From: Thermomicrobiales bacterium
GTDB lineage: Bacteria > Chloroflexota > Chloroflexia > Thermomicrobiales > CADCWN01
Assembly (NCBI GenBank): GCA_030446685.1
Contig: JAUJMV010000033.1
Coordinates: forward strand, 1 to 52,328
Reading direction: 5' to 3'
Length of the DNA stretch: 52,328 nt
Shown: positions 1 through 52,328 of the stretch, piece by piece
How the letters are laid out: the number at the start of each line of letters is the position of its first letter
Position numbering within the stretch: position 1 is the stretch's first letter
Made by a program: the position numbers and the translations under genes
Notes under the pieces: generated by a model
Databases searched by the model: none
What the model was told of the DNA's origin: nothing
Seen by the model: only the letters and a program-made list of their open reading frames with translations

Positions 1-347
1 GGCTGGTGCTGGGGCCACTGCATGCTGAAGACGAGCTCCATCGGCGCCCACCACTGGTCGGGCGGGGCCTCGGGGGCGCGCTGCTGGAGGCCCGCCATGA
101 GGTCGTTCCACTCCCGCGAGGTCGGGTCGTCGTTGATGCGGGCGAAGTCGCGCGCCGGGTCGAACGTGTCGTCGGTTTCGAGGTACATGAACATCCGCGT
201 CCCGAGGAGGAAGATCTTCATCTCCCGGACGCCGACCTCGCGCAGGCGGGCCAGCACGCCCGGCCAGACCGCCTGGTGCTGGCGCTTGTACTCCGCGATC
301 TGCGCCGGGTCGTCCCGCAGGCAGAGGGTCAGGCCGAACGTCTTCAC
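1..347 (-). CDS. L-rhamnose mutarotase family protein (3' end runs off window)
   Basis: Manual translation from GTG at 347: VKTFGLTLCLRDDPAQIAEYKRQHQAVWPGVLARLREVGVREMKIFLLGTRMFMYLE...WNDLM...WWAPMELVF, matching the RhaM pattern EY...H..VWP; GTGA overlap with the upstream stop. Not in the ORF track. Confidence 0.85.
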   Translation of the reverse strand, partial: MKTFGLTLCLRDDPAQIAEYKRQHQAVWPGVLARLREVGVREMKIFLLGTRMFMYLETDDTFDPARDFARINDDPTSREWNDLMAGLQQRAPEAPPDQWWAPMELVFSMQWPQHQ

Positions 348-1126
348 CGGTCCTCCTTGCGCGCGATCAGGAGATAGGCGCCGGGCAGGCGGCGCGCGGC
401 GTCCAGCAGGTTCCCGAAGCGCCAATCGGCGTCGCTCGGGAACTCCTCCAGGCGTTCGATCCGCAGCCCGGCCCGCGCCAGCGCCGTGACGACATCGCCG
501 AGCGGCCAGGAGAACTCCCACTTGGTCTCGGCCGCGTCCTCGCCGCCGGCGAAGTGGCTCCAGCCCTGCTCGCGTTCCGGCCTGGCCCGTCCGAAATAGT
601 CGCTTGCGATCCGCAACTGGCCGTCGCTGTACCACAGGCAGCCGGCCAGGGGGTGTTCCTCGTGCAGGATCAGCCGGCCGCCCGGCCGGAGCGCCGCCGC
701 GACGACCTCCGCCCAGCGCGCAATGTCGGGGAGCCAGACAATCGCGCCGCCGCCGGTGAAGACGAGGTCGAACGTACCTTGTTGCAGGTCGTCGGGCAGG
801 GCATAGACGTCGGCGGCCACGAAGCGCACCGCGAGGCCGGCGTCGGCGGCTTTCCGCCCGGCCAGCGCGATCTGCGCGTCGCTGATGTCCACGCCGGTGG
901 CGCTGGCCCCCGCGACCGCCCACGAGAGGGTGTCCTCGCCGGTCGCGCATTGCAGGTGCAGCAGCGCGCGGCCGGTCACGTCCCCGGCCGCTTCGATCAC
1001 GGGCGGATCGAGGGTCGAGCCGCCGGCGGCGAAGAACTCCGCCGCTGGCCATTTCCGGTGCCGCACCGCCGCGATCTCGTTCCAGGCGCGGCGGTTGTGC
1101 GCGGTGTACTCGTGGAGGTCGGGCAT
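344..1126 (-). CDS. Class I SAM-dependent methyltransferase
   Basis: LLHLQCATGEDTLS motif I variant, GVDIS, FDLVFTGGGAIVWLPD, LRPGGRL. Confidence 0.88.
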   Translation of the reverse strand: MPDLHEYTAHNRRAWNEIAAVRHRKWPAAEFFAAGGSTLDPPVIEAAGDVTGRALLHLQCATGEDTLSWAVAGASATGVDISDAQIALAGRKAADAGLAVRFVAADVYALPDDLQQGTFDLVFTGGGAIVWLPDIARWAEVVAAALRPGGRLILHEEHPLAGCLWYSDGQLRIASDYFGRARPEREQGWSHFAGGEDAAETKWEFSWPLGDVVTALARAGLRIERLEEFPSDADWRFGNLLDAARRLPGAYLLIARKEDR

Positions 1127-1163
1127 CGTGGCAGCTCCTCGGGGCGATCCGCCCGGCCACTCG

Positions 1164-2645
1164 TCACAGGCCCAGGCGGGCGAGCTGCTCCGCGGGCGCG
1201 TCCACCCGCGCCAGGTGGGCGCGCAGCAGGTCGGCGAAGCGCCGTTCGAGCGCCGGGTCCGCCAGCGGGCGCTCCTGCCGGGGATCGGCGGCGAGGTCGA
1301 AGAGTTCGTGGCGCGAGGTGTAGGCGGCCCCGTCGCCGGCGCCGTAGCCGAGGGGGACCTTGCCCGGCTGGGGGATCTTGTAGACCGGGATGTTGTAGGT
1401 GTGGCCGAGGAAGCGGCCCATCTCCGCCTGGGCGAGCTGCTCGCGCGGGAGGAAGCCGTGGAAGCCGGTCGGCATCGCGGTGTAGGCGTAGACGACCGTG
1501 TCGGGGGCGAGCGGGTTGCGGAAGTAGGTGTGGCGGCCGTCGGTGGCGTTGGTCGCCATGCCGAAGTAGCCGTAGATGATCGCGTCGTGGACCGCCTCGT
1601 CCGCCTCCAGCGTAGGGCGCAGCGAGCGGCCGTGCAGGTGGGGCGGGACCGGCGCCCCGCACCAGTCGAGGACGGTCGGCATCAGGTCGGTGGTCTGCGT
1701 CAGGGCGGAGACGCGCGCGCCGGCCCGCGCCGAGCCGGGCAGGTGGACGATCAGCGGGATGCGCGCGATCTCGTTGTAGACCGGCATCGCGTTCTTCATC
1801 CAGTACTGGTGCTCGCCGAGCATCGAGCCGTGGTCGGTCGTCAGGACCACTGCCGTGTCGCGCCAGAGGTCGAGCGCGTCGAACCGGTCCCAGAGCCGGC
1901 CGAGCCAGTGGTCGGTCATCGTCAGCAGCGCGGCGTAACACTTGCGGATGTGCGCGATCGCCTCGGGGCTGTCCTCGCACTCGCCGTAGTTGGGCCAGTC
2001 GTAGAGCGGGCCGTCCCACCTGTCGTCGTAGAGGTCGAGGTACTTCTGCACGACATAAAACGGCTCGTGCGGGTCGAAGAGTTCGAGCTGGAGGAACCAG
2101 TTGTCGGCATCGCGGTTGTCGTCGAGCCAGCGGACGGCATGCTCGACGCAGCGCGGCCCGGAGAACTCGTGCTCCTCGCGCTGGGCCAGCCGGTTGAGCG
2201 CGTTCTGCTGGCGGTTGGCCTGGCGGTTGAGCGTCTCGGGGAGGGCGGGGAGATCGACGCGGCTGATCCAGAAGTCGCTCTCCTGCCCGCGCTCGAACTG
2301 CCAGGAGCTGAAGCTGCTGTTGTGGCCCTCGCCGCCGAGGTAGAAGTAGTGGTAGTGGTCGGTGATCAGGTGCGAGAAGACCGGCTGGTCGGCCTGGCGC
2401 AGGAGGTGGGGCAGCACGTCGTCGAACGGCTCCAGCGGCCCCCAACCCCGTTCGAGGAAATTGTGCCGCCCGGTCATGAACTCGCGACGGGCGGGCATGC
2501 AGGGGAGCGAGCCGACCCAGTGGTTGTCGCAGACGACCGAGCGCTCGGCCAGCCGCGCGATGTTGGGCGTCTGGACCCAGTCGCTGCCGTAGGGCTCCAG
2601 GTAGTCGCGCCGCAGCGTGTCGAGGATGACGAACAGGGTTTTCAC
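1164..2645 (-). CDS. Sulfatase (Cys-type, formylglycine-dependent family)
   Basis: GTG start at 2645 after GGAGG; VILDTLRRD, CMPARREFMTG (CxPxR motif), FDPHEPF, TTDHG, ELFDLAADP. Confidence 0.9.
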   Translation of the reverse strand: MKTLFVILDTLRRDYLEPYGSDWVQTPNIARLAERSVVCDNHWVGSLPCMPARREFMTGRHNFLERGWGPLEPFDDVLPHLLRQADQPVFSHLITDHYHYFYLGGEGHNSSFSSWQFERGQESDFWISRVDLPALPETLNRQANRQQNALNRLAQREEHEFSGPRCVEHAVRWLDDNRDADNWFLQLELFDPHEPFYVVQKYLDLYDDRWDGPLYDWPNYGECEDSPEAIAHIRKCYAALLTMTDHWLGRLWDRFDALDLWRDTAVVLTTDHGSMLGEHQYWMKNAMPVYNEIARIPLIVHLPGSARAGARVSALTQTTDLMPTVLDWCGAPVPPHLHGRSLRPTLEADEAVHDAIIYGYFGMATNATDGRHTYFRNPLAPDTVVYAYTAMPTGFHGFLPREQLAQAEMGRFLGHTYNIPVYKIPQPGKVPLGYGAGDGAAYTSRHELFDLAADPRQERPLADPALERRFADLLRAHLARVDAPAEQLARLGL

Positions 2646-2671
2646 AGGCGCCTCCGAATCGCGTAATAGGC

Positions 2672-2862
2672 GGGTGGCCGCCGGTTGAAACCGGCGCCTC
2701 ACGGGCGCATCGCGCCACAAAGTCCGCCTGCGCGGACTGGGACCGTTGCTACAGCGTGGCTTGTCCCATTAGCCTTTCGCCTCGCCCGCCTCCCAACCCG
2801 CGGCGGCGGGCTTCGTGGCGCTGTGGCGCCCGCGAGGCGCCGGTTTCAACCGGCGGCCACCC
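2672..2862. repeat. REP/REPIN-like ~72-bp imperfect inverted repeat pair
   Basis: 2672-2742 (gggtggccgccggttgaaaccggcgcctc...) is the reverse complement of 2791-2862 with few mismatches; the core ggtttcaaccggcgg recurs at ~22536-22550. Confidence 0.8.
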
Positions 2863-4165
2863 CGGCGACGGCCTCCGCTCTCTCCATGGTTGTCGCGCCC
2901 GATGCCTCGCCCTTCAGCCGGTAGAGGATTTCGCCGGCCTTGGGGACGAGCAGGATCCCCTCATCCTCGCGCCCGGCCCACTCGGCGAGGTTGATCGTCG
3001 CGGGGTCGCGGTAGCCGAGGTTGTGCGCGGCGCAACGCTCGGGCGAGATGCCGGTCGCCAGGGTGACCGCGATGCGGGGCCGCTCGCCCCCCGCGAGGTC
3101 GTGGTGGCCGGCGCCGCGCAGGTGGGTGCTGTGCGCCAGGACGCCGCCCGGATAGTGCGCGAAGCGGTCCCACTGGTTGAGGAAGTAGTCGCGGACGTGG
3201 TAGCCGATCTCCGCCAGGTCTTTGCCGTGGGTGTAGCTGAACTCGGTGATGTGCGGCGCGTAGATGATTACCTCGCCGCCGTCGGCCACCACCGGCTCCA
3301 GTTTGTACATCCCCTTCGCTGCCGTCCAGATGTCGTCGTACATTTGGGGCATGACGGAGAGGACCTGCCGGAACGGGCGGTCCATGTATTTGATGTGGAT
3401 CTGAGCGGAGAGATCGGCGGCGGCGGACCAGGCGGCCTGCGGCTCGGCGATGTAGAGGCCGGCGAGGCTGTTGGCGCCGGGCGCGACGACCAGCGCGCAG
3501 CAGAGCTTCGGGGTCGGGACCAGCGAGGCGGCGCGGTCGATCAGGCGGCGCACCGGGGTGATGCCCTTGGTCCCGATGATCGCGTAGCTGGTGATCAGCG
3601 CGCCGAGCCAGTGCGAGAGGTCGATCACCTCCGGGCCGCTGACGCCGGGGAAGAAGTACTTGTTGCCGCCGGAGAAGCCGACGACCTCGTGGGGGAAGAC
3701 GGGGCCGCAGATGATGATCCAATCGTACTCGGTCACCAGCCGGTTAATCCGCACCTCGACCGCCCGCCGCAGCATCCCGCCGCTGATGTCGGCCACCTCG
3801 TCCTCGGAGATCGTCCCGAGCGAGACGAAGGTCTCCGGCTTCGCCCACTCGTGATTGAAGACCCGCACGTCCCGGAAGGTCGTCGCCCACTCCGCCGGGG
3901 TGACGCCGACCAGCCGGTCGATCTGCTCGCGGTCCATCGGCGAGTGCGTGCCGAGCGCGATCAGGAAGTCGAGCGCCGCCACGCGCCCCCCCAGCTCCTT
4001 GTGCAGCAGCCGGAACATCTGGGGGATCGGGGCGGTGCGCGTGCCGTCCGGGATCAGGACCAGCACCCGCCGCCCGTCGAGCTCCTGCTCGGCCAGGGCC
4101 GCCGCCACCAGCCCCGCCGCCTCCGCGTCATCCAGTAGCCTCTCGGTGTGGCCCGCTCCGTGCAT
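2846..4165 (-). CDS. LarA (nickel-pincer lactate racemase superfamily, DUF2088) protein, possibly sugar-acid 2-epimerase
   Basis: ATG at 4165 after GGAGG; IPDGTR, ALGTH, FPHEVVGFSGGNKYFFPG, AAKG motifs of LarA homologues. Confidence 0.85.
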   Translation of the reverse strand: MHGAGHTERLLDDAEAAGLVAAALAEQELDGRRVLVLIPDGTRTAPIPQMFRLLHKELGGRVAALDFLIALGTHSPMDREQIDRLVGVTPAEWATTFRDVRVFNHEWAKPETFVSLGTISEDEVADISGGMLRRAVEVRINRLVTEYDWIIICGPVFPHEVVGFSGGNKYFFPGVSGPEVIDLSHWLGALITSYAIIGTKGITPVRRLIDRAASLVPTPKLCCALVVAPGANSLAGLYIAEPQAAWSAAADLSAQIHIKYMDRPFRQVLSVMPQMYDDIWTAAKGMYKLEPVVADGGEVIIYAPHITEFSYTHGKDLAEIGYHVRDYFLNQWDRFAHYPGGVLAHSTHLRGAGHHDLAGGERPRIAVTLATGISPERCAAHNLGYRDPATINLAEWAGREDEGILLVPKAGEILYRLKGEASGATTMERAEAVAGVAAG

Positions 4166-4179
4166 GGTTCCTCCAGTTG

Positions 4180-4283
4180 GTAGTCGGATAGTCGGGTAGT
4201 AAGGAAGCGGCGGAAGTGGCATGGCTGCCCCCGACGTTCCCGTCCTCCTCTCGCCGACTAGCCGACTACCCGACTACCCGACT
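4180..4283. repeat. Inverted pair of short tandem 8-mer repeats (GTCGGGTA / TACCCGAC)
   Basis: gtagtcggatagtcgggtagt at 4180-4200 versus ccgactagccgactacccgactacccgact at 4254-4283; the same unit occurs at 20118-20224. Confidence 0.75.
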
Positions 4284-4287
4284 CGCG

Positions 4288-5139
4288 TCACACGCCGCTG
4301 AACGCGCTGAAGCCGCCGTCGACCGGGACGACGACGCCGTTGACGAAGCTGGCGCCGGGGGAGCAGAGCCAGAGCAGCGTGCTGACCAACTCGTCCGGCT
4401 CGCCGAAGCGCCCGGCGGGGGTGTGGTCGACGATGGTCTGTCCGCGTGCGGTGAGTCCGCCGTCGGGGTTGAGGAGGAGCGCGCGGTTCTGGTCGCCGAC
4501 GAAGAAGCCGGGGGCGATCGCGTTGACGCGCAGCCCGCCCCCGTAGCGGCGGGCTAGTTCAGTCGCCATCCAGCGGGTGAAGTTGTCCACCGCGGCCTTG
4601 GCGGCGGAGTAGCCGATCACGCGGGTGAGGGTGCGCTGCGCCGCCATCGAGGAGATGTTGACGACGCTGCCGCGCGGCGCCGCCCCGCCGGCGCTCTCCC
4701 GCCGGGCCATCGCCGCGCCGAAGACCTGGGTGGGGAGCAGCGTGCCGAGCAGGTTGAGGTCGAAGACCTGCCGGAAGGCGTCCTGCGGCAGGTCGAAGAC
4801 CGTCGTGTCGTCGGTGAGGGTGGCGGCGGGGACGTTGCCGCCGGCGGCGTTGACCAGGATGTCGATCCGCCCCCAACGGGCCAGCACGCTCTCCAGTGCG
4901 CCGGCCAGTTGCGCCTTGTCGAGGACGTCGGCGGGCAGCGCCAGCCCCTCACCGCCGCCCTCCGCGACCGCCGCGACGACCTCCTCGGCGCGCTCCCGCC
5001 GCCGGCCGAGCACCCCGACCCGCGCGCCCGCCCCGGCCAGCCCGCGCACCATCGCCCCACCCAGCACCCCGGTGCCGCCGGTGACGACCGCGACCTGCCC
5101 CTCCAGGCTGAACAACTGCGTGAGTAGGCTATCCGGCAT
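4288..5139 (-). CDS. SDR oxidoreductase, probable D-mannonate oxidoreductase/fructuronate reductase
   Basis: TGGTGVLG, NAAGGN, NISSM, YSAAK, NAIAPGFF, VDGGFSAFSGV C-terminus typical of the SDR-type UxuB group; directly downstream of uxaC. Confidence 0.85.
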   Translation of the reverse strand: MPDSLLTQLFSLEGQVAVVTGGTGVLGGAMVRGLAGAGARVGVLGRRRERAEEVVAAVAEGGGEGLALPADVLDKAQLAGALESVLARWGRIDILVNAAGGNVPAATLTDDTTVFDLPQDAFRQVFDLNLLGTLLPTQVFGAAMARRESAGGAAPRGSVVNISSMAAQRTLTRVIGYSAAKAAVDNFTRWMATELARRYGGGLRVNAIAPGFFVGDQNRALLLNPDGGLTARGQTIVDHTPAGRFGEPDELVSTLLWLCSPGASFVNGVVVPVDGGFSAFSGV

Positions 5140-5173
5140 CGCTCCTCTCCTCTCAACAGCCGAGAGGGACGGA

Positions 5174-5272
5174 TTCACCACAGAGGCACGGAGGACGGGA
5201 GGGAGTTCACAGAGAAGGCGAATAGAGGAACTCTCTGCCCTCCCTTCCGTAACTCTGTGTCTCTGTGGTGAA
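5174..5272. repeat. Intergenic inverted repeat (TTCACCACAGAG-type)
   Basis: TTCACCACAGAGGCACGGAG (5174-5193) pairs with CTCTGTGTCTCTGTGGTGAA (5253-5272). Confidence 0.7.
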
Positions 5273-5281
5273 ATCGTACCC

Positions 5282-6700
5282 TTACAGATTATAGGCGCGC
5301 TTCGCCAGGTCGTAGGCCAGCTCGCGCGCCATCGCGGCGGCGTCCTCCTCGTCGATCAGGCCGCGGACGGCCTGCCGGGCGAGCCAGTTCGAGGTGACGC
5401 GGCGCCAGACGTCGTGGCGCGAGGGGATCGAGGCGAAGGCGCGGGTGTCGTCGTTGAAGCCGGCCAGGTTGTAGATGCCGGCCGTCTCCACGGTTGCGTC
5501 GAGGTAGCGTTCCATCCCCAGCACGCTGTCGTAGAACCACCAGGGCGGCCCGAGCAGCACCGCCGGGTAGTGGCCGGCGAGGGGCGCGAGCTCGCGGCCG
5601 TAGACGCTCTCGTCGAGGGTGAAGAGGATCAGGCGGAAGCGCGGATCGTTGCCCCAGGCGTTCAGGAGTGGCTGGAGGTTGCGGGTGTACTCGGTCTGGG
5701 TGGGGATGTCCGCGCCCTTGTCGGGGCCGAAGCGGTCGAAGAGGGCGGCGTTGTGGTTGCGCAGGCTGCCGACATGGAGCTGCATCACCAGCCCGTCCTC
5801 GGCGCTCATCCGCGCCATCTCCAGCAGCATGTGCGCGGTGAACGCGGCGGCGTCGGTGGCGGTCGCCTGCCCGCGGAGCGCGCGGTCGAAGAGCGCGCCC
5901 GCCTCCTCGTCGGTGAGGCGGTGGGTGTGCGGGGTGAGGGCGCTGTGGTCGGTGGCGGTCGCGCCCAGCTCCTTGAAGAAGGCGCGGCGCGACTCGAGCG
6001 CGCGGATGAAGGAGGGGTAATCGGGGATGTCCGTCCCGGCGACCTGGATGAGCCGGTCGAGGTTCGCGCGCCAGGCGGGGGCGTCGAGGTTGATCACCGC
6101 GTCGGGGCGGAAGGTCGGGCGGACGTTGGTGAAGCCGTCGGCGTGCAGTTTCTTGTGGTGGTCGAGCGTGTCGGTGGCGAAGTCGGTCGTGGAGAGCGCC
6201 TCGATGTTGAAACGCTGGAAGAGGGCGCGCGGCGAGAACTCCGGCTTGGCGAGTTGCGCCTCCAGGTGGTCGTAGATGCGGTCGGCGCTGGCGGCGTCGA
6301 GCTTCTCATCCACCCCGAACAGAGTCGTCAGCTCGTCGCTCAGCCAGAGGCCGGTCGGCGTGCCACGGAAGAGGTGGAAGTATTCCGCGAAGCGGCGCCA
6401 GATCGCGCGGCCGTCGGTTGCGGTCGGCGAGCCGTCGCGCGTGGGGACGCCGAGGTCTTCGAGCGGCACCCCCTGGCTGTAGAGCATCCGGAAGACGTAG
6501 TGATCGGGGATGATGAAGAGGTCGGCCGGCGAGCCGAGCGTCGCGTCCGGGTCCGACAGCAGCGCCGGGTCGACGTGGCCGTGCGGGCTGACCAGCGGCA
6601 GATCCTTCACTTCATTGTAGAGCTGGCGGGCCAGGTCGCGCTGCGCCGGGTCCGGGTCGAAACAGCGGTCCGGCGACAGGGTCCATCCCTTCGTCTGCAT
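5282..6700 (-). CDS. uxaC: Glucuronate (uronate) isomerase
   Basis: ATG at 6700; SPHGHVDP, PDHYVFRMLYSQG, MQLHVG, GPDKGADIP, LGPPWWF, GFNDDTRAF. Confidence 0.95.
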   Translation of the reverse strand: MQTKGWTLSPDRCFDPDPAQRDLARQLYNEVKDLPLVSPHGHVDPALLSDPDATLGSPADLFIIPDHYVFRMLYSQGVPLEDLGVPTRDGSPTATDGRAIWRRFAEYFHLFRGTPTGLWLSDELTTLFGVDEKLDAASADRIYDHLEAQLAKPEFSPRALFQRFNIEALSTTDFATDTLDHHKKLHADGFTNVRPTFRPDAVINLDAPAWRANLDRLIQVAGTDIPDYPSFIRALESRRAFFKELGATATDHSALTPHTHRLTDEEAGALFDRALRGQATATDAAAFTAHMLLEMARMSAEDGLVMQLHVGSLRNHNAALFDRFGPDKGADIPTQTEYTRNLQPLLNAWGNDPRFRLILFTLDESVYGRELAPLAGHYPAVLLGPPWWFYDSVLGMERYLDATVETAGIYNLAGFNDDTRAFASIPSRHDVWRRVTSNWLARQAVRGLIDEEDAAAMARELAYDLAKRAYNL

Positions 6701-6832
6701 CTCTCCCCTCCCCCACAATCCTCGTGTCGACCGCCGCCCCCGGCCCCTCCGCTGGTGCTGGGGAGGGGAGGAACGGCGAGCGATTGGCGCCTCGTGCCGG
6801 TGACCGCGACGAACACGGACACCGGGGAGGTG

Positions 6833-6861
6833 ATTGTGCCGCTTCATCGCGCGATTGGCAA
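6833..6861 (-). promoter_or_regulatory. Putative sigma70 promoter of the uxaC operon
   Basis: TTGCCA-N17-CACAAT on the minus strand, just after a GC hairpin (6871-6895) that may end the hom transcript. Confidence 0.5.
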
Positions 6862-6926
6862 GTCGTTGTAGTCGCCGCGCCTGGGGCGCGGCGGCGGGGG
6901 TTAGCCCGTTGCCGTGGGCCTGGGGC

Positions 6927-8093
6927 TCAGTCGAGGGCGGGGAGGTCGCAGCGGAAGAGGCCGCCGCCGGCGGCGCGCGCGGCGGGGCCGAGGTCGGCCG
7001 CGGTCGCGCCCTCGACAATCCCCAGCCAGCCGTCGCCGTCGCGGGTCCAGCGCGCGTTGTGGCCGAGCGCCGCGGGGTCGGCGGCGTGGGGGAGGCGCAC
7101 GGCGTAGCGGGCGGGCAGGGGCCGGACGGCGGCGGGAGCAAGGTCCGGCGCGGGGTAGTCGAGCGTCAGCGCGCCGCCAGCGATCGCGGCGAGGTCACCG
7201 AGGAGCGCGCCGGCGGTCGGTTCGGCGCCCGCGCCCGGCCCGCTCAGCGTCGTCGCGCCGATCAGGTCGCCCTCGATGCGGATCGCGTTGCCGGGGCCGT
7301 CCGGCGCGGCCAGCGCGTCGGCGAGCGGGACCGCCGCCGGCTCGACCGCGGCGAGGTCGCCGCCGGCGGCGCGCGCCGCCCGCGCGACGTACTTGATCCG
7401 CGCGCCGTGGGCGGCGGCCCAGCGCAGATCGGCGGGGGTGACGTCGGTGAGCGGGCGGCGGGGGATCGTGGCGGGGGCGACGTAGACGCCGAAGGCGAGC
7501 GCGGCGAGGATCGCGAGCTTGGCCGCCGCGTCGTGGCCCTCGACGTCGGTCGAGGGATCGGGCTCGGCGAAGCCGGCCGCCTGGGCGCGGGCCAGCGCCT
7601 CGTCGTACGAATATCCCGCCTCCATCGCGCCGAGGATGGCGTTGGTGGTGCCGTTGATCACGCCGCCGACGGCGGTGAGGCGCTGCCCGCCGGCGAGCTG
7701 GCGCAGCGCCGCGATGACCGGCACGCCGCCGCCGACGCAGGCTTCGATGCCGAGCCCGACGCCGTGCCGCCGCGCGAGCGCGAAGAGGCGCGGCCCCTGC
7801 GCGGCGATCGCCCCCTTGTTGGCGGTGACGACCGGCCGCCCGCGTTCGAGCGCGGCGGCGATCAGGTTGGCGGCCGGCAGTTCGCCGCCCAGCACCTCGA
7901 CAACCGGGCCGGTCCCGTCGAGCGCCTCGTCCGCGCTCGTCGTCAGCGCGCCGTCCGGCAGGGCGACCGCGCGGGGCTTGCAGCGGTCGCGCACCAGCGC
8001 CCGCCCGACCGCCCAGGGCGACCCCTCCCGCGCGCAGGCGCGGGCCACGCCGCCGCCCACCGTTCCCAGTCCGAGCAACGTTAGTTCGCTCAT
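6927..8093 (-). CDS. hom: Homoserine dehydrogenase
   Basis: ATG at 8093; LLGLGTVGGG, VVTANK, EACVGGGVP, INGTTNAIL, GFAEPDP..DVEGHDAAAK, GPGAG. Confidence 0.93.
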   Translation of the reverse strand: MSELTLLGLGTVGGGVARACAREGSPWAVGRALVRDRCKPRAVALPDGALTTSADEALDGTGPVVEVLGGELPAANLIAAALERGRPVVTANKGAIAAQGPRLFALARRHGVGLGIEACVGGGVPVIAALRQLAGGQRLTAVGGVINGTTNAILGAMEAGYSYDEALARAQAAGFAEPDPSTDVEGHDAAAKLAILAALAFGVYVAPATIPRRPLTDVTPADLRWAAAHGARIKYVARAARAAGGDLAAVEPAAVPLADALAAPDGPGNAIRIEGDLIGATTLSGPGAGAEPTAGALLGDLAAIAGGALTLDYPAPDLAPAAVRPLPARYAVRLPHAADPAALGHNARWTRDGDGWLGIVEGATAADLGPAARAAGGGLFRCDLPALD

Positions 8094-8100
8094 TACTGCC

Positions 8101-8616
8101 TTACTCTGGACTTGTTTGAGCCACCGCGGTCGCGCGCCGGAATAGCCCAAGTCCGTAACCCAGCATTTCAGCCAGTGCCTCTACCTCGGCATCCGTCCAG
8201 ATCGGTTTGTACTGCTTGCCTGACGGTGTTACTGACGGAGGATTTGTTCCCCAGAACAGCTTGTCGTAGACGATGTAGACACGCTCCCGATCCCGATCGC
8301 ACATCCGATCACCGATAGATACAGCGACATCGCTGCACAAGTTCCACGCCGCCAGGCAACCAGCGCAGTCTATCCCCTTCTGCTGCGGTCGTTCGAGCCA
8401 ACGCGCGACCGCATCGAGGTCGTGCAGAATCGGATCCTCCTCCTTGACCCGCAAGCCGAGGGCGTCGGCATGAGCGCGCAGATGCGCCAGGTCTGAGAAG
8501 GTCGGCACGCGCCCGGCGCCATCAATGACCACCCCATCCGGGTCGTTTGAGTACCAGATGAGGTATGCATCCTTCCGGTCGAGCCGGTACCAGCAAGCGT
8601 AGTATTTGGTACTCAT
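8101..8616 (-). CDS. Hypothetical protein inserted between asd and hom
   Basis: 171-aa ORF with globular composition (YDKLFWG..P...P...Y.P.W); visibly lower GC than its neighbours. Confidence 0.75.
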   Translation of the reverse strand: MSTKYYACWYRLDRKDAYLIWYSNDPDGVVIDGAGRVPTFSDLAHLRAHADALGLRVKEEDPILHDLDAVARWLERPQQKGIDCAGCLAAWNLCSDVAVSIGDRMCDRDRERVYIVYDKLFWGTNPPSVTPSGKQYKPIWTDAEVEALAEMLGYGLGLFRRATAVAQTSPE

Positions 8617-8637
8617 CTCGCCCGGAACCCTTCTCCC

Positions 8638-9726
8638 TTACCGTGCCGAAGCCGACAACCGGCCGCCGACCGCCGGGAGATGCCTCTGCGCGACCAGCAT
8701 CTCGGCGTTGAGGATCGAGGCGCCGGCCGCGCCGCGGATCGTATTATGCCCGAGCAGGACGAACTTGTAGCCGAGGATCGGGCAGGGGCGCAGCCGCCCG
8801 ACAACGGTCGCCATGCCGCGCTCGCGGTCGCGGTCGAGGGCCGGCTGCGGGCGGTCGGGCGCGTCGAGGAGGATCACGGGCCGGCGGGGGGCGCTCGGCA
8901 GGCCCAACTCCTGCGGCGGGCCGCTGAAGGCGCGCAGCGCCGCCGCGACCTCGTCCAGTTCGGCCGGGCGCGCGAGCCGGACGGAGACCGACTCGGTGTG
9001 GCCGTCGCGCACGGGGACGCGGGTGCAGGTGGCGCTGACGGCGATCCCGGCGTCGGTGAAGCCGCGCGCCTCGTCGTAGCCGCCGAGGATCTTGCGCGTC
9101 TCGGTCGCCATCTTCTCCTCTTCGCCGCCGATGTAGGGGACAACGTTGTCGAGCATGTCGAGCGACGGCACGCCCGGGTAGCCGGCGCCGGAGACCGCCT
9201 GCAAGGTCGTCACCAGCGCGGCGTCGAGGCCGAAGGCGTCCTGCAGCGGCTTGAGGGCCAGCATCAGGTGGATGGTCGAGCAGTTGGGGTTGGTCACCAG
9301 CGAGCCGGACCAGCCGCGCTCGCGTCGCTGACGCTCCAGCGCCGCCGCGTGGCCGGCGTTGACCTCCGGCACGATCAGCGGCACGTCCGGGGCCATCCGG
9401 TGGCTGCGCGCGTTGCTGAAGACGGCGTGCCCGGCGGCGGCCAGCGCCGCCTCGGTCTCGCCCGCGACCTCGGCGGGCAGGGCGGAGAAGAGGATCGGGC
9501 TGGTCAGGCGCTCGTCCGGGGCGAGGAGCGGCAGATCGCGCGCGCCGTCCGGCACGCCGCCCGGCAGCCGCCACTCGACCGCCTCGCCGTAGGGCCGCCC
9601 CGCGCGCCGCTCCGAGCCGACGACCTCGCGCAGCTCGAACCAGGGGTGCCCGTCCAGCAGTTGCACGAACCGCTGCCCTACCGCGCCTGTTGCGGCCAAG
9701 ACGCCGACCGGGATGCGCTCATTCAT
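8638..9726 (-). CDS. asd: Aspartate-semialdehyde dehydrogenase (archaeal/fungal-like type)
   Basis: ATG at 9726 after GGAGG; [25 protein letters not shown] (catalytic Cys), [16 protein letters not shown]. Confidence 0.95.
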
Positions 9727-10237
9727 GCCTTCCTCCTTGCTGCGATGCGTGCCGCTCCCAGGCTGCCCATACGTCGTCGGCGATTTGCGCGTAGTCTGTT
9801 GCGGGTCCGGCCAGTGCGCCATCGAACCAGCGGACGAACTCCTCATGGATGATGCGGCGCGCGTCGGCGACTGATCGCGCTTCACCTAGCCGCGGCAGGA
9901 TTGTGCCCGCCTCGGGTTCATACTCATCCTCGGGCGCACCAGCACCACTGAGACCGATGGGATCGTGCTGATAGAGGATGGCGACGACCTCACCGTACAC
10001 GTCTCCGTACTTTGCCTTGAGCTGCTGCCGTCCGGGGCGGAGCGGCAGCGCGGCGCAGTGTCGCCCGATCTTCATTACCTCGTCCACCAGGGTATCGAGG
10101 TTCTGGGCGCGGCGCTCCTCGCGGGCGAGGCGCTCGCGCAGCGCGGTGATCACTGCCTGGGTGATCGTCTCCCCGGTGTGCGCCGCGACCGCCCGCGCCA
10201 GACGATCGGCTTCCGGGTCTTTGATGCTCAAGGGCAT
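9719..10237 (-). CDS. VapB/Rv0623-like antitoxin domain fused to a small helical domain
   Basis: N-terminus [37 protein letters not shown] is typical of Rv0623-like (PSK_trans_fac) VapB; C-terminal HDPIG...DEYEPE...EEFVRWF resembles DUF1871/YugE-like proteins. Confidence 0.75.
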
Positions 10238-10330
10238 GTCTTCCATCCTGTATCGAGAAGGGTCTATCCGGGACGATAACGCCCCGCGGCGCGGCGCGTC
10301 AAGGAGATGCGAGTGGCCTGCCTGGGCGTA

Positions 10331-11799
10331 TTAGTCATCGCCCACCGCGGCGATCTGCCGTGCCTGGTCCGCCGCCTCGTCGCCGTCCCGGCGTTCGCCC
10401 GTCCCCGGCGGCGCGGCGATCAGGTCGTCGTGGAGGGCGCGCATGGCGCGGCCCTCGTCGCCGGCGGGGAGGACGCAGGAGATGTTCAACTCCGAGCCGC
10501 CCTGGGCGATCGCCAGGATGTTGCAGCCGTGGCGGCCGAGCGTGCCGAAGACGCGCCCGGCGACGCCGGGGCTGCCGCGCATCCCCGCGCCGACCACTGC
10601 CAGGATGCAGACCTCGCGCTCAACGCTGACGGAGGAGAGCTCGCCGCGCGCCAGTTCGTCGGCGAACTCCCCTCCAGCGCCACCCGCAGCCGCTCGCCCG
10701 CCTCGGCCGGGACGACGAAGCAGACGTTGTGCTCGGACGACGACTGCGACATCAGGAGGATGTTGGCGTCGCAGGCGGCGAGGACGGCGCAGGCCCGCGC
10801 GACGATCTTCGGCCCGCCGACCAGCCCGGCCCCTCGACCGTGACCATGACGGCGCGGCCGATCGAGGTGATGGCGCGCACCGCGCCGCGCACCGGCGGGG
10901 CGTAGGATTCGATGCGGGTGCCGGGGAAGGCTGGCTCGAAGGTGTTGAGGATGCGGATCGGGATGTCCTTGGCGGCGGCGGGGAGGATCGTGCGCGGATG
11001 GATCACCTTCGCGCCGAAGTAGGAGAGTTCCGCCGCCTCGGCGTAGCTGAGCGCCGGGAGGGGGCGGGCGTCGGGGACGAGGCGGGGGTCGGCGGTGAGG
11101 ACGCCGTTGACGTCGGTCCAGATCCAGACCTCGTCCGCGTCGAGGGCGTGCCCGAGGATGCTGGCGGAGAAGTCGGAGCCGCCCCGCCCGAGGGTCGTCG
11201 TCGCGCCGTCCGGGGTGGCGCCGACGAAGCCGCCGAGGACCGGCACCGTCCCGGCGGCGAGGAGCGGGCGCAAGGCCGCCGCGGCGCGGTCGGTGGTGGC
11301 GGCGAGGTCGGGGTTGGCCGAGCCGAAGCGGTCGTCGGTGACGATCACGCGCTCGGCGGCGACCGCCTGGGCGGCGACGCCGCGCTCGCGCAGGACGCCG
11401 GCGAGGATCGGGATCAGGCAGCCCTCGCCCCAGCCGGCGACGCGGTCGAGGCTGCGGGGGCTGAGTTCGTCCAAGAGGGCCACGCCGGTGAGGCTGCGGC
11501 GGAGCTGCGCCAGCCGGGTCGCGACCTCGCGGTGGACCTCCTGCCGGGTGGCGGGGTCGTCGAGCGCGTCCTCGATCGCCGCGAAGTGCTGCTCGCGCAA
11601 GGCCCGCAGGGCGGCGCGCAACTCCCCGGCGCCCCTGGGCGGCGGCCTGGGCCGCCGCCAGCAGCCGGTCGGTCACCCCGCGCATCGCCGAGGCGACGAC
11701 GACGACCGGGCGGTCGCGGTGGGTCGCGACGATCGCGGCCGCCGCCCGCAGTTGCCGCCCGCCGCCCACCGACGTGCCGCCGAACTTCATGACCAGCAT
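10331..11799 (-). CDS. lysC: Aspartate kinase (frameshifted near ~11630, ~10830, ~10670; probably sequencing indels)
   Basis: MLVMKFGGTS, VVASAM, TTTLGRGGSDFSA, IWTDVNGVLTADPR, YFGAKVIHP and two ACT domains (SQSSSEHN; VGAGMRGSPGVAGRVF...AQGGSELN) spread over three frames. Confidence 0.92.
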
Positions 11800-11937
11800 C
11801 GTTCCCTCCGGGGAGGACTGAGTGCTGAGGACTGAGTGCGAAGTGAGAAGGACCGAAGAAGTAAGCAGAGCATCGCGGCGAAATCCTACTGCCCCGTTCT
11901 CATCACCCAGTCCTCATTCCTAAACCCTTCGCCCTCC

Positions 11938-11971
11938 CAAACAAAAATGCAGAGGAACGAATCCTCTGCAT
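11938..11971 (-). terminator. Intrinsic terminator of the lysC leader (attenuator)
   Basis: Minus strand ATGCAGAGGA-ttcgt-TCCTCTGCAT (10-bp stem) followed by TTTTGTTT. Confidence 0.85.
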
Positions 11972-11998
11972 CCACCGGCGCGATTGACTGGTCGGGCG

Positions 11999-12100
11999 CT
12001 ACGATGCCACACCGCAGCGCCCGCCCGGTCTCGCCGGTGGGCGCGTAATGGTAGTGGTGGTCATCGTCGTGGCCGCGACCAGCGGCATGCGCTTCTCCAT
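11999..12100 (-). CDS. Thr-rich leader peptide (thrL-like attenuator peptide)
   Basis: MEKRMPLVAATTMTTTTITRPPARPGGRCGVAS*: 7 Thr in 9 codons, lying between a promoter and a terminator upstream of lysC-asd-hom. Confidence 0.8.
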   Translation of the reverse strand: MEKRMPLVAATTMTTTTITRPPARPGGRCGVAS

Positions 12101-12107
12101 GCCCGCT

Positions 12108-12136
12108 ATCCTACCGGGCGATCGGGTTGCTGTCAA
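12108..12136 (-). promoter_or_regulatory. Sigma70 promoter of the thr leader/lysC operon
   Basis: TTGACA-N17-TAGGAT; the leader ATG begins 7 nt after the -10 box. Confidence 0.8.
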
Positions 12137-12204
12137 CCCCACGATGCCCCCCTGCTCGCGGCCGTGGCACGGTGACGGGTGCGCGACGTGGCGCGGGGCA
12201 GAAG

Positions 12205-12231
12205 CCGGGGGCGGGCCTCGCCCGCCCCCGG
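12205..12231 (-). terminator. GC hairpin, likely terminator of the CHRD gene
   Basis: CCGGGGGCGGGC-ctc-GCCCGCCCCCGG perfect 12-bp stem. Confidence 0.55.
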
Positions 12232-12264
12232 TGAGCGCTTCGTGGATGGAATGTGAGAGGTGGC

Positions 12265-12753
12265 TTATTTGATCTGGCCGCGCACCTCGCCGGCGGGATA
12301 GGCGTCGGTGTGGATGTTGGTGTAGGCGTTGCCGGATTCCAGCGCGGCGACCAGATCGCTGAGCGGCTTGCCGGCGAGGGGGCCGCGCAGGTCCGCCGCC
12401 GTGATGGTGCCCTCGGCGAGGATGCCGTGGACGGTGCCGGTGGTCGGGATCTCGTTGACCGGCTTGTCGAACAGGAAGGCGACCACCGGGCCGTTCTGGC
12501 CCGCGGGCGCCAGGTGGATGTGCGCGAAGCGGATGCGGTCGAGGTTGGAGACGATCAGCTTGTAGTGGAGCGTGGCGCCGTCGTCGCTGAACTTGAAGAT
12601 CGCCTGGGATTGGGCCTCGGTGTCGACCGCCGGCGTCTGCACTTCCTGATCGCCGGTGCCGTGCGCGGTGAAGTTGTTGTTCGCGGCGACGGCCGCGCCG
12701 ACGGTGACGAGCAGGGTGAGCAGCGAGAGGATGAATAGCCGGGCCAGGCGCAT
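12265..12753 (-). CDS. Secreted CHRD domain protein
   Basis: Signal peptide (MRLARLFILSLLTLLVTVGAAVAA); G.QEV, AHIH.APAGQNGPVV, GNAYTNIHT..YPAGEVRGQI. Confidence 0.92.
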   Translation of the reverse strand: MRLARLFILSLLTLLVTVGAAVAANNNFTAHGTGDQEVQTPAVDTEAQSQAIFKFSDDGATLHYKLIVSNLDRIRFAHIHLAPAGQNGPVVAFLFDKPVNEIPTTGTVHGILAEGTITAADLRGPLAGKPLSDLVAALESGNAYTNIHTDAYPAGEVRGQIK

Positions 12754-12977
12754 GGTCGCCTCCTCTTGGGTGTTCGAACAGCACGATGTCACGGCGACCA
12801 GATTCGACCGGTCGCCTGCTGGGATGATGAGCGCTCGATCGGGTATACGCCGTCAGCGGGGAATCGGATTGCTCTCAGGCGCACTCCTCCCCGCCCGCTG
12901 CCGTTGAGCCAGGTCCGGGAGGGTTGCATGAAGAGATCGGGCGCGAACCGGATCTTGCCGCCGCTGGTCCGCGACCC

Positions 12978-13481
12978 TTACCCGTCCGCGCGGGCGGTGT
13001 CGCGGCTGGCGCGCAGGTCCTTCGCGTGGCTGCGCTCGTGGTAGGCGATGATCTTGAAGATGCCCTCGACGGTGGTGTCGCCGGCGACGGGGTGGGCGGT
13101 GGGGCGGTCGAGGTCGGCGTCGGTCAGGCGGTCGAGCAGGGCCAGCGCCTGCCCGCGCGACTCCTCCAGCCGCGCCAGCAGTTGCTCGACGCTCTGCTCG
13201 CGGGCGCGGCGGATGCGGCCCTCGTTCCAGCGGTCGATGTCGAAGTCGGGCGTGTACCGGGGCGGCTGGCCCTCCATGGCCCCGGCGATCATCGGCAGCA
13301 TGCCCGCCTCGGCGTAGGCGACGTGGCCGATCAGATCCTTGGCGGTCCAGTGGCTCTCGTGGCCGACCCGCCGGTCCAGTTCCTCCGCGGTCAGCGCCCG
13401 CGCCGCCGCGAGGAACGTCTCCCGCGACGCCGCCAGCCGCTCGCGCAGCCGGGCCTTCCGCCCGCCTTCAGCCTCGATCAT
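12978..13481 (-). CDS. DinB family protein
   Basis: WTAKDLIGHV...HPVAG..TV...IAYHERSH, the His triad pattern of DinB_2. Confidence 0.85.
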   Translation of the reverse strand: MIEAEGGRKARLRERLAASRETFLAAARALTAEELDRRVGHESHWTAKDLIGHVAYAEAGMLPMIAGAMEGQPPRYTPDFDIDRWNEGRIRRAREQSVEQLLARLEESRGQALALLDRLTDADLDRPTAHPVAGDTTVEGIFKIIAYHERSHAKDLRASRDTARADG

Positions 13482-13637
13482 TGCCCCGTCCTCCCTTTCC
13501 TCGTGTGGGCCGTGGGCGGTGGGCCGCGGGCGTGGAGCGATGGCGGACGACGTGGAGGCGGCTTATCCCTCCGTTCGCCCCGCGCTCCCCCGGCACTCGG
13601 CGGCCCGCGGCCCACCGCCCACAACCCACCGCCCGCG

Positions 13638-14321
13638 TCACTCCGGCGCCGGCACCAGCCCCATCCGCACGGCGTAGACCGCGGCCTGGGTGCGGCTGAC
13701 GAGGCCGAGTTTGCTGAGGATCGCGCTGACGTAGACGCGCACGGTGCTGTCGCTCAGGTGCAGCTCGCGGGCGATCTCCTTGTTGCCGAGGCCGCGCGCG
13801 ATCAGGATCAGCACCTCGCGCTCGCGCGGGCTGAGCGCGCTGTCGCGCTCGGGTGCGCGCGGCGCGGCCATCTCCAGCACCAGCCGCTTGGCCGCGCGCG
13901 GGTCGAGGTGCGCCTCGCCGCGGTGCGCCGAGCGGACGGCGCGGATCACCTCGTCCGGTTCGGCGTCCTTCAGCAGGTAGCCGAGCGCGCCGGCCTTCAG
14001 CGCGCCGATGACGTGGTCCTCGTCCATGAAGGAGGTCAGGGCGATGATCTCGGTCTCACGCCGTTCGGCCTTGATCGCCGCCGTCGCGGCGATGCCGTCC
14101 AGTTCAGGCATCGCCAGATCCATCAGCACCACGTCCGGGGCCAGATCGCGCGCCAGTTGGACCGCCTCCTGGCCGTTGCGCGCCTCCCCGATCACAGTGA
14201 TGTCGTCGGTGATGTTGAGGTAGGAGCGCACGCCGTGCCGCACGATCGTGTGGTCGTCGGCGAGCAGCACGCGGATCGGCGGCTCGTGGGTGTCGGGCGC
14301 GGGCAGTTCTTCGATCGTCAT
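13638..14321 (-). CDS. NarL/LuxR-family response regulator
   Basis: LADDH, VLMDLAMPELDG, GYLLK receiver domain; LSPREREVL...GLGNKEIA...LSKLG HTH. Confidence 0.93.
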   Translation of the reverse strand: MTIEELPAPDTHEPPIRVLLADDHTIVRHGVRSYLNITDDITVIGEARNGQEAVQLARDLAPDVVLMDLAMPELDGIAATAAIKAERRETEIIALTSFMDEDHVIGALKAGALGYLLKDAEPDEVIRAVRSAHRGEAHLDPRAAKRLVLEMAAPRAPERDSALSPREREVLILIARGLGNKEIARELHLSDSTVRVYVSAILSKLGLVSRTQAAVYAVRMGLVPAPE

Positions 14322-14363
14322 GGTTGGTGCCTTCTTCGTGCCGTTGTCCGGTCGCCGGCGCGA

Positions 14364-15206
14364 TCAGGGCCGGGCCGGCGTCGCGGCCGTCCCCAGTTCG
14401 GCCCGGAAGCGCGCGAGCAGCGCGGGGAGATCGTCGAGGATGTAGTCGGGCGCGATCGGGCCGCGCTCGGCCTCCTCGCGGGTCGAGACGCCGGTCAGGA
14501 CCATGATCGTCGCGAGGCCGGCGTTGATGCCGCCGAGGATGTCGGTGTCGAGGCGGTCGCCGAGCATCGCGACCTCGTCCGCGCCGAGGCCGAGCCGCGC
14601 CAGGGCCTGCTCCATCATCGGCGTCTCCGGCTTGCCGAGTGCGACCGGGCGGCGGTCGGTCGCCACCTCCAGGGCGGCGATCAGCGCGCCGGCGCCCGGC
14701 ACCAGCCCCTCCTCGGTCGGCAGGGTCTTGTCGGTGTTGGTGGCGATCCAGTCGGCCCCGGCGCGGATCGCCAGGCAGGCGCGGCGCAGCTTCTCGTAGG
14801 TCACGGCCCAGTCGCCGCTGGAGATCACCACCTGGGGCGCGTCCTCGTCCCAGACGTAGCCGGTGCCGTCGAGCAGCAGGTCGCGCAGCGGCTCCATGCA
14901 GACGCCGGAGAGGCGCGTGCCGGGGGGGTAATGTTCGCGCAGGTAGGTGAGGGCGACGACGCCGGAGGTGAGGATCGCCTCGGGAGGCGCCTGCACGCCC
15001 ATCGCGGCGAGCTTGGTGGTGTAGCCGGCCGGCAGGGTGGTCGAGTTGTTGGTCAGCAGCAGGTAGCGGATGCCCTGGCGGTCGAGAAATTGGAAGAACT
15101 CGACCAGCCCCGGCAGCGGCTGGTTGCCGCGGTAGAGAACGCCGTCCATGTCCATGATCAGGCCGCGCAGGTCGCGCAGCGGGCGGGGGGTGCGGGGGCT
15201 CGTCAT
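14364..15206 (-). CDS. HAD-IIA hydrolase (NagD family)
   Basis: ATG at 15206 after GGAGG; MDMDGVLY, LTNNS, ATNTD, LGKPE, GDRLDTDI. Confidence 0.92.
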   Translation of the reverse strand: MTSPRTPRPLRDLRGLIMDMDGVLYRGNQPLPGLVEFFQFLDRQGIRYLLLTNNSTTLPAGYTTKLAAMGVQAPPEAILTSGVVALTYLREHYPPGTRLSGVCMEPLRDLLLDGTGYVWDEDAPQVVISSGDWAVTYEKLRRACLAIRAGADWIATNTDKTLPTEEGLVPGAGALIAALEVATDRRPVALGKPETPMMEQALARLGLGADEVAMLGDRLDTDILGGINAGLATIMVLTGVSTREEAERGPIAPDYILDDLPALLARFRAELGTAATPARP

Positions 15207-15380
15207 CCTTCCTCCAAGCGGTCGGGGCGCGGCACTGGCGCGGCGGGGCAAGCCCGGTCGCCGCCGGTAGCCTAGCACATCGGCGCGCGCGAGGGGAGTG
15301 GCCCCGGACCCCAACGTTGGGGGAGAGCCCCGCTGGATGCTGACAAGCAACCGATCGGAAAGGCGGCAGGAGGCGCGCGG

Positions 15381-16088
15381 TCAGTGTGGATCGAGGGGGC
15401 CGACGCCGTCGCCGGCCAGGAGCCCGATGCTGCCGGCGACCAACCCGTGCTCCCCGAGTGCGTACATCACGGTGATCGACGTGCCGGGCCGCGCGCCCTC
15501 CGGGGGCGGGCAGTCGCGTCCTTGCCCGCCGCCCTGCCCGGCCGGCGCGGTCGTCAGGGTCGTGCTGCGGTACTGCTCGCGGATGAGCGTGCCCCAATCG
15601 GGCGCGGTTCGGGCGGTGAGCGTGGCGTCCGCCGGCAGCAGCGGGGCGATCGCGGCGCGCGCCTCGTCGAGCGTGAGGGCGACCCCCTCGGCCAACTGGT
15701 AGTGGATGGCGCCGAGGATGCCGTCCGCGAAGCGCGCCTCGTACCGGCCCAGCGGGGCGTGGTACAGGGCGACCGTGATCGACCGCGGCGGATGCACGCC
15801 GCCGTTCGGCCTCGTGGACGTGGCGGCGATGGGCTGGCCGACGCGCGCCTCCCACCGCTCCCTGGTCAGCCCCAGCCCCGCCGATTGCAAGCGCGGGCAG
15901 GGTGTCGGCGTGGCAGCGCCCCCGGAGAGCGTTTGCCCCGGCAGGCCATTCAGCAGCACCAGCGCGACGGTAAGGGCGGCGATCAGAGCCGCGGAGGCGA
16001 CACCGAAGACGAGGTGACCTGTGCCCAGGCCGACCGGGCGCCAGCAGGCGCCTTGTCGCAGCTTGATCGCGCCACGCGATGATCGCAT
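15381..16088 (-). CDS. Hypothetical membrane-anchored/exported protein
   Basis: Hydrophobic stretch (LVFGVASAALIAALTVALVLL) followed by a Pro/Thr linker and a GLGLTR..WE domain; start uncertain. Confidence 0.6.
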   Translation of the reverse strand: MRSSRGAIKLRQGACWRPVGLGTGHLVFGVASAALIAALTVALVLLNGLPGQTLSGGAATPTPCPRLQSAGLGLTRERWEARVGQPIAATSTRPNGGVHPPRSITVALYHAPLGRYEARFADGILGAIHYQLAEGVALTLDEARAAIAPLLPADATLTARTAPDWGTLIREQYRSTTLTTAPAGQGGGQGRDCPPPEGARPGTSITVMYALGEHGLVAGSIGLLAGDGVGPLDPH

Positions 16089-16209
16089 TGCTCGCCTCTC
16101 GTCGCTCCTTTGCGATCGAAGGGGTGTGTGGAGTGGGCTGCCGCCGGTGGGTCCAAGGAAGGCCAACGACCGCAACAAACCGCTGGCTCGCGGGTCGGCC
16201 CCATAACGC

Positions 16210-16392
16210 TCAGATTTCTTCGCGTGGTAGAGGTGGCGTTGACCGCCGTGTCTCGGCAGGGCCGGAGGGTCGTCGCATCGCCCGCGCCGCGAGAAGCCAA
16301 GCGAGAAAGCCCAGCACGGCAAGCACGATGGTGATCATGATGATTAGGAGGATCAACAGGTGCCAGGGTTGGATCAGACCTAGACCGGGCAT
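16210..16392 (-). CDS. Small single-pass membrane protein with TatA-like N-terminus
   Basis: AAGGAG RBS; MPGLGLIQPWHLLILLIIMITIVLAVLGFLAWLL. Confidence 0.65.
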   Translation of the reverse strand: MPGLGLIQPWHLLILLIIMITIVLAVLGFLAWLLAARAMRRPSGPAETRRSTPPLPREEI

Positions 16393-16715
16393 CGCGTACT
16401 CCTTGCAGGGTGTCGACGGCCTCTCTTGGGTGGGAAGCCCCTAATGCTCGGTTCACGACTCGACGGCTGCCCGCAGGTGACTGCCGCCGCACCGCCGCCG
16501 CGATCGGCACCTTCGGCCAAGTTTACTTTGGTGGCGCTCCTTCCGGCCTGTCGGCGCGGTGGTCGGGGTGAGTCGCGTGAGGCCGATCGGGATGGCAGGC
16601 GGCGGCGGTGGTCCGTTATCGCCGCCCGGATCGCGTCGCGCACCGCCTGGTCGCTGCACCCGTATCGCCGCGCACGGTCGTTGGGCAGTCGGCGGAGCCC
16701 GCGGCAGCGGTACGC

Positions 16716-17701
16716 TCATTGCCGCACCGATTGTAACCGCACCGGCGGCACCAGGCGGCTCAGCCGGCGCACCTCGTCCCGACCCGTCCGGTGGGCGAGC
16801 GTGTCGAGGGTGTCGAGCGCCTCGCGCCGGTGCGCGTCGGCCACGACCCAGGTGTAGTGGAGGGCGCCGAGGTCGCGGATCGCCGCCAGCAGTCGCGCCT
16901 CATCCGCTGCGCCCGGTCGCGCCGACTGGCGGAACCACTCTTCGATGTGGGGAGGCCCTCGTCGCGGGCGCAGCGAGGGCGTAGGCGATGGGGAGCGTCT
17001 TCTTCCCGCGCCGCAGATCGCTGCCGCGGCTGGCGCTGTCCGGATCGACGCCGGCGAGATCGTTCAGGAGTTGGGCGACCACGCCGACATGGCGACCGAA
17101 GTCGCCCACCAGTTCGAGGATCGCCGGGTCGTCCACGGCCACGGCGGCGCCCACCTGGCAGGCCATCGCCGCCAGCGATCCCGCCTTGCGGCGGGTCATC
17201 TCGTGCGCCTGCTCCTCGCTGACCGCCGCCTGCGTCTCGAAGAGGAGGTCGAGGTCTTCGCCGTTGCAGGCGGCCAGGTAGCCTCGCGCGCAGAGATCCG
17301 CGATCCGGCGCGCGCGCCGGGGCGAGGCGTTCGCCCGCCCGCGCCGCGCAACCCTGCGCCAGCCAGGGCAGGGCGAGGGCGGCGTTGCGCGCGCCCCGGC
17401 GAGGTCGCGGTGTCGTCCCACTCGTCGTCCACCAGGTCATCGACGACATCGGCCGCCGCGACCGCGAACTCGACCGCCGCCGCCGCCGCGATCCCGGCCT
17501 CCCGATCGCCGCCGAACGCCGCGCAGGGGTCGAGCACGAGGGCGGGCCATTTGGCGGCCGTGTGCGCCTGGGGGCGAGCACCCGGCCCGGCCGCGCCAGC
17601 AGCCGGAGCAGCAGTTCCCCGAAGGCCGGGGTGTCGGTGGCACGCAGAATCGCCGCCCGCACCCGGGCGGCGACCTGTGGGACTGCCGTGTCCGCTTCCA
17701 T
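16716..17701 (-). CDS. ComQ-like isoprenyl transferase (polyprenyl synthetase fold), several frameshifts
   Basis: Pieced across frames: AAAVEFAVAAADVVDDLVDDE (FARM), GEDLDL, RKAGSL..MAC..GA, AQLLNDL (pseudo-SARM), SDLRRGKKTLPIAY, IRDLGALHYTWVVA; TGA at 16716. Confidence 0.8.
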
Positions 17702-17719
17702 CCGGGCAGCCCGTCGCGA

Positions 17720-17953
17720 TCAGGCGCCCGGCTGCGGCCGCGGCGCCGACGTCCACATGTCCGCGCCGCTCGCGGGAACCAGCCTGCCGAGATCGCCGCC
17801 GGCGTCCAGGAGGCGCCGGCGCAGATCCCCGAGCGCCGCGCGTTCGGCCGGTGACAGTGGCCCCACCGTGGCGGCGTCCGCTTGGCGCGTCCCCGACGCG
17901 CCCCCGCGCCGCGCGAGATCCCGCACCTGTGCATGAAGTTCGGAAAGGTTCAC
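17720..17953 (-). CDS. Small peptide, candidate ComX-like prenylation substrate
   Basis: AAGGAGGG RBS 8 nt before GTG at 17953; 77 aa VNLSELHAQVRDL...LSPAERAALGDL...GADMWTSAPRPQPGA with a single Trp; ends 18 nt before the ComQ-like ATG. Confidence 0.65.
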   Translation of the reverse strand: MNLSELHAQVRDLARRGGASGTRQADAATVGPLSPAERAALGDLRRRLLDAGGDLGRLVPASGADMWTSAPRPQPGA

Positions 17954-18157
17954 CCTGTGGCCCTCCTTCCGGCGTTCCCGACCGTTGTGCGTGCCGACTC
18001 CCGGTAATCCTACTACGAAGGGGCGCCGCGCGACACTACGGAAAACCGTAGGATGCGGGGGCCGGAGAGCGACGGATTGGCGCTGGATTGCCGGCCTCCG
18101 GGACGCGCCGAGGCCGGCGCGAGGCACGACCCGCGCCGGCCCCGCGCGCTCCGTCGC

Positions 18158-18796
18158 TTAGTGCGCGGCCGTCCCGATCTGCGCGGCGGCCTGGCGGAGC
18201 GCCGCCAGGATCGTGGCGGGCGGCTGGGCGCCCGAGAGGGCCAACGCGCCGCCGACGATGAAGAGCGGCACCCCGCTGACACCCTGCTGTCTCGCCCAGG
18301 TCGCTGCCTCGATCACCTCGTCGCGCGTGGCGTCGCCGCGCAGGAGTTCGGCGATCGGCTCGCGGTCCAGGCCGGCCGCGGCGGCGATGTCCGCCAGCAC
18401 GTCGACCCTGCCGATGTCGCGCCCCTCCTCGAAGTAGGCGCGGTGGATGCCGTCGAGGACCGCGTCCTGCCGGTCCTCGGGGACCAGCGCGAGCAGGCGG
18501 TGCGACGGGATCGAGCTGGGCGCGTACCGGATCTTGTCGAAGTTGAGGGTGACGCCGGCGGCGGTCCCGGCGCGGCGGACGTGCTCGAACATGGCGTCGA
18601 GCCCGTCGGCGCCCTTGTTGGCGGCCATGTAGGCACGGAAATCGAGCCCCTCGGGCGGAATCGCCTCGTTGAGCAGGAACGGGTGCCAGTGGACCGTCAC
18701 CGGCGGCCCGTCCCAGCCGGCCAGCGTGGTCGCCAGGTGCTGCTTGCCGATCCGGCACCAGGGGCAGACGGTGTCGTGGAAGACGTCGACGATCAT
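18158..18796 (-). CDS. DsbA family oxidoreductase (FrnE-like)
   Basis: DTVCPWCRIG, HPFLLN, AYFEEG, GVSGVPLF, GAQP. Confidence 0.92.
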   Translation of the reverse strand: MIVDVFHDTVCPWCRIGKQHLATTLAGWDGPPVTVHWHPFLLNEAIPPEGLDFRAYMAANKGADGLDAMFEHVRRAGTAAGVTLNFDKIRYAPSSIPSHRLLALVPEDRQDAVLDGIHRAYFEEGRDIGRVDVLADIAAAAGLDREPIAELLRGDATRDEVIEAATWARQQGVSGVPLFIVGGALALSGAQPPATILAALRQAAAQIGTAAH

Positions 18797-18865
18797 GGGC
18801 AACTCCTTCGCAGTGCGAGCCCGGCGCATCGCCCCATCGGGAAGTATAGCGGGCGGGCGGGCCGA

Positions 18866-20101
18866 TTACCGACGCCGGGCGGCGGGGTTGTCGCCGTCCC
18901 CGCCGTCGCCGTCGCGCCCGCCGGAGGCGGGGATCGCGGCCAGCGCGGGGCGGTCTTCGCGGATCCGGCGGGCCAGGTGGCGGACGATCCGGGCGGGCGT
19001 GACGACGCCGATCGCGGGCGCGCCGGCCGCCGGGTCGGCGACGACGAGCGCGCAGGCGTGCCGCCCGGCGGAGAGTTGCGCCAGCGCCGCGCCGAGGGGC
19101 AGATCCTCCGGGAGCGCCGGGACGCGGTCCAGCGGCAGCATCGCCTGACCGGCGGTGGTCAGGGGCCAGCGCGACCGCTTGACGGCGCGGATCTGGTCCA
19201 GGCCGAGGACGCCGACGACCCGGTCGCGGTCGTCCACCACCAGGCTCGGACCGCCCTCGTTGCGCTGCCCGAGCCCTTCCAGCACGTCGCCGACCGCCTC
19301 GTCGAGGCCGCGCGCGGCGGGGATGCGGGGCGGGCGCAGGAAGGCCGCCTCGCCGGTCGGGATCCGCTTGCCCAGCTCCCGCCAGAGGAGGTCGCGGTAG
19401 CCGCGCCGCGCTTCGAGGCGCAGGAACCAGCCGCAGAGGACGAAGCCGGCCCCCCACAGCGGGCGCGCGTTCAGCCCCAGCAGCGCCCCGCCGCCGATCA
19501 GGCACCAGCCCAGACCCTGGCCGTAGAGCGAGGCGAGCCGGGTGGCGGCCAGCAGGTCGTCGGTGATGTACCAGAGGAGGGCGCGGAGGATGCGCCCGCC
19601 GTCGAGCGGGTAGCCGGGCAGGATGGCGAGGAGGGCGATCACGCCGTTCGCCAGCGCCAGCAGTTGCAGGACCAGCGCGCCGATCCCGCCGGCCCCGCGC
19701 GCCGCCCACCAGAGGCCGCCGAAGACCGCCGCCAGGCCGCCGCTGACGAGCGGGCCGGCAGTCCCGATCAGCGCCTCGCCGCGCGGGGAGAGGGCTTCGG
19801 CGTCGATCTCGACCGTGCCCCCGAAGAAGAACATCGTGATCCGCCGCACCGGCAGCGCGCAGCGGCGGGCGACGACGGCGTGGGCCAATTCGTGGAGCAG
19901 GACCGAGCCGAAGAGGCCGAGGGCGACGACCAGGCCGCCGAGGTAGAGGCGGAGGCGCGCGCCGTCGGACGGCGCGCCGACCAGGCCGGGCGGCGTCCCC
20001 CCGCCGACGGTGACGACGACGATCGCGATCGCCAGGAGCCAGCTCGGGTGGATTGTCAGCGGGATGCCGCAGAGGCGCGGCCCGCGCACCGAGCGCGCCA
20101 C
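18866..20101 (-). CDS. Site-2 protease (M50) with degenerate CBS pair
   Basis: IHPSW, HELAH, FFFGG, AGPLVS, PGYPLDGGRILRA; C-terminal VVDD...VGVL CBS-like region. Confidence 0.9.
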   Translation of the reverse strand: MARSVRGPRLCGIPLTIHPSWLLAIAIVVVTVGGGTPPGLVGAPSDGARLRLYLGGLVVALGLFGSVLLHELAHAVVARRCALPVRRITMFFFGGTVEIDAEALSPRGEALIGTAGPLVSGGLAAVFGGLWWAARGAGGIGALVLQLLALANGVIALLAILPGYPLDGGRILRALLWYITDDLLAATRLASLYGQGLGWCLIGGGALLGLNARPLWGAGFVLCGWFLRLEARRGYRDLLWRELGKRIPTGEAAFLRPPRIPAARGLDEAVGDVLEGLGQRNEGGPSLVVDDRDRVVGVLGLDQIRAVKRSRWPLTTAGQAMLPLDRVPALPEDLPLGAALAQLSAGRHACALVVADPAAGAPAIGVVTPARIVRHLARRIREDRPALAAIPASGGRDGDGGDGDNPAARRR

Positions 20102-20117
20102 GGTGACCTCGGGGGGC

Positions 20118-20224
20118 GAGTCGGGTAGTCGGGTAGTCGGCGAGTCGGCTAGAGGACGAAGGTCTCGCGAGCAGCCGCCCGGCTCGTCCGCGCCGACTAC
20201 CCGACTACCCGACTACCCGACTCG
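20118..20224. repeat. Inverted pair of short tandem 8-mer repeats (same unit as 4180-4283)
   Basis: gagtcgggtagtcgggtagtcggcgagtcgg versus ccgactacccgactacccgactacccgactcg. Confidence 0.75.
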
Positions 20225-20512
20225 TCAGAGGCGCTCGTAGCTTTCGAGATCGAGGACGAAGATGGTGGCGCCGGCGACCTGGACCGTGGGGCCGCCCTCG
20301 CTGCGCTGCGACCGGCTGTGCGTCTTCTGGCGGATGATGTCGATGACCACGTCCACCTGCGGGTCCTCGACGCCGATCATCATCGTGGTATGGCCGCGCC
20401 GCAGGAAGCCGCCGGTCGAGGCGAGGCGCGTCGTGCGGAACTCCACCTCCAGCAGGGCGTCGACCACGTCGTTCGCGTCATCGTTCTGCACGACAGCGAT
20501 AATCAGCTTCAT
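20225..20512 (-). CDS. darA: Cyclic-di-AMP receptor DarA/PstA (PII-like, YaaQ/DUF970)
   Basis: MKLIIAVVQ.DDA..., TRLASTGGFL..G.TT, GATIFVLD. Confidence 0.88.
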   Translation of the reverse strand: MKLIIAVVQNDDANDVVDALLEVEFRTTRLASTGGFLRRGHTTMMIGVEDPQVDVVIDIIRQKTHSRSQRSEGGPTVQVAGATIFVLDLESYERL

Positions 20513-20818
20513 CGGCTCCCCTCATCCCCCATCACCGTCCAGGCCGGCCGCGCACCGAGCACCCGCGCGCAAGAACGCAACCAGGTCTTTCCAGGATGTC
20601 CCCCAGGCGGCAGTATAGGGGGCGCGGTTGGAGGCTGTCAAACGGCGGCGGGGCGGGGCCGGCGCGCAGGGCGCGCGCCGGCCGGCGGCGTGCGGTATTA
20701 TGCTACGCGCATCGCGCGATCGGCGCGCTGCCGGGGACGCCCGGATGCCGCGGCGGGTCGGTGCGACCGTTGCCGGCCCAGGGGTGGGCGCGTTGGCGGA
20801 TTCGGCGGCGAGAGGGTG

Positions 20819-22156
20819 ATGGGGGAGTTGCTGATCGGCCGTCCGGCGCTGGTGATCGCGTTCGCCGCGCCGGTGGCCCTCGATGTCGGGCTGGCGCTAT
20901 CGCTGATCTACCGCGCGCGGCTGGCCCGGCCGGGCTACGAGGCGTTCGATCGCTGGGTCGAGGAGACGGCCGCGCGGCTGGCGCCCGACTTCGTCGCGGA
21001 GCTGCGCCTGCTGCTCGGGTTCTCGGGGCGGCGGCTCTACTTCGCCGAGGAGCTGATGATCGCCGCGGCCTCGCACGACAGCCGCGAGGGGGCCGAGTTC
21101 GCCCCGGTGCTGGACCGGCTGGCGGCGCTCGACGCGGAGGAGTACCGGCAGATGGCGGTGCGCGCCGTCGAGCAGGTCTACACCGACGCGCACGAGGCGT
21201 TCGAGCGGCCGGACCTCCCCGGCGAGTCGCCGGGTGACGTGGCGACGCGCGCGTCCTGGGCGCGCTTCGTCGCGCCGGCGCTGACGAGCGCGGCGGTGGA
21301 GGAGGCGGTCGCGCTGCTGCTGGCGCCGGAGGAGTTGCGCCGCCGGACGCTGGCGCTGCTGACCCGCTTCTGGGAGGACTATTACGCCGCGGAGTGTGCG
21401 GCGCAGGCCCCCGTGCGGGAGGCGGCGGTGGCGCGCGGGCGGGCGGCGGGGTTCCGCGATCTGCCGCGCGCGTTCGCGGAGATGACCGGGATGCGCCTGC
21501 CGGACGAGTTGAGCGGCCGGCAGAGCCTCAACCGGATCGCGCGGGTGATCTTCTGCCCCACCGCGCACCTGGCCCGCTACCTGTCCTATGTCGCCTACCC
21601 GCCGGAGTTGATCGTCTTCTTCGACGCCCGGCGCTCGGTGGACGCCGCCCCCGCGGCAGGCGGGCCGTCGGTGGCGGCCCCGCCCGCCGGGCTGGCCCCG
21701 GCCGTCGGCGACGAGGCGCTGATCCGGGCGTTGCGGGCGCTCGGCGACGAGACACGGCTGCGGATCGTGCGGATGCTGGCGGAGGAGGAGCTGTACGCGC
21801 AGGAGATCGTCGGTCGGCTCGGCACGATCTCGCAGTCGGCGGTTTCGCGGCACCTGGGCGTGCTGGAGGAGGCGGGGGTGATCGGCGTGCGCCCGGCGCG
21901 CGGGGTGAAGTACTACGCGCTCGATCGCGCGTGGCTCGGGGCGCTCGGCCTGCGGCTGGCGGTTGGCGGATACGAGCGTGGTGGCGGGTGCGGATACGGG
22001 CGTAGAAGGAAGCGGCCGCCGTTCCCGCCGATCGCCGGCGCCTTCCCGCCTACCCGGCGCGAACTCGCTCGGGCGCGGCGGGTGCTGTGCTGGTGGCACA
22101 GGACGTGCTACAATTACTGCACGGACAGTCAGGGCAGTAAACCGATTGCGCGGTGA
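20819..22156 (+). CDS. ArsR-family regulator with long N-terminal domain (true stop may be ~22005 if frameshifted)
   Basis: C-terminal LRALGDETRLRIV...ISQSAVSRHL..L...G.I...YY winged HTH; the tail after ~21960 looks non-coding. Confidence 0.85.
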   Translation: MGELLIGRPALVIAFAAPVALDVGLALSLIYRARLARPGYEAFDRWVEETAARLAPDFVAELRLLLGFSGRRLYFAEELMIAAASHDSREGAEFAPVLDRLAALDAEEYRQMAVRAVEQVYTDAHEAFERPDLPGESPGDVATRASWARFVAPALTSAAVEEAVALLLAPEELRRRTLALLTRFWEDYYAAECAAQAPVREAAVARGRAAGFRDLPRAFAEMTGMRLPDELSGRQSLNRIARVIFCPTAHLARYLSYVAYPPELIVFFDARRSVDAAPAAGGPSVAAPPAGLAPAVGDEALIRALRALGDETRLRIVRMLAEEELYAQEIVGRLGTISQSAVSRHLGVLEEAGVIGVRPARGVKYYALDRAWLGALGLRLAVGGYERGGGCGYGRRRKRPPFPPIAGAFPPTRRELARARRVLCWWHRTCYNYCTDSQGSKPIAR

Positions 22157-22450
22157 CTCTGCTCGCTGCCGGGCGGGCGTAACGCCGCCGGTGGTTCAGG
22201 CGTCCGTGTGTAACAAGAGGCCCATCGCGACCCGCCCACCCGGGCGGTACCCCGGTCGCGGGGCGTGCAGACCTCAGGTTCTGCCTCATGGAACGGGGGT
22301 GTCGACCGGTCACTGTTGCCCGGGACCCGGCGCCCCGACCTCCAACACACTCCTCTGCAACGTCCGGCTCGGGCCGCGGCTGGACGGAACCCCAGGATGG
22401 GTAGCGGCTCATCCCGACAGGGCCGGCGCATCGCGCCGGCCCTGCTCGCG
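22121..22450 (+). ncRNA. Candidate ~325-nt structured non-coding RNA (family unidentified)
   Basis: Extended -10 TGcTACAAT at 22106-22114, multiple helices, terminal 12-bp hairpin 22418-22444, no credible ORF. Confidence 0.45.
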
Positions 22451-22583
22451 TCCTCGGGGCGGTGTGGTTGGCGGCGCCGATGGGGGGGACGGGCGGCCGG
22501 GTGCGGCGGGGGGCAACGGGTGGCGGGGTGCGACGGGTTTCAACCGGCGGTCACTGTCACGTTCGCCTCCTGCCCTTCCGACC

Positions 22584-23027
22584 TCAGCCCTCGAACTGGC
22601 GGCCCTCGAACTCGGCGAAGCGGGCGCGCAGCTCGTCGGGGATCGGGATGGGGCGGCCGGCGGCGTAGTCGTACATCACCTGGACGCTGCGCCCGGTGGC
22701 GATCAGCCGGCCGCCGGTCCGTTCGTTGATGCGGTACGCGTAGTCGAAGCTGGAGCGGCCGAGCCGGGTCGCCTTGAGCCAGACATCGAGCCGCTCGTTG
22801 AAGGTCGCGGGCGAGCGGTAGGTGCAGGTCGTCTCGGCGAGGATCTGGTCGAGGTCGCGCAGTTCGGACGAGCCGGTCATGGCGGCCCAGTAGGCGGTGC
22901 GCGCGATCTCGAAGTAGGTCAGGTAGACCGCGTTGTTGACGTGGTTCATCGGGTCGAGGTCGCGGAAGCGCACCTGCACCTCCGCCTTGAACCGGAAGCC
23001 GTCGTTGTCTGCCTGGGCCTCGTCCAC
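22584..23027 (-). CDS. Acyl-CoA thioesterase (4HBT/YbgC hotdog family)
   Basis: VRFRDLDPMNHVNNAVYLTYFE.AR, LGRSSF. Confidence 0.92.
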   Translation of the reverse strand: MDEAQADNDGFRFKAEVQVRFRDLDPMNHVNNAVYLTYFEIARTAYWAAMTGSSELRDLDQILAETTCTYRSPATFNERLDVWLKATRLGRSSFDYAYRINERTGGRLIATGRSVQVMYDYAAGRPIPIPDELRARFAEFEGRQFEG

Positions 23028-23042
23028 CGAATCCCCCCCTGG

Positions 23043-23138
23043 CGAGCGACGAGCGACGAGCGACGAGCGACGAACAGGACGGCAAGTTATGGGCCAAGAC
23101 CCCGCCCGCCGCGCATCGTTCGTCGCGCGTCGCTCGTC
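23043..23138. repeat. Inverted pair of short tandem 7-mer repeats (CGAGCGA)
   Basis: (cgagcga)4 at 23043-23072 versus tcgttcgtcgcgcgtcgctcgtc at 23116-23138. Confidence 0.7.
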
Positions 23139-25107
23139 AGCGGTAGGACGCGGCTTGCAGGTTGAAGAGCTCGGCGTAGCGGCCGTTCTGGAGTAGCAGT
23201 TCGTCGTGGCTGCCGTTCTCGATGATCGCGCCCCCTTCGAGCACCATGATCCGGTCGGCGAGGCGCACGGTGGAGAAGCGGTGCGAGATGAAGAGGGCGG
23301 TCTTGCCGACCGTCAGCTCCTTCATCCGCGCGAAGATCTCGTACTCGGCCTGGGCGTCGAGGGCGGCGGTCGGCTCGTCGAGGATCAGGATCTGTGCGTC
23401 GCGCATGAAGGCGCGGGCGAGGGCGATCTTCTGCCACTCGCCGCCGGAGAGCTGGTGGCCCTGGTCGAACCATTTGCCGAGGGTCGTGTCGTAGCCCTCC
23501 GGCAGGCGCGCGACGACCGCGTCCGCGCCGCTCTGCGCCGCCGAGGCGGTGATCCGTTCGAGGTTCGCCAACTCCTCTAGCCGCCCGACGGCAATGTTCT
23601 CCCGCGCGCTGAGGTAATAGGTGACATAATCTTGGAAAATCACCCCGATCTCGCGGCGCAGCGCGGCGGGATCGTAGTCGCGGATGTCGACGCCGTCGAT
23701 CAGGATCTGGCCCGCGTCGGGGTCGTAGAGGCGGGTGAGGAGTTTCACGATCGTCGTCTTGCCCGCGCCGTTGCGCCCGACCAGCGCGATCGTCTCGCCG
23801 GGCGCGACCGTGAAGGAGACGTCCCTGAGGGCCGGCTCGTCGCGGCCGGGGTAGGTGTAGCTGACGTTGCGGAACTCGATCCCCCAGGTGAAGCGTGCCG
23901 CGACCGGCACGGGGCGCTCGGGGGCGCGGATGCGCGGCTCGAAGGCCAGCAGGTCGAAGAGGGTGTTGAGGTAGAGGGTGTGCTCGTACATCGAGGCGAA
24001 GCCGTTGAGCAGGCCCTGGAAGTTGCCCTGCACCTGCTGCGCGGCCTGGGTGAAGACGACCAGCCCGGCGATGTCGATCCGCCCGCGCACCGCCTGGAGG
24101 GCGACGTAGAGGTAGGTGGCGCTGGTGGTGAGGGTGGTCAGCATGCCCCAGCCGAACCCGGCGGTGTAGCGGCGCACCAGCAGCCGCTGGTTCTCACCGA
24201 TGAACTTGTGGGCGAGGCGGCGGTAGCGGTCGACGAAGAAGTCGCCGAGGGTGAAGAGCTTGATTTCCTTGTTGTAGGTGTCGGTCGTCAGCAGGTTGGT
24301 CAGGTAGCCCATCAGCCGGCGCTCGGGCGACTGCCGGCGCATCTGCTGGTAGCCCTGCCAGCCGTAGCGGGTGGAGGCGATGAAGGCCGGGATCGGCGAG
24401 AGGAGCGCGGCGACCGCCAGGAGCGGCCCGAGCCGCACCAGCAGCGCGATCATCGTCAGGAAGGTGATGCCGGTGCGGAGCAGGCCGAAGACGCCGGAGA
24501 CCATGCTGACCGGGCGGAACGCCGCCTCGCGCTGGGCCTGCTGGAGCTGGTCGTAGTACTTGGCGTCCTCGAAGAAGCTGAGGTCGAGGCCGTTGGCGTG
24601 CTCCATGATCATCAGCTGGATCTTGTTGGCGGTGCGGTCCTGCAGCAGTTGCTGGCTGATGTTCTGGAGCGTGGAGAGTAGGCTGCCGCCCGCCAGCAGC
24701 GCGAACTGGATCAGCGCCAGCCAGACGATCCGGCGGATCGCCGCGTCATTCCCGCCGGCCTGGACGCCCTCGACGACCGCCTGGAGCAACTGGCCGGCGA
24801 TCCAGACCTGCGCGGCGGGCAGGGCGCTCTGGAGGAGGGTGACCAGGCCGAGCGCCAGGGTGAAGCCGCGGTGCGTCTCCCAGACGAGGCGCAGCACGCG
24901 CGGCACGCCGCTCAGCGAGGCGCGGAAGTTGCGCCGCAGCTCCTGCAGCGTCTTGCGCAGCCCCGGCGCCTCCTCCGGCCCCTCCGGCGCCCCGCCCGCG
25001 CCGTTGGGCGCCAAGCGCCGCTGCTCGCGGGGGCTGAGGCCGAATGACTCCCCGCCGCGCCGGCCGTTGCCGTTCCTGTCCGTGTTGCCCGGTCCCTGTT
25101 GCAGCAT
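23137..25107 (-). CDS. ABC exporter, fused permease + ATP-binding protein
   Basis: ATG at 25107; TM domain; GRNGAGKTT Walker A, LSGGEWQK signature, ILDEPT Walker B, ISHR. Confidence 0.93.
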   Translation of the reverse strand: MLQQGPGNTDRNGNGRRGGESFGLSPREQRRLAPNGAGGAPEGPEEAPGLRKTLQELRRNFRASLSGVPRVLRLVWETHRGFTLALGLVTLLQSALPAAQVWIAGQLLQAVVEGVQAGGNDAAIRRIVWLALIQFALLAGGSLLSTLQNISQQLLQDRTANKIQLMIMEHANGLDLSFFEDAKYYDQLQQAQREAAFRPVSMVSGVFGLLRTGITFLTMIALLVRLGPLLAVAALLSPIPAFIASTRYGWQGYQQMRRQSPERRLMGYLTNLLTTDTYNKEIKLFTLGDFFVDRYRRLAHKFIGENQRLLVRRYTAGFGWGMLTTLTTSATYLYVALQAVRGRIDIAGLVVFTQAAQQVQGNFQGLLNGFASMYEHTLYLNTLFDLLAFEPRIRAPERPVPVAARFTWGIEFRNVSYTYPGRDEPALRDVSFTVAPGETIALVGRNGAGKTTIVKLLTRLYDPDAGQILIDGVDIRDYDPAALRREIGVIFQDYVTYYLSARENIAVGRLEELANLERITASAAQSGADAVVARLPEGYDTTLGKWFDQGHQLSGGEWQKIALARAFMRDAQILILDEPTAALDAQAEYEIFARMKELTVGKTALFISHRFSTVRLADRIMVLEGGAIIENGSHDELLLQNGRYAELFNLQAASYR

Positions 25108-25498
25108 CCTCACCGCCGTTCGTCGTGTCGTCGGCCGGGGTTGGCGGTGTCCCGCGGTGCGTCGCTCCACGCGCTCGGGCAGACCGTCCGCGGCTCGTTG
25201 GTGCGGGGGCGCCGATCCACCCCCCGTGAACAAGTGTAACAAGTGCGGCGATCGTTGTGACCGCCTGTTCGGGTAGGGGGGCGGCGGTGGAACGGGTGGG
25301 GCGCGGGGCGTAGGGTGTGGGGCGTCAGGGGCTGTGGCCTGACTACCGGCGCGTGGCTCTCGGCCACGCTTTCCAGCGATTTTCGTAATGGTTGAGCAAG
25401 TCCCCGGGCAGGGTTTTGGGCGTTCACACCCGCAAGCGGGTACCCGACGCCCCGACGGATCGGCGTTGGCCCGTAGCGCAACCTGCCCGCGAACCGCT

Positions 25499-26956
25499 CT
25501 AGGCTCCACGCCCCCGGCTCTCCGCCCAGAAATCGCGCTCGCGCCGGCCGCCGGGCCAGGGCGGGATGGCGCGGGTGAAGGCTTCTGTTGCCGGCCAGGC
25601 GGCGGCGGAGGGCCGGGCGGAGGGCGAGCAGCCGCGCCTGCGGGCCGAGCTGGCTGCGGTGGCAGCGCCAGGCGGCGTCCTTGCGCGCCAGGTAGGGGCC
25701 GCTGCCGATGACCGTGGTGACTGGCGTCAGGCGGTGGAGGGCGCGCACGAGGTTGACGTCGCCGTTTTCGCCGAAGCGGCGCGGGTTTCGGCCGGAGAGG
25801 CGGATAACGACGAGGGCAAGTCGGAGTAGGGCCGGCCCGACCGTCCCGTAGTACAGCTTCGCGGGCGTTCGGGGGCCAGCCCTGCCGCAACCTGCTCCGG
25901 GTACTGGGCCGGATTGCCGGCCGCATGGAAGGCGGCGAGTGCCGTCTCGTGGACGCGGATGTGGTCCGGGTGCCCGTAGCCGCCGTAGGGCGGGAAGGTG
26001 AGGACGACCTGCGGGCGCAGCGCGCGGATGATCGCGACGATCTGGCCGGTGACGCGCGCGGGCGGGGCCTGGACGAGCGCGTGGGGGCGCCGGTTGTCCG
26101 GGGTGCCCGGCATGCCGGAATCGCGGTGGCCGAGGAAGTGGACGCCGGCCAGCCCGAGGGCGTCCGCGGCGCAGAGGAGTTCGCCCGTGCGCAGCGCGGC
26201 GCCGCTCTCCCCTGCGGCCAGCAGCGCGGGGTCGACCGTGCCGCACTCGCCGCGCGTGGCGCAGGCGTAGTGGACCGCGACCCCCTCGGCGCCGTAGCGC
26301 GCCAGCGTGCCGCCGCTGCCGAAGCTCTCGTCGTCCGGGTGCGCGAGGACGACGAGCAGGGTGCGCGCCGCCGGCCCCGGCTTCAACCAGTGGGAGGCGA
26401 TCCCGTAGGGTCTCAGATCGGGGCGCGGGGCGTCGGTTGTCCGCGCGCCGTGGGCAGCGGCGCCACCTGGCTCGCCCGCCTCGCGCCGCATGATCGCGAG
26501 ATCCCCCAGGCCGCGGAACACCGTCGCCCCGGCGATCCTCGCCGCCCGGTGAACCCGGCGGAAGTAGGGCGGCAGCGCCGCCGGCCCAACATGGCGGAAG
26601 CCGAAGCGGGTGTAGTAGCCCGCGAGGGGACCGGCGCACATCAGATAGAGCGGGCCGGTCTCGCGCGCGAGCAGCGCGCGGACGAGCGCGGCGCCGATCC
26701 CCGCGCCCTGCCGGCCCGGGACCACCGCGAGCGAGGCCAGCTCGCGGCTGCCGTCGCGGTGCGGCTTGACCTGCGCCACCCCGACGATCCGCGCGCCCGC
26801 TTCCGGGTCGACCGCGACCAGGAAACGCCGCCAGTCCAGCCCGGTCGGGTTGAGGCGCGCGGCGAGGACGAGCGCGCGGATGGCCGGTTGGTCGGCGGCG
26901 GTGGCGGGGCGGATCGGTGCTGCGTGCTGCGTGCTGCGTGCTGAGTCGGGCTTCAC
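25499..26956 (-). CDS. GNAT acetyltransferase fused to PIG-L/MshB-type deacetylase (3' frameshifts near ~25875 and ~25590; start uncertain)
   Basis: GNAT: ELASLAV.P..QGAGIGAALV, YYTRFGF; in-frame deacetylase: AHPDDE, ATRGE, RDSGM, GGYGHPDH, KLYY, CHRSQ. Confidence 0.8.
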
Positions 26957-27008
26957 TGGAACACCACAAGTGATGGATAGGCCATGCATCGCTCAGCACT
27001 CGGCACTC

Positions 27009-28181
27009 TTACCAGAGTCGGGTCGGGAAGCCGGTGATGACCTCGGGGGCGCCGTCGGTGACGATGATCTCCTGCTCGATCGCGCAGCCGATCCGCCCTG
27101 GGATGGCGATGCTCGGCTCGACGCAGAGGACCATGCCGGGGCGCAACTCCTCGGCGCCGCCCGCGCTCAGGTAGGGCTCCTCGACCGTCTCCAGGCCGAT
27201 CGCGTGCCCCGCGCCGCTCGGAGCCAGGGCGGGGAAGCCGGCGTCGATCACCGCGCGCCGCCCCGCCTCGACGACCGCGCCGAGGGTAGCCCCGGCGCGC
27301 GTGGCGGTGACCGCTGCCTCGGTCGCGGCGTGCCCGGCCTCCAGGAAGCGCCGGTCCTCGTCCGCGAGGGCCGCGCCGCCGCCGACGACCGTGGTGCGGT
27401 TCACGTCGAAGGCGTAGCCGCGGTAGGCGCCGATGATGTCGAGGACGACGACATCGCCCGCTTGCATGACGCGCTCGGTCGCCTGGGGCCAGCGCGAGCC
27501 GCCGCCCGACCAGGGGCCGGAGTGGACCCGCAGGTAACGCACGAAGTCGGCGCCGGCGGCGAGGGCGGCGGCGGTGCCGGCGGCGCAGACCTCCTGCTCG
27601 GTCGCGCCGGGCCGGATCGTGTCCATGACCGCCCGCAGCCCGACCCCGGCGATCTCGGCCGCGCGGCGCAACAGCCGCTGCTCGTCGGGGCTCTTGATCG
27701 AGCGCAGCCGGTGCAGCAAGTCCTCCGCGCGCTGGAGAGTCAGTTGGGGGAGCGCCGCCGCCAGGTCGCGGTAGAGGGCCAGCGGCAGGATGTCCTCGCC
27801 GGCCAGGCCGACCGTGGCGGTCGCCAACCCGCGCTCGCGCAGGGCGCCGGCCAGCGCCGCGACGAGATCGTTGTCGAGGCGGATGTCGGGCAGGGCGGTG
27901 ATCAGGTCGCGCCGGTAGCCGCGGCCGTCCACCAGCAGCGTCGGCTCGCCGTCGGCCGGCACCAGCGCCAGAGCGTGTCCGAGGCCGCGCGCCGGCCCGC
28001 TGAAGACGCTGTTGGGGAAGGGCGGGAAGTGGCCGGTGAGGTAGGCGACCGGGCCGGGCCGGTCGTAGAACGAACTGCCGACCGCGAGGAGGGCGGGGAG
28101 ACCCCGCTGCCGCAGGGCCGCTTGCAGGCGGGCGATGCGGGCGCGGATCTCGTCCTGGGTGATGCCGCCGGTGGTCTCCAT
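27009..28181 (-). CDS. M24 family Xaa-Pro peptidase
   Basis: Creatinase-like N domain; RSIKS, metal ligands LD...D.NRT, GHAIG, VEP, IEQ. Confidence 0.9.
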   Translation of the reverse strand: METTGGITQDEIRARIARLQAALRQRGLPALLAVGSSFYDRPGPVAYLTGHFPPFPNSVFSGPARGLGHALALVPADGEPTLLVDGRGYRRDLITALPDIRLDNDLVAALAGALRERGLATATVGLAGEDILPLALYRDLAAALPQLTLQRAEDLLHRLRSIKSPDEQRLLRRAAEIAGVGLRAVMDTIRPGATEQEVCAAGTAAALAAGADFVRYLRVHSGPWSGGGSRWPQATERVMQAGDVVVLDIIGAYRGYAFDVNRTTVVGGGAALADEDRRFLEAGHAATEAAVTATRAGATLGAVVEAGRRAVIDAGFPALAPSGAGHAIGLETVEEPYLSAGGAEELRPGMVLCVEPSIAIPGRIGCAIEQEIIVTDGAPEVITGFPTRLW

Positions 28182-28245
28182 CGCTGCCTCCTGGTGTGTT
28201 CGCGCGCGGCGCCGCCGGGGGGCCGCCGGCTACCGCCGCCCTCCA

Positions 28246-29955
28246 TTAACGGTCGCGGGCGACGTAGACGTAGAAGAGCGGCCCGCCGCTGCCGCCGAAT
28301 TTGGGGTTGAGCACTTGGCCCTGGTTGATGTGCTTCAGGACGATCACGTCCTTGCCGCGCTCGGCGGCGAGGCGCTTGAACTCCGCCACGCGGCCCCGGT
28401 AGGCGGCGGGGTTGCTGGGCTCGCCGTCGCGGTGGGCGATGTAGATCGTCTCCGGGTCGTCGAGGAGGCGGTCGAGTGTGTGGTAGAAGCTGTCGGGCGG
28501 GTCCTGCGTCTGGCCGTAGATTTCCCGCGGCTGGACGCGGCCGTGGGTCAGGAGTTCGACGTTGTGCTTCATCCCCCAGTCGAGCGCGTAGGGGCGGGTG
28601 AAGCCGTTGCGGTCGAGGTAGGTTGCCAGGTCGTTGATGCTGGCCGAGAAGGTGTCCTTGCCGCCCGTCTCGGCGAGGGCGCGGTGGTAGCGCCGGTCGA
28701 CGGCCAGGTCGCCGAGCAGCAGCGGCGCGAGCAGCGCCAGCACCGGCAGGGTCGAGGCTAGCGTCCGTAACGCGGGCCGCGCGGTCTGACGAGCGGCGAC
28801 AGTGGCAAGGCTCCGCCCGAGCAGGACGGCGAAGGCCGCGACGATGATCTGCGGCAGCGGCAGCATGATCAGCAGGTGGGTCGCCTCGAAGCCGGAGACG
28901 GTGACGATGCTCTGGGCGAAGATCGCCGCCGGCAGGGCCAGGGCGAAGACCGTGGCGTCGCGGTGGCGGCGGTAGGCCGGGACCGCGCAGACGAGCGCCA
29001 GCAGCCCGACAGCACTGACGAGGACGATCGGGACGGCGAAGGGGTTGGTGTAGACGCGGCCGTGGAACCAGAAGTAGGAGCCGTCGAGCAGCGACTGGAC
29101 GTTGTCGAGCCGCCGCGCGAGGTTGGCGGCGAACGCCAGGTTGTCGACCCCCTTCTCGGTCTGGCCGGCGTTGGCGCGCAGCACCTTCAGGGTGCCGCCG
29201 CTGGCGAGGTTGTAACCGATGAGCGGCGCGGCCCCGAGCAGGAAGCCGGACCCCGCCGCCAGGACCGCCCGCCGCGCGACCGGCGGCGGATCGGCGAGGC
29301 GCGCGCGCAGGGGGCGCCGCCGGAGCGGCCGGCCCGCGGCGTCGTGGGGCCAGCGCCAGTTGACGAGCCAGACGGCGGCCCCCGCCGCCGCCGCGCCGGC
29401 GATGAACCAGACGAACAGCACCTTCGTGCTCAGGCCGAGCCCGACCAGCAACCCGGCCAGCGCCAGCCAGCCGGCCCCCCCGCCCCGCCGCCAGCGCAGG
29501 AAGCAGAGGGTCGCGCCGGTCGCCAGCGGCACGACCTGGATGACGACGTAGACGCCGACGCGCGACCAGAAGATCAGCGCCGGGCTGACCGCCAGCAGGG
29601 CCGCGGCCAGCAGGCCGACCGGGCGGCCGTAGAGCCGCCGCCCCAGCAGGTAGGTCAGGAGCACGGCCAGCGCGCCGAGGCCGATCGTCATCGCGCGGAT
29701 CGGCCCGACCCCGACACCGAAGAGCGCGAAGAGTGGCAGGACGCCGTACATGCTGGTGACGCCCTGGTAGTCGCTGATCATCACCGGCAGGTCGCGGCCG
29801 AAGAGCCGGACCCCGACGCCCCGGTTGAGATCGACCGGCTGCCCGAGGACCAGTTGCATCGCGGGGATGACGTCGTACGCCTCGTCGTTGTAGAGGCCAG
29901 GCAGCCACCACTGGTAGCCGGCGATGGCGGCGAAGACGGTCACCAGCGCCGCCAC
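28246..29955 (-). CDS. Glycosyltransferase family 39 (ArnT/PMT-like GT-C) membrane protein; start may be ATC at 30102
   Basis: PGLYNDEA luminal motif, many TM helices, GLSTK. Confidence 0.82.
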   Translation of the reverse strand: MAALVTVFAAIAGYQWWLPGLYNDEAYDVIPAMQLVLGQPVDLNRGVGVRLFGRDLPVMISDYQGVTSMYGVLPLFALFGVGVGPIRAMTIGLGALAVLLTYLLGRRLYGRPVGLLAAALLAVSPALIFWSRVGVYVVIQVVPLATGATLCFLRWRRGGGAGWLALAGLLVGLGLSTKVLFVWFIAGAAAAGAAVWLVNWRWPHDAAGRPLRRRPLRARLADPPPVARRAVLAAGSGFLLGAAPLIGYNLASGGTLKVLRANAGQTEKGVDNLAFAANLARRLDNVQSLLDGSYFWFHGRVYTNPFAVPIVLVSAVGLLALVCAVPAYRRHRDATVFALALPAAIFAQSIVTVSGFEATHLLIMLPLPQIIVAAFAVLLGRSLATVAARQTARPALRTLASTLPVLALLAPLLLGDLAVDRRYHRALAETGGKDTFSASINDLATYLDRNGFTRPYALDWGMKHNVELLTHGRVQPREIYGQTQDPPDSFYHTLDRLLDDPETIYIAHRDGEPSNPAAYRGRVAEFKRLAAERGKDVIVLKHINQGQVLNPKFGGSGGPLFYVYVARDR

Positions 29956-30117
29956 GACGAGCCAATCCCACCAGATTGCGGGCGGGCGGCGCGATGGGCG
30001 TGCCGATCCGGCCGCTGCGGGGACCGCAGGCGGTCGGTCGGCGACGGCGGGCGGTTCGGCGACCGCGCCGCGGCTGGACCTGTTGACGTTGAGCGCGCGG
30101 ATGGCCGTTCTCCAGTC

Positions 30118-30902
30118 TCAGGCCGGACGCAAGACGACGCGCGGCGGTGGCCTGCGGGGCCGCGGGGGTCGTTGAGGTGCGCGCCGTGCAGTATAACGGG
30201 AAATCGCCGCGCCGGTGACGGCGCGGCGGGAACGATCATCGCACCGCGCCCACATCCGCGCCGCCGTCACTCGCCGGCGAGGATCGACCTTCGCGCCGTG
30301 GCACTGGGCGAGGAGCACCGCCTGGGCCAGGTCGAGCCGGACGCCGGCGAGGTCGAGCGCCTTGAGGTCGATGCCGTCCACGGTCGCCCCGCGCAGGTCC
30401 GCGCCCTTGAGGCGGGCCTGGCTGACATCGGCGCGGGTGAGGTCGGCGCCGCGCAGGTCGGCGCGCTCCAGGTTGCAGCGGTGCAGGATCGCCTCGTTGA
30501 AGCGGATCTTGCGCAGGTCGCGCTTGCTGAGGTCCTGGTAGGCGAGGATCGTGTAGGACCAGTCGCCGCCGGCGATCGCGATCGCCGCCAGGTTCGCCTC
30601 GCCGAAGGTCGCGCCGGTCAGCTTGCATTCGGTGAAGCGCGCGGTGAAGAGGTTCGCCAGGCCGAAGCGGCAGTTGGGGAAGGCCGAGCCCTCGTGGGTC
30701 GAGCCGTTGAGGCGCGCGCCGGTGAAGTCGATACTGGTGACGCTGAGCGTCGAAGGTGCAGCCCTTCGTGGTGGCTTCGTCCAGCCGCGCGCCCGAGTCG
30801 GAAGGTGCAGCGGGTGAAGCGGCAGCCGCGCAACTCCGCGTCGCTCAGGTCGGCGTCGTCGAAGCTCTCGGCGGTGTGTTCCCGGTCGGTCCAGACGATC
30901 AT
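30118..30902 (-). CDS. Pentapeptide repeat protein (frameshifted; real stop possibly ~30267)
   Basis: A(D/N)L/F-x-x repeats: FDDADLSDAELRGCRF, FTGARL, CKLTGATFGEANL, ADLRGADLTRADVSQARLKGADLRGA. Confidence 0.8.
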
Positions 30903-31876
30903 CTCACCGCGCCCATATCGTCATAGCGCACCAGCACCTTCACCGGCGTGATCGCCCCGGTCGCCAGCCGCTCGAAGGTGGCGGCGAGGTCGCCGGCGGT
31001 GGTGTGACAGTCGAAGAGGGCTTCGAGGTTGCGGGCGTAATCATGGTCGCCCCCGCGGAGGACATCGAAGTACCAGCGGGCGTGTTCCTGATAATCCCAG
31101 CCGTCGCTCGACCCGACGACGAGCAGTTCCCGCTCGTGGAAGGCGGGGGCCAGGGCCAGCGGCTCGCGGTTGCCGTCGGCGAGGACGCAGACGCGCCCGC
31201 CGTGTGCCATCCGCCCTTGGAGGAGCGCGAAACCGGCAGCGCTGCTGGAACATTCGAAGGCGGCGGCGTAGGCCGACGCGTCGTCCGCGCCCTCCTCCGG
31301 CGGCAGCGCGCCCCGCGCCCCGAGGCGCAGGGCCAGGTCGCGCCGCTCCGCGCGCGGCTCGATCACATCGATGGCGCGCAGGCCAGAGGCGTGCAGCACG
31401 AAGACCGCCAGGAGGCCGATCGCGCCCGCGCCGCTGACCAGGATCGGTTCGTCGGGCTGTGGTTTGAGCTTGCGGACGCCCTTCGCCGCGTCGCAGGAGA
31501 GGATCGCCAGCAGCGCCAGCGCGTCCGGGATGCCGTCCGGCACGACGATCGCCTTCGCCTCCGGCACGACGCCGTGCGTGCGGTGGCCGTAGGGGGCGAC
31601 GACCCGCTCCCCGACCCGCAGCGGCCGCGCCGCCGCGCCGCGCGCGACGACTCTGCCGACGCTCTCGTAGCCGGTCATGCAGGGGTAGGTCGCCGGCGCG
31701 CCGCTCCGCGCCGTCCCTCGGTAGAGCGGCAATTCGCTGCCGATGCTGATCGCCCCGGCGGTCGTCTGGACCAGCACCTCGTCGTCCCGCAGGGGCGGCA
31801 ACTTCTCCGTCGCCCAGCGCAACCGGTGTGGCGCGGCCAGCAGGAGCGAGCGGCGCCGCACCGATAACGCGCTCAT
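30899..31876 (-). CDS. Zinc-binding alcohol dehydrogenase (MDR) family protein
   Basis: GAISIGSE, GYESVG, GAGAIG nucleotide-binding motif. Confidence 0.85.
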   Translation of the reverse strand: MSALSVRRRSLLLAAPHRLRWATEKLPPLRDDEVLVQTTAGAISIGSELPLYRGTARSGAPATYPCMTGYESVGRVVARGAAARPLRVGERVVAPYGHRTHGVVPEAKAIVVPDGIPDALALLAILSCDAAKGVRKLKPQPDEPILVSGAGAIGLLAVFVLHASGLRAIDVIEPRAERRDLALRLGARGALPPEEGADDASAYAAAFECSSSAAGFALLQGRMAHGGRVCVLADGNREPLALAPAFHERELLVVGSSDGWDYQEHARWYFDVLRGGDHDYARNLEALFDCHTTAGDLAATFERLATGAITPVKVLVRYDDMGAVR

Positions 31877-32238
31877 GGCAGAAGCCGCTGGCGCAAACGG
31901 ACTTCCTCGACGACCGTGAGCCGGCCCTCCAGCGTGATATTCGGGGCGGAGAGCAACTGGAGAAGCCGCTCGCCGGGTTCTTCCGGTCTCTGCGCCTGAA
32001 AGCGAAAGTACACCATGCCGCTCGGGGTCGGTTGTTGAAGGCGGTAGGCGATCTCGCCGTAATCGCGGTCGAACGTCAACAGGACGCGCCCCTCAGCGAC
32101 CGCGCGCGCCATGATGTCGACATCGGCGGTGCCGGGCGCATCCTCGAGGATGGATGCCACGTCGTATCCCTCCCGGCGTAGGAGCCGCACACTCGGGAGA
32201 GGGAAGTTCTCGTCGGCCAGGAAGCGGTGCGGGCTCAC
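31873..32238 (-). CDS. DUF5615 PIN-like toxin
   Basis: FLADENFP, D.DIMA.A..EGRVLLTFDRDYG, RQRLLP. Confidence 0.88.
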   Translation of the reverse strand: MSPHRFLADENFPLPSVRLLRREGYDVASILEDAPGTADVDIMARAVAEGRVLLTFDRDYGEIAYRLQQPTPSGMVYFRFQAQRPEEPGERLLQLLSAPNITLEGRLTVVEEVRLRQRLLP

Positions 32239-32486
32239 CGCGTCTCGGCCGGTAGGATAAACATCGCTTCTTCGCGCAACAGTTCGGCGGCGAAGGCGAA
32301 GATCGCGCGTAACGCCTCGGGCGTCAGGTTCGGATAGCTCTCCAGCACTTCTTCTTGGGTCCAGCCCGCAGCGAACAGCCCCATGATGAAGTCCGTGGCC
32401 AGCCGCGTGCCTTTGACGACCGGCTTGCCGGAGAGGATCGCCGGGTCGCCGTGGATGTACTGCCGCCAGTCGATCGCCTCGCCCAT
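32235..32486 (-). CDS. DUF433 antitoxin
   Basis: DPAILSGKPVVKGTRL...G.T.EEVLESYPNL. Confidence 0.9.
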   Translation of the reverse strand: MGEAIDWRQYIHGDPAILSGKPVVKGTRLATDFIMGLFAAGWTQEEVLESYPNLTPEALRAIFAFAAELLREEAMFILPAETR

Positions 32487-32525
32487 GACCGCCTTCCTTC
32501 CCTGTCCCTGGTTATTCCGCGCTCG

Positions 32526-35390
32526 TCAGAGGGGCTCGGTGTCGCCCCAGTTCGGGCCGACCTTCACCTCGACCTCCAGCGGGACGATCAGGCCCAGGTC
32601 GTCGCCGACATCGCGCATGATCGTGCGGGCGAGCGCGGCGAGGGGTTCGATCTCCGACCGCGGCGCCTCGAAGACGAGTTCGTCGTGGACCTGGAGCAGC
32701 AGCTTGCTGAGGAGCCCCTCGTCCGGCAGCGCGGCGTGCATGCGGATCATCGCCTCCTTCATCAGGTCGGCGGCGGTCCCCTGCACCGGCATGTTGATCG
32801 CCATCCGCTCGGCGGCGGAGCGCTTCGCGCCGTTGGGCGAGTTGATCTCCGGGATGTAGCGCCGCCGCCCGCTGACCGCGGCGACGTAGCCGTGCTCGAT
32901 CGCGTGTTGCTTGCTGCCGTTGAGGTAGCCCTGCACCTTCGGGTACTGCTTGAAGTAGGTCTCGATGAAGCGTCCCGCCTGGGCGACCGGCATGCCGGTG
33001 TCGCGCGCCAGGCCGTAGGCGCTCAGGCCGTAGATGATCCCGAAGTTGGCGCTCTTGGCGATCCGGCGCTGGTCGGGCGTCACCTCCTCCAGCGGGACGT
33101 TGTAGACGATCGCGGCGGTGCGGCGGTGGATGTCCTCGCCGCGCCGGAAGGCGGCGATCAGGTTCTCGTCGGCGCTGAAGTGCGCGAGCAGGCGCAGCTC
33201 GACCTGGGAGTAGTCGGCGGTGAGCAGCACCGCCTCCTCGTCGGGGAAGAGGTGCTTCGGCGAGCGGTTGTCGGCGATGAACGCGCGGCGCACCTCGCGC
33301 CCGATCTCGGTGCGGATCGGGATGTTCTGCAGGTTCGGGTTGACCGAGCTGAGCCGCCCGGTCGAGGCGATCGTCTGGTTGAACGAGGTGTGGACGCGCC
33401 CGGTCGCCGGGTTGACCATCTCGGGGAGCGAGTCGACGTAGGTCGACTTCAGCTTGCCGAGCTGGCGGTACTCGAGGACCGCCTCGACGATCGGGTGCTT
33501 GTCGCGCAGCTCCTCCAGCACGTCCTGGTTGGTCGAGTAGCCGGTCTGGGTGCGCTTGGTCCCCTTCAGGCCCAACTCCTCGAAGAGAACCTTGGCGAGT
33601 TGCTGGGTGGAGTTGATGTTGAACGGGCGCCCGGCCAGTTCGTGGATCTGCCGCTCGCGCTCGGCGATGATCTCGCTGATCCGGCCGGAGAGGCCGCGCA
33701 GGTAGTCGCCGTCGAGGGCGATGCCGGTCATCTCCATGTCGGCCAGCACCGGGACTAGCGGCAGCTCGATCTGGTCGAAGACCGCCTCCAGCCCGCGCTC
33801 GTGCAACTCGTTGGCGAAGGGCGCGACGAGGCGATAGGTGGAATGGACATCGGCCCCGGCGTAGGCGGTGACGCGCGCGATGTCGACCTGGTCGATCGTG
33901 ATCTGGCTCTTGCCGCGCCCGATCAGCTCCTCGATCGGCTGCATCTCGATCCCCAGGCGGGTGAAGGCGAGTTCCTTCAGCCCGACCGTCGACTCGCCGA
34001 GCAGGTAGGCGGCGATCATCGTGTCGAAGCGGACGCCGCGCAGATCGAGGCCGGCGTTGCGCAGGACGATCAGGTCGTACTTGCCGTGGTGGGCGTACTT
34101 CGGCAGGCGCTCGTCGGCCAAGATCGGCCCCAACGCGGCGCGCACCGTCGCCAGGTCGAGTTGCGGCCCCGCCCCCTCGGCGGGCTGGTGCGCGACCGGG
34201 ATGTAGTAGCTCCGGTCCGGCCCGGTGGCGATCGCGATCCCGACCAGCGCGGCGCGGACGGGGTCGAGCGCGGTGCTCTCCACGTCGATCGCGAAGGGTT
34301 CGCCCCGGCGCAGCTCGGCCGCCAGCGCGTCGAGCGCGGTCCGGTCGGTGATCGCGACGCTGGTGTACTCGACCTGATCGGCGTGCTTCGCGGGCTCGGC
34401 CGTCTCGGGCGCGTTCCAGGGCTGGGGGAGGCGGCCGGCGAGGGTGCGGAACTCCAGCTCGCGGAAGAGCTCGATCACCCGGTCGCGGTCGTAGCCGCCC
34501 TCGCGCCCGGCCAGGTCGAGGTCGAGGTCGAGGTCGGTGCGGATCGTCGCCAGGTGCTTCGACTCGAGCGCCCGGTCGAAGTGCTCCTCCAGCGCGGCGC
34601 GGGCTTTCGGCGGCTTGATCTCGGCCAAGTGGTCGCGCATCGCCTCGAGCGCGCCGTAGGTGGCGATCAGCGTCTTGGCGGTCTTGTCGCCGATGCCGGG
34701 GACGCCGGGGATGTTGTCGGAGGTGTCGCCGACCAGCGCCTTGTAGTCGGGGACGAGCGGCGGGTCGAAGCCGAAGCGGTCGCGCACCGCCCGGACGTCG
34801 TAGGTGCGCAGTTCGGAGAAGGAGTTGTTGGGGCCGGGGGTGACGACCTCGATGCCGTCGCCGACCAGTTGGAGCAGATCGCTGTCGCCGGTGATCACCG
34901 TGGCGTCGTAGCCGGCGGCGGCGGCCTTCTTCGCCAGGGTGCCGATCACGTCGTCGGCCTCGAAGCCGCGCAGCTCGCGGATCGGGATGTTGAACGCCTC
35001 GACGAGCTGGCGGATGCGCGCCATCTGCCCGCGCAGCTCGTCGGGCATCGGGGCGCGGGTGGCCTTGTAGGCGGCGCTGAGGTCGTGGCGGAAGGTGCGC
35101 CCGGTGTCGAAGGTCATCACGATCTGGTCGGGCTGGTAGAGGCGCAGCACCTCCAGCAGCATCAGCGTGAAGCCGAAGACGGCGTTGGTCGGCTCGCCCT
35201 TGGTCGTCGCCAGGTTGGCGCGCATGGCGTGGAAGGCGCGGTAGGCCAGGCCGTGCCCGTCGATCAGGATCAGCGTCTCGGCCCGCCGTGCGGCGTCGCC
35301 CGGCCGGTCGCCCCGGTCGGCCGGTTCGACGGCGGGCTCCGCGGCGGGTTCCGGCTCGTCGGTCTGCGGCAATCGTTGCTGTGTCGCCAT
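32526..35390 (-). CDS. polA: DNA polymerase I
   Basis: ATG at 35390; 5'-3' exonuclease (LIDG, EADD, GDTSDNIPG), 3'-5' exonuclease (DVE, KYD, YA..D), polymerase motifs TGRLSS.NPNLQNIP, DYSQVELR, K..NFGIIYG, QVHDELV. Confidence 0.98.
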   Translation of the reverse strand: MATQQRLPQTDEPEPAAEPAVEPADRGDRPGDAARRAETLILIDGHGLAYRAFHAMRANLATTKGEPTNAVFGFTLMLLEVLRLYQPDQIVMTFDTGRTFRHDLSAAYKATRAPMPDELRGQMARIRQLVEAFNIPIRELRGFEADDVIGTLAKKAAAAGYDATVITGDSDLLQLVGDGIEVVTPGPNNSFSELRTYDVRAVRDRFGFDPPLVPDYKALVGDTSDNIPGVPGIGDKTAKTLIATYGALEAMRDHLAEIKPPKARAALEEHFDRALESKHLATIRTDLDLDLDLAGREGGYDRDRVIELFRELEFRTLAGRLPQPWNAPETAEPAKHADQVEYTSVAITDRTALDALAAELRRGEPFAIDVESTALDPVRAALVGIAIATGPDRSYYIPVAHQPAEGAGPQLDLATVRAALGPILADERLPKYAHHGKYDLIVLRNAGLDLRGVRFDTMIAAYLLGESTVGLKELAFTRLGIEMQPIEELIGRGKSQITIDQVDIARVTAYAGADVHSTYRLVAPFANELHERGLEAVFDQIELPLVPVLADMEMTGIALDGDYLRGLSGRISEIIAERERQIHELAGRPFNINSTQQLAKVLFEELGLKGTKRTQTGYSTNQDVLEELRDKHPIVEAVLEYRQLGKLKSTYVDSLPEMVNPATGRVHTSFNQTIASTGRLSSVNPNLQNIPIRTEIGREVRRAFIADNRSPKHLFPDEEAVLLTADYSQVELRLLAHFSADENLIAAFRRGEDIHRRTAAIVYNVPLEEVTPDQRRIAKSANFGIIYGLSAYGLARDTGMPVAQAGRFIETYFKQYPKVQGYLNGSKQHAIEHGYVAAVSGRRRYIPEINSPNGAKRSAAERMAINMPVQGTAADLMKEAMIRMHAALPDEGLLSKLLLQVHDELVFEAPRSEIEPLAALARTIMRDVGDDLGLIVPLEVEVKVGPNWGDTEPL

Positions 35391-35796
35391 GCGTACGTTC
35401 GCTCCTTCCCGTATCCGCCCCAGCCTACTAAGTATACGCGACGGAGCGGCGGCGGCCAAATGGCCGCCGCCGCTGCCGGGCCAGGCTCGTGGCGGTACGG
35501 CCGCGGCCGCGGCGCCCGGTGAACGCCGCGCCGGCCCCGGTCCAGCGGCGTATTTGAACGGTACTGGTCGTGGGGGCGTATGGCGCACACTCCCACGCCC
35601 GATCGGTGGCGCAGGGGACCGCGTCAGGGCGATGGTCGGCGCGGCGGCGGGGCAAAGAGGGGGCCGGCGCCCTGAGGGAGGCGCCGGCCCGGGAGGAGGA
35701 AGATCACGGATGCCAGGGTGTGCCAGAGGCGTCCGTGGGACGATGGGTGAGCGTCCATCGCCCCCGTATAGTACCGGGCGAACCTCAAAATCCGCC

Positions 35797-36258
35797 TCAA
35801 TAACCGGCCCCATTCTCGGGGGCGGCGGGCGGCGCGCCAACTCCCGGCTGCCAGCGGCGCTGGCGGCGCGTCCAGCCGAGCCGCGCGATCGTCCGCGACA
35901 TCGTCGCGATGCTGACCTGCCGCCCCTGGTGCTCGGTCCACCAGCGGCAGAAGTCCGCCAGCGTCGCCTCGGGGTGCGCGGCGAGCTGGGCCTGCAGCGC
36001 GGCGTGCTGCGCGGGGTCGCGCGCGGTGGCGATCGCCGGGGGCCGCCCGATCGCCGACTTCGGCGCGAGCGTGCCGGTGTCGCGGCGCTGCTTGAGGTAG
36101 CGCTTGATCGTCGCCAGCGAGACGTTGAAGTGGGCCGCGGCCTCCGCGCGCGGCATGCCGGCGTCCACCGCGGCCAGGATGCGCTCCCGTGTGCTGACCG
36201 GATAGGCCCGCCTCGCCGGCCTATCCGCGCTCTTGCCCCGCTCGTTCTGCTGATACAT
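35797..36258 (-). mobile_element. IS630-family transposase N-terminal HTH module without DDE domain
   Basis: AY...RERILAAVDAG....EAA..FNVS..TIKRY....R.TG.L.P, HPEATL, VS.ATMSR.I.RLGWT; no catalytic ORF follows. Confidence 0.75.
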
Positions 36259-36576
36259 CGCCGTTGCCCCCTGCCGATCGTCGCGTCCCGGCGGCCGCGA
36301 TCCGCCCGCGCGTTCCCGCCGGCGCCGCGACCGAATCCTACTGCTGGATAGCGTACCGGACGATCCTCAATGTTCGCCTCAAAGGGTCCGCGGGGGCGGA
36401 CGGCGGGTCCGGGCCGGAGCGTGGGGCGGAGCTATTGAGGTGGATTTTGAGGTTGCCGGCGTATGGTGGGAGCCAAGAGCTTGTAGCCCAGGAGACCGCG
36501 CCCGTCCCGGCCCGCGATGCCACCGCTCCCGTCGCCCCGGCGCGGCGCGACCGGCTTGCCGAAGGAGGACACCTCC

Positions 36577-37407
36577 ATGGCCGCCACCCCGCTGTCGCCG
36601 CCGCCCCGCGCTCCGCTCCTGCCGTCCGCCGTGCCGTCGGTGATGCTGCCGCGCCATCACGACACGGCCGCCGGCCCGGTCACGGTCGATCTGCTGCGGC
36701 GGCTGCACCCGGCCGATCTGCTGCTGCCGGAGGGCCGGGTGCTCGGCCTCGACGACTGGTACCGGCACGGCCGGCAGAGCCGCGAGTTCGTCCTGGTCGC
36801 CACGCGCGCGGCGGGCCCGCACCAGCGGGTCCTGGGTCAACTCGAATTGCGCTTCGACGCGCCCCTCGGCCCGGCGGGCGGCGCGGACGGCGCCGGGCCG
36901 CGGCGCGGCATGATCGACCGGATCGTCGTCGCGCCGGAGCACCGGGGCGCGGGGATCGGGACGGCGCTGCTGCGGACGGCGCTGGTCTTCGCCCGCGCCA
37001 ACGGGGTCGGCGCCCTGCGCGAGTTCGTCCCCGGCCTGCTCGCGCTGGTGGAGCGTGACGGCGACCGGCGCTGGCTGGAGTACGAGCCGGGGCCGGGGGA
37101 ATTCGGCGGGGTGCGGTCGCTGGTGGTGACGGCCAAAGCCTGCGCCCTGGAGCGGATACCCTGCCTGGTCGTGCGGCCGACGCGCGACCGCCCGGCCGCA
37201 ACACACTCGCCTGTCGTCGGGCGCGACCGCCCGCGCGAGTTGCTCGGGGCCGTCCTGGAAGTGTTGCTCGCGCCGGCTCCACGGCCGGTCGCGACGATCG
37301 GGGTGCTGCGGCCGGCCGCGACCAGCGCCGAGGTGCTGGCGCGGCTGCGGGCGGAGATCGCCGCGCTGGCCGGGATCGCCTGGCCGGAGGCGGATGCGGA
37401 GCCCTGA
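36577..37407 (+). CDS. GNAT-domain protein
   Basis: AAGGAGG RBS; IDRIVVAPEHRGAGIGTALL acetyl-CoA-binding motif. Confidence 0.65.
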   Translation: MAATPLSPPPRAPLLPSAVPSVMLPRHHDTAAGPVTVDLLRRLHPADLLLPEGRVLGLDDWYRHGRQSREFVLVATRAAGPHQRVLGQLELRFDAPLGPAGGADGAGPRRGMIDRIVVAPEHRGAGIGTALLRTALVFARANGVGALREFVPGLLALVERDGDRRWLEYEPGPGEFGGVRSLVVTAKACALERIPCLVVRPTRDRPAATHSPVVGRDRPRELLGAVLEVLLAPAPRPVATIGVLRPAATSAEVLARLRAEIAALAGIAWPEADAEP

Positions 37408-37546
37408 GCGATTGCCCCTAACCCCGGCGGTCTCCGTTCCCCCGGAATTCGGATGCGCGAGCGACTAACACCGGCACCTGTGCGGGCCACGCGCCGCGCG
37501 CGCACTGTCCGTGCCAGCAACCGGGTGCGGCCGGCCGATGCACGGA

Positions 37547-37954
37547 TTAGGGTACTGTCTCCCAATCATCGAGGAGGAGGCCGGCGACGCGGCCGAACTC
37601 GCCGATGTTGTGCGTCACCAGCGTCACGTTGTAGGCGAGCGCGATTGCCGCGATCGGCGGATCGTTGGCACCGATCGGCGTTCCCCGCGCGGCAAGATCC
37701 GCCCGGATATCGCCGTAGACCTGGGCCGCCCGATCGTCGAATGGCAGGGGGGTGAACTGGTCCAAGAACGCGTGCTGGCGCTGGAGCGAGCGCGGTGGAT
37801 CGCTGCTGCGCGCCGCCCCGTAGAACAACTCGGCTTTGACGGGCGAGCAAACCATGACATCATCCCGGCGCACGGCGGCGAGCCGCTGTCGGATGGCGGG
37901 GGCGCGGCCGTTGAGGTAGCGGATGCAGGTATTCGTATCCAGCAGATACTTCAC
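37547..37954 (-). CDS. vapC: VapC PIN-domain toxin
   Basis: GTG at 37954; YLLDTN, AELFYGA, G.PIG.ND..IAA.A, LVTHN..EF.RV.GL..DW. Confidence 0.93.
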   Translation of the reverse strand: MKYLLDTNTCIRYLNGRAPAIRQRLAAVRRDDVMVCSPVKAELFYGAARSSDPPRSLQRQHAFLDQFTPLPFDDRAAQVYGDIRADLAARGTPIGANDPPIAAIALAYNVTLVTHNIGEFGRVAGLLLDDWETVP

Positions 37955-38193
37955 TCCAGCGCCTCGCGCTCCTGCGCCTCGCCCTGGGGGGGGCGAGTGA
38001 GCGGATCCTCGGCGAGCGAGCCGTAGGTTTCCTCGAAGAACCCCGGCGGCCACCCGAGGTCGTCTCGCGGATCGGCCGGCGGTTCATCGATCGGCACGAC
38101 TACCCGATGGCGCCCCGGGGGGAGGTGGAGCGGCTCATCCAACGTCGCGGACCCATCCGCGCCGACCGTCACGGTTGTCTCGATAGTGTGCAT
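37951..38193 (-). CDS. Cognate antitoxin
   Basis: Small acidic protein ending GWPPGFFEETYGSL.EDPL.RPPQG...RE; GTGA overlap with vapC. Confidence 0.8.
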   Translation of the reverse strand: MHTIETTVTVGADGSATLDEPLHLPPGRHRVVVPIDEPPADPRDDLGWPPGFFEETYGSLAEDPLTRPPQGEAQEREALE

Positions 38194-38236
38194 CCGCCAC
38201 TCTCCCACGCTGCCCTCTTCTCTGTCCACGGCGGGG

Positions 38237-38569
38237 TCAGCCCCGCTTCGGCGTGGCGGGGGGCGACGCTTGCACGGCCACGTCGATGGTGTCGAGGCAA
38301 GACTGGGGGTTGAAGACGTTGGGCGCGGTGTGCCAGGGGCCGGGGCGGGTGGCGACGTTGTCGAGCTTGTCCACGGCGTAACAGCGCCACTCGCCGCCCG
38401 GCGGGAGGCCGCTGCGGCTCCCGCCGCCGAACTGGTAGCCGAGGACGTGGCGCCGGCCGTCCTTGGCGCCGAGCGCGTGCGGGCAGAAGGTGCGAACTTC
38501 GCCCTCGTAGGTCGCGATTACCTGCTCGCGACCGAGGATGGCCCCTTCGAGCAGGGCATAGGTGTCCAT
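38237..38569 (-). CDS. Stand-alone WYL-like domain protein
   Basis: AI....V...Y.G..R..CPH.LG........GYQ..G.S.......WRC..V..L pattern. Confidence 0.65.
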   Translation of the reverse strand: MDTYALLEGAILGREQVIATYEGEVRTFCPHALGAKDGRRHVLGYQFGGGSRSGLPPGGEWRCYAVDKLDNVATRPGPWHTAPNVFNPQSCLDTIDVAVQASPPATPKRG

Positions 38570-38674
38570 CGGCCGGTCCCTCCCACGCGCGACGCGGTTG
38601 CCGTCGGACCCTTGCATCGCACCGGCGGTGCCAGGGCTGGGGACGCCCGCACCCCCGCCGCCGCGCCCTCACCC

Positions 38675-38720
38675 CCGCCGCCTGCGGGCGGCACCCCCTC
38701 TCCCAATCCTGGGCGAGGGG
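38675..38720. repeat. Dispersed ~46-bp palindromic repeat, copy 1
   Basis: ccgccgcctgcgggcggcaccccctctcccaatcctgggcgagggg; near-identical copy at 44571-44617. Confidence 0.75.
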
Positions 38721-38824
38721 GGAACGAACCGATCGATATTTCGATATGGAATGCGGGGAGTGGGCCTTGGGGGCGCTGGGGGCGGTTCGCGCCCGCGCCG
38801 GCTTGCCGTTCCCGGTTCGGATCG

Positions 38825-39634
38825 TCAGCGGGCGCAGTGCGCGTTCTGGGGCAGCGTCGACGCGATGGTGATCGCGCCCACCTCGATGCGGACCTGGGCG
38901 ACGCCGGTGCGGCCGTCGGGATAGTGCGTGACGATCGTCGCCGGCCCCGGCTTGCTGTTGAAGCCGAAGACGCGGCCGGAGCTGTCCGTTGCCTGTGCCC
39001 CCGGCGCCGGGAACGGCCCCTGCGTGTAGACCAGCCGCTCCGGCCGCGGGGCGATCGCCACGGTCGCCCCCGCGACGGGCGCGCCCTTGACGCTGCAGTC
39101 CGACGCGATGAGGAGCGTCTCGCCCTTCGCCGGGTCGCGCACGACCCCGGCCTTGGCGGCCATGAAATCCGCGGCGTTGGGGGTGAGCATCGCGACGAGG
39201 ATGCAGCCGCGCGTCCCGTGGAAGGGCGAGCAGGGCGCGATGTCGGCGGTCAGGGGGTCCGGCGGGAAGATCAGCGAGGGGACGCGGCCCTCCTTGGATG
39301 CCCGCACGTAGGCCTCGACGGGCTTCCCGCCGGTTGCGAGCGTGACGGTGTAGATCCCGTTGGCCCCGGAGGTCGTCACGGCGAGGGGGTGGTCGCCATG
39401 GGTCGCCAGGAACTCGATCGTCGCCCCGACGACGGGGCGCCCTTCGCCCGTCACCGGGTCGCGCGCGAGGGGATCGAAGGCCCTCCCACTCACGGTGATG
39501 ACGGGCGGCACAGCGCCGGCCGCGGGCGGTGCCGCCAGGGCGGGCTGGGCGAAGAGGAGGACCGCGGCGATGCCGAGGAGCGCGCGGACAAGACCGATGC
39601 TCTGAAACGCCTTTAGCAAACGTAAGAGGGCCAT
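38825..39634 (-). CDS. Secreted hypothetical protein with carboxypeptidase-regulatory-like beta domains
   Basis: Signal peptide ending AQPALA; two PV.GAT(I/V)...T...G repeats. Confidence 0.7.
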   Translation of the reverse strand: MALLRLLKAFQSIGLVRALLGIAAVLLFAQPALAAPPAAGAVPPVITVSGRAFDPLARDPVTGEGRPVVGATIEFLATHGDHPLAVTTSGANGIYTVTLATGGKPVEAYVRASKEGRVPSLIFPPDPLTADIAPCSPFHGTRGCILVAMLTPNAADFMAAKAGVVRDPAKGETLLIASDCSVKGAPVAGATVAIAPRPERLVYTQGPFPAPGAQATDSSGRVFGFNSKPGPATIVTHYPDGRTGVAQVRIEVGAITIASTLPQNAHCAR

Positions 39635-39706
39635 TGTTCTGTTTCTCCTGCACCAGGGAATGGCACACGGGCGGTTTGGCTGAACGCTACGCATTTGGGT
39701 AGGCGC

Positions 39707-39744
39707 GACGGGAGCCGCCGCAGGAATCCGCGGCGGCTCCCGTC
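39707..39744 (-). terminator. Hairpin terminator after the 39770 gene
   Basis: GACGGGAGCCGCCGC-N8-GCGGCGGCTCCCGTC, 15-bp perfect stem. Confidence 0.65.
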
Positions 39745-39769
39745 ATGCCTACGCCCCCGACCTGGATGA

Positions 39770-40168
39770 TCAGTGGCCGCCGTACTGGCCGGTGTGGTAC
39801 TTCTCCAGGACTGTGGCGCACGTCGAGATTTTCCCGCCGAACCCGTACTGCTGCGGATTCAGGTTCACGTCTCCGTAGAATGCCTCGTACGGAAAGGTTC
39901 CGGGGCCGGCCGCATCGGCTTCGGCCTTGATCTCCTTGCAGTTGGCGATGTAGGCGGCCTGACTCAGCTTCCCGGTAGCCCTCGTGCTGGCACAGCCGCC
40001 GCGGTTCGGGGTCGTCAGTGGCCCGAACGGGGTCTGGAACTGGGTCGCGTTCTCCGCGCCGCAGGCTTGGGCCGGATTCGGCTGGGCCGGAACCGCGCCC
40101 GCGAGGGCCGGGAAAGCCGAGCCGATCAGCAGCGTGCCGGTTAGGAGCGCGACGCGTATGGCCTTCAT
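39770..40168 (-). CDS. Small secreted protein with four Cys
   Basis: MKAIRVALLTGTLLIGSAFPALA signal peptide; 4 Cys in the mature part. Confidence 0.75.
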   Translation of the reverse strand: MKAIRVALLTGTLLIGSAFPALAGAVPAQPNPAQACGAENATQFQTPFGPLTTPNRGGCASTRATGKLSQAAYIANCKEIKAEADAAGPGTFPYEAFYGDVNLNPQQYGFGGKISTCATVLEKYHTGQYGGH

Positions 40169-40632
40169 GCTTGCTTGCCTTCTCATGCGTGACGAACGGG
40201 GACCCGGTCTCTCTCGCTGGCGGAACGATCCGGCCCGCGCCGGGCCGCTCCCAGGCGGCTCGCGGCCGGTGACGGCTTGCGGTGTCGGCGCGACGGCGCT
40301 GTCGCTTGCCGCAAGCCTCCCGGCGCGCGTGCCTGTCAGCTACGCTGATTATGGCAGTGGCGCGCGACAGGCACGGCCACAGGGGAAGCCTCTATCGCAG
40401 CCCCTGTAATTCCGCTTAGGGGGCATGGTGTCGGCGCGATGCGGGCGACCGGCGTGGGGTTCCGCCGGCGTTCGGTGGGGCGCGGGCAGGTCGGGCTGGT
40501 AGCGGTCGCCCGGCCGCGCGGCTAGAATGCGCCCAGCTGTGGGGCGGGCGCGCCGCGCTCGGAGTGCCAGCCGGCGGGTCGTGCGGGAAGCCGGCATCCC
40601 GCCGCGTGGGCGTGGAGGAATGGAGGATTCGG

Positions 40633-41775
40633 ATGCGGATCACCGCCGTCAAGCGTTTCCTGGTCAGCGACGCCGGGCGGATCGGCGTCTATGTCAAGAT
40701 CGAGACCGCGTCGGGGCTCCACGGGGTCGGGGAGGCGACGATCGCCGCGGCGCCGCGGGCGGTCATGGGGCTGCTCGACGACCTGGAGGGGTGGCTGATC
40801 GGCCGCGACGCCAGCCGGATCGAGTTCCTGTGGCAGCAGTGCTACCGCCGGCTGTTCTACCGCGGTGGCCCGATCTTCGGCGCGGCGCTCGGCGGCATCG
40901 ACCAGGCGCTGTGGGACCTGCAGGGCCGCGCGTTGGGCGTGCCGGTCCACCGGCTGCTCGGCGGCCTGGCGCGGGACCGGCTGCGCTACTACGTGCATCT
41001 GGGCGGCCGGACCGCCGACGAGGTCGCCCAGAGCGCGATCGACGCCGCGCGGCGGGGGGTGACGGCGGTGCGCTTCTCGCCGGTGCAGGCGACCGACGCG
41101 GAGGGGCGGCACGACCACCGGGCGGCGGTGGAGCGCGCCGTCGCCCACACGCGGGCGGTGCGCGAGGCGGTCGGCCCGGACGTGGACCTCCTGCTGGAGT
41201 GCCACGGCCGCTTCGACCCGCCCTGGGCGATCGAGCTGGCGCGGCGGGTCGAGCCGTATCGCCCGTTCTTCGTGGAAGATCCGATCCGCCACGAGCACCG
41301 CGACGGCCTGGCCGCGGTGCGCGCCCAGACGGCGGCGCCGCTGGCGATGGGGGAGCGGGCGCACGACAAGTGGGAGCTGCGCGAGTTGATCGAGCGGGAG
41401 TACGTCAATTACGTGCGCCCCGACGTCTGCCACTGCGGGGGCATCACCGAGTTGCGCAAGATCGCGGCGCTGGCCGAGGCGCACTACATCGACCTGGTCC
41501 CCCACAACGTCGCCGGGCCGATCGGGACGGCGGCCGGGCTGCACGTCGCGTTCGCCTGCTCCAACGTGGCGCTGATCGAGGCCCCGTGGGCGTCGCGGCC
41601 GCCGGCGGGCGGCGTCGCCGGGCCGTACCCGGTCGTCGAGGGGGGCTACATCCTCCCGCCCGACCGGCCGGGGCTGGGGGTGGACCTGGACGAGGCGGCG
41701 TGCGCCGCGGCGCGGTTCGAGCCGCGGCTCCTGCCGGAGATCCTGGCCCCGGACGGGGCGGTGCGCGACTGGTGA
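40633..41775 (+). CDS. Mandelate racemase/enolase-family acid-sugar dehydratase (DgoD-like)
   Basis: GGAGG RBS; G.GEA, GIDQALWDL.G..LGVPV..LLGG, ECHGR, FVEDP, GER, RPD..HCGGI, PHN. Confidence 0.9.
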   Translation: MRITAVKRFLVSDAGRIGVYVKIETASGLHGVGEATIAAAPRAVMGLLDDLEGWLIGRDASRIEFLWQQCYRRLFYRGGPIFGAALGGIDQALWDLQGRALGVPVHRLLGGLARDRLRYYVHLGGRTADEVAQSAIDAARRGVTAVRFSPVQATDAEGRHDHRAAVERAVAHTRAVREAVGPDVDLLLECHGRFDPPWAIELARRVEPYRPFFVEDPIRHEHRDGLAAVRAQTAAPLAMGERAHDKWELRELIEREYVNYVRPDVCHCGGITELRKIAALAEAHYIDLVPHNVAGPIGTAAGLHVAFACSNVALIEAPWASRPPAGGVAGPYPVVEGGYILPPDRPGLGVDLDEAACAAARFEPRLLPEILAPDGAVRDW

Positions 41776-41930
41776 GGGCGGCCGGGCCGGGCGCGGGCGC
41801 TGGCCGCGATCCTGCGGATCCCCGGACCGGGGCGTTGCCGACGCGCCGGCGCGTCCTCGCGGTCGCGGGCGCGATCGCCGCGGGGGTGGTCGGTGGCGGG
41901 TCTGTGTGGCGGCTCCGGAAAGGCGGGCGG

Positions 41931-42578
41931 ATGCCGACGGTCTACACCTTCGGGGACTCGATCCTCGACTGCGGGCGCTACAATCCGCACGGCGTCCATC
42001 CCGGCCAGTTGCTCGTGCGCAACGACGACCGCCTCTTCCCCGAGTTCCGCGGGCGGGACCTCGCCTCCCAGGGCGCGGCGCGGCTGGAGCACCGCGCCCA
42101 GGACGGCGCCACCGTCGACGACCTGCCCGAGCAGGCGTCCGGGCTGGCGGTCTCCGGGCCGGCGGTCGCCCTGCTGACGATCGGGGGCAACGACCTGCTG
42201 ACCGGGCTGGTGCTCGACCGGGGGCCGGGGGTGGACGCCTTCGCGGCGGCGCTCGACGCCTTCCTGCGCCGCCTGCCGATCCGGCCGGTGCTGATCGGCA
42301 CGGTCTACGATCCCTCCTTCGGCGACGACCGCCGCAACTTCCTCGGCGTGGACCCGGCCCTGGCGCGGGCGAACCACCGCCGTGTCAACGCGGCGCTGGC
42401 CGACCTGGCCGGGCGGTACGGGGAGCTCGTCGATCTGCACGCCCACTTCCTGGCCGGCGACCCCTCCTGGTTCACGAGCACGATCGAGCCGAGCCTGGTG
42501 GGCGCCTCGGAGGTGCGCCGCGCCTTCCTGCCGCGCGTCCTGGCCCACCTCGGCGCGCGGGGCGACGCCGCCCCCTGA
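41931..42578 (+). CDS. SGNH/GDSL hydrolase
   Basis: FGDSI, AQDGA, TIGGNDL; block V variant IEP. Confidence 0.85.
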   Translation: MPTVYTFGDSILDCGRYNPHGVHPGQLLVRNDDRLFPEFRGRDLASQGAARLEHRAQDGATVDDLPEQASGLAVSGPAVALLTIGGNDLLTGLVLDRGPGVDAFAAALDAFLRRLPIRPVLIGTVYDPSFGDDRRNFLGVDPALARANHRRVNAALADLAGRYGELVDLHAHFLAGDPSWFTSTIEPSLVGASEVRRAFLPRVLAHLGARGDAAP

Positions 42579-42666
42579 GCGGCGGTCCCCGGTCGCGGGC
42601 GCCGCTCCGAGTGTGGGAGCCCGACCCCCGGCCGCTCGCGCGGACCGCTCCTCCCCTCGGCTTTCC

Positions 42667-42728
42667 TTGACAAGCGGAGACATCTCCGCTACTATTCCGC
42701 GGTGCGGCAAGTGGAGGATGCTCCGCTT
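42667..42728 (+). promoter_or_regulatory. Sigma70 promoter with two palindromic operators
   Basis: TTGACA-N17-TACTAT (42667-42695); AGCGGAG-N4-CTCCGCT in the spacer and AAGTGGAG-N4-CTCCGCTT at 42709-42728. Confidence 0.75.
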
Positions 42729-42875
42729 GACCGTAGCAGAGACGACGCCCGGCGGCAAGCCGCGCTCCTCCAGCGTCCCGCCGCGCTATGACGGACGCGG
42801 GCGGGGCGCGAGGCCGCGAGCCGGGGCGGCGCCGGGCGACCATGCTTCGTGCAGGCGGCAGCGGAGAACGGGGCG

Positions 42876-44554
42876 ATGGCTGAAGTGGCGATGGCCGGGG
42901 CGCGGCCGGTGGGGGGCCGGGGGACGGTGCTGGCGGCGGCGGGGCTGATCCTGGTGCTGTTCCTGGTGTCCCTCGACCAGACGATCGTGGGGACCGCGAT
43001 GCCCCGGATCATCGCGGAGTTGCGCGGGTTCGAGCGCTACGCCTGGGTCACCACCGCCTACCTGCTGGCGGAGACGGCGGTGATCCCGATCGTCGGCAAG
43101 CTCGGCGACCTCTACGGGCGCAAGTGGATCACGATCGCCGGGGTCGCCGTCTTCCTGGTGGGGAGCGTGCTCTGCGGGGTGGCGACGGGGATGACGGGGC
43201 TGATCGTCTTCCGCGGCCTCCAGGGGCTGGGGGCGGGATGCTCCTGGCGACCGTCTTCACCCTGGTCGCGGATCTCTTCCCGGACCCGGCGAAGCGGGCG
43301 AAATATCAAGGGTTCTTCTTCGCGGTCTTCGCCCTTTCCAGCGTGATCGGCCCCTACCTGGGCGGGTGGATCACCGACACGATTAATTGGCGCTGGGTCT
43401 TCTTCGTCAACCTGCCGCTCGGCCTCTTCTCGCTGGCGGTCCTCCCCTTCGTGCTGCCGCAGAGCGCGCGGCGGCCGGGCGCGCGGATCGATTGGCTCGG
43501 GGCGCTCACCATCACCGTCGCGGTGGTGGCCCTGCTGCTGGCCCTCTCCTGGGTGGGCGAGGGGGACGCCTGGACGGCGGGGCGGGTCCTCGGCGGGTTC
43601 GCCGTCGCGGCGGTCTTCCTGGCGCTCTTCGTCCCGATCGAGCTGCGGGCGGCGGAGCCGGTGATCCCCTTCACACTCTTCCGCAATCGCGCGATCGCCG
43701 CCGCCGCGATCGTGCTCTTCATGGTCGGCATCGCGATGTTCGGCATCATCCTCTACACGCCGCTCTTCGTGCAGGGTGTGCTGGGGAGGACCGCGTCCGG
43801 GTCCGGCGCGGTGCTGACCCCGCTGGTGGTGACGATGACGGTGATGGGGATCATCGGCGGGCAACTGATCGCGCGGGTGCGGCGGATCAAGCCATTCATG
43901 CTCTTCGGCACGGTCGTGATGACGGCCGGCGTCCTGCTGCTGTCGACCCTCGGCCCCGGCTCCGGCGCCGGGACCGTCGCCCTCTTCCTCTTCGTCACCG
44001 GGATCGGGCTGGGGCTGATCCTGCCGACCTCGACCCTGGCGGTGCAGACGGCGGTGGGCCCGGAGCAGTTGGGCGTTGCCACCTCCGCCACGCAGTTTAT
44101 CCGCTCGGTCGGCGCGACGGTCGGCACGGCGGTGATCGGCACCCTGGTCACCGGGGGCTACGGCGACGCGCTGGTGGCGAGCATTCCGAGCGGCCTGCCC
44201 GAGGGGCTGGTCGCCGCGCTGCGCGATCCGCGCGTCCTGGTGAGCGAGGAGGCGTTGCAGGGCCTCACCGCCGCGACGGCCGCGCTCCCCGGCGGGGCGG
44301 GGGCGGTGCAGGGGCTGCTGGGGGCGGCGCGCGCGGCGCTCTCCGGCGCGATCCAGGACGGCTTCCGCTTCGTGCTCGTCGCGGGCGCCCTGGCGGTCGT
44401 CGGCACGCTGCTGATGCCGGACCTGCGCCTGGAGGAGAAGCCGGCCGCGGAGCCGGCGCCGGAGGCGACGCCGGCCGGCGGCTCGGCCGCCGCCGCGACC
44501 CTCACCACCGGCGCCACCGCGGTCCGCGCGCGGGGCGACGGCCCGGCGGACTGA
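42876..44554 (+). CDS. DHA2 (EmrB/QacA-type) MFS efflux transporter (frameshift ~43240)
   Basis: [46 protein letters not shown]. Confidence 0.92.
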
Positions 44555-44570
44555 GGCGCCGCCCGCGCCT

Positions 44571-44617
44571 CCGCCGCCTGGGGGCGGCACCTCCTCTCCC
44601 AATCCCGGGAGAAGGGG
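44571..44617. repeat. Dispersed ~46-bp palindromic repeat, copy 2
   Basis: ccgccgcctgggggcggcacctcctctcccaatcccgggagaagggg. Confidence 0.75.
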
Positions 44618-44780
44618 TGGGATGGCGCGGCGGCCGCGACACCTCGCCCGAATTCGTGTGCAGTGGGCCGCGTGAGACGCCCGGTTAGGGACGCGGTCGG
44701 CTGCGGCCGTGGGAAGGTTGACGCGACTTGGTTGCTGGCGCTGTTGGCGCGGCCCCGGCAAGCGTAAAGGAGATTGGGCG

Positions 44781-45782
44781 ATGCGGGCAATTCGGATGCA
44801 CCGGCCGGGCGATCCGGACGTGCTGCGGCTGGAGGAGGTTCCCGACCCGACGCCGGGCGCGGGGGAGGTGCTGATCGCGGTCGCGGCCGCGGGGTCAACT
44901 ACGCCGACCTGGCGGTGCGGCAATTCGGGGGCATCCGGGCGGCCCGCCGCCGCCGCTGCCGCTGACGCCGGGCTTCGAGGTTGCCGGGACGATCGCGGCG
45001 GTCGGGCCGGGGGTCGCGGGGCTGGCGGCGGGGGATCGGGTCGGCGCGGTGCTGGACGCGGGGGGCTACGCGGAGTACGCGGTCGCGGAGGCCGCGAAGG
45101 TCATGCCGATCCCGGACGGGGTGGACTTTGCCACGGCGACCGCCTTCCTGATCCAGGGGCCGACGGCCCACGGGGTGCTGCACGACGCGGCGCGCCTGCG
45201 GGTGGGGAGAGCGTCCTGGTGCAGGCGGCGGCGGGCGGGGTGGGCCACCTGGCTGTCCAACTCGCGAAACTGGCCGGCGCGCAGCCGGTGCTCGGGGCGG
45301 CGGGCAGCGCGGAGAAGCGCGAACTGGCGCGGCAGTTGGGCGCCGACCGGGCGATCGACTACACGCGCGAGGACTGGGCCGGGGAGATCCGCGAGGCGAC
45401 CGGGGGGCGGGGCGTCGACGTGGTGCTGGAGGCGGTCGGCGGCCCGGTCGGCGCGGTGGCGGTCGAGTGCCTGGCGCCGCTGGGTCGGCTGGTCATCTTC
45501 GGCGGGGCGAGCGGCCAGCCCGCGCCCCTCCCGGACCCGATGGCGCTGAACCTGAAGGGGCTGACCGTCAGCGGCTTCGGCGGCCCGTGGCTCCGCCCCG
45601 GCCGCGCCGCCGCCGCGCGGGAGGAGTTGTTCGCTCACCTGCGGGCCGGGCGGTTGCGGGTCGTCCTCGGCCCGTCGTTCCCGCTGGCGGAAGCGGCGGC
45701 GGCCCACCGGGCGGTGGGATCGCGCCAGACGGTCGGCAAGGTGGTGCTGCTGACGGGGGCCGGCAGGGAGGGGGCAGCATGA
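44781..45782 (+). CDS. NADPH:quinone oxidoreductase (zeta-crystallin family), frameshifted
   Basis: AAAGGAG RBS; GVNYAD, TPGFEVAG, GGYAEY, QAAAGGVG, GRGVDVVL, GKVVL across frames. Confidence 0.88.
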   Translation: MRAIRMHRPGDPDVLRLEEVPDPTPGAGEVLIAVAAAGSTTPTWRCGNSGASGRPAAAAAADAGLRGCRDDRGGRAGGRGAGGGGSGRRGAGRGGLRGVRGRGGREGHADPGRGGLCHGDRLPDPGADGPRGAARRGAPAGGESVLVQAAAGGVGHLAVQLAKLAGAQPVLGAAGSAEKRELARQLGADRAIDYTREDWAGEIREATGGRGVDVVLEAVGGPVGAVAVECLAPLGRLVIFGGASGQPAPLPDPMALNLKGLTVSGFGGPWLRPGRAAAAREELFAHLRAGRLRVVLGPSFPLAEAAAAHRAVGSRQTVGKVVLLTGAGREGAA

Positions 45783-46408
45783 AACTGGCGATCTTCGGGG
45801 CGACCGGGAAGACCGGCCGGCAACTGGTGGAGCAGGCGCTGGCGGCCGGTCATGAGGTCAGGGCCTTCGCGCGCGACGCCGCGCGGGTGCCGATCCGGCA
45901 CGAGCGGCTCACGGTCGTCGAGGGGGACGTGCGCGATCCGGAACGGGTGGCGGAGGCGGTCGCGGGCGTCGACGCGGTCCTCAGCGCGCTGGGCCAGACG
46001 CCCGGCTCGACCAAGGATGTGCAGACCGTGGGGACGCGGAACATCCTCGAGGCGATGGGACGGCACAACGTCCGCCGGCTGGTCAGCTTGACGGGCGCGG
46101 GCGTGGCCGACGCGGCCGACGCGCCGAAGCTGTGGAACCGGGCGTTCAGCCTCCTGCTGAAGCGCCTGCAGCCCGACGTGCTGGCCGACGCGGAGGGGCA
46201 CGCCCGCGCCATCCGGGAGAGCGACCGCGACTGGGTCATCGTGCGCGGCCCGCGGCTGACCGAGGGGGCGAAGCGGGGCCGGTACCGCGTCGGCTGGGTG
46301 GGCAAGGGGACGGGGCCGCAGATCGCGCGCGCCGACGTCGCCGACTTCATGCTCAAGCAAGTGACGGACAATACGTACCTGCGCCAGGCCCCGATGATCA
46401 GCTACTGA
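45779..46408 (+). CDS. NAD(P)H-binding atypical SDR (flavin reductase/BVR-B-like)
   Basis: MKLAIFGATGKTG, WVIVR.P.L, IARADVA; ATGA overlap. Confidence 0.9.
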   Translation: MKLAIFGATGKTGRQLVEQALAAGHEVRAFARDAARVPIRHERLTVVEGDVRDPERVAEAVAGVDAVLSALGQTPGSTKDVQTVGTRNILEAMGRHNVRRLVSLTGAGVADAADAPKLWNRAFSLLLKRLQPDVLADAEGHARAIRESDRDWVIVRGPRLTEGAKRGRYRVGWVGKGTGPQIARADVADFMLKQVTDNTYLRQAPMISY

Positions 46409-46448
46409 GCCGCCGGTCGGCTTGTGGTGGGGCGTGGGCGGGCAGGGC

Positions 46449-46826
46449 TCAGGGCGTCACGTACCGGCGGACGAGGGCCAGCACCTCGTCCACCCCGAAG
46501 GGCTTCGGCAGGACCTCCGCCACCGCGCAGTCGCGCAGCAGCGCGTCGAGGTCCTGGCGGGGTGCGCCGGTGATGAAGACGACCGGGATCGCCTGGGTCC
46601 TGGGATCGGCCTGGAGCCGGCGGCAAATCTCGGCGCCGTCCAGCGTCGGCATGCGGATATCGAGCAGGATGAGGGCCGGCGGGTTGGCGGCGACGGTGGC
46701 GAGCGTGCCGGCGTCGGTGCTGGTGATCACGCGGTAGCCCTCGGCGTGGAGGACGTCGAGCAGCAACTCGGTGACGTCCACGTCGTCATCAACCACGAGG
46801 ATCGGCCCTGTGGCGGTGGCGGTCAT
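46449..46826 (-). CDS. Single-domain response regulator (receiver)
   Basis: ILVVDDD, ILLDIRMPTLDG, VFITG, KPF. Confidence 0.9.
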   Translation of the reverse strand: MTATATGPILVVDDDVDVTELLLDVLHAEGYRVITSTDAGTLATVAANPPALILLDIRMPTLDGAEICRRLQADPRTQAIPVVFITGAPRQDLDALLRDCAVAEVLPKPFGVDEVLALVRRYVTP

Positions 46827-46954
46827 CGTGCTTCTCCCCGCGAAGTCGTTGCGGCGGTCGCTTGGCGTTGCGGCGCGGGACGGCTGGCGGGCCGGCGTCC
46901 CGCGCCGATCCCGCAAGGGCGGTGCCAGTGCCGGTCCGGACCGTGGCCCCACGC

Positions 46955-49018
46955 CTACCGCACGAACGCCGCCGGCACGCCGCCGTCCACCGTGATCATG
47001 CAGCCGGTCGTCTTCGCCGCGCGCGACGAGGCGAGGAAGGCGATCGCCTCGGCGATGTCGTCCGGGGTCACGTTGACGCCGAGCGTGGTGCGCTTGCGGT
47101 AGAACTCCTCCAGTTCGTCGGGGGCGATGCCGTAGGCGGCGGCGCGCTCCTCCCGCCAGCGCCCGCTCCAGATCGCCGAGCCCTGGAGGACGGCGTCCGG
47201 CAGCACCGAGTTGACCCGGATGCCCACCGGGCCCCCCTCGACCGCCAGGCAGCGCGCCAGGTGCGCCTCGGCCGCCTTGGCGGCGCTGTAGGCCGCGGCG
47301 TCCTTGCCGGCGTAGACCGCGTTCTTCGAGGTGACGAAGACCATGTTGCCGCCGCGCCCCTGCTCCTTGAGGAGGCGGAACGCCTCGCGCGCGACCAGGA
47401 AGTAGCCGGTCGCCAGCACGTCGAAGTTGCGGCGCCACTCCGCCAGCGTCGTCTGGTCGATCGGGCTGGAGGTGGCGAGGCCGGCGTTGTTGACGACCAG
47501 GTCCACGCCGCCGTAGGCCAGGATCGCCTCCCGCAGCGCCGCCGCGACCGCCGCCTCATCGGTCACGTCGAGCGCCACCGCCGTCGCCCGCCCCGCGCCG
47601 AACTCGGCGTCGATCGCCTCCGCCACCCGCCGCGCGCCGTCCAGGTTGATGTCGGCGACGACGACGTGTCCCCCCTGCGCGACGAAGCGCCGGCAGGTCG
47701 CCCCGCCGATCCCGCCCGCCCCGCCGGTGACGAACCCGACCTGGCGGGAGAACTCCGCCTCGGGCGGCAGCAGGCTCAGCTTGTAGAGTTCGAGCGGCCA
47801 GTACTCGATCGCGTAGGATTCCGCCTCGTCGAGCGAGACGAACCGGCCGAGGGCGGTCGCCCCGCGCATCACGGCGATCGCGCGATGATAGAGCGCGCCG
47901 CTCACCCCGGCCAGGGTCGCGGAGCGGCCGGTGGTGACCATCCCCACGCCGGGGATCAGGATCACGCGCGGCGCGGGGTCGGCCGGCTCGTCGCCCTCCC
48001 GGCGGTTGCGCGCGAAGTAGGCGCGGTACTCCTCCCCGTAGGCGGCGATCCCCGCCCGCAGCCGCTCGATCAGGGCCGCGACATTGCCGCCCGCGGGGTC
48101 CCACTCGACGTAGAGCGGCGTGCGCTTGGTATGGACGAGGTGGTCCGGGCAGGCCGCGCCGACCGCCGCCAGCCGGGGCGCGTCGCGGCTGTTGACGAAC
48201 GCCAGCACGTCGTCGGCGTCGTCGTGGGCGAGGATGTGCCGCCGTTCCGCGCTCACCGCGCCACGGATCACCGGCAGGACGCGCGCCAGGATCGCCCGCC
48301 GCTCGTCCGGCGGCAGGGCCTCGTAGCGCGCACCGCCGAAGGGCGCGCCGTCCGCCGCGCGGCGGGCGATCCGCGCCTCGGCCTCGTTGATGACCCGGAT
48401 GGTGTTGGCGTAGCACTCCGCGGAGGTCGCGCCCCAGGTGACCAGGCCGTGCTTCTCCATCAGCACCAGCTCGGCGCGCGGGTTGGCCGCCACGCCCTCG
48501 GCGATCAGTTTCGAGAGGGTGAAGCCGGGGCGCACGTAGGGCACCCAGACGCAGCGGTCCCCCCAGATCTCCGCGGCGACCGCCCGCCCCCCCTCGGCGC
48601 AGCAGATGGCGATGATCGCGTCGGGGTGGGTGTGGTCGACGTGCGGGAAGGGGAGGAAGGCGTGCAGCAGCGTCTCGATCGAGGGGCGCGGCCCCCCGCT
48701 GTCGAGCTGGCAGTGCGCCAGGTAGGCGACCATCTCCTCGTCGGGCAGCGCCTCGCGCGCGAGGAGCGGGCGCATGTCGTCCAGGCGCAGGGCGGCGAAC
48801 CCGCGCGGCCCGATCGTCGCCAGGTCCGACCCGCTCCCCTTGACCCACATGGTCTTGACCGGGCGCCCCCGGAAGTCGGTCTCGACCGTCTTGGCCGAGG
48901 TGTTGCCCCCGCCCCAGTTCGCGACGCTGCGATCCGCCCCCAAGAGATTGGAGCGGTAGACCAGCGCGTCGAGTCCTTCGCCCTGCTCCGCTCCCCGATC
49001 CCAGCGGTTCTCGACCAT
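46955..49018 (-). CDS. Bifunctional rhamnulose-1-phosphate aldolase/short-chain dehydrogenase (RhaEW/YuxG-type)
   Basis: YRSNLLG, GGGNTSAK, VKGSG.DL, PSIETLLH, DHTHPD, CPDH, EYWPLE..KL, then an SDR with TGGAGGIG and YSAAK. Confidence 0.93.
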   Translation of the reverse strand: MVENRWDRGAEQGEGLDALVYRSNLLGADRSVANWGGGNTSAKTVETDFRGRPVKTMWVKGSGSDLATIGPRGFAALRLDDMRPLLAREALPDEEMVAYLAHCQLDSGGPRPSIETLLHAFLPFPHVDHTHPDAIIAICCAEGGRAVAAEIWGDRCVWVPYVRPGFTLSKLIAEGVAANPRAELVLMEKHGLVTWGATSAECYANTIRVINEAEARIARRAADGAPFGGARYEALPPDERRAILARVLPVIRGAVSAERRHILAHDDADDVLAFVNSRDAPRLAAVGAACPDHLVHTKRTPLYVEWDPAGGNVAALIERLRAGIAAYGEEYRAYFARNRREGDEPADPAPRVILIPGVGMVTTGRSATLAGVSGALYHRAIAVMRGATALGRFVSLDEAESYAIEYWPLELYKLSLLPPEAEFSRQVGFVTGGAGGIGGATCRRFVAQGGHVVVADINLDGARRVAEAIDAEFGAGRATAVALDVTDEAAVAAALREAILAYGGVDLVVNNAGLATSSPIDQTTLAEWRRNFDVLATGYFLVAREAFRLLKEQGRGGNMVFVTSKNAVYAGKDAAAYSAAKAAEAHLARCLAVEGGPVGIRVNSVLPDAVLQGSAIWSGRWREERAAAYGIAPDELEEFYRKRTTLGVNVTPDDIAEAIAFLASSRAAKTTGCMITVDGGVPAAFVR

Positions 49019-49180
49019 CGGCTCCCCCTCCCTGTGTCCCAGCCGGCGGGCTGTGCGGCGGGCGCGTCGCCCGCTTGGCAAACGCGCCGCGCACAGTCTA
49101 CCCGATCCCGCCCGTGCCGGGACCGGGGGCGGGGTCGGGCACACCTCCTCTCGAGGTGCGCCCGCCCTTGACTCGTATCG

Positions 49181-50435
49181 TCACGCCGCGCGGGCGCGCA
49201 CCTCGACCGGTGCCGGGGTGTCGGCGAGCCGCCACAACGGCGCGAGCGCCAGCGTGGCGAGGAGCAGGCCGAGCCCGGCGACGACCAGCGTCGGCCGCGG
49301 CCCGAGCCACTCGCCGAGGAGCCCACCCAGGAGCGCCCCGAGCGCAGCGTCCCCCAGGTGAGGCGCAGGCTGGCGGCCACGCGGCCTTGCAGGGGCGCTG
49401 GGGTGACGGCCTGGCGCAGACTCGTCGCGCCGATGGTGTACACCACCCGCGCCGCCCCCCACAGCAGGTGCGCCGCGACGAGCAGGGCGATGGAGGCCGC
49501 GCCCGTCCCGCCCGCCGCCGGGACGAGCGCCCGAGCCCCATCAGCGCCTGGGCGCCGATGAGGGTCGGCCCAAGCCCCGCGCGACGGGTGACCCGATCCG
49601 CCAGGAGCGCGCGGGTAGGCCGCTCGCGCTGCCGACGGCCAGGATCGCCCCCTGGAGCGCCGGCGCCAGGGCGAGATCGCGCGCGAGGTAGACCAGGACC
49701 ACGGCCGCGTGCAGGGCGTAGGCGAGGTTGGCCAGCGCGCTGCACGTCGCGAGGGCGCGCAGGGTCGGTGTCACGCCCACCAGCCGTAGCCCGTCGCCAA
49801 TCGCCCGACGGAGGGGCCGATGCTCTCCGGGCGGGGCGGCATTGGCTCGGGCGCGCGAATGCGGCCGACGAGGAGCGCCGAGGCCAGGAACGAGAGCGCG
49901 TCGACGACGAGGGCGAGGGGGCCGTCGCGAGCTGCACCAGGCCGCCCGCCAGCCCCGGCCCGGCGATCTGCGCGAGCGCGGCGCTCGCCTGGAGCTTGCT
50001 GTTCCCCTCGACGAGGTGCGCCCGGCCGATCAGCGTCGGCAGGTAGGCCGACCAGGCGACGTCGTAGAGGACGGTCAGGCCGCCGGTCAGGAGCGCCACG
50101 GCGTAGAGCTGCGCGAGGGACAGCCGCCCGAGCGCGGCGGCCAGGGGGATCGAGCCGAGCAGGGCGAGGCGGCCGAAGTCGGCGGCGATGAGGAGCGGGC
50201 GCCGCCGCAGCCGGTCGACCCACGCGCCCGCGAGGGGGCTGAGCAGCAGGTTCGGCAGGAATTGGAGCGCCACCAGCGCGCCCATCTGCGCCGGCGTGGC
50301 CGCCAGCGTCAGCACCGCCGCCAGCGGCAGCGCCAGGACGGTGACCTGGGAGCCGAACTGGGAGATGGTCTGGCCGGCCCAGAGCCGGAGGAAGTCGGGA
50401 TGCCGCCAGAGATCGCCGAACCGGGCGCACCCCAC
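49181..50435 (-). CDS. MFS transporter (MefA/EntS-like H+ antiporter), multiple frameshifts
   Basis: DFLRLWAGQTISQFGSQVT.LALP, GAWVDRLRRR, LRQAVTP..LQGRV, GGLLGEWLG.RPTL. Confidence 0.85.
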
Positions 50436-50459
50436 TCTCCTTTCGCGGCTCCTTGCCCG

Positions 50460-50678
50460 AAAAGAGGGAACGGCGAAGGAAGCCGCTCTCCCTACCGCCA
50501 AGGGAAAGGCTTCCCCACCGTCCACGAACTGCCCGGTGGCCCCGCGCCGATCGGTCTCGCCCGAGAGGGAAGCGCCCTTCCCCCTGGGCTATGAACACCC
50601 CCGCCAGCGGGGGTGGAGTGCAGACACGCGGGTTGCGTTGTCGGAGCAGACTTTATCGTCCCGCCGCAGATCAGTCAA
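50460..50678 (-). promoter_or_regulatory. Promoter and candidate attenuator leader of the MFS gene
   Basis: TTGACT-N17-TAAAGT (50678-50650); uORF 50627-50589; long hairpin 50470-50521 followed by TCCCTCTTTT. Confidence 0.5.
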
Positions 50679-50717
50679 CTGCAACGGACTTCAGCGCCAT
50701 TCGCCGGCAGTATCAGA

Positions 50718-51548
50718 TCATGAGCGGTATGTGGCGGACCTCACGCCGCGCGCGCGCGTTAGGCTGGCGAGGCGGGGGAAGAGGCCGAGCTGGATCGCGG
50801 CGGCGGTCCAGTCGGCCGAGGCGCGCACCTCGACGACCGCGCCCCCGGCGACCCGCGCGCCTTGGTCCCAGGCGATCGCCCGGCCGGTGGGGGCGTGGCC
50901 GAAGAGCGCGCCGCCGTGCGTGCCGCGCAGCGTCGCGCGCGTGCCGACCAGGTCGCCCTCGGCGATTTGGCCGACGAGTGTGAAGGCGAGGTCGGGGAAG
51001 GCGGCGGCGCGGCGAACTCCGCCCGCAACGGCCGGCGTCGATGTGGCCCGCCGCCGCGGCCTCGTCGCCCCGGCCCAGCGCCGCGCTTGCGCGCCGCCGC
51101 CGGCATCTCCGGGGCCGCATAGTGGCCTTGCGCCAGTGGGCGCGGGTCGCGCGGGGCCAGGCGGCGCGCCGGGCGCGCCGATCCGCCGCAGCACGTCCGG
51201 CCAGGTCGTGGTGCTGTTGTGCTCGATCACGATGCCGTCGAGCACCCGGTCCAGGCTGAACCCTTCGAGGGTGACCCGCCTGCCGGTCGGGGCGATGCCG
51301 GCGAAGGGGCCGGCGTGGGTCAGCCCCACCGCGCCGTAGGTGAAGACCCGGTCACCCTCCGCGATCTGCCGCCAGGGGACGGTCGTGCGCCAGTCGGCGA
51401 ACGCCAGTCGCGACGGCGGGATGACCTGGCGCGTCTCCCAGAAGCCGGGGTGGTCGTCGAGCGCCTCCAGAAGGCGCCCCGCGTTGATCGCCTCGAAGGC
51501 CTCGCGGATGACCGCCTTGTTCGCCGCGGTCGCGCTCGCGGTCGTCAT
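50718..51548 (-). CDS. Ester cyclase (SnoaL-like), tandem two-domain
   Basis: ANKAVIR..F; two repeats of AF.D...IAEGD.V.......GTH.G...G.APTGR. Confidence 0.82.
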   Translation of the reverse strand: MTTASATAANKAVIREAFEAINAGRLLEALDDHPGFWETRQVIPPSRLAFADWRTTVPWRQIAEGDRVFTYGAVGLTHAGPFAGIAPTGRRVTLEGFSLDRVLDGIVIEHNSTTTWPDVLRRIGAPGAPPGPARPAPTGARPLCGPGDAGGGAQARRWAGATRPRRRATSTPAVAGGVRRAAAFPDLAFTLVGQIAEGDLVGTRATLRGTHGGALFGHAPTGRAIAWDQGARVAGGAVVEVRASADWTAAAIQLGLFPRLASLTRARGVRSATYRS

Positions 51549-51795
51549 ACCCGCCCCTCCCTGCGCATCGTGCGTCCTGCCCTGCCACTTCCCCGGCCGG
51601 GGTCGCGGGTGCGGAGCTCACCAGCCGCGGCGGCGTCGGCGGGGGGCAGGGCCGGCACGCCGTCCCATCTTCGAGGGTGCCCCTTGTGCCGCCGGCGCCA
51701 TGCGCGCCGGCAGGGACCGCTGTAGGAGATGCGGGTCTACCCGATTTGTCTACAAGATGTTTGATATAAAGGAACAAGGGAGGGCTACACGGCGA

Positions 51796-52328
51796 TCAGG
51801 GCCGGTTCGACGGCCGTTCCGGCGCTGGGCGCCTCGGCGAGCGCGTGGGCGCTCGCCAGTTCGGCGGCCAGCGCCGACGCTTCCACGCCCGCGGCGAGAG
51901 CGCCTGCCCGGCGGCGTGGGCCGTCGCCCAGCCCGCGGCGCCCAGCGCGGCGCGCGCGGTCGCGGCGGTCTCCGCGACGGCGGGGCGATCGGGCGGCGGG
52001 AGCGCCGCCCCGGGCCCGCGATAGAGCGCCACCGCCGCGGTCAGGTGGTCAAGCCGCCGCTCGCGGAGACCGGCGGCAGTCGCCGCCGCGGCTATCGCCG
52101 TGTCGGGTTGGGCCAGCGCGGGGTCCAAACTGACCGCGCCGTCCGCGGTCACCAGGGCCTCGGGGGCGGGCAGGGCGCGCCGCAGGTGGTTCAGCAGCAC
52201 GACGAGGTTGCGGCGCGCGGTGGCGTCGGGGGTGTCTGGCCAGAAGAGGAAGCACAGTTCGTCGCGCGGCACCGGCCGGGTCGCCGCCGCGAGCCGGTAG
52301 AGCAGCGCGCGCGACTGCCGGCGGGGCA
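51796..52328 (-). CDS. SARP/BTAD-type transcriptional regulator fragment (5' end outside window, apparently internally deleted)
   Basis: RALLYRLA....PVPRDEL..LFWPD.....ARRNL...L..LRRAL, AVALYRGP. Confidence 0.7.
   Translation of the reverse strand, partial: PRRQSRALLYRLAAATRPVPRDELCFLFWPDTPDATARRNLVVLLNHLRRALPAPEALVTADGAVSLDPALAQPDTAIAAAATAAGLRERRLDHLTAAVALYRGPGAALPPPDRPAVAETAATARAALGAAGWATAHAAGQALSPRAWKRRRWPPNWRAPTRSPRRPAPERPSNRP

Follow-up and report, generated by a model that had tools for sequence, protein, structure and literature searches.

A peptide gene and an enzyme gene

The window is the whole stretch of DNA analysed, 52,328 nucleotides in length, and its source genome is that of a soil Chloroflexota. 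A small peptide gene and an enzyme gene follow one another on the minus strand, which also carries their motifs; an earlier note on this DNA had given no strand.

17961..17970, minus strand: Shine-Dalgarno-like GGAAGGAGGG, 7–8 nt ahead of the GTG of the peptide gene, read from the sequence
17720..17953, minus strand: candidate precursor peptide gene, ComX/StheX analogue, 77 aa, with W67 and a 10-residue tail
16716..17701, minus strand: putative ComQ/StheQ-like peptide Trp prenyltransferase gene, trans-IPPS fold, read through five frameshift sites
17424..17450, minus strand: first Asp-rich motif (FARM) DVVDDLVDD, prenyl-diphosphate/Mg2+ site, read from the sequence
17056..17073, minus strand: pseudo-second Asp-rich motif QLLNDL, which replaces the second Asp-rich motif (SARM)

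Translation of the peptide gene runs from a GTG at 17953 to a TGA at 17722–17720, and the single Trp of the 77 residues, W67, is the 11th from the C-terminus (...GADMWTSAPRPQPGA). Between the stop of the peptide gene and the ATG of the enzyme at 17701 there are exactly 18 nt, and the enzyme gene ends with a TGA at 16718–16716. The earlier note had described such a pair, with a strong ribosome-binding site, the same spacing and position of the Trp, a FARM and a pseudo-SARM, and these were all recovered, the ribosome-binding site GGAAGGAGGG at 17970–17961 and the two motifs at 17450–17424 and 17073–17056. A scan of positions 16300–18400 for promoters and terminators returned no site of either kind.

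A profile was made from six peptides found in other genomes, the window peptide being excluded, and run against the 97,730 six-frame ORFs of the genome. The window peptide was its sole match with an E-value of 7.1e-10, the runner-up having 0.3; as a profile that had not seen the peptide recovers it alone in the genome, it is more than a chance reading frame. W67, L6, V10 and R11 are invariant in all seven aligned peptides, and either one residue or 10–15 residues follow the Trp in peptides of this type. In functional terms this is the form of a ComX-like precursor: the peptide is short, its gene adjoins that of the enzyme, and a Trp towards its C-terminus is conserved. The window peptide matches no Pfam family (E up to 1) and no NCBIfam family, and the NHLP and Nif11-type leader models of the two collections do not match it either. 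The Pfam ComX family, PF05952, likewise gives no match, while a peptide from Anoxybacillus, taken as a positive control, is matched with an E-value of 1e-20. The resemblance that the earlier note had seen between the segment LSPAERAAL and the ComX leader could not be upheld, as comparison of the window-type peptides with six Bacillaceae ComX using hhalign gave a non-significant E-value of 0.58. Comparison of ComX with the StheX-type peptides of the Sphaerobacter thermophilus branch was not significant either (E 0.15). The window-type and StheX-type leaders show a weak likeness to one another (hhalign probability 36%, E 3.7e-4).

The enzyme and its place in the family

The central piece of the enzyme matches Pfam PF00348 (E 1.2e-11). 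An intact enzyme in public data, P0012, is 330 residues long and identical to the reading frames of the window at 323 of the 330 positions. The AF2 model of P0012 (pLDDT 94.8) has the IPPS fold, with a TM of about 0.8 to polyprenyl synthases, and among solved structures the nearest folds are those of GGPP and polyprenyl synthases, though a fold search cannot tell peptide prenyltransferases from synthases. Matches in the protein atlas are to generic polyprenyl-synthase clusters only.

The motifs were examined in an alignment of 63 enzymes of the window and StheQ types. D88 and D92 (P0012 numbering), Q212, N215 and D216 are invariant, and K174 is conserved in at least 90% of the sequences. The equivalents of all six are tied to donor binding or catalysis in StheQ, where Q212, N215 and D216, which carry identical numbers, are named as functional residues (10.64898/2026.08.29.745113). 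The second Asp-rich motif has become NDxxx in all 63 sequences, and eight Bacillaceae ComQ have QIDND[IL]DA at the position of the pseudo-SARM. The enzyme combines the features of the ComQ/StheQ family, a FARM kept on a trans-IPPS fold and an NDxxx motif preceded at one helical turn by a Gln.

In a tree of 61 rows, in which the outgroup consisted of 15 ordinary synthases from the same order only and neither B. subtilis ComQ nor PalQ was included, Bacillaceae ComQ, the StheQ-type enzymes and the window-type enzymes were split from the ordinary synthases with an ultrafast bootstrap of 98 and an SH-aLRT of 93. The window-type clade (support 100/94) is sister to the StheQ/StheX branch of Sphaerobacter thermophilus (100/99), and Bacillaceae ComQ sits on a long branch of 2.35. 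The ComQX-like reading put forward in the earlier note agrees with this grouping, the comparison being one of sequences. P0012 is 27–35% identical to the StheQ-type enzymes.

Relatives of the enzyme form at least 104 sequence clusters, from soil, groundwater and Nitrolancea-type genomes, and these are annotated only as 'polyprenyl synthetase family protein' or 'geranylgeranyl pyrophosphate synthase'. Those names and the nearest solved folds would favour an ordinary chain-elongating polyprenyl diphosphate synthase preceded by a small ORF that is a chance frame in GC-rich DNA. This seems to us scarcely credible, as the motif needed for IPP condensation is replaced in every aligned enzyme, the clade stands apart from ordinary synthases, and none of the NCBIfam synthase models comes near its cut-off, the best giving 93.5 bits against 450. 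The genome also holds two further PF00348 genes to serve housekeeping, and conservation extends to the peptide, whose Trp is invariant.

A second possibility is that the enzyme prenylates a small-molecule indole, as Ord1 does, and that the peptide has another role. Ord1 (PDB 9v4g, 9v4h, 9v4i and 9v4j) has the same fold and a similar pseudo-SARM logic; entries 9v4g, 9v4i and 9v4h are among the sequence and fold matches, with a full-length sequence match to P0012 of E 2e-10 and a TMq of 0.75, and the active site of StheQ is described as closer to Ord1 than to chain-elongating enzymes (10.64898/2026.08.29.745113). Ord1 is, on the other hand, described as a prenyltransferase of indoles and not of peptides, and we saw no peptide partner for it, whereas StheQ acts on the peptide encoded next to it, with which it makes a stable complex (10.64898/2026.08.29.745113). 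A linked peptide with an invariant Trp at every locus also speaks against an indole substrate, which we regard as very improbable.

Breaks in the enzyme gene

Frameshift-aware alignment to P0012 shows five breaks in the enzyme gene, at which seven bases in all are missing. The earlier note had counted about four frameshifts and taken them for sequencing errors; the gene is indeed broken and errors are the most likely cause, though the count was one too low.

17575, minus strand: one base missing in a run of five C
17387, minus strand: two bases missing in a GC dinucleotide repeat
17317, minus strand: two bases missing in a GC dinucleotide repeat
16977, minus strand: one base missing; an extra G behind 16974 is present in the contigs of all four comparison runs
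16954, minus strand: one base missing in a run of four C

The seven bases that are lacking all fall within C-runs or GC repeats. Comparison contigs were available from four runs belonging to three studies, and among the indels listed at least two of the five breaks are absent from the contigs of all four, the fifth site having an extra G behind 16948 in each of them. The X2 contig is seven letters longer over the enzyme gene, which is the number needed, and has the same downstream neighbour. The X1 contig, over 16698–18871, is only three letters longer than the window where seven are needed, so some of the breaks seem to persist in the X1 assembly. Genes are also split elsewhere in the assembly, among them both of the other PF00348 genes and one of four aldehyde dehydrogenases, and within the window an MFS transporter and an aspartokinase. 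rpoB and rpoC, about 8 kb together, have no breaks, and five in 1 kb is well above the rough average of the assembly.

This density, the X1 contig and the position of the window as the one locus of 13 without an adjacent kinase (see below) would suit a real pseudogene, which suffered slippage in C-runs and GC repeats once the peptide–enzyme pair had been parted from its kinase. Such decay is unlikely given that, the breaks apart, only two residues differ from intact P0012. Two of the breaks are missing in all four runs, the X2 contig has exactly the seven letters required, and all of the breaks are deletions in error-prone contexts in an assembly whose housekeeping genes are split too. Assembly errors are therefore the most likely explanation of the five frameshifts.

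A cassette with a kinase and a regulator

The pair in the window belongs to a clade with 12 other loci, in which the gene order is peptide, enzyme, ComP-like kinase and then, usually, a NarL-type regulator. A Trp-containing peptide lies directly upstream of the enzyme homologue at each of the 11 loci that hold upstream sequence, bearing out the expectation that such peptides would be found beside homologues. The kinase follows directly 3' of the enzyme in all 12 related loci, and the regulator comes after the kinase in eight of the 10 with enough sequence. Five more loci were met with the peptide profile (E 7e-9 to 5e-15). The window is the only one of the 13 loci without an adjacent kinase.

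The upstream neighbours of the cassettes vary from locus to locus. No conserved protease or exporter was seen beside the 12 related cassettes, nor any conserved immunity or further tailoring gene, and the sole conserved partners of the peptide and enzyme are the ComP-like kinase and the ComA-like regulator. This bears on the suggestion that the product is a prenylated RiPP with, for instance, antimicrobial or surface activity, and not a dedicated signal of cell density, the kinase and regulator serving only autoregulation as in lantibiotic clusters. The StheX-type precursors do have NHLP-like leaders, which are typical of RiPPs, and the PalQ/PalX genes of Paenibacillus are described as a RiPP cluster. 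However, the varying neighbours and the lack of conserved exporter, immunity and tailoring genes beside the 12 cassettes argue against such a product, and a kinase and regulator as the only constant partners is the arrangement of the Bacillus pheromone. We therefore consider a RiPP product quite unlikely and favour a signalling system.

The search of the window genome for a ComP-like kinase, which the earlier note had proposed, was successful. The orthologues of the cassette kinase and regulator lie together on a separate contig, C100, at 37766–40763.

C100:37766–40111: ComP-like kinase, orthologue of the cassette kinases
C100:40104–40763: ComA-like NarL/LuxR-type regulator, orthologue of the cassette regulators

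The kinase is the best match of four out of four cassette kinases (44–56% identity over the full length), and the regulator is the best match of the four cassette regulators (49–56%). The C100 kinase can be aligned end to end with ComP of Anoxybacillus, residues 31–776 against 5–752 (E 1e-33), and a rough hydropathy scan gives both proteins the same layout, with a first hydrophobic segment, about 90 residues of loop and then 8–9 further segments. The regulator is homologous to Anoxybacillus ComA over its full length. In the window genome the two proposed halves of the system, one making the signal and one reading it, are evidently able to exist unlinked, and the C100 proteins are paired with the window peptide by orthology.

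A NarL-type regulator is also encoded within the window at 14321–13638. It starts 2395 nt beyond the enzyme stop, in accord with the distance of about 2.4 kb that had been noted. As a ComA-like partner, which the earlier note had hinted at, it was rejected, since it is 34–40% identical to the cassette regulators while the C100 regulator reaches 49–56%.

Comparison with known systems

The ComQ homologue that the earlier note mentioned from Sphaerobacter thermophilus is real, and a ComQ-like enzyme family in Chloroflexi is already in print. For StheQ/StheX of S. thermophilus DSM 20745, farnesylation of the Trp has been shown in a preprint of August 2026, which leaves the biological role open (bioRxiv 10.64898/2026.08.29.745113). 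The text of the preprint makes no mention of a kinase or a GGDEF protein, though its Figures S1 and S2, on the gene cluster and alignments, may bear on this. The system shares its phylum and order with the window genome. Its peptide gene likewise adjoins that of an enzyme of the IPPS fold, in which a FARM is paired with an NDxxx pseudo-SARM and Q212, N215, D216, K174 and the FARM aspartates are conserved, and its peptide of 69 residues, compared with 77 in the window, also has the conserved Trp. We find StheQ/StheX in genome G040, with the residues at their published numbers and a peptide of 69 residues that has WW at positions -3 and -2. StheQ falls in a clade of its own, however, at 27–35% identity to P0012. 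The leaders differ too, as the StheX-type peptides have an NHLP-like leader and the Trp second or third from the end, whereas the window-type leaders belong to no family. The StheX of G040 comes close to the NF038399 model (37 bits against a cut-off of 40), and StheX-type peptides reach 30.7 against 34 for TIGR04509 and match PF14407 below threshold. The next gene differs as well, being a histidine kinase in the window type and an HD-GYP/GGDEF receptor in the StheQ type. In all seven cases checked this receptor has the same sensor module as the kinase but is followed by GAF, HD-GYP, GAF and GGDEF outputs.

All four components have counterparts in the ComQXPA system of Bacillaceae, which we compared through L085, a bona fide comQXPA locus of Anoxybacillus mongoliensis whose peptide matches Pfam ComX at E 1e-20. 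P0012 is 27% identical to its ComQ over 251 residues (E 1e-17), and Bacillaceae ComQ has the FARM and Q..ND motifs of the window enzyme. The PDZ-like loop and membrane block of ComP align with those of the C100 kinase, and ComA is similarly a Response_reg plus GerE regulator. The differences are that the order is X-Q-P-A in the Chloroflexota clade and Q-X-P-A in Bacillaceae, that the window-type peptide is longer and has no Pfam ComX match, that the window-type kinase has an extra GAF-like region, and that in the window genome X-Q and P-A are unlinked. Transfer of a geranyl or farnesyl group to C3 of a peptide Trp has been shown for Bacillus ComQ (PMC5331326). A census of 2014 reports that comQXPA was not found outside Firmicutes (PMC4008528), and in the literature searched we found no X-Q-P-A four-gene cassette in Chloroflexota.

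PalQ of Paenibacillus alvei, which like PalX could be compared from its description only, is again an enzyme of the isoprene-synthase fold that prenylates C3 of a Trp in an adjacent leader-bearing peptide (PMC10853753). PalX has a clear NHLP leader, and PalQ differs in requiring the Trp at the extreme C-terminus, added alanines abolishing its activity (PMC10853753). For StheQ, PalQ and most ComQ substrates the Trp is at the end or at most four residues from it, while ComXnatto, with its Trp 20th from the end, gives a precedent for an internal Trp. W67 of the window peptide, 11th from the end, falls outside the usual range of 2nd to 4th.

A proposed signalling pathway

We conclude, with a probability of roughly three in four, that the peptide and enzyme genes are X and Q, the half that produces the signal, in a quorum-sensing system of the ComXQPA type belonging to Chloroflexota, a reading founded on comparison of sequences. 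The 77-residue peptide would be a ribosomal precursor, whose N-terminal leader (MNLSELHAQVR..., LSPAERAAL...) may dock on the enzyme. The first Asp-rich motif would hold Mg2+ and farnesyl or geranyl diphosphate, and the prenyl group would be moved onto C3 of W67, probably with formation of a pyrroloindoline ring, as has been shown for StheQ and ComQ. We propose that transfer to the Trp takes the place of chain elongation because Q..ND stands in the place of the second motif. The leader, and perhaps the 10-residue tail, would then be trimmed and the lipopeptide would leave the cell. Outside the cell it would presumably be sensed by the ComP-like kinase, whose predicted layout is a single membrane segment, then a PDZ-like loop, then about nine more membrane segments and finally GAF, HisKA_3 and HATPase domains, and which would phosphorylate the NarL/LuxR-type regulator.

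We propose that prenyl peptides are sensed by the module in which a first membrane segment is followed by a PDZ-like loop facing outward and then by about nine more segments. StheQ/StheX, the sister branch, has this module joined to HD-GYP and GGDEF domains in place of a kinase, and there the lipopeptide would act directly on c-di-GMP turnover; in the literature searched we found no description of a c-di-GMP readout of a peptide pheromone. The wider proposal, that Chloroflexota have a widespread and complete X-Q-P-A prenyl-peptide system homologous to ComQXPA part by part, with this module as sensor and a c-di-GMP readout in the StheQ branch, has in our estimation an even chance of being correct. 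If it is true, the chemistry of prenyl-peptide signalling is not confined to Firmicutes.

The prenylation of Trp in peptide pheromones has long been seen as a speciality of Bacillus. The 12 linked loci supply the kinase and regulator half that is missing from the account given in the text of the StheQ preprint, and make peptide quorum sensing testable with four defined genes in a poorly studied and environmentally abundant phylum. The family assignment would also correct a systematic misannotation, in which the clusters of relatives are labelled as polyprenyl or GGPP synthases. Finally, the window-type enzymes appear to accept an internal Trp, which makes them of interest for peptide lipidation.

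A peptide-enzyme gene pair and its relatives

The source genome (7.04 Mb in 111 contigs, 72.7% G+C, completeness 84.9%) has in the window a small peptide gene followed by a gene for a polyprenyl-synthase-like enzyme.

17953 (GTG) to 17720 (TGA), minus strand: peptide gene, 77 codons
7-8 nt before the GTG at 17953, minus strand: Shine-Dalgarno-like GGAAGGAGGG, from reading the sequence
17701 (ATG) to 16716, minus strand: enzyme gene, beginning 18 bases after the peptide gene
17450-17424, minus strand: first Asp-rich motif (FARM) of the enzyme, DVVDDLVDD
17073-17056, minus strand: QLLNDL of the enzyme, at the place of the second DDxxD of chain-elongating synthases

The single tryptophan of the peptide, W67, is at position 11 from the C-terminus, within ...GADMWTSAPRPQPGA. 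The central piece of the enzyme matches Pfam PF00348 with E 1.2e-11. The earlier note had these motifs, the 18-nt gap and the tryptophan right; the strand is minus, and the breaks in the enzyme gene number five rather than about four.

Searching with the intact homologue from genome G072 gave at least 104 protein clusters, among them P0012, an intact 330-aa version of the window enzyme from public run assemblies. P0012 is 39-63% identical to members of its own clade, as against 27-35% to enzymes of the type of StheQ, the Trp-farnesylating enzyme of Sphaerobacter thermophilus. Outside the source genome we compared 12 loci of the window type (G072, G541, G322, G401, G277, G253, L075, L076, L078, L079, L080 and L081). 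A homologous peptide lies directly upstream of the enzyme in all 11 with upstream sequence, a check that the note had proposed. A profile built from six peptides spotted by eye, the window's left out, recovered five more (E 7e-9 to 5e-15) and, run against the 97,730 six-frame ORFs of the source genome, singled out the window peptide (E 7.1e-10; next best 0.3). The seven aligned peptides share one invariant tryptophan, and each of the five found later has it at the corresponding position. In 4/12 it is the second residue from the end; in the other 8, the window's among them, 10-15 residues come after it. These comparisons indicate that the pair consists of real, conserved genes.

Directly 3' of the enzyme gene, all 12 loci have a kinase of ~770-790 aa; contig ends truncate two of these kinases, and one is split over two frames. 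The layout begins with a hydrophobic segment and a PDZ-like loop; some nine more segments come next, then a GAF-like region, HisKA_3 and HATPase_c. A Response_reg and GerE regulator follows in 8 of the 10 loci with more sequence. Two window-type cassettes, L077 and L080, come from assemblies labelled Sphingomonadaceae and Pseudomonadota; since their best matches are Chloroflexota cassettes, binning or labelling errors are suggested rather than transfer.

Breaks in the enzyme gene

The codon-position G+C of the enzyme gene shows several jumps of reading frame. Once the window is read through five sites, 323 of 330 positions are identical to P0012. Alignment to P0012 places the missing bases as follows.

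near 17575, minus strand: break 1, one base missing in the window
near 17387, minus strand: break 2, two bases missing in the window
near 17317, minus strand: break 3, two bases missing in the window
near 16977, minus strand: break 4, one base missing in the window
near 16954, minus strand: break 5, one base missing in the window

All seven bases are absent from the window side, and the breaks fall in a run of five C, in two GC repeats, in CCC and in CCCC. Contigs from four public runs of three studies were compared over 12000-22000. Among the indels listed, an extra G behind 16948 and another behind 16974 occur in 4/4 runs, which thus lack two of the breaks. Over 16698-17980 the contig of run X2 exceeds the window by exactly seven letters and runs on into the same downstream neighbour. 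That of run X1 is only three letters longer over 16698-18871 and so seems to retain some of the breaks. Elsewhere in the assembly both other PF00348 genes and one of four aldehyde dehydrogenases are split, while rpoB and rpoC are unbroken. The note had supposed sequencing errors, and the breaks are most likely errors of the assembly; error or not, P0012 indicates that an intact, nearly identical enzyme gene exists in nature.

An MFS transporter (42849-44554, plus strand) is divided between two frames that overlap (Pfam MFS_1 positions 1-107 and 96-346) and an aspartokinase (10331-11800, minus strand) is in pieces; both look like further signs of indel errors. Just past the enzyme stop, at 16629-16698, the window has 68 letters where the X1 and X2 contigs have 15 different ones, and at 15364 it carries a base that the contigs of three runs lack. 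Runs of ~100 N in several genome contigs (C51, C100) may be scaffold gaps or withheld sequence.

Probable receptor genes on another contig

No cassette-type kinase is present in the 52328-base window. The ComP-like kinase that the note proposed seeking in the genome is on contig C100, away from the pair, and is followed by a regulator (together L059:7767-10764).

C100:37766-40111: ComP-like kinase, 781 aa, intact, ortholog of the cassette kinases
C100:40104-40763: NarL-type regulator, 219 aa, ortholog of the cassette regulators

Each of the four cassette kinases tested had the C100 kinase as its top match (44-56% identity, full length), the next-best matches covering the catalytic end only; the regulator was likewise the top match for 4/4 cassette regulators (49-56%). 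The unlinking from the peptide-enzyme pair is not an assembly artefact: kinase and regulator lie mid-contig, and an independent contig spans the enzyme gene together with the gene downstream of it.

The orphan NarL-type regulator in the window (13638-14321, minus strand), which the note assigned to ComA's family, was rejected as partner, being 34-40% identical to cassette regulators against 49-56% for that of C100. It has no adjoining kinase and probably has nothing to do with the peptide system.

Relationship to ComQXPA and StheQ

A scan of named genomes with the window-type alignment returned ten Bacillaceae loci among its matches. That of Anoxybacillus mongoliensis is a textbook comQXPA: ComQ has DLLDDVVD and QIDNDLDA, the 52-aa peptide (Pfam ComX, E 1e-20) ends in RYWM, ComP has a weak PDZ match, HisKA_3 and HATPase_c, and a ComA-like regulator is present. 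P0012 is 27% identical to this ComQ over 251 residues (E 1e-17), and the alignment of the C100 kinase with this ComP runs end to end, pairing residues 31-776 with 5-752 (E 1e-33).

In a tree of 61 rows, built without the long-branch row G253 and, to save time, without 16 of the window-type rows, ComQ, StheQ-type and window-type enzymes were set apart from 15 ordinary synthases taken from related genomes (ultrafast bootstrap/SH-aLRT 98/93; the outgroup is one order, with one row from unpublished G174), the grouping the note had anticipated. The single clades have supports of 100/100 for ComQ (on a long branch, and without B. subtilis ComQ or PalQ), 100/99 for StheQ-type and 100/94 for window-type enzymes; the joining of the last two is weaker, at 90/58. 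On this tree the window pair is placed as sister clade to StheQ/StheX. Most likely its two genes are the X and Q of a prenyl-peptide signalling system like ComXQPA. ComXnatto offers a precedent for an internal Trp: 19 residues follow the modified one, which is 20th from the end, and the peptide is processed on both sides.

In StheQ (bioRxiv 10.64898/2026.08.29.745113) and ComQ (PMC5331326), published work has shown FARM-bound Mg2+ and FPP, with indole C3 of the peptide Trp attacking. By sequence comparison the functional residues of StheQ/ComQ are conserved, the Trp is invariant and the genes are linked. By analogy, the window enzyme would prenylate W67; the peptide would then be trimmed and exported, and the C100 kinase, with its membrane and PDZ-like module as sensor, would respond to it and signal to the NarL-type regulator.

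A different putative receptor at StheQ-type loci

Strong StheQ-type matches (E up to 1e-54) occur in 18 of 192 genomes of the order, a count that takes in unpublished G146, G173 and G174, the tally of kin taking in unpublished G018 and G034; none of the conclusions depends on these five genomes. An upstream peptide of ~66-69 aa, with an NHLP-like leader and Trp second or third from the end, accompanies the enzyme at 15 or more of the 17 full loci; at L037 and L041 no upstream peptide passed the filter. The enzyme of G040 has D85, D89, D91, A167, K174, Q212, N215, D216, D219 and T267 at the published StheQ numbers, and its 69-residue peptide ends in GWWA. By these matches G040 carries StheQ/StheX, the Sphaerobacter ComQ homologue named in the note. 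The accessible text of the preprint (bioRxiv 10.64898/2026.08.29.745113) reports that StheQ farnesylates the Trp second from the C-terminus, gives crystal structures with a single Mg2+, at the FARM, and leaves the biological role open.

The gene after the enzyme carries the sensor module of the ComP-like kinases (26% identity to the G072 kinase over 562 residues, E 1e-28) at 16/17 loci, the contig ending in the 17th. All seven full-length putative receptors checked (~1110 aa, directly after the enzyme gene, with a PDZ-like and multi-membrane sensor) have GAF, HD_5 (HD-GYP type), GAF and GGDEF in place of the kinase.

L021:6370-9711, minus strand: StheQ-linked receptor
L020:9021-12398, plus strand: StheQ-linked receptor
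L022:9978-13316, plus strand: StheQ-linked receptor
L023:5714-9055, minus strand: StheQ-linked receptor
L019:1040-4375, minus strand: StheQ-linked receptor
L057:6623-9964, minus strand: StheQ-linked receptor
L058:7113-10442, minus strand: StheQ-linked receptor

At these loci the prenyl-peptide may be read out as c-di-GMP turnover; the words GGDEF, diguanylate and kinase do not occur in the main text of the preprint.

Related peptide prenylation is treated, in the text accessible to us, in the StheQ preprint and the PalQ paper (PMC10853753), and the enzyme family in Chloroflexota is already in print. The 2014 census, in its accessible text, has comQXPA absent outside Firmicutes (PMC4008528). 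In the literature outside subscription journals we found no description of the complete four-gene cassette in Chloroflexota, its spread, the receptor module or the alternative c-di-GMP receptor and output. Together these make quorum sensing testable in Chloroflexota.

Neighbours of the pair

A 313-codon frame (15381-16322, minus strand) occupies the place that the kinase gene has in relatives; it contains a single hydrophobic segment and matches no Pfam family. Immediately upstream of the peptide gene, and on its strand (18158-20101, minus), are genes for a DsbA-like protein and for an M50 site-2 protease that gives a weak CBS match. Other cassettes do not share these neighbours, which leaves a part in processing the peptide as mere speculation. 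A 95-aa protein at 20225-20512 (minus strand) belongs to the cyclic-di-AMP receptor family PF06153 (E 2e-30).
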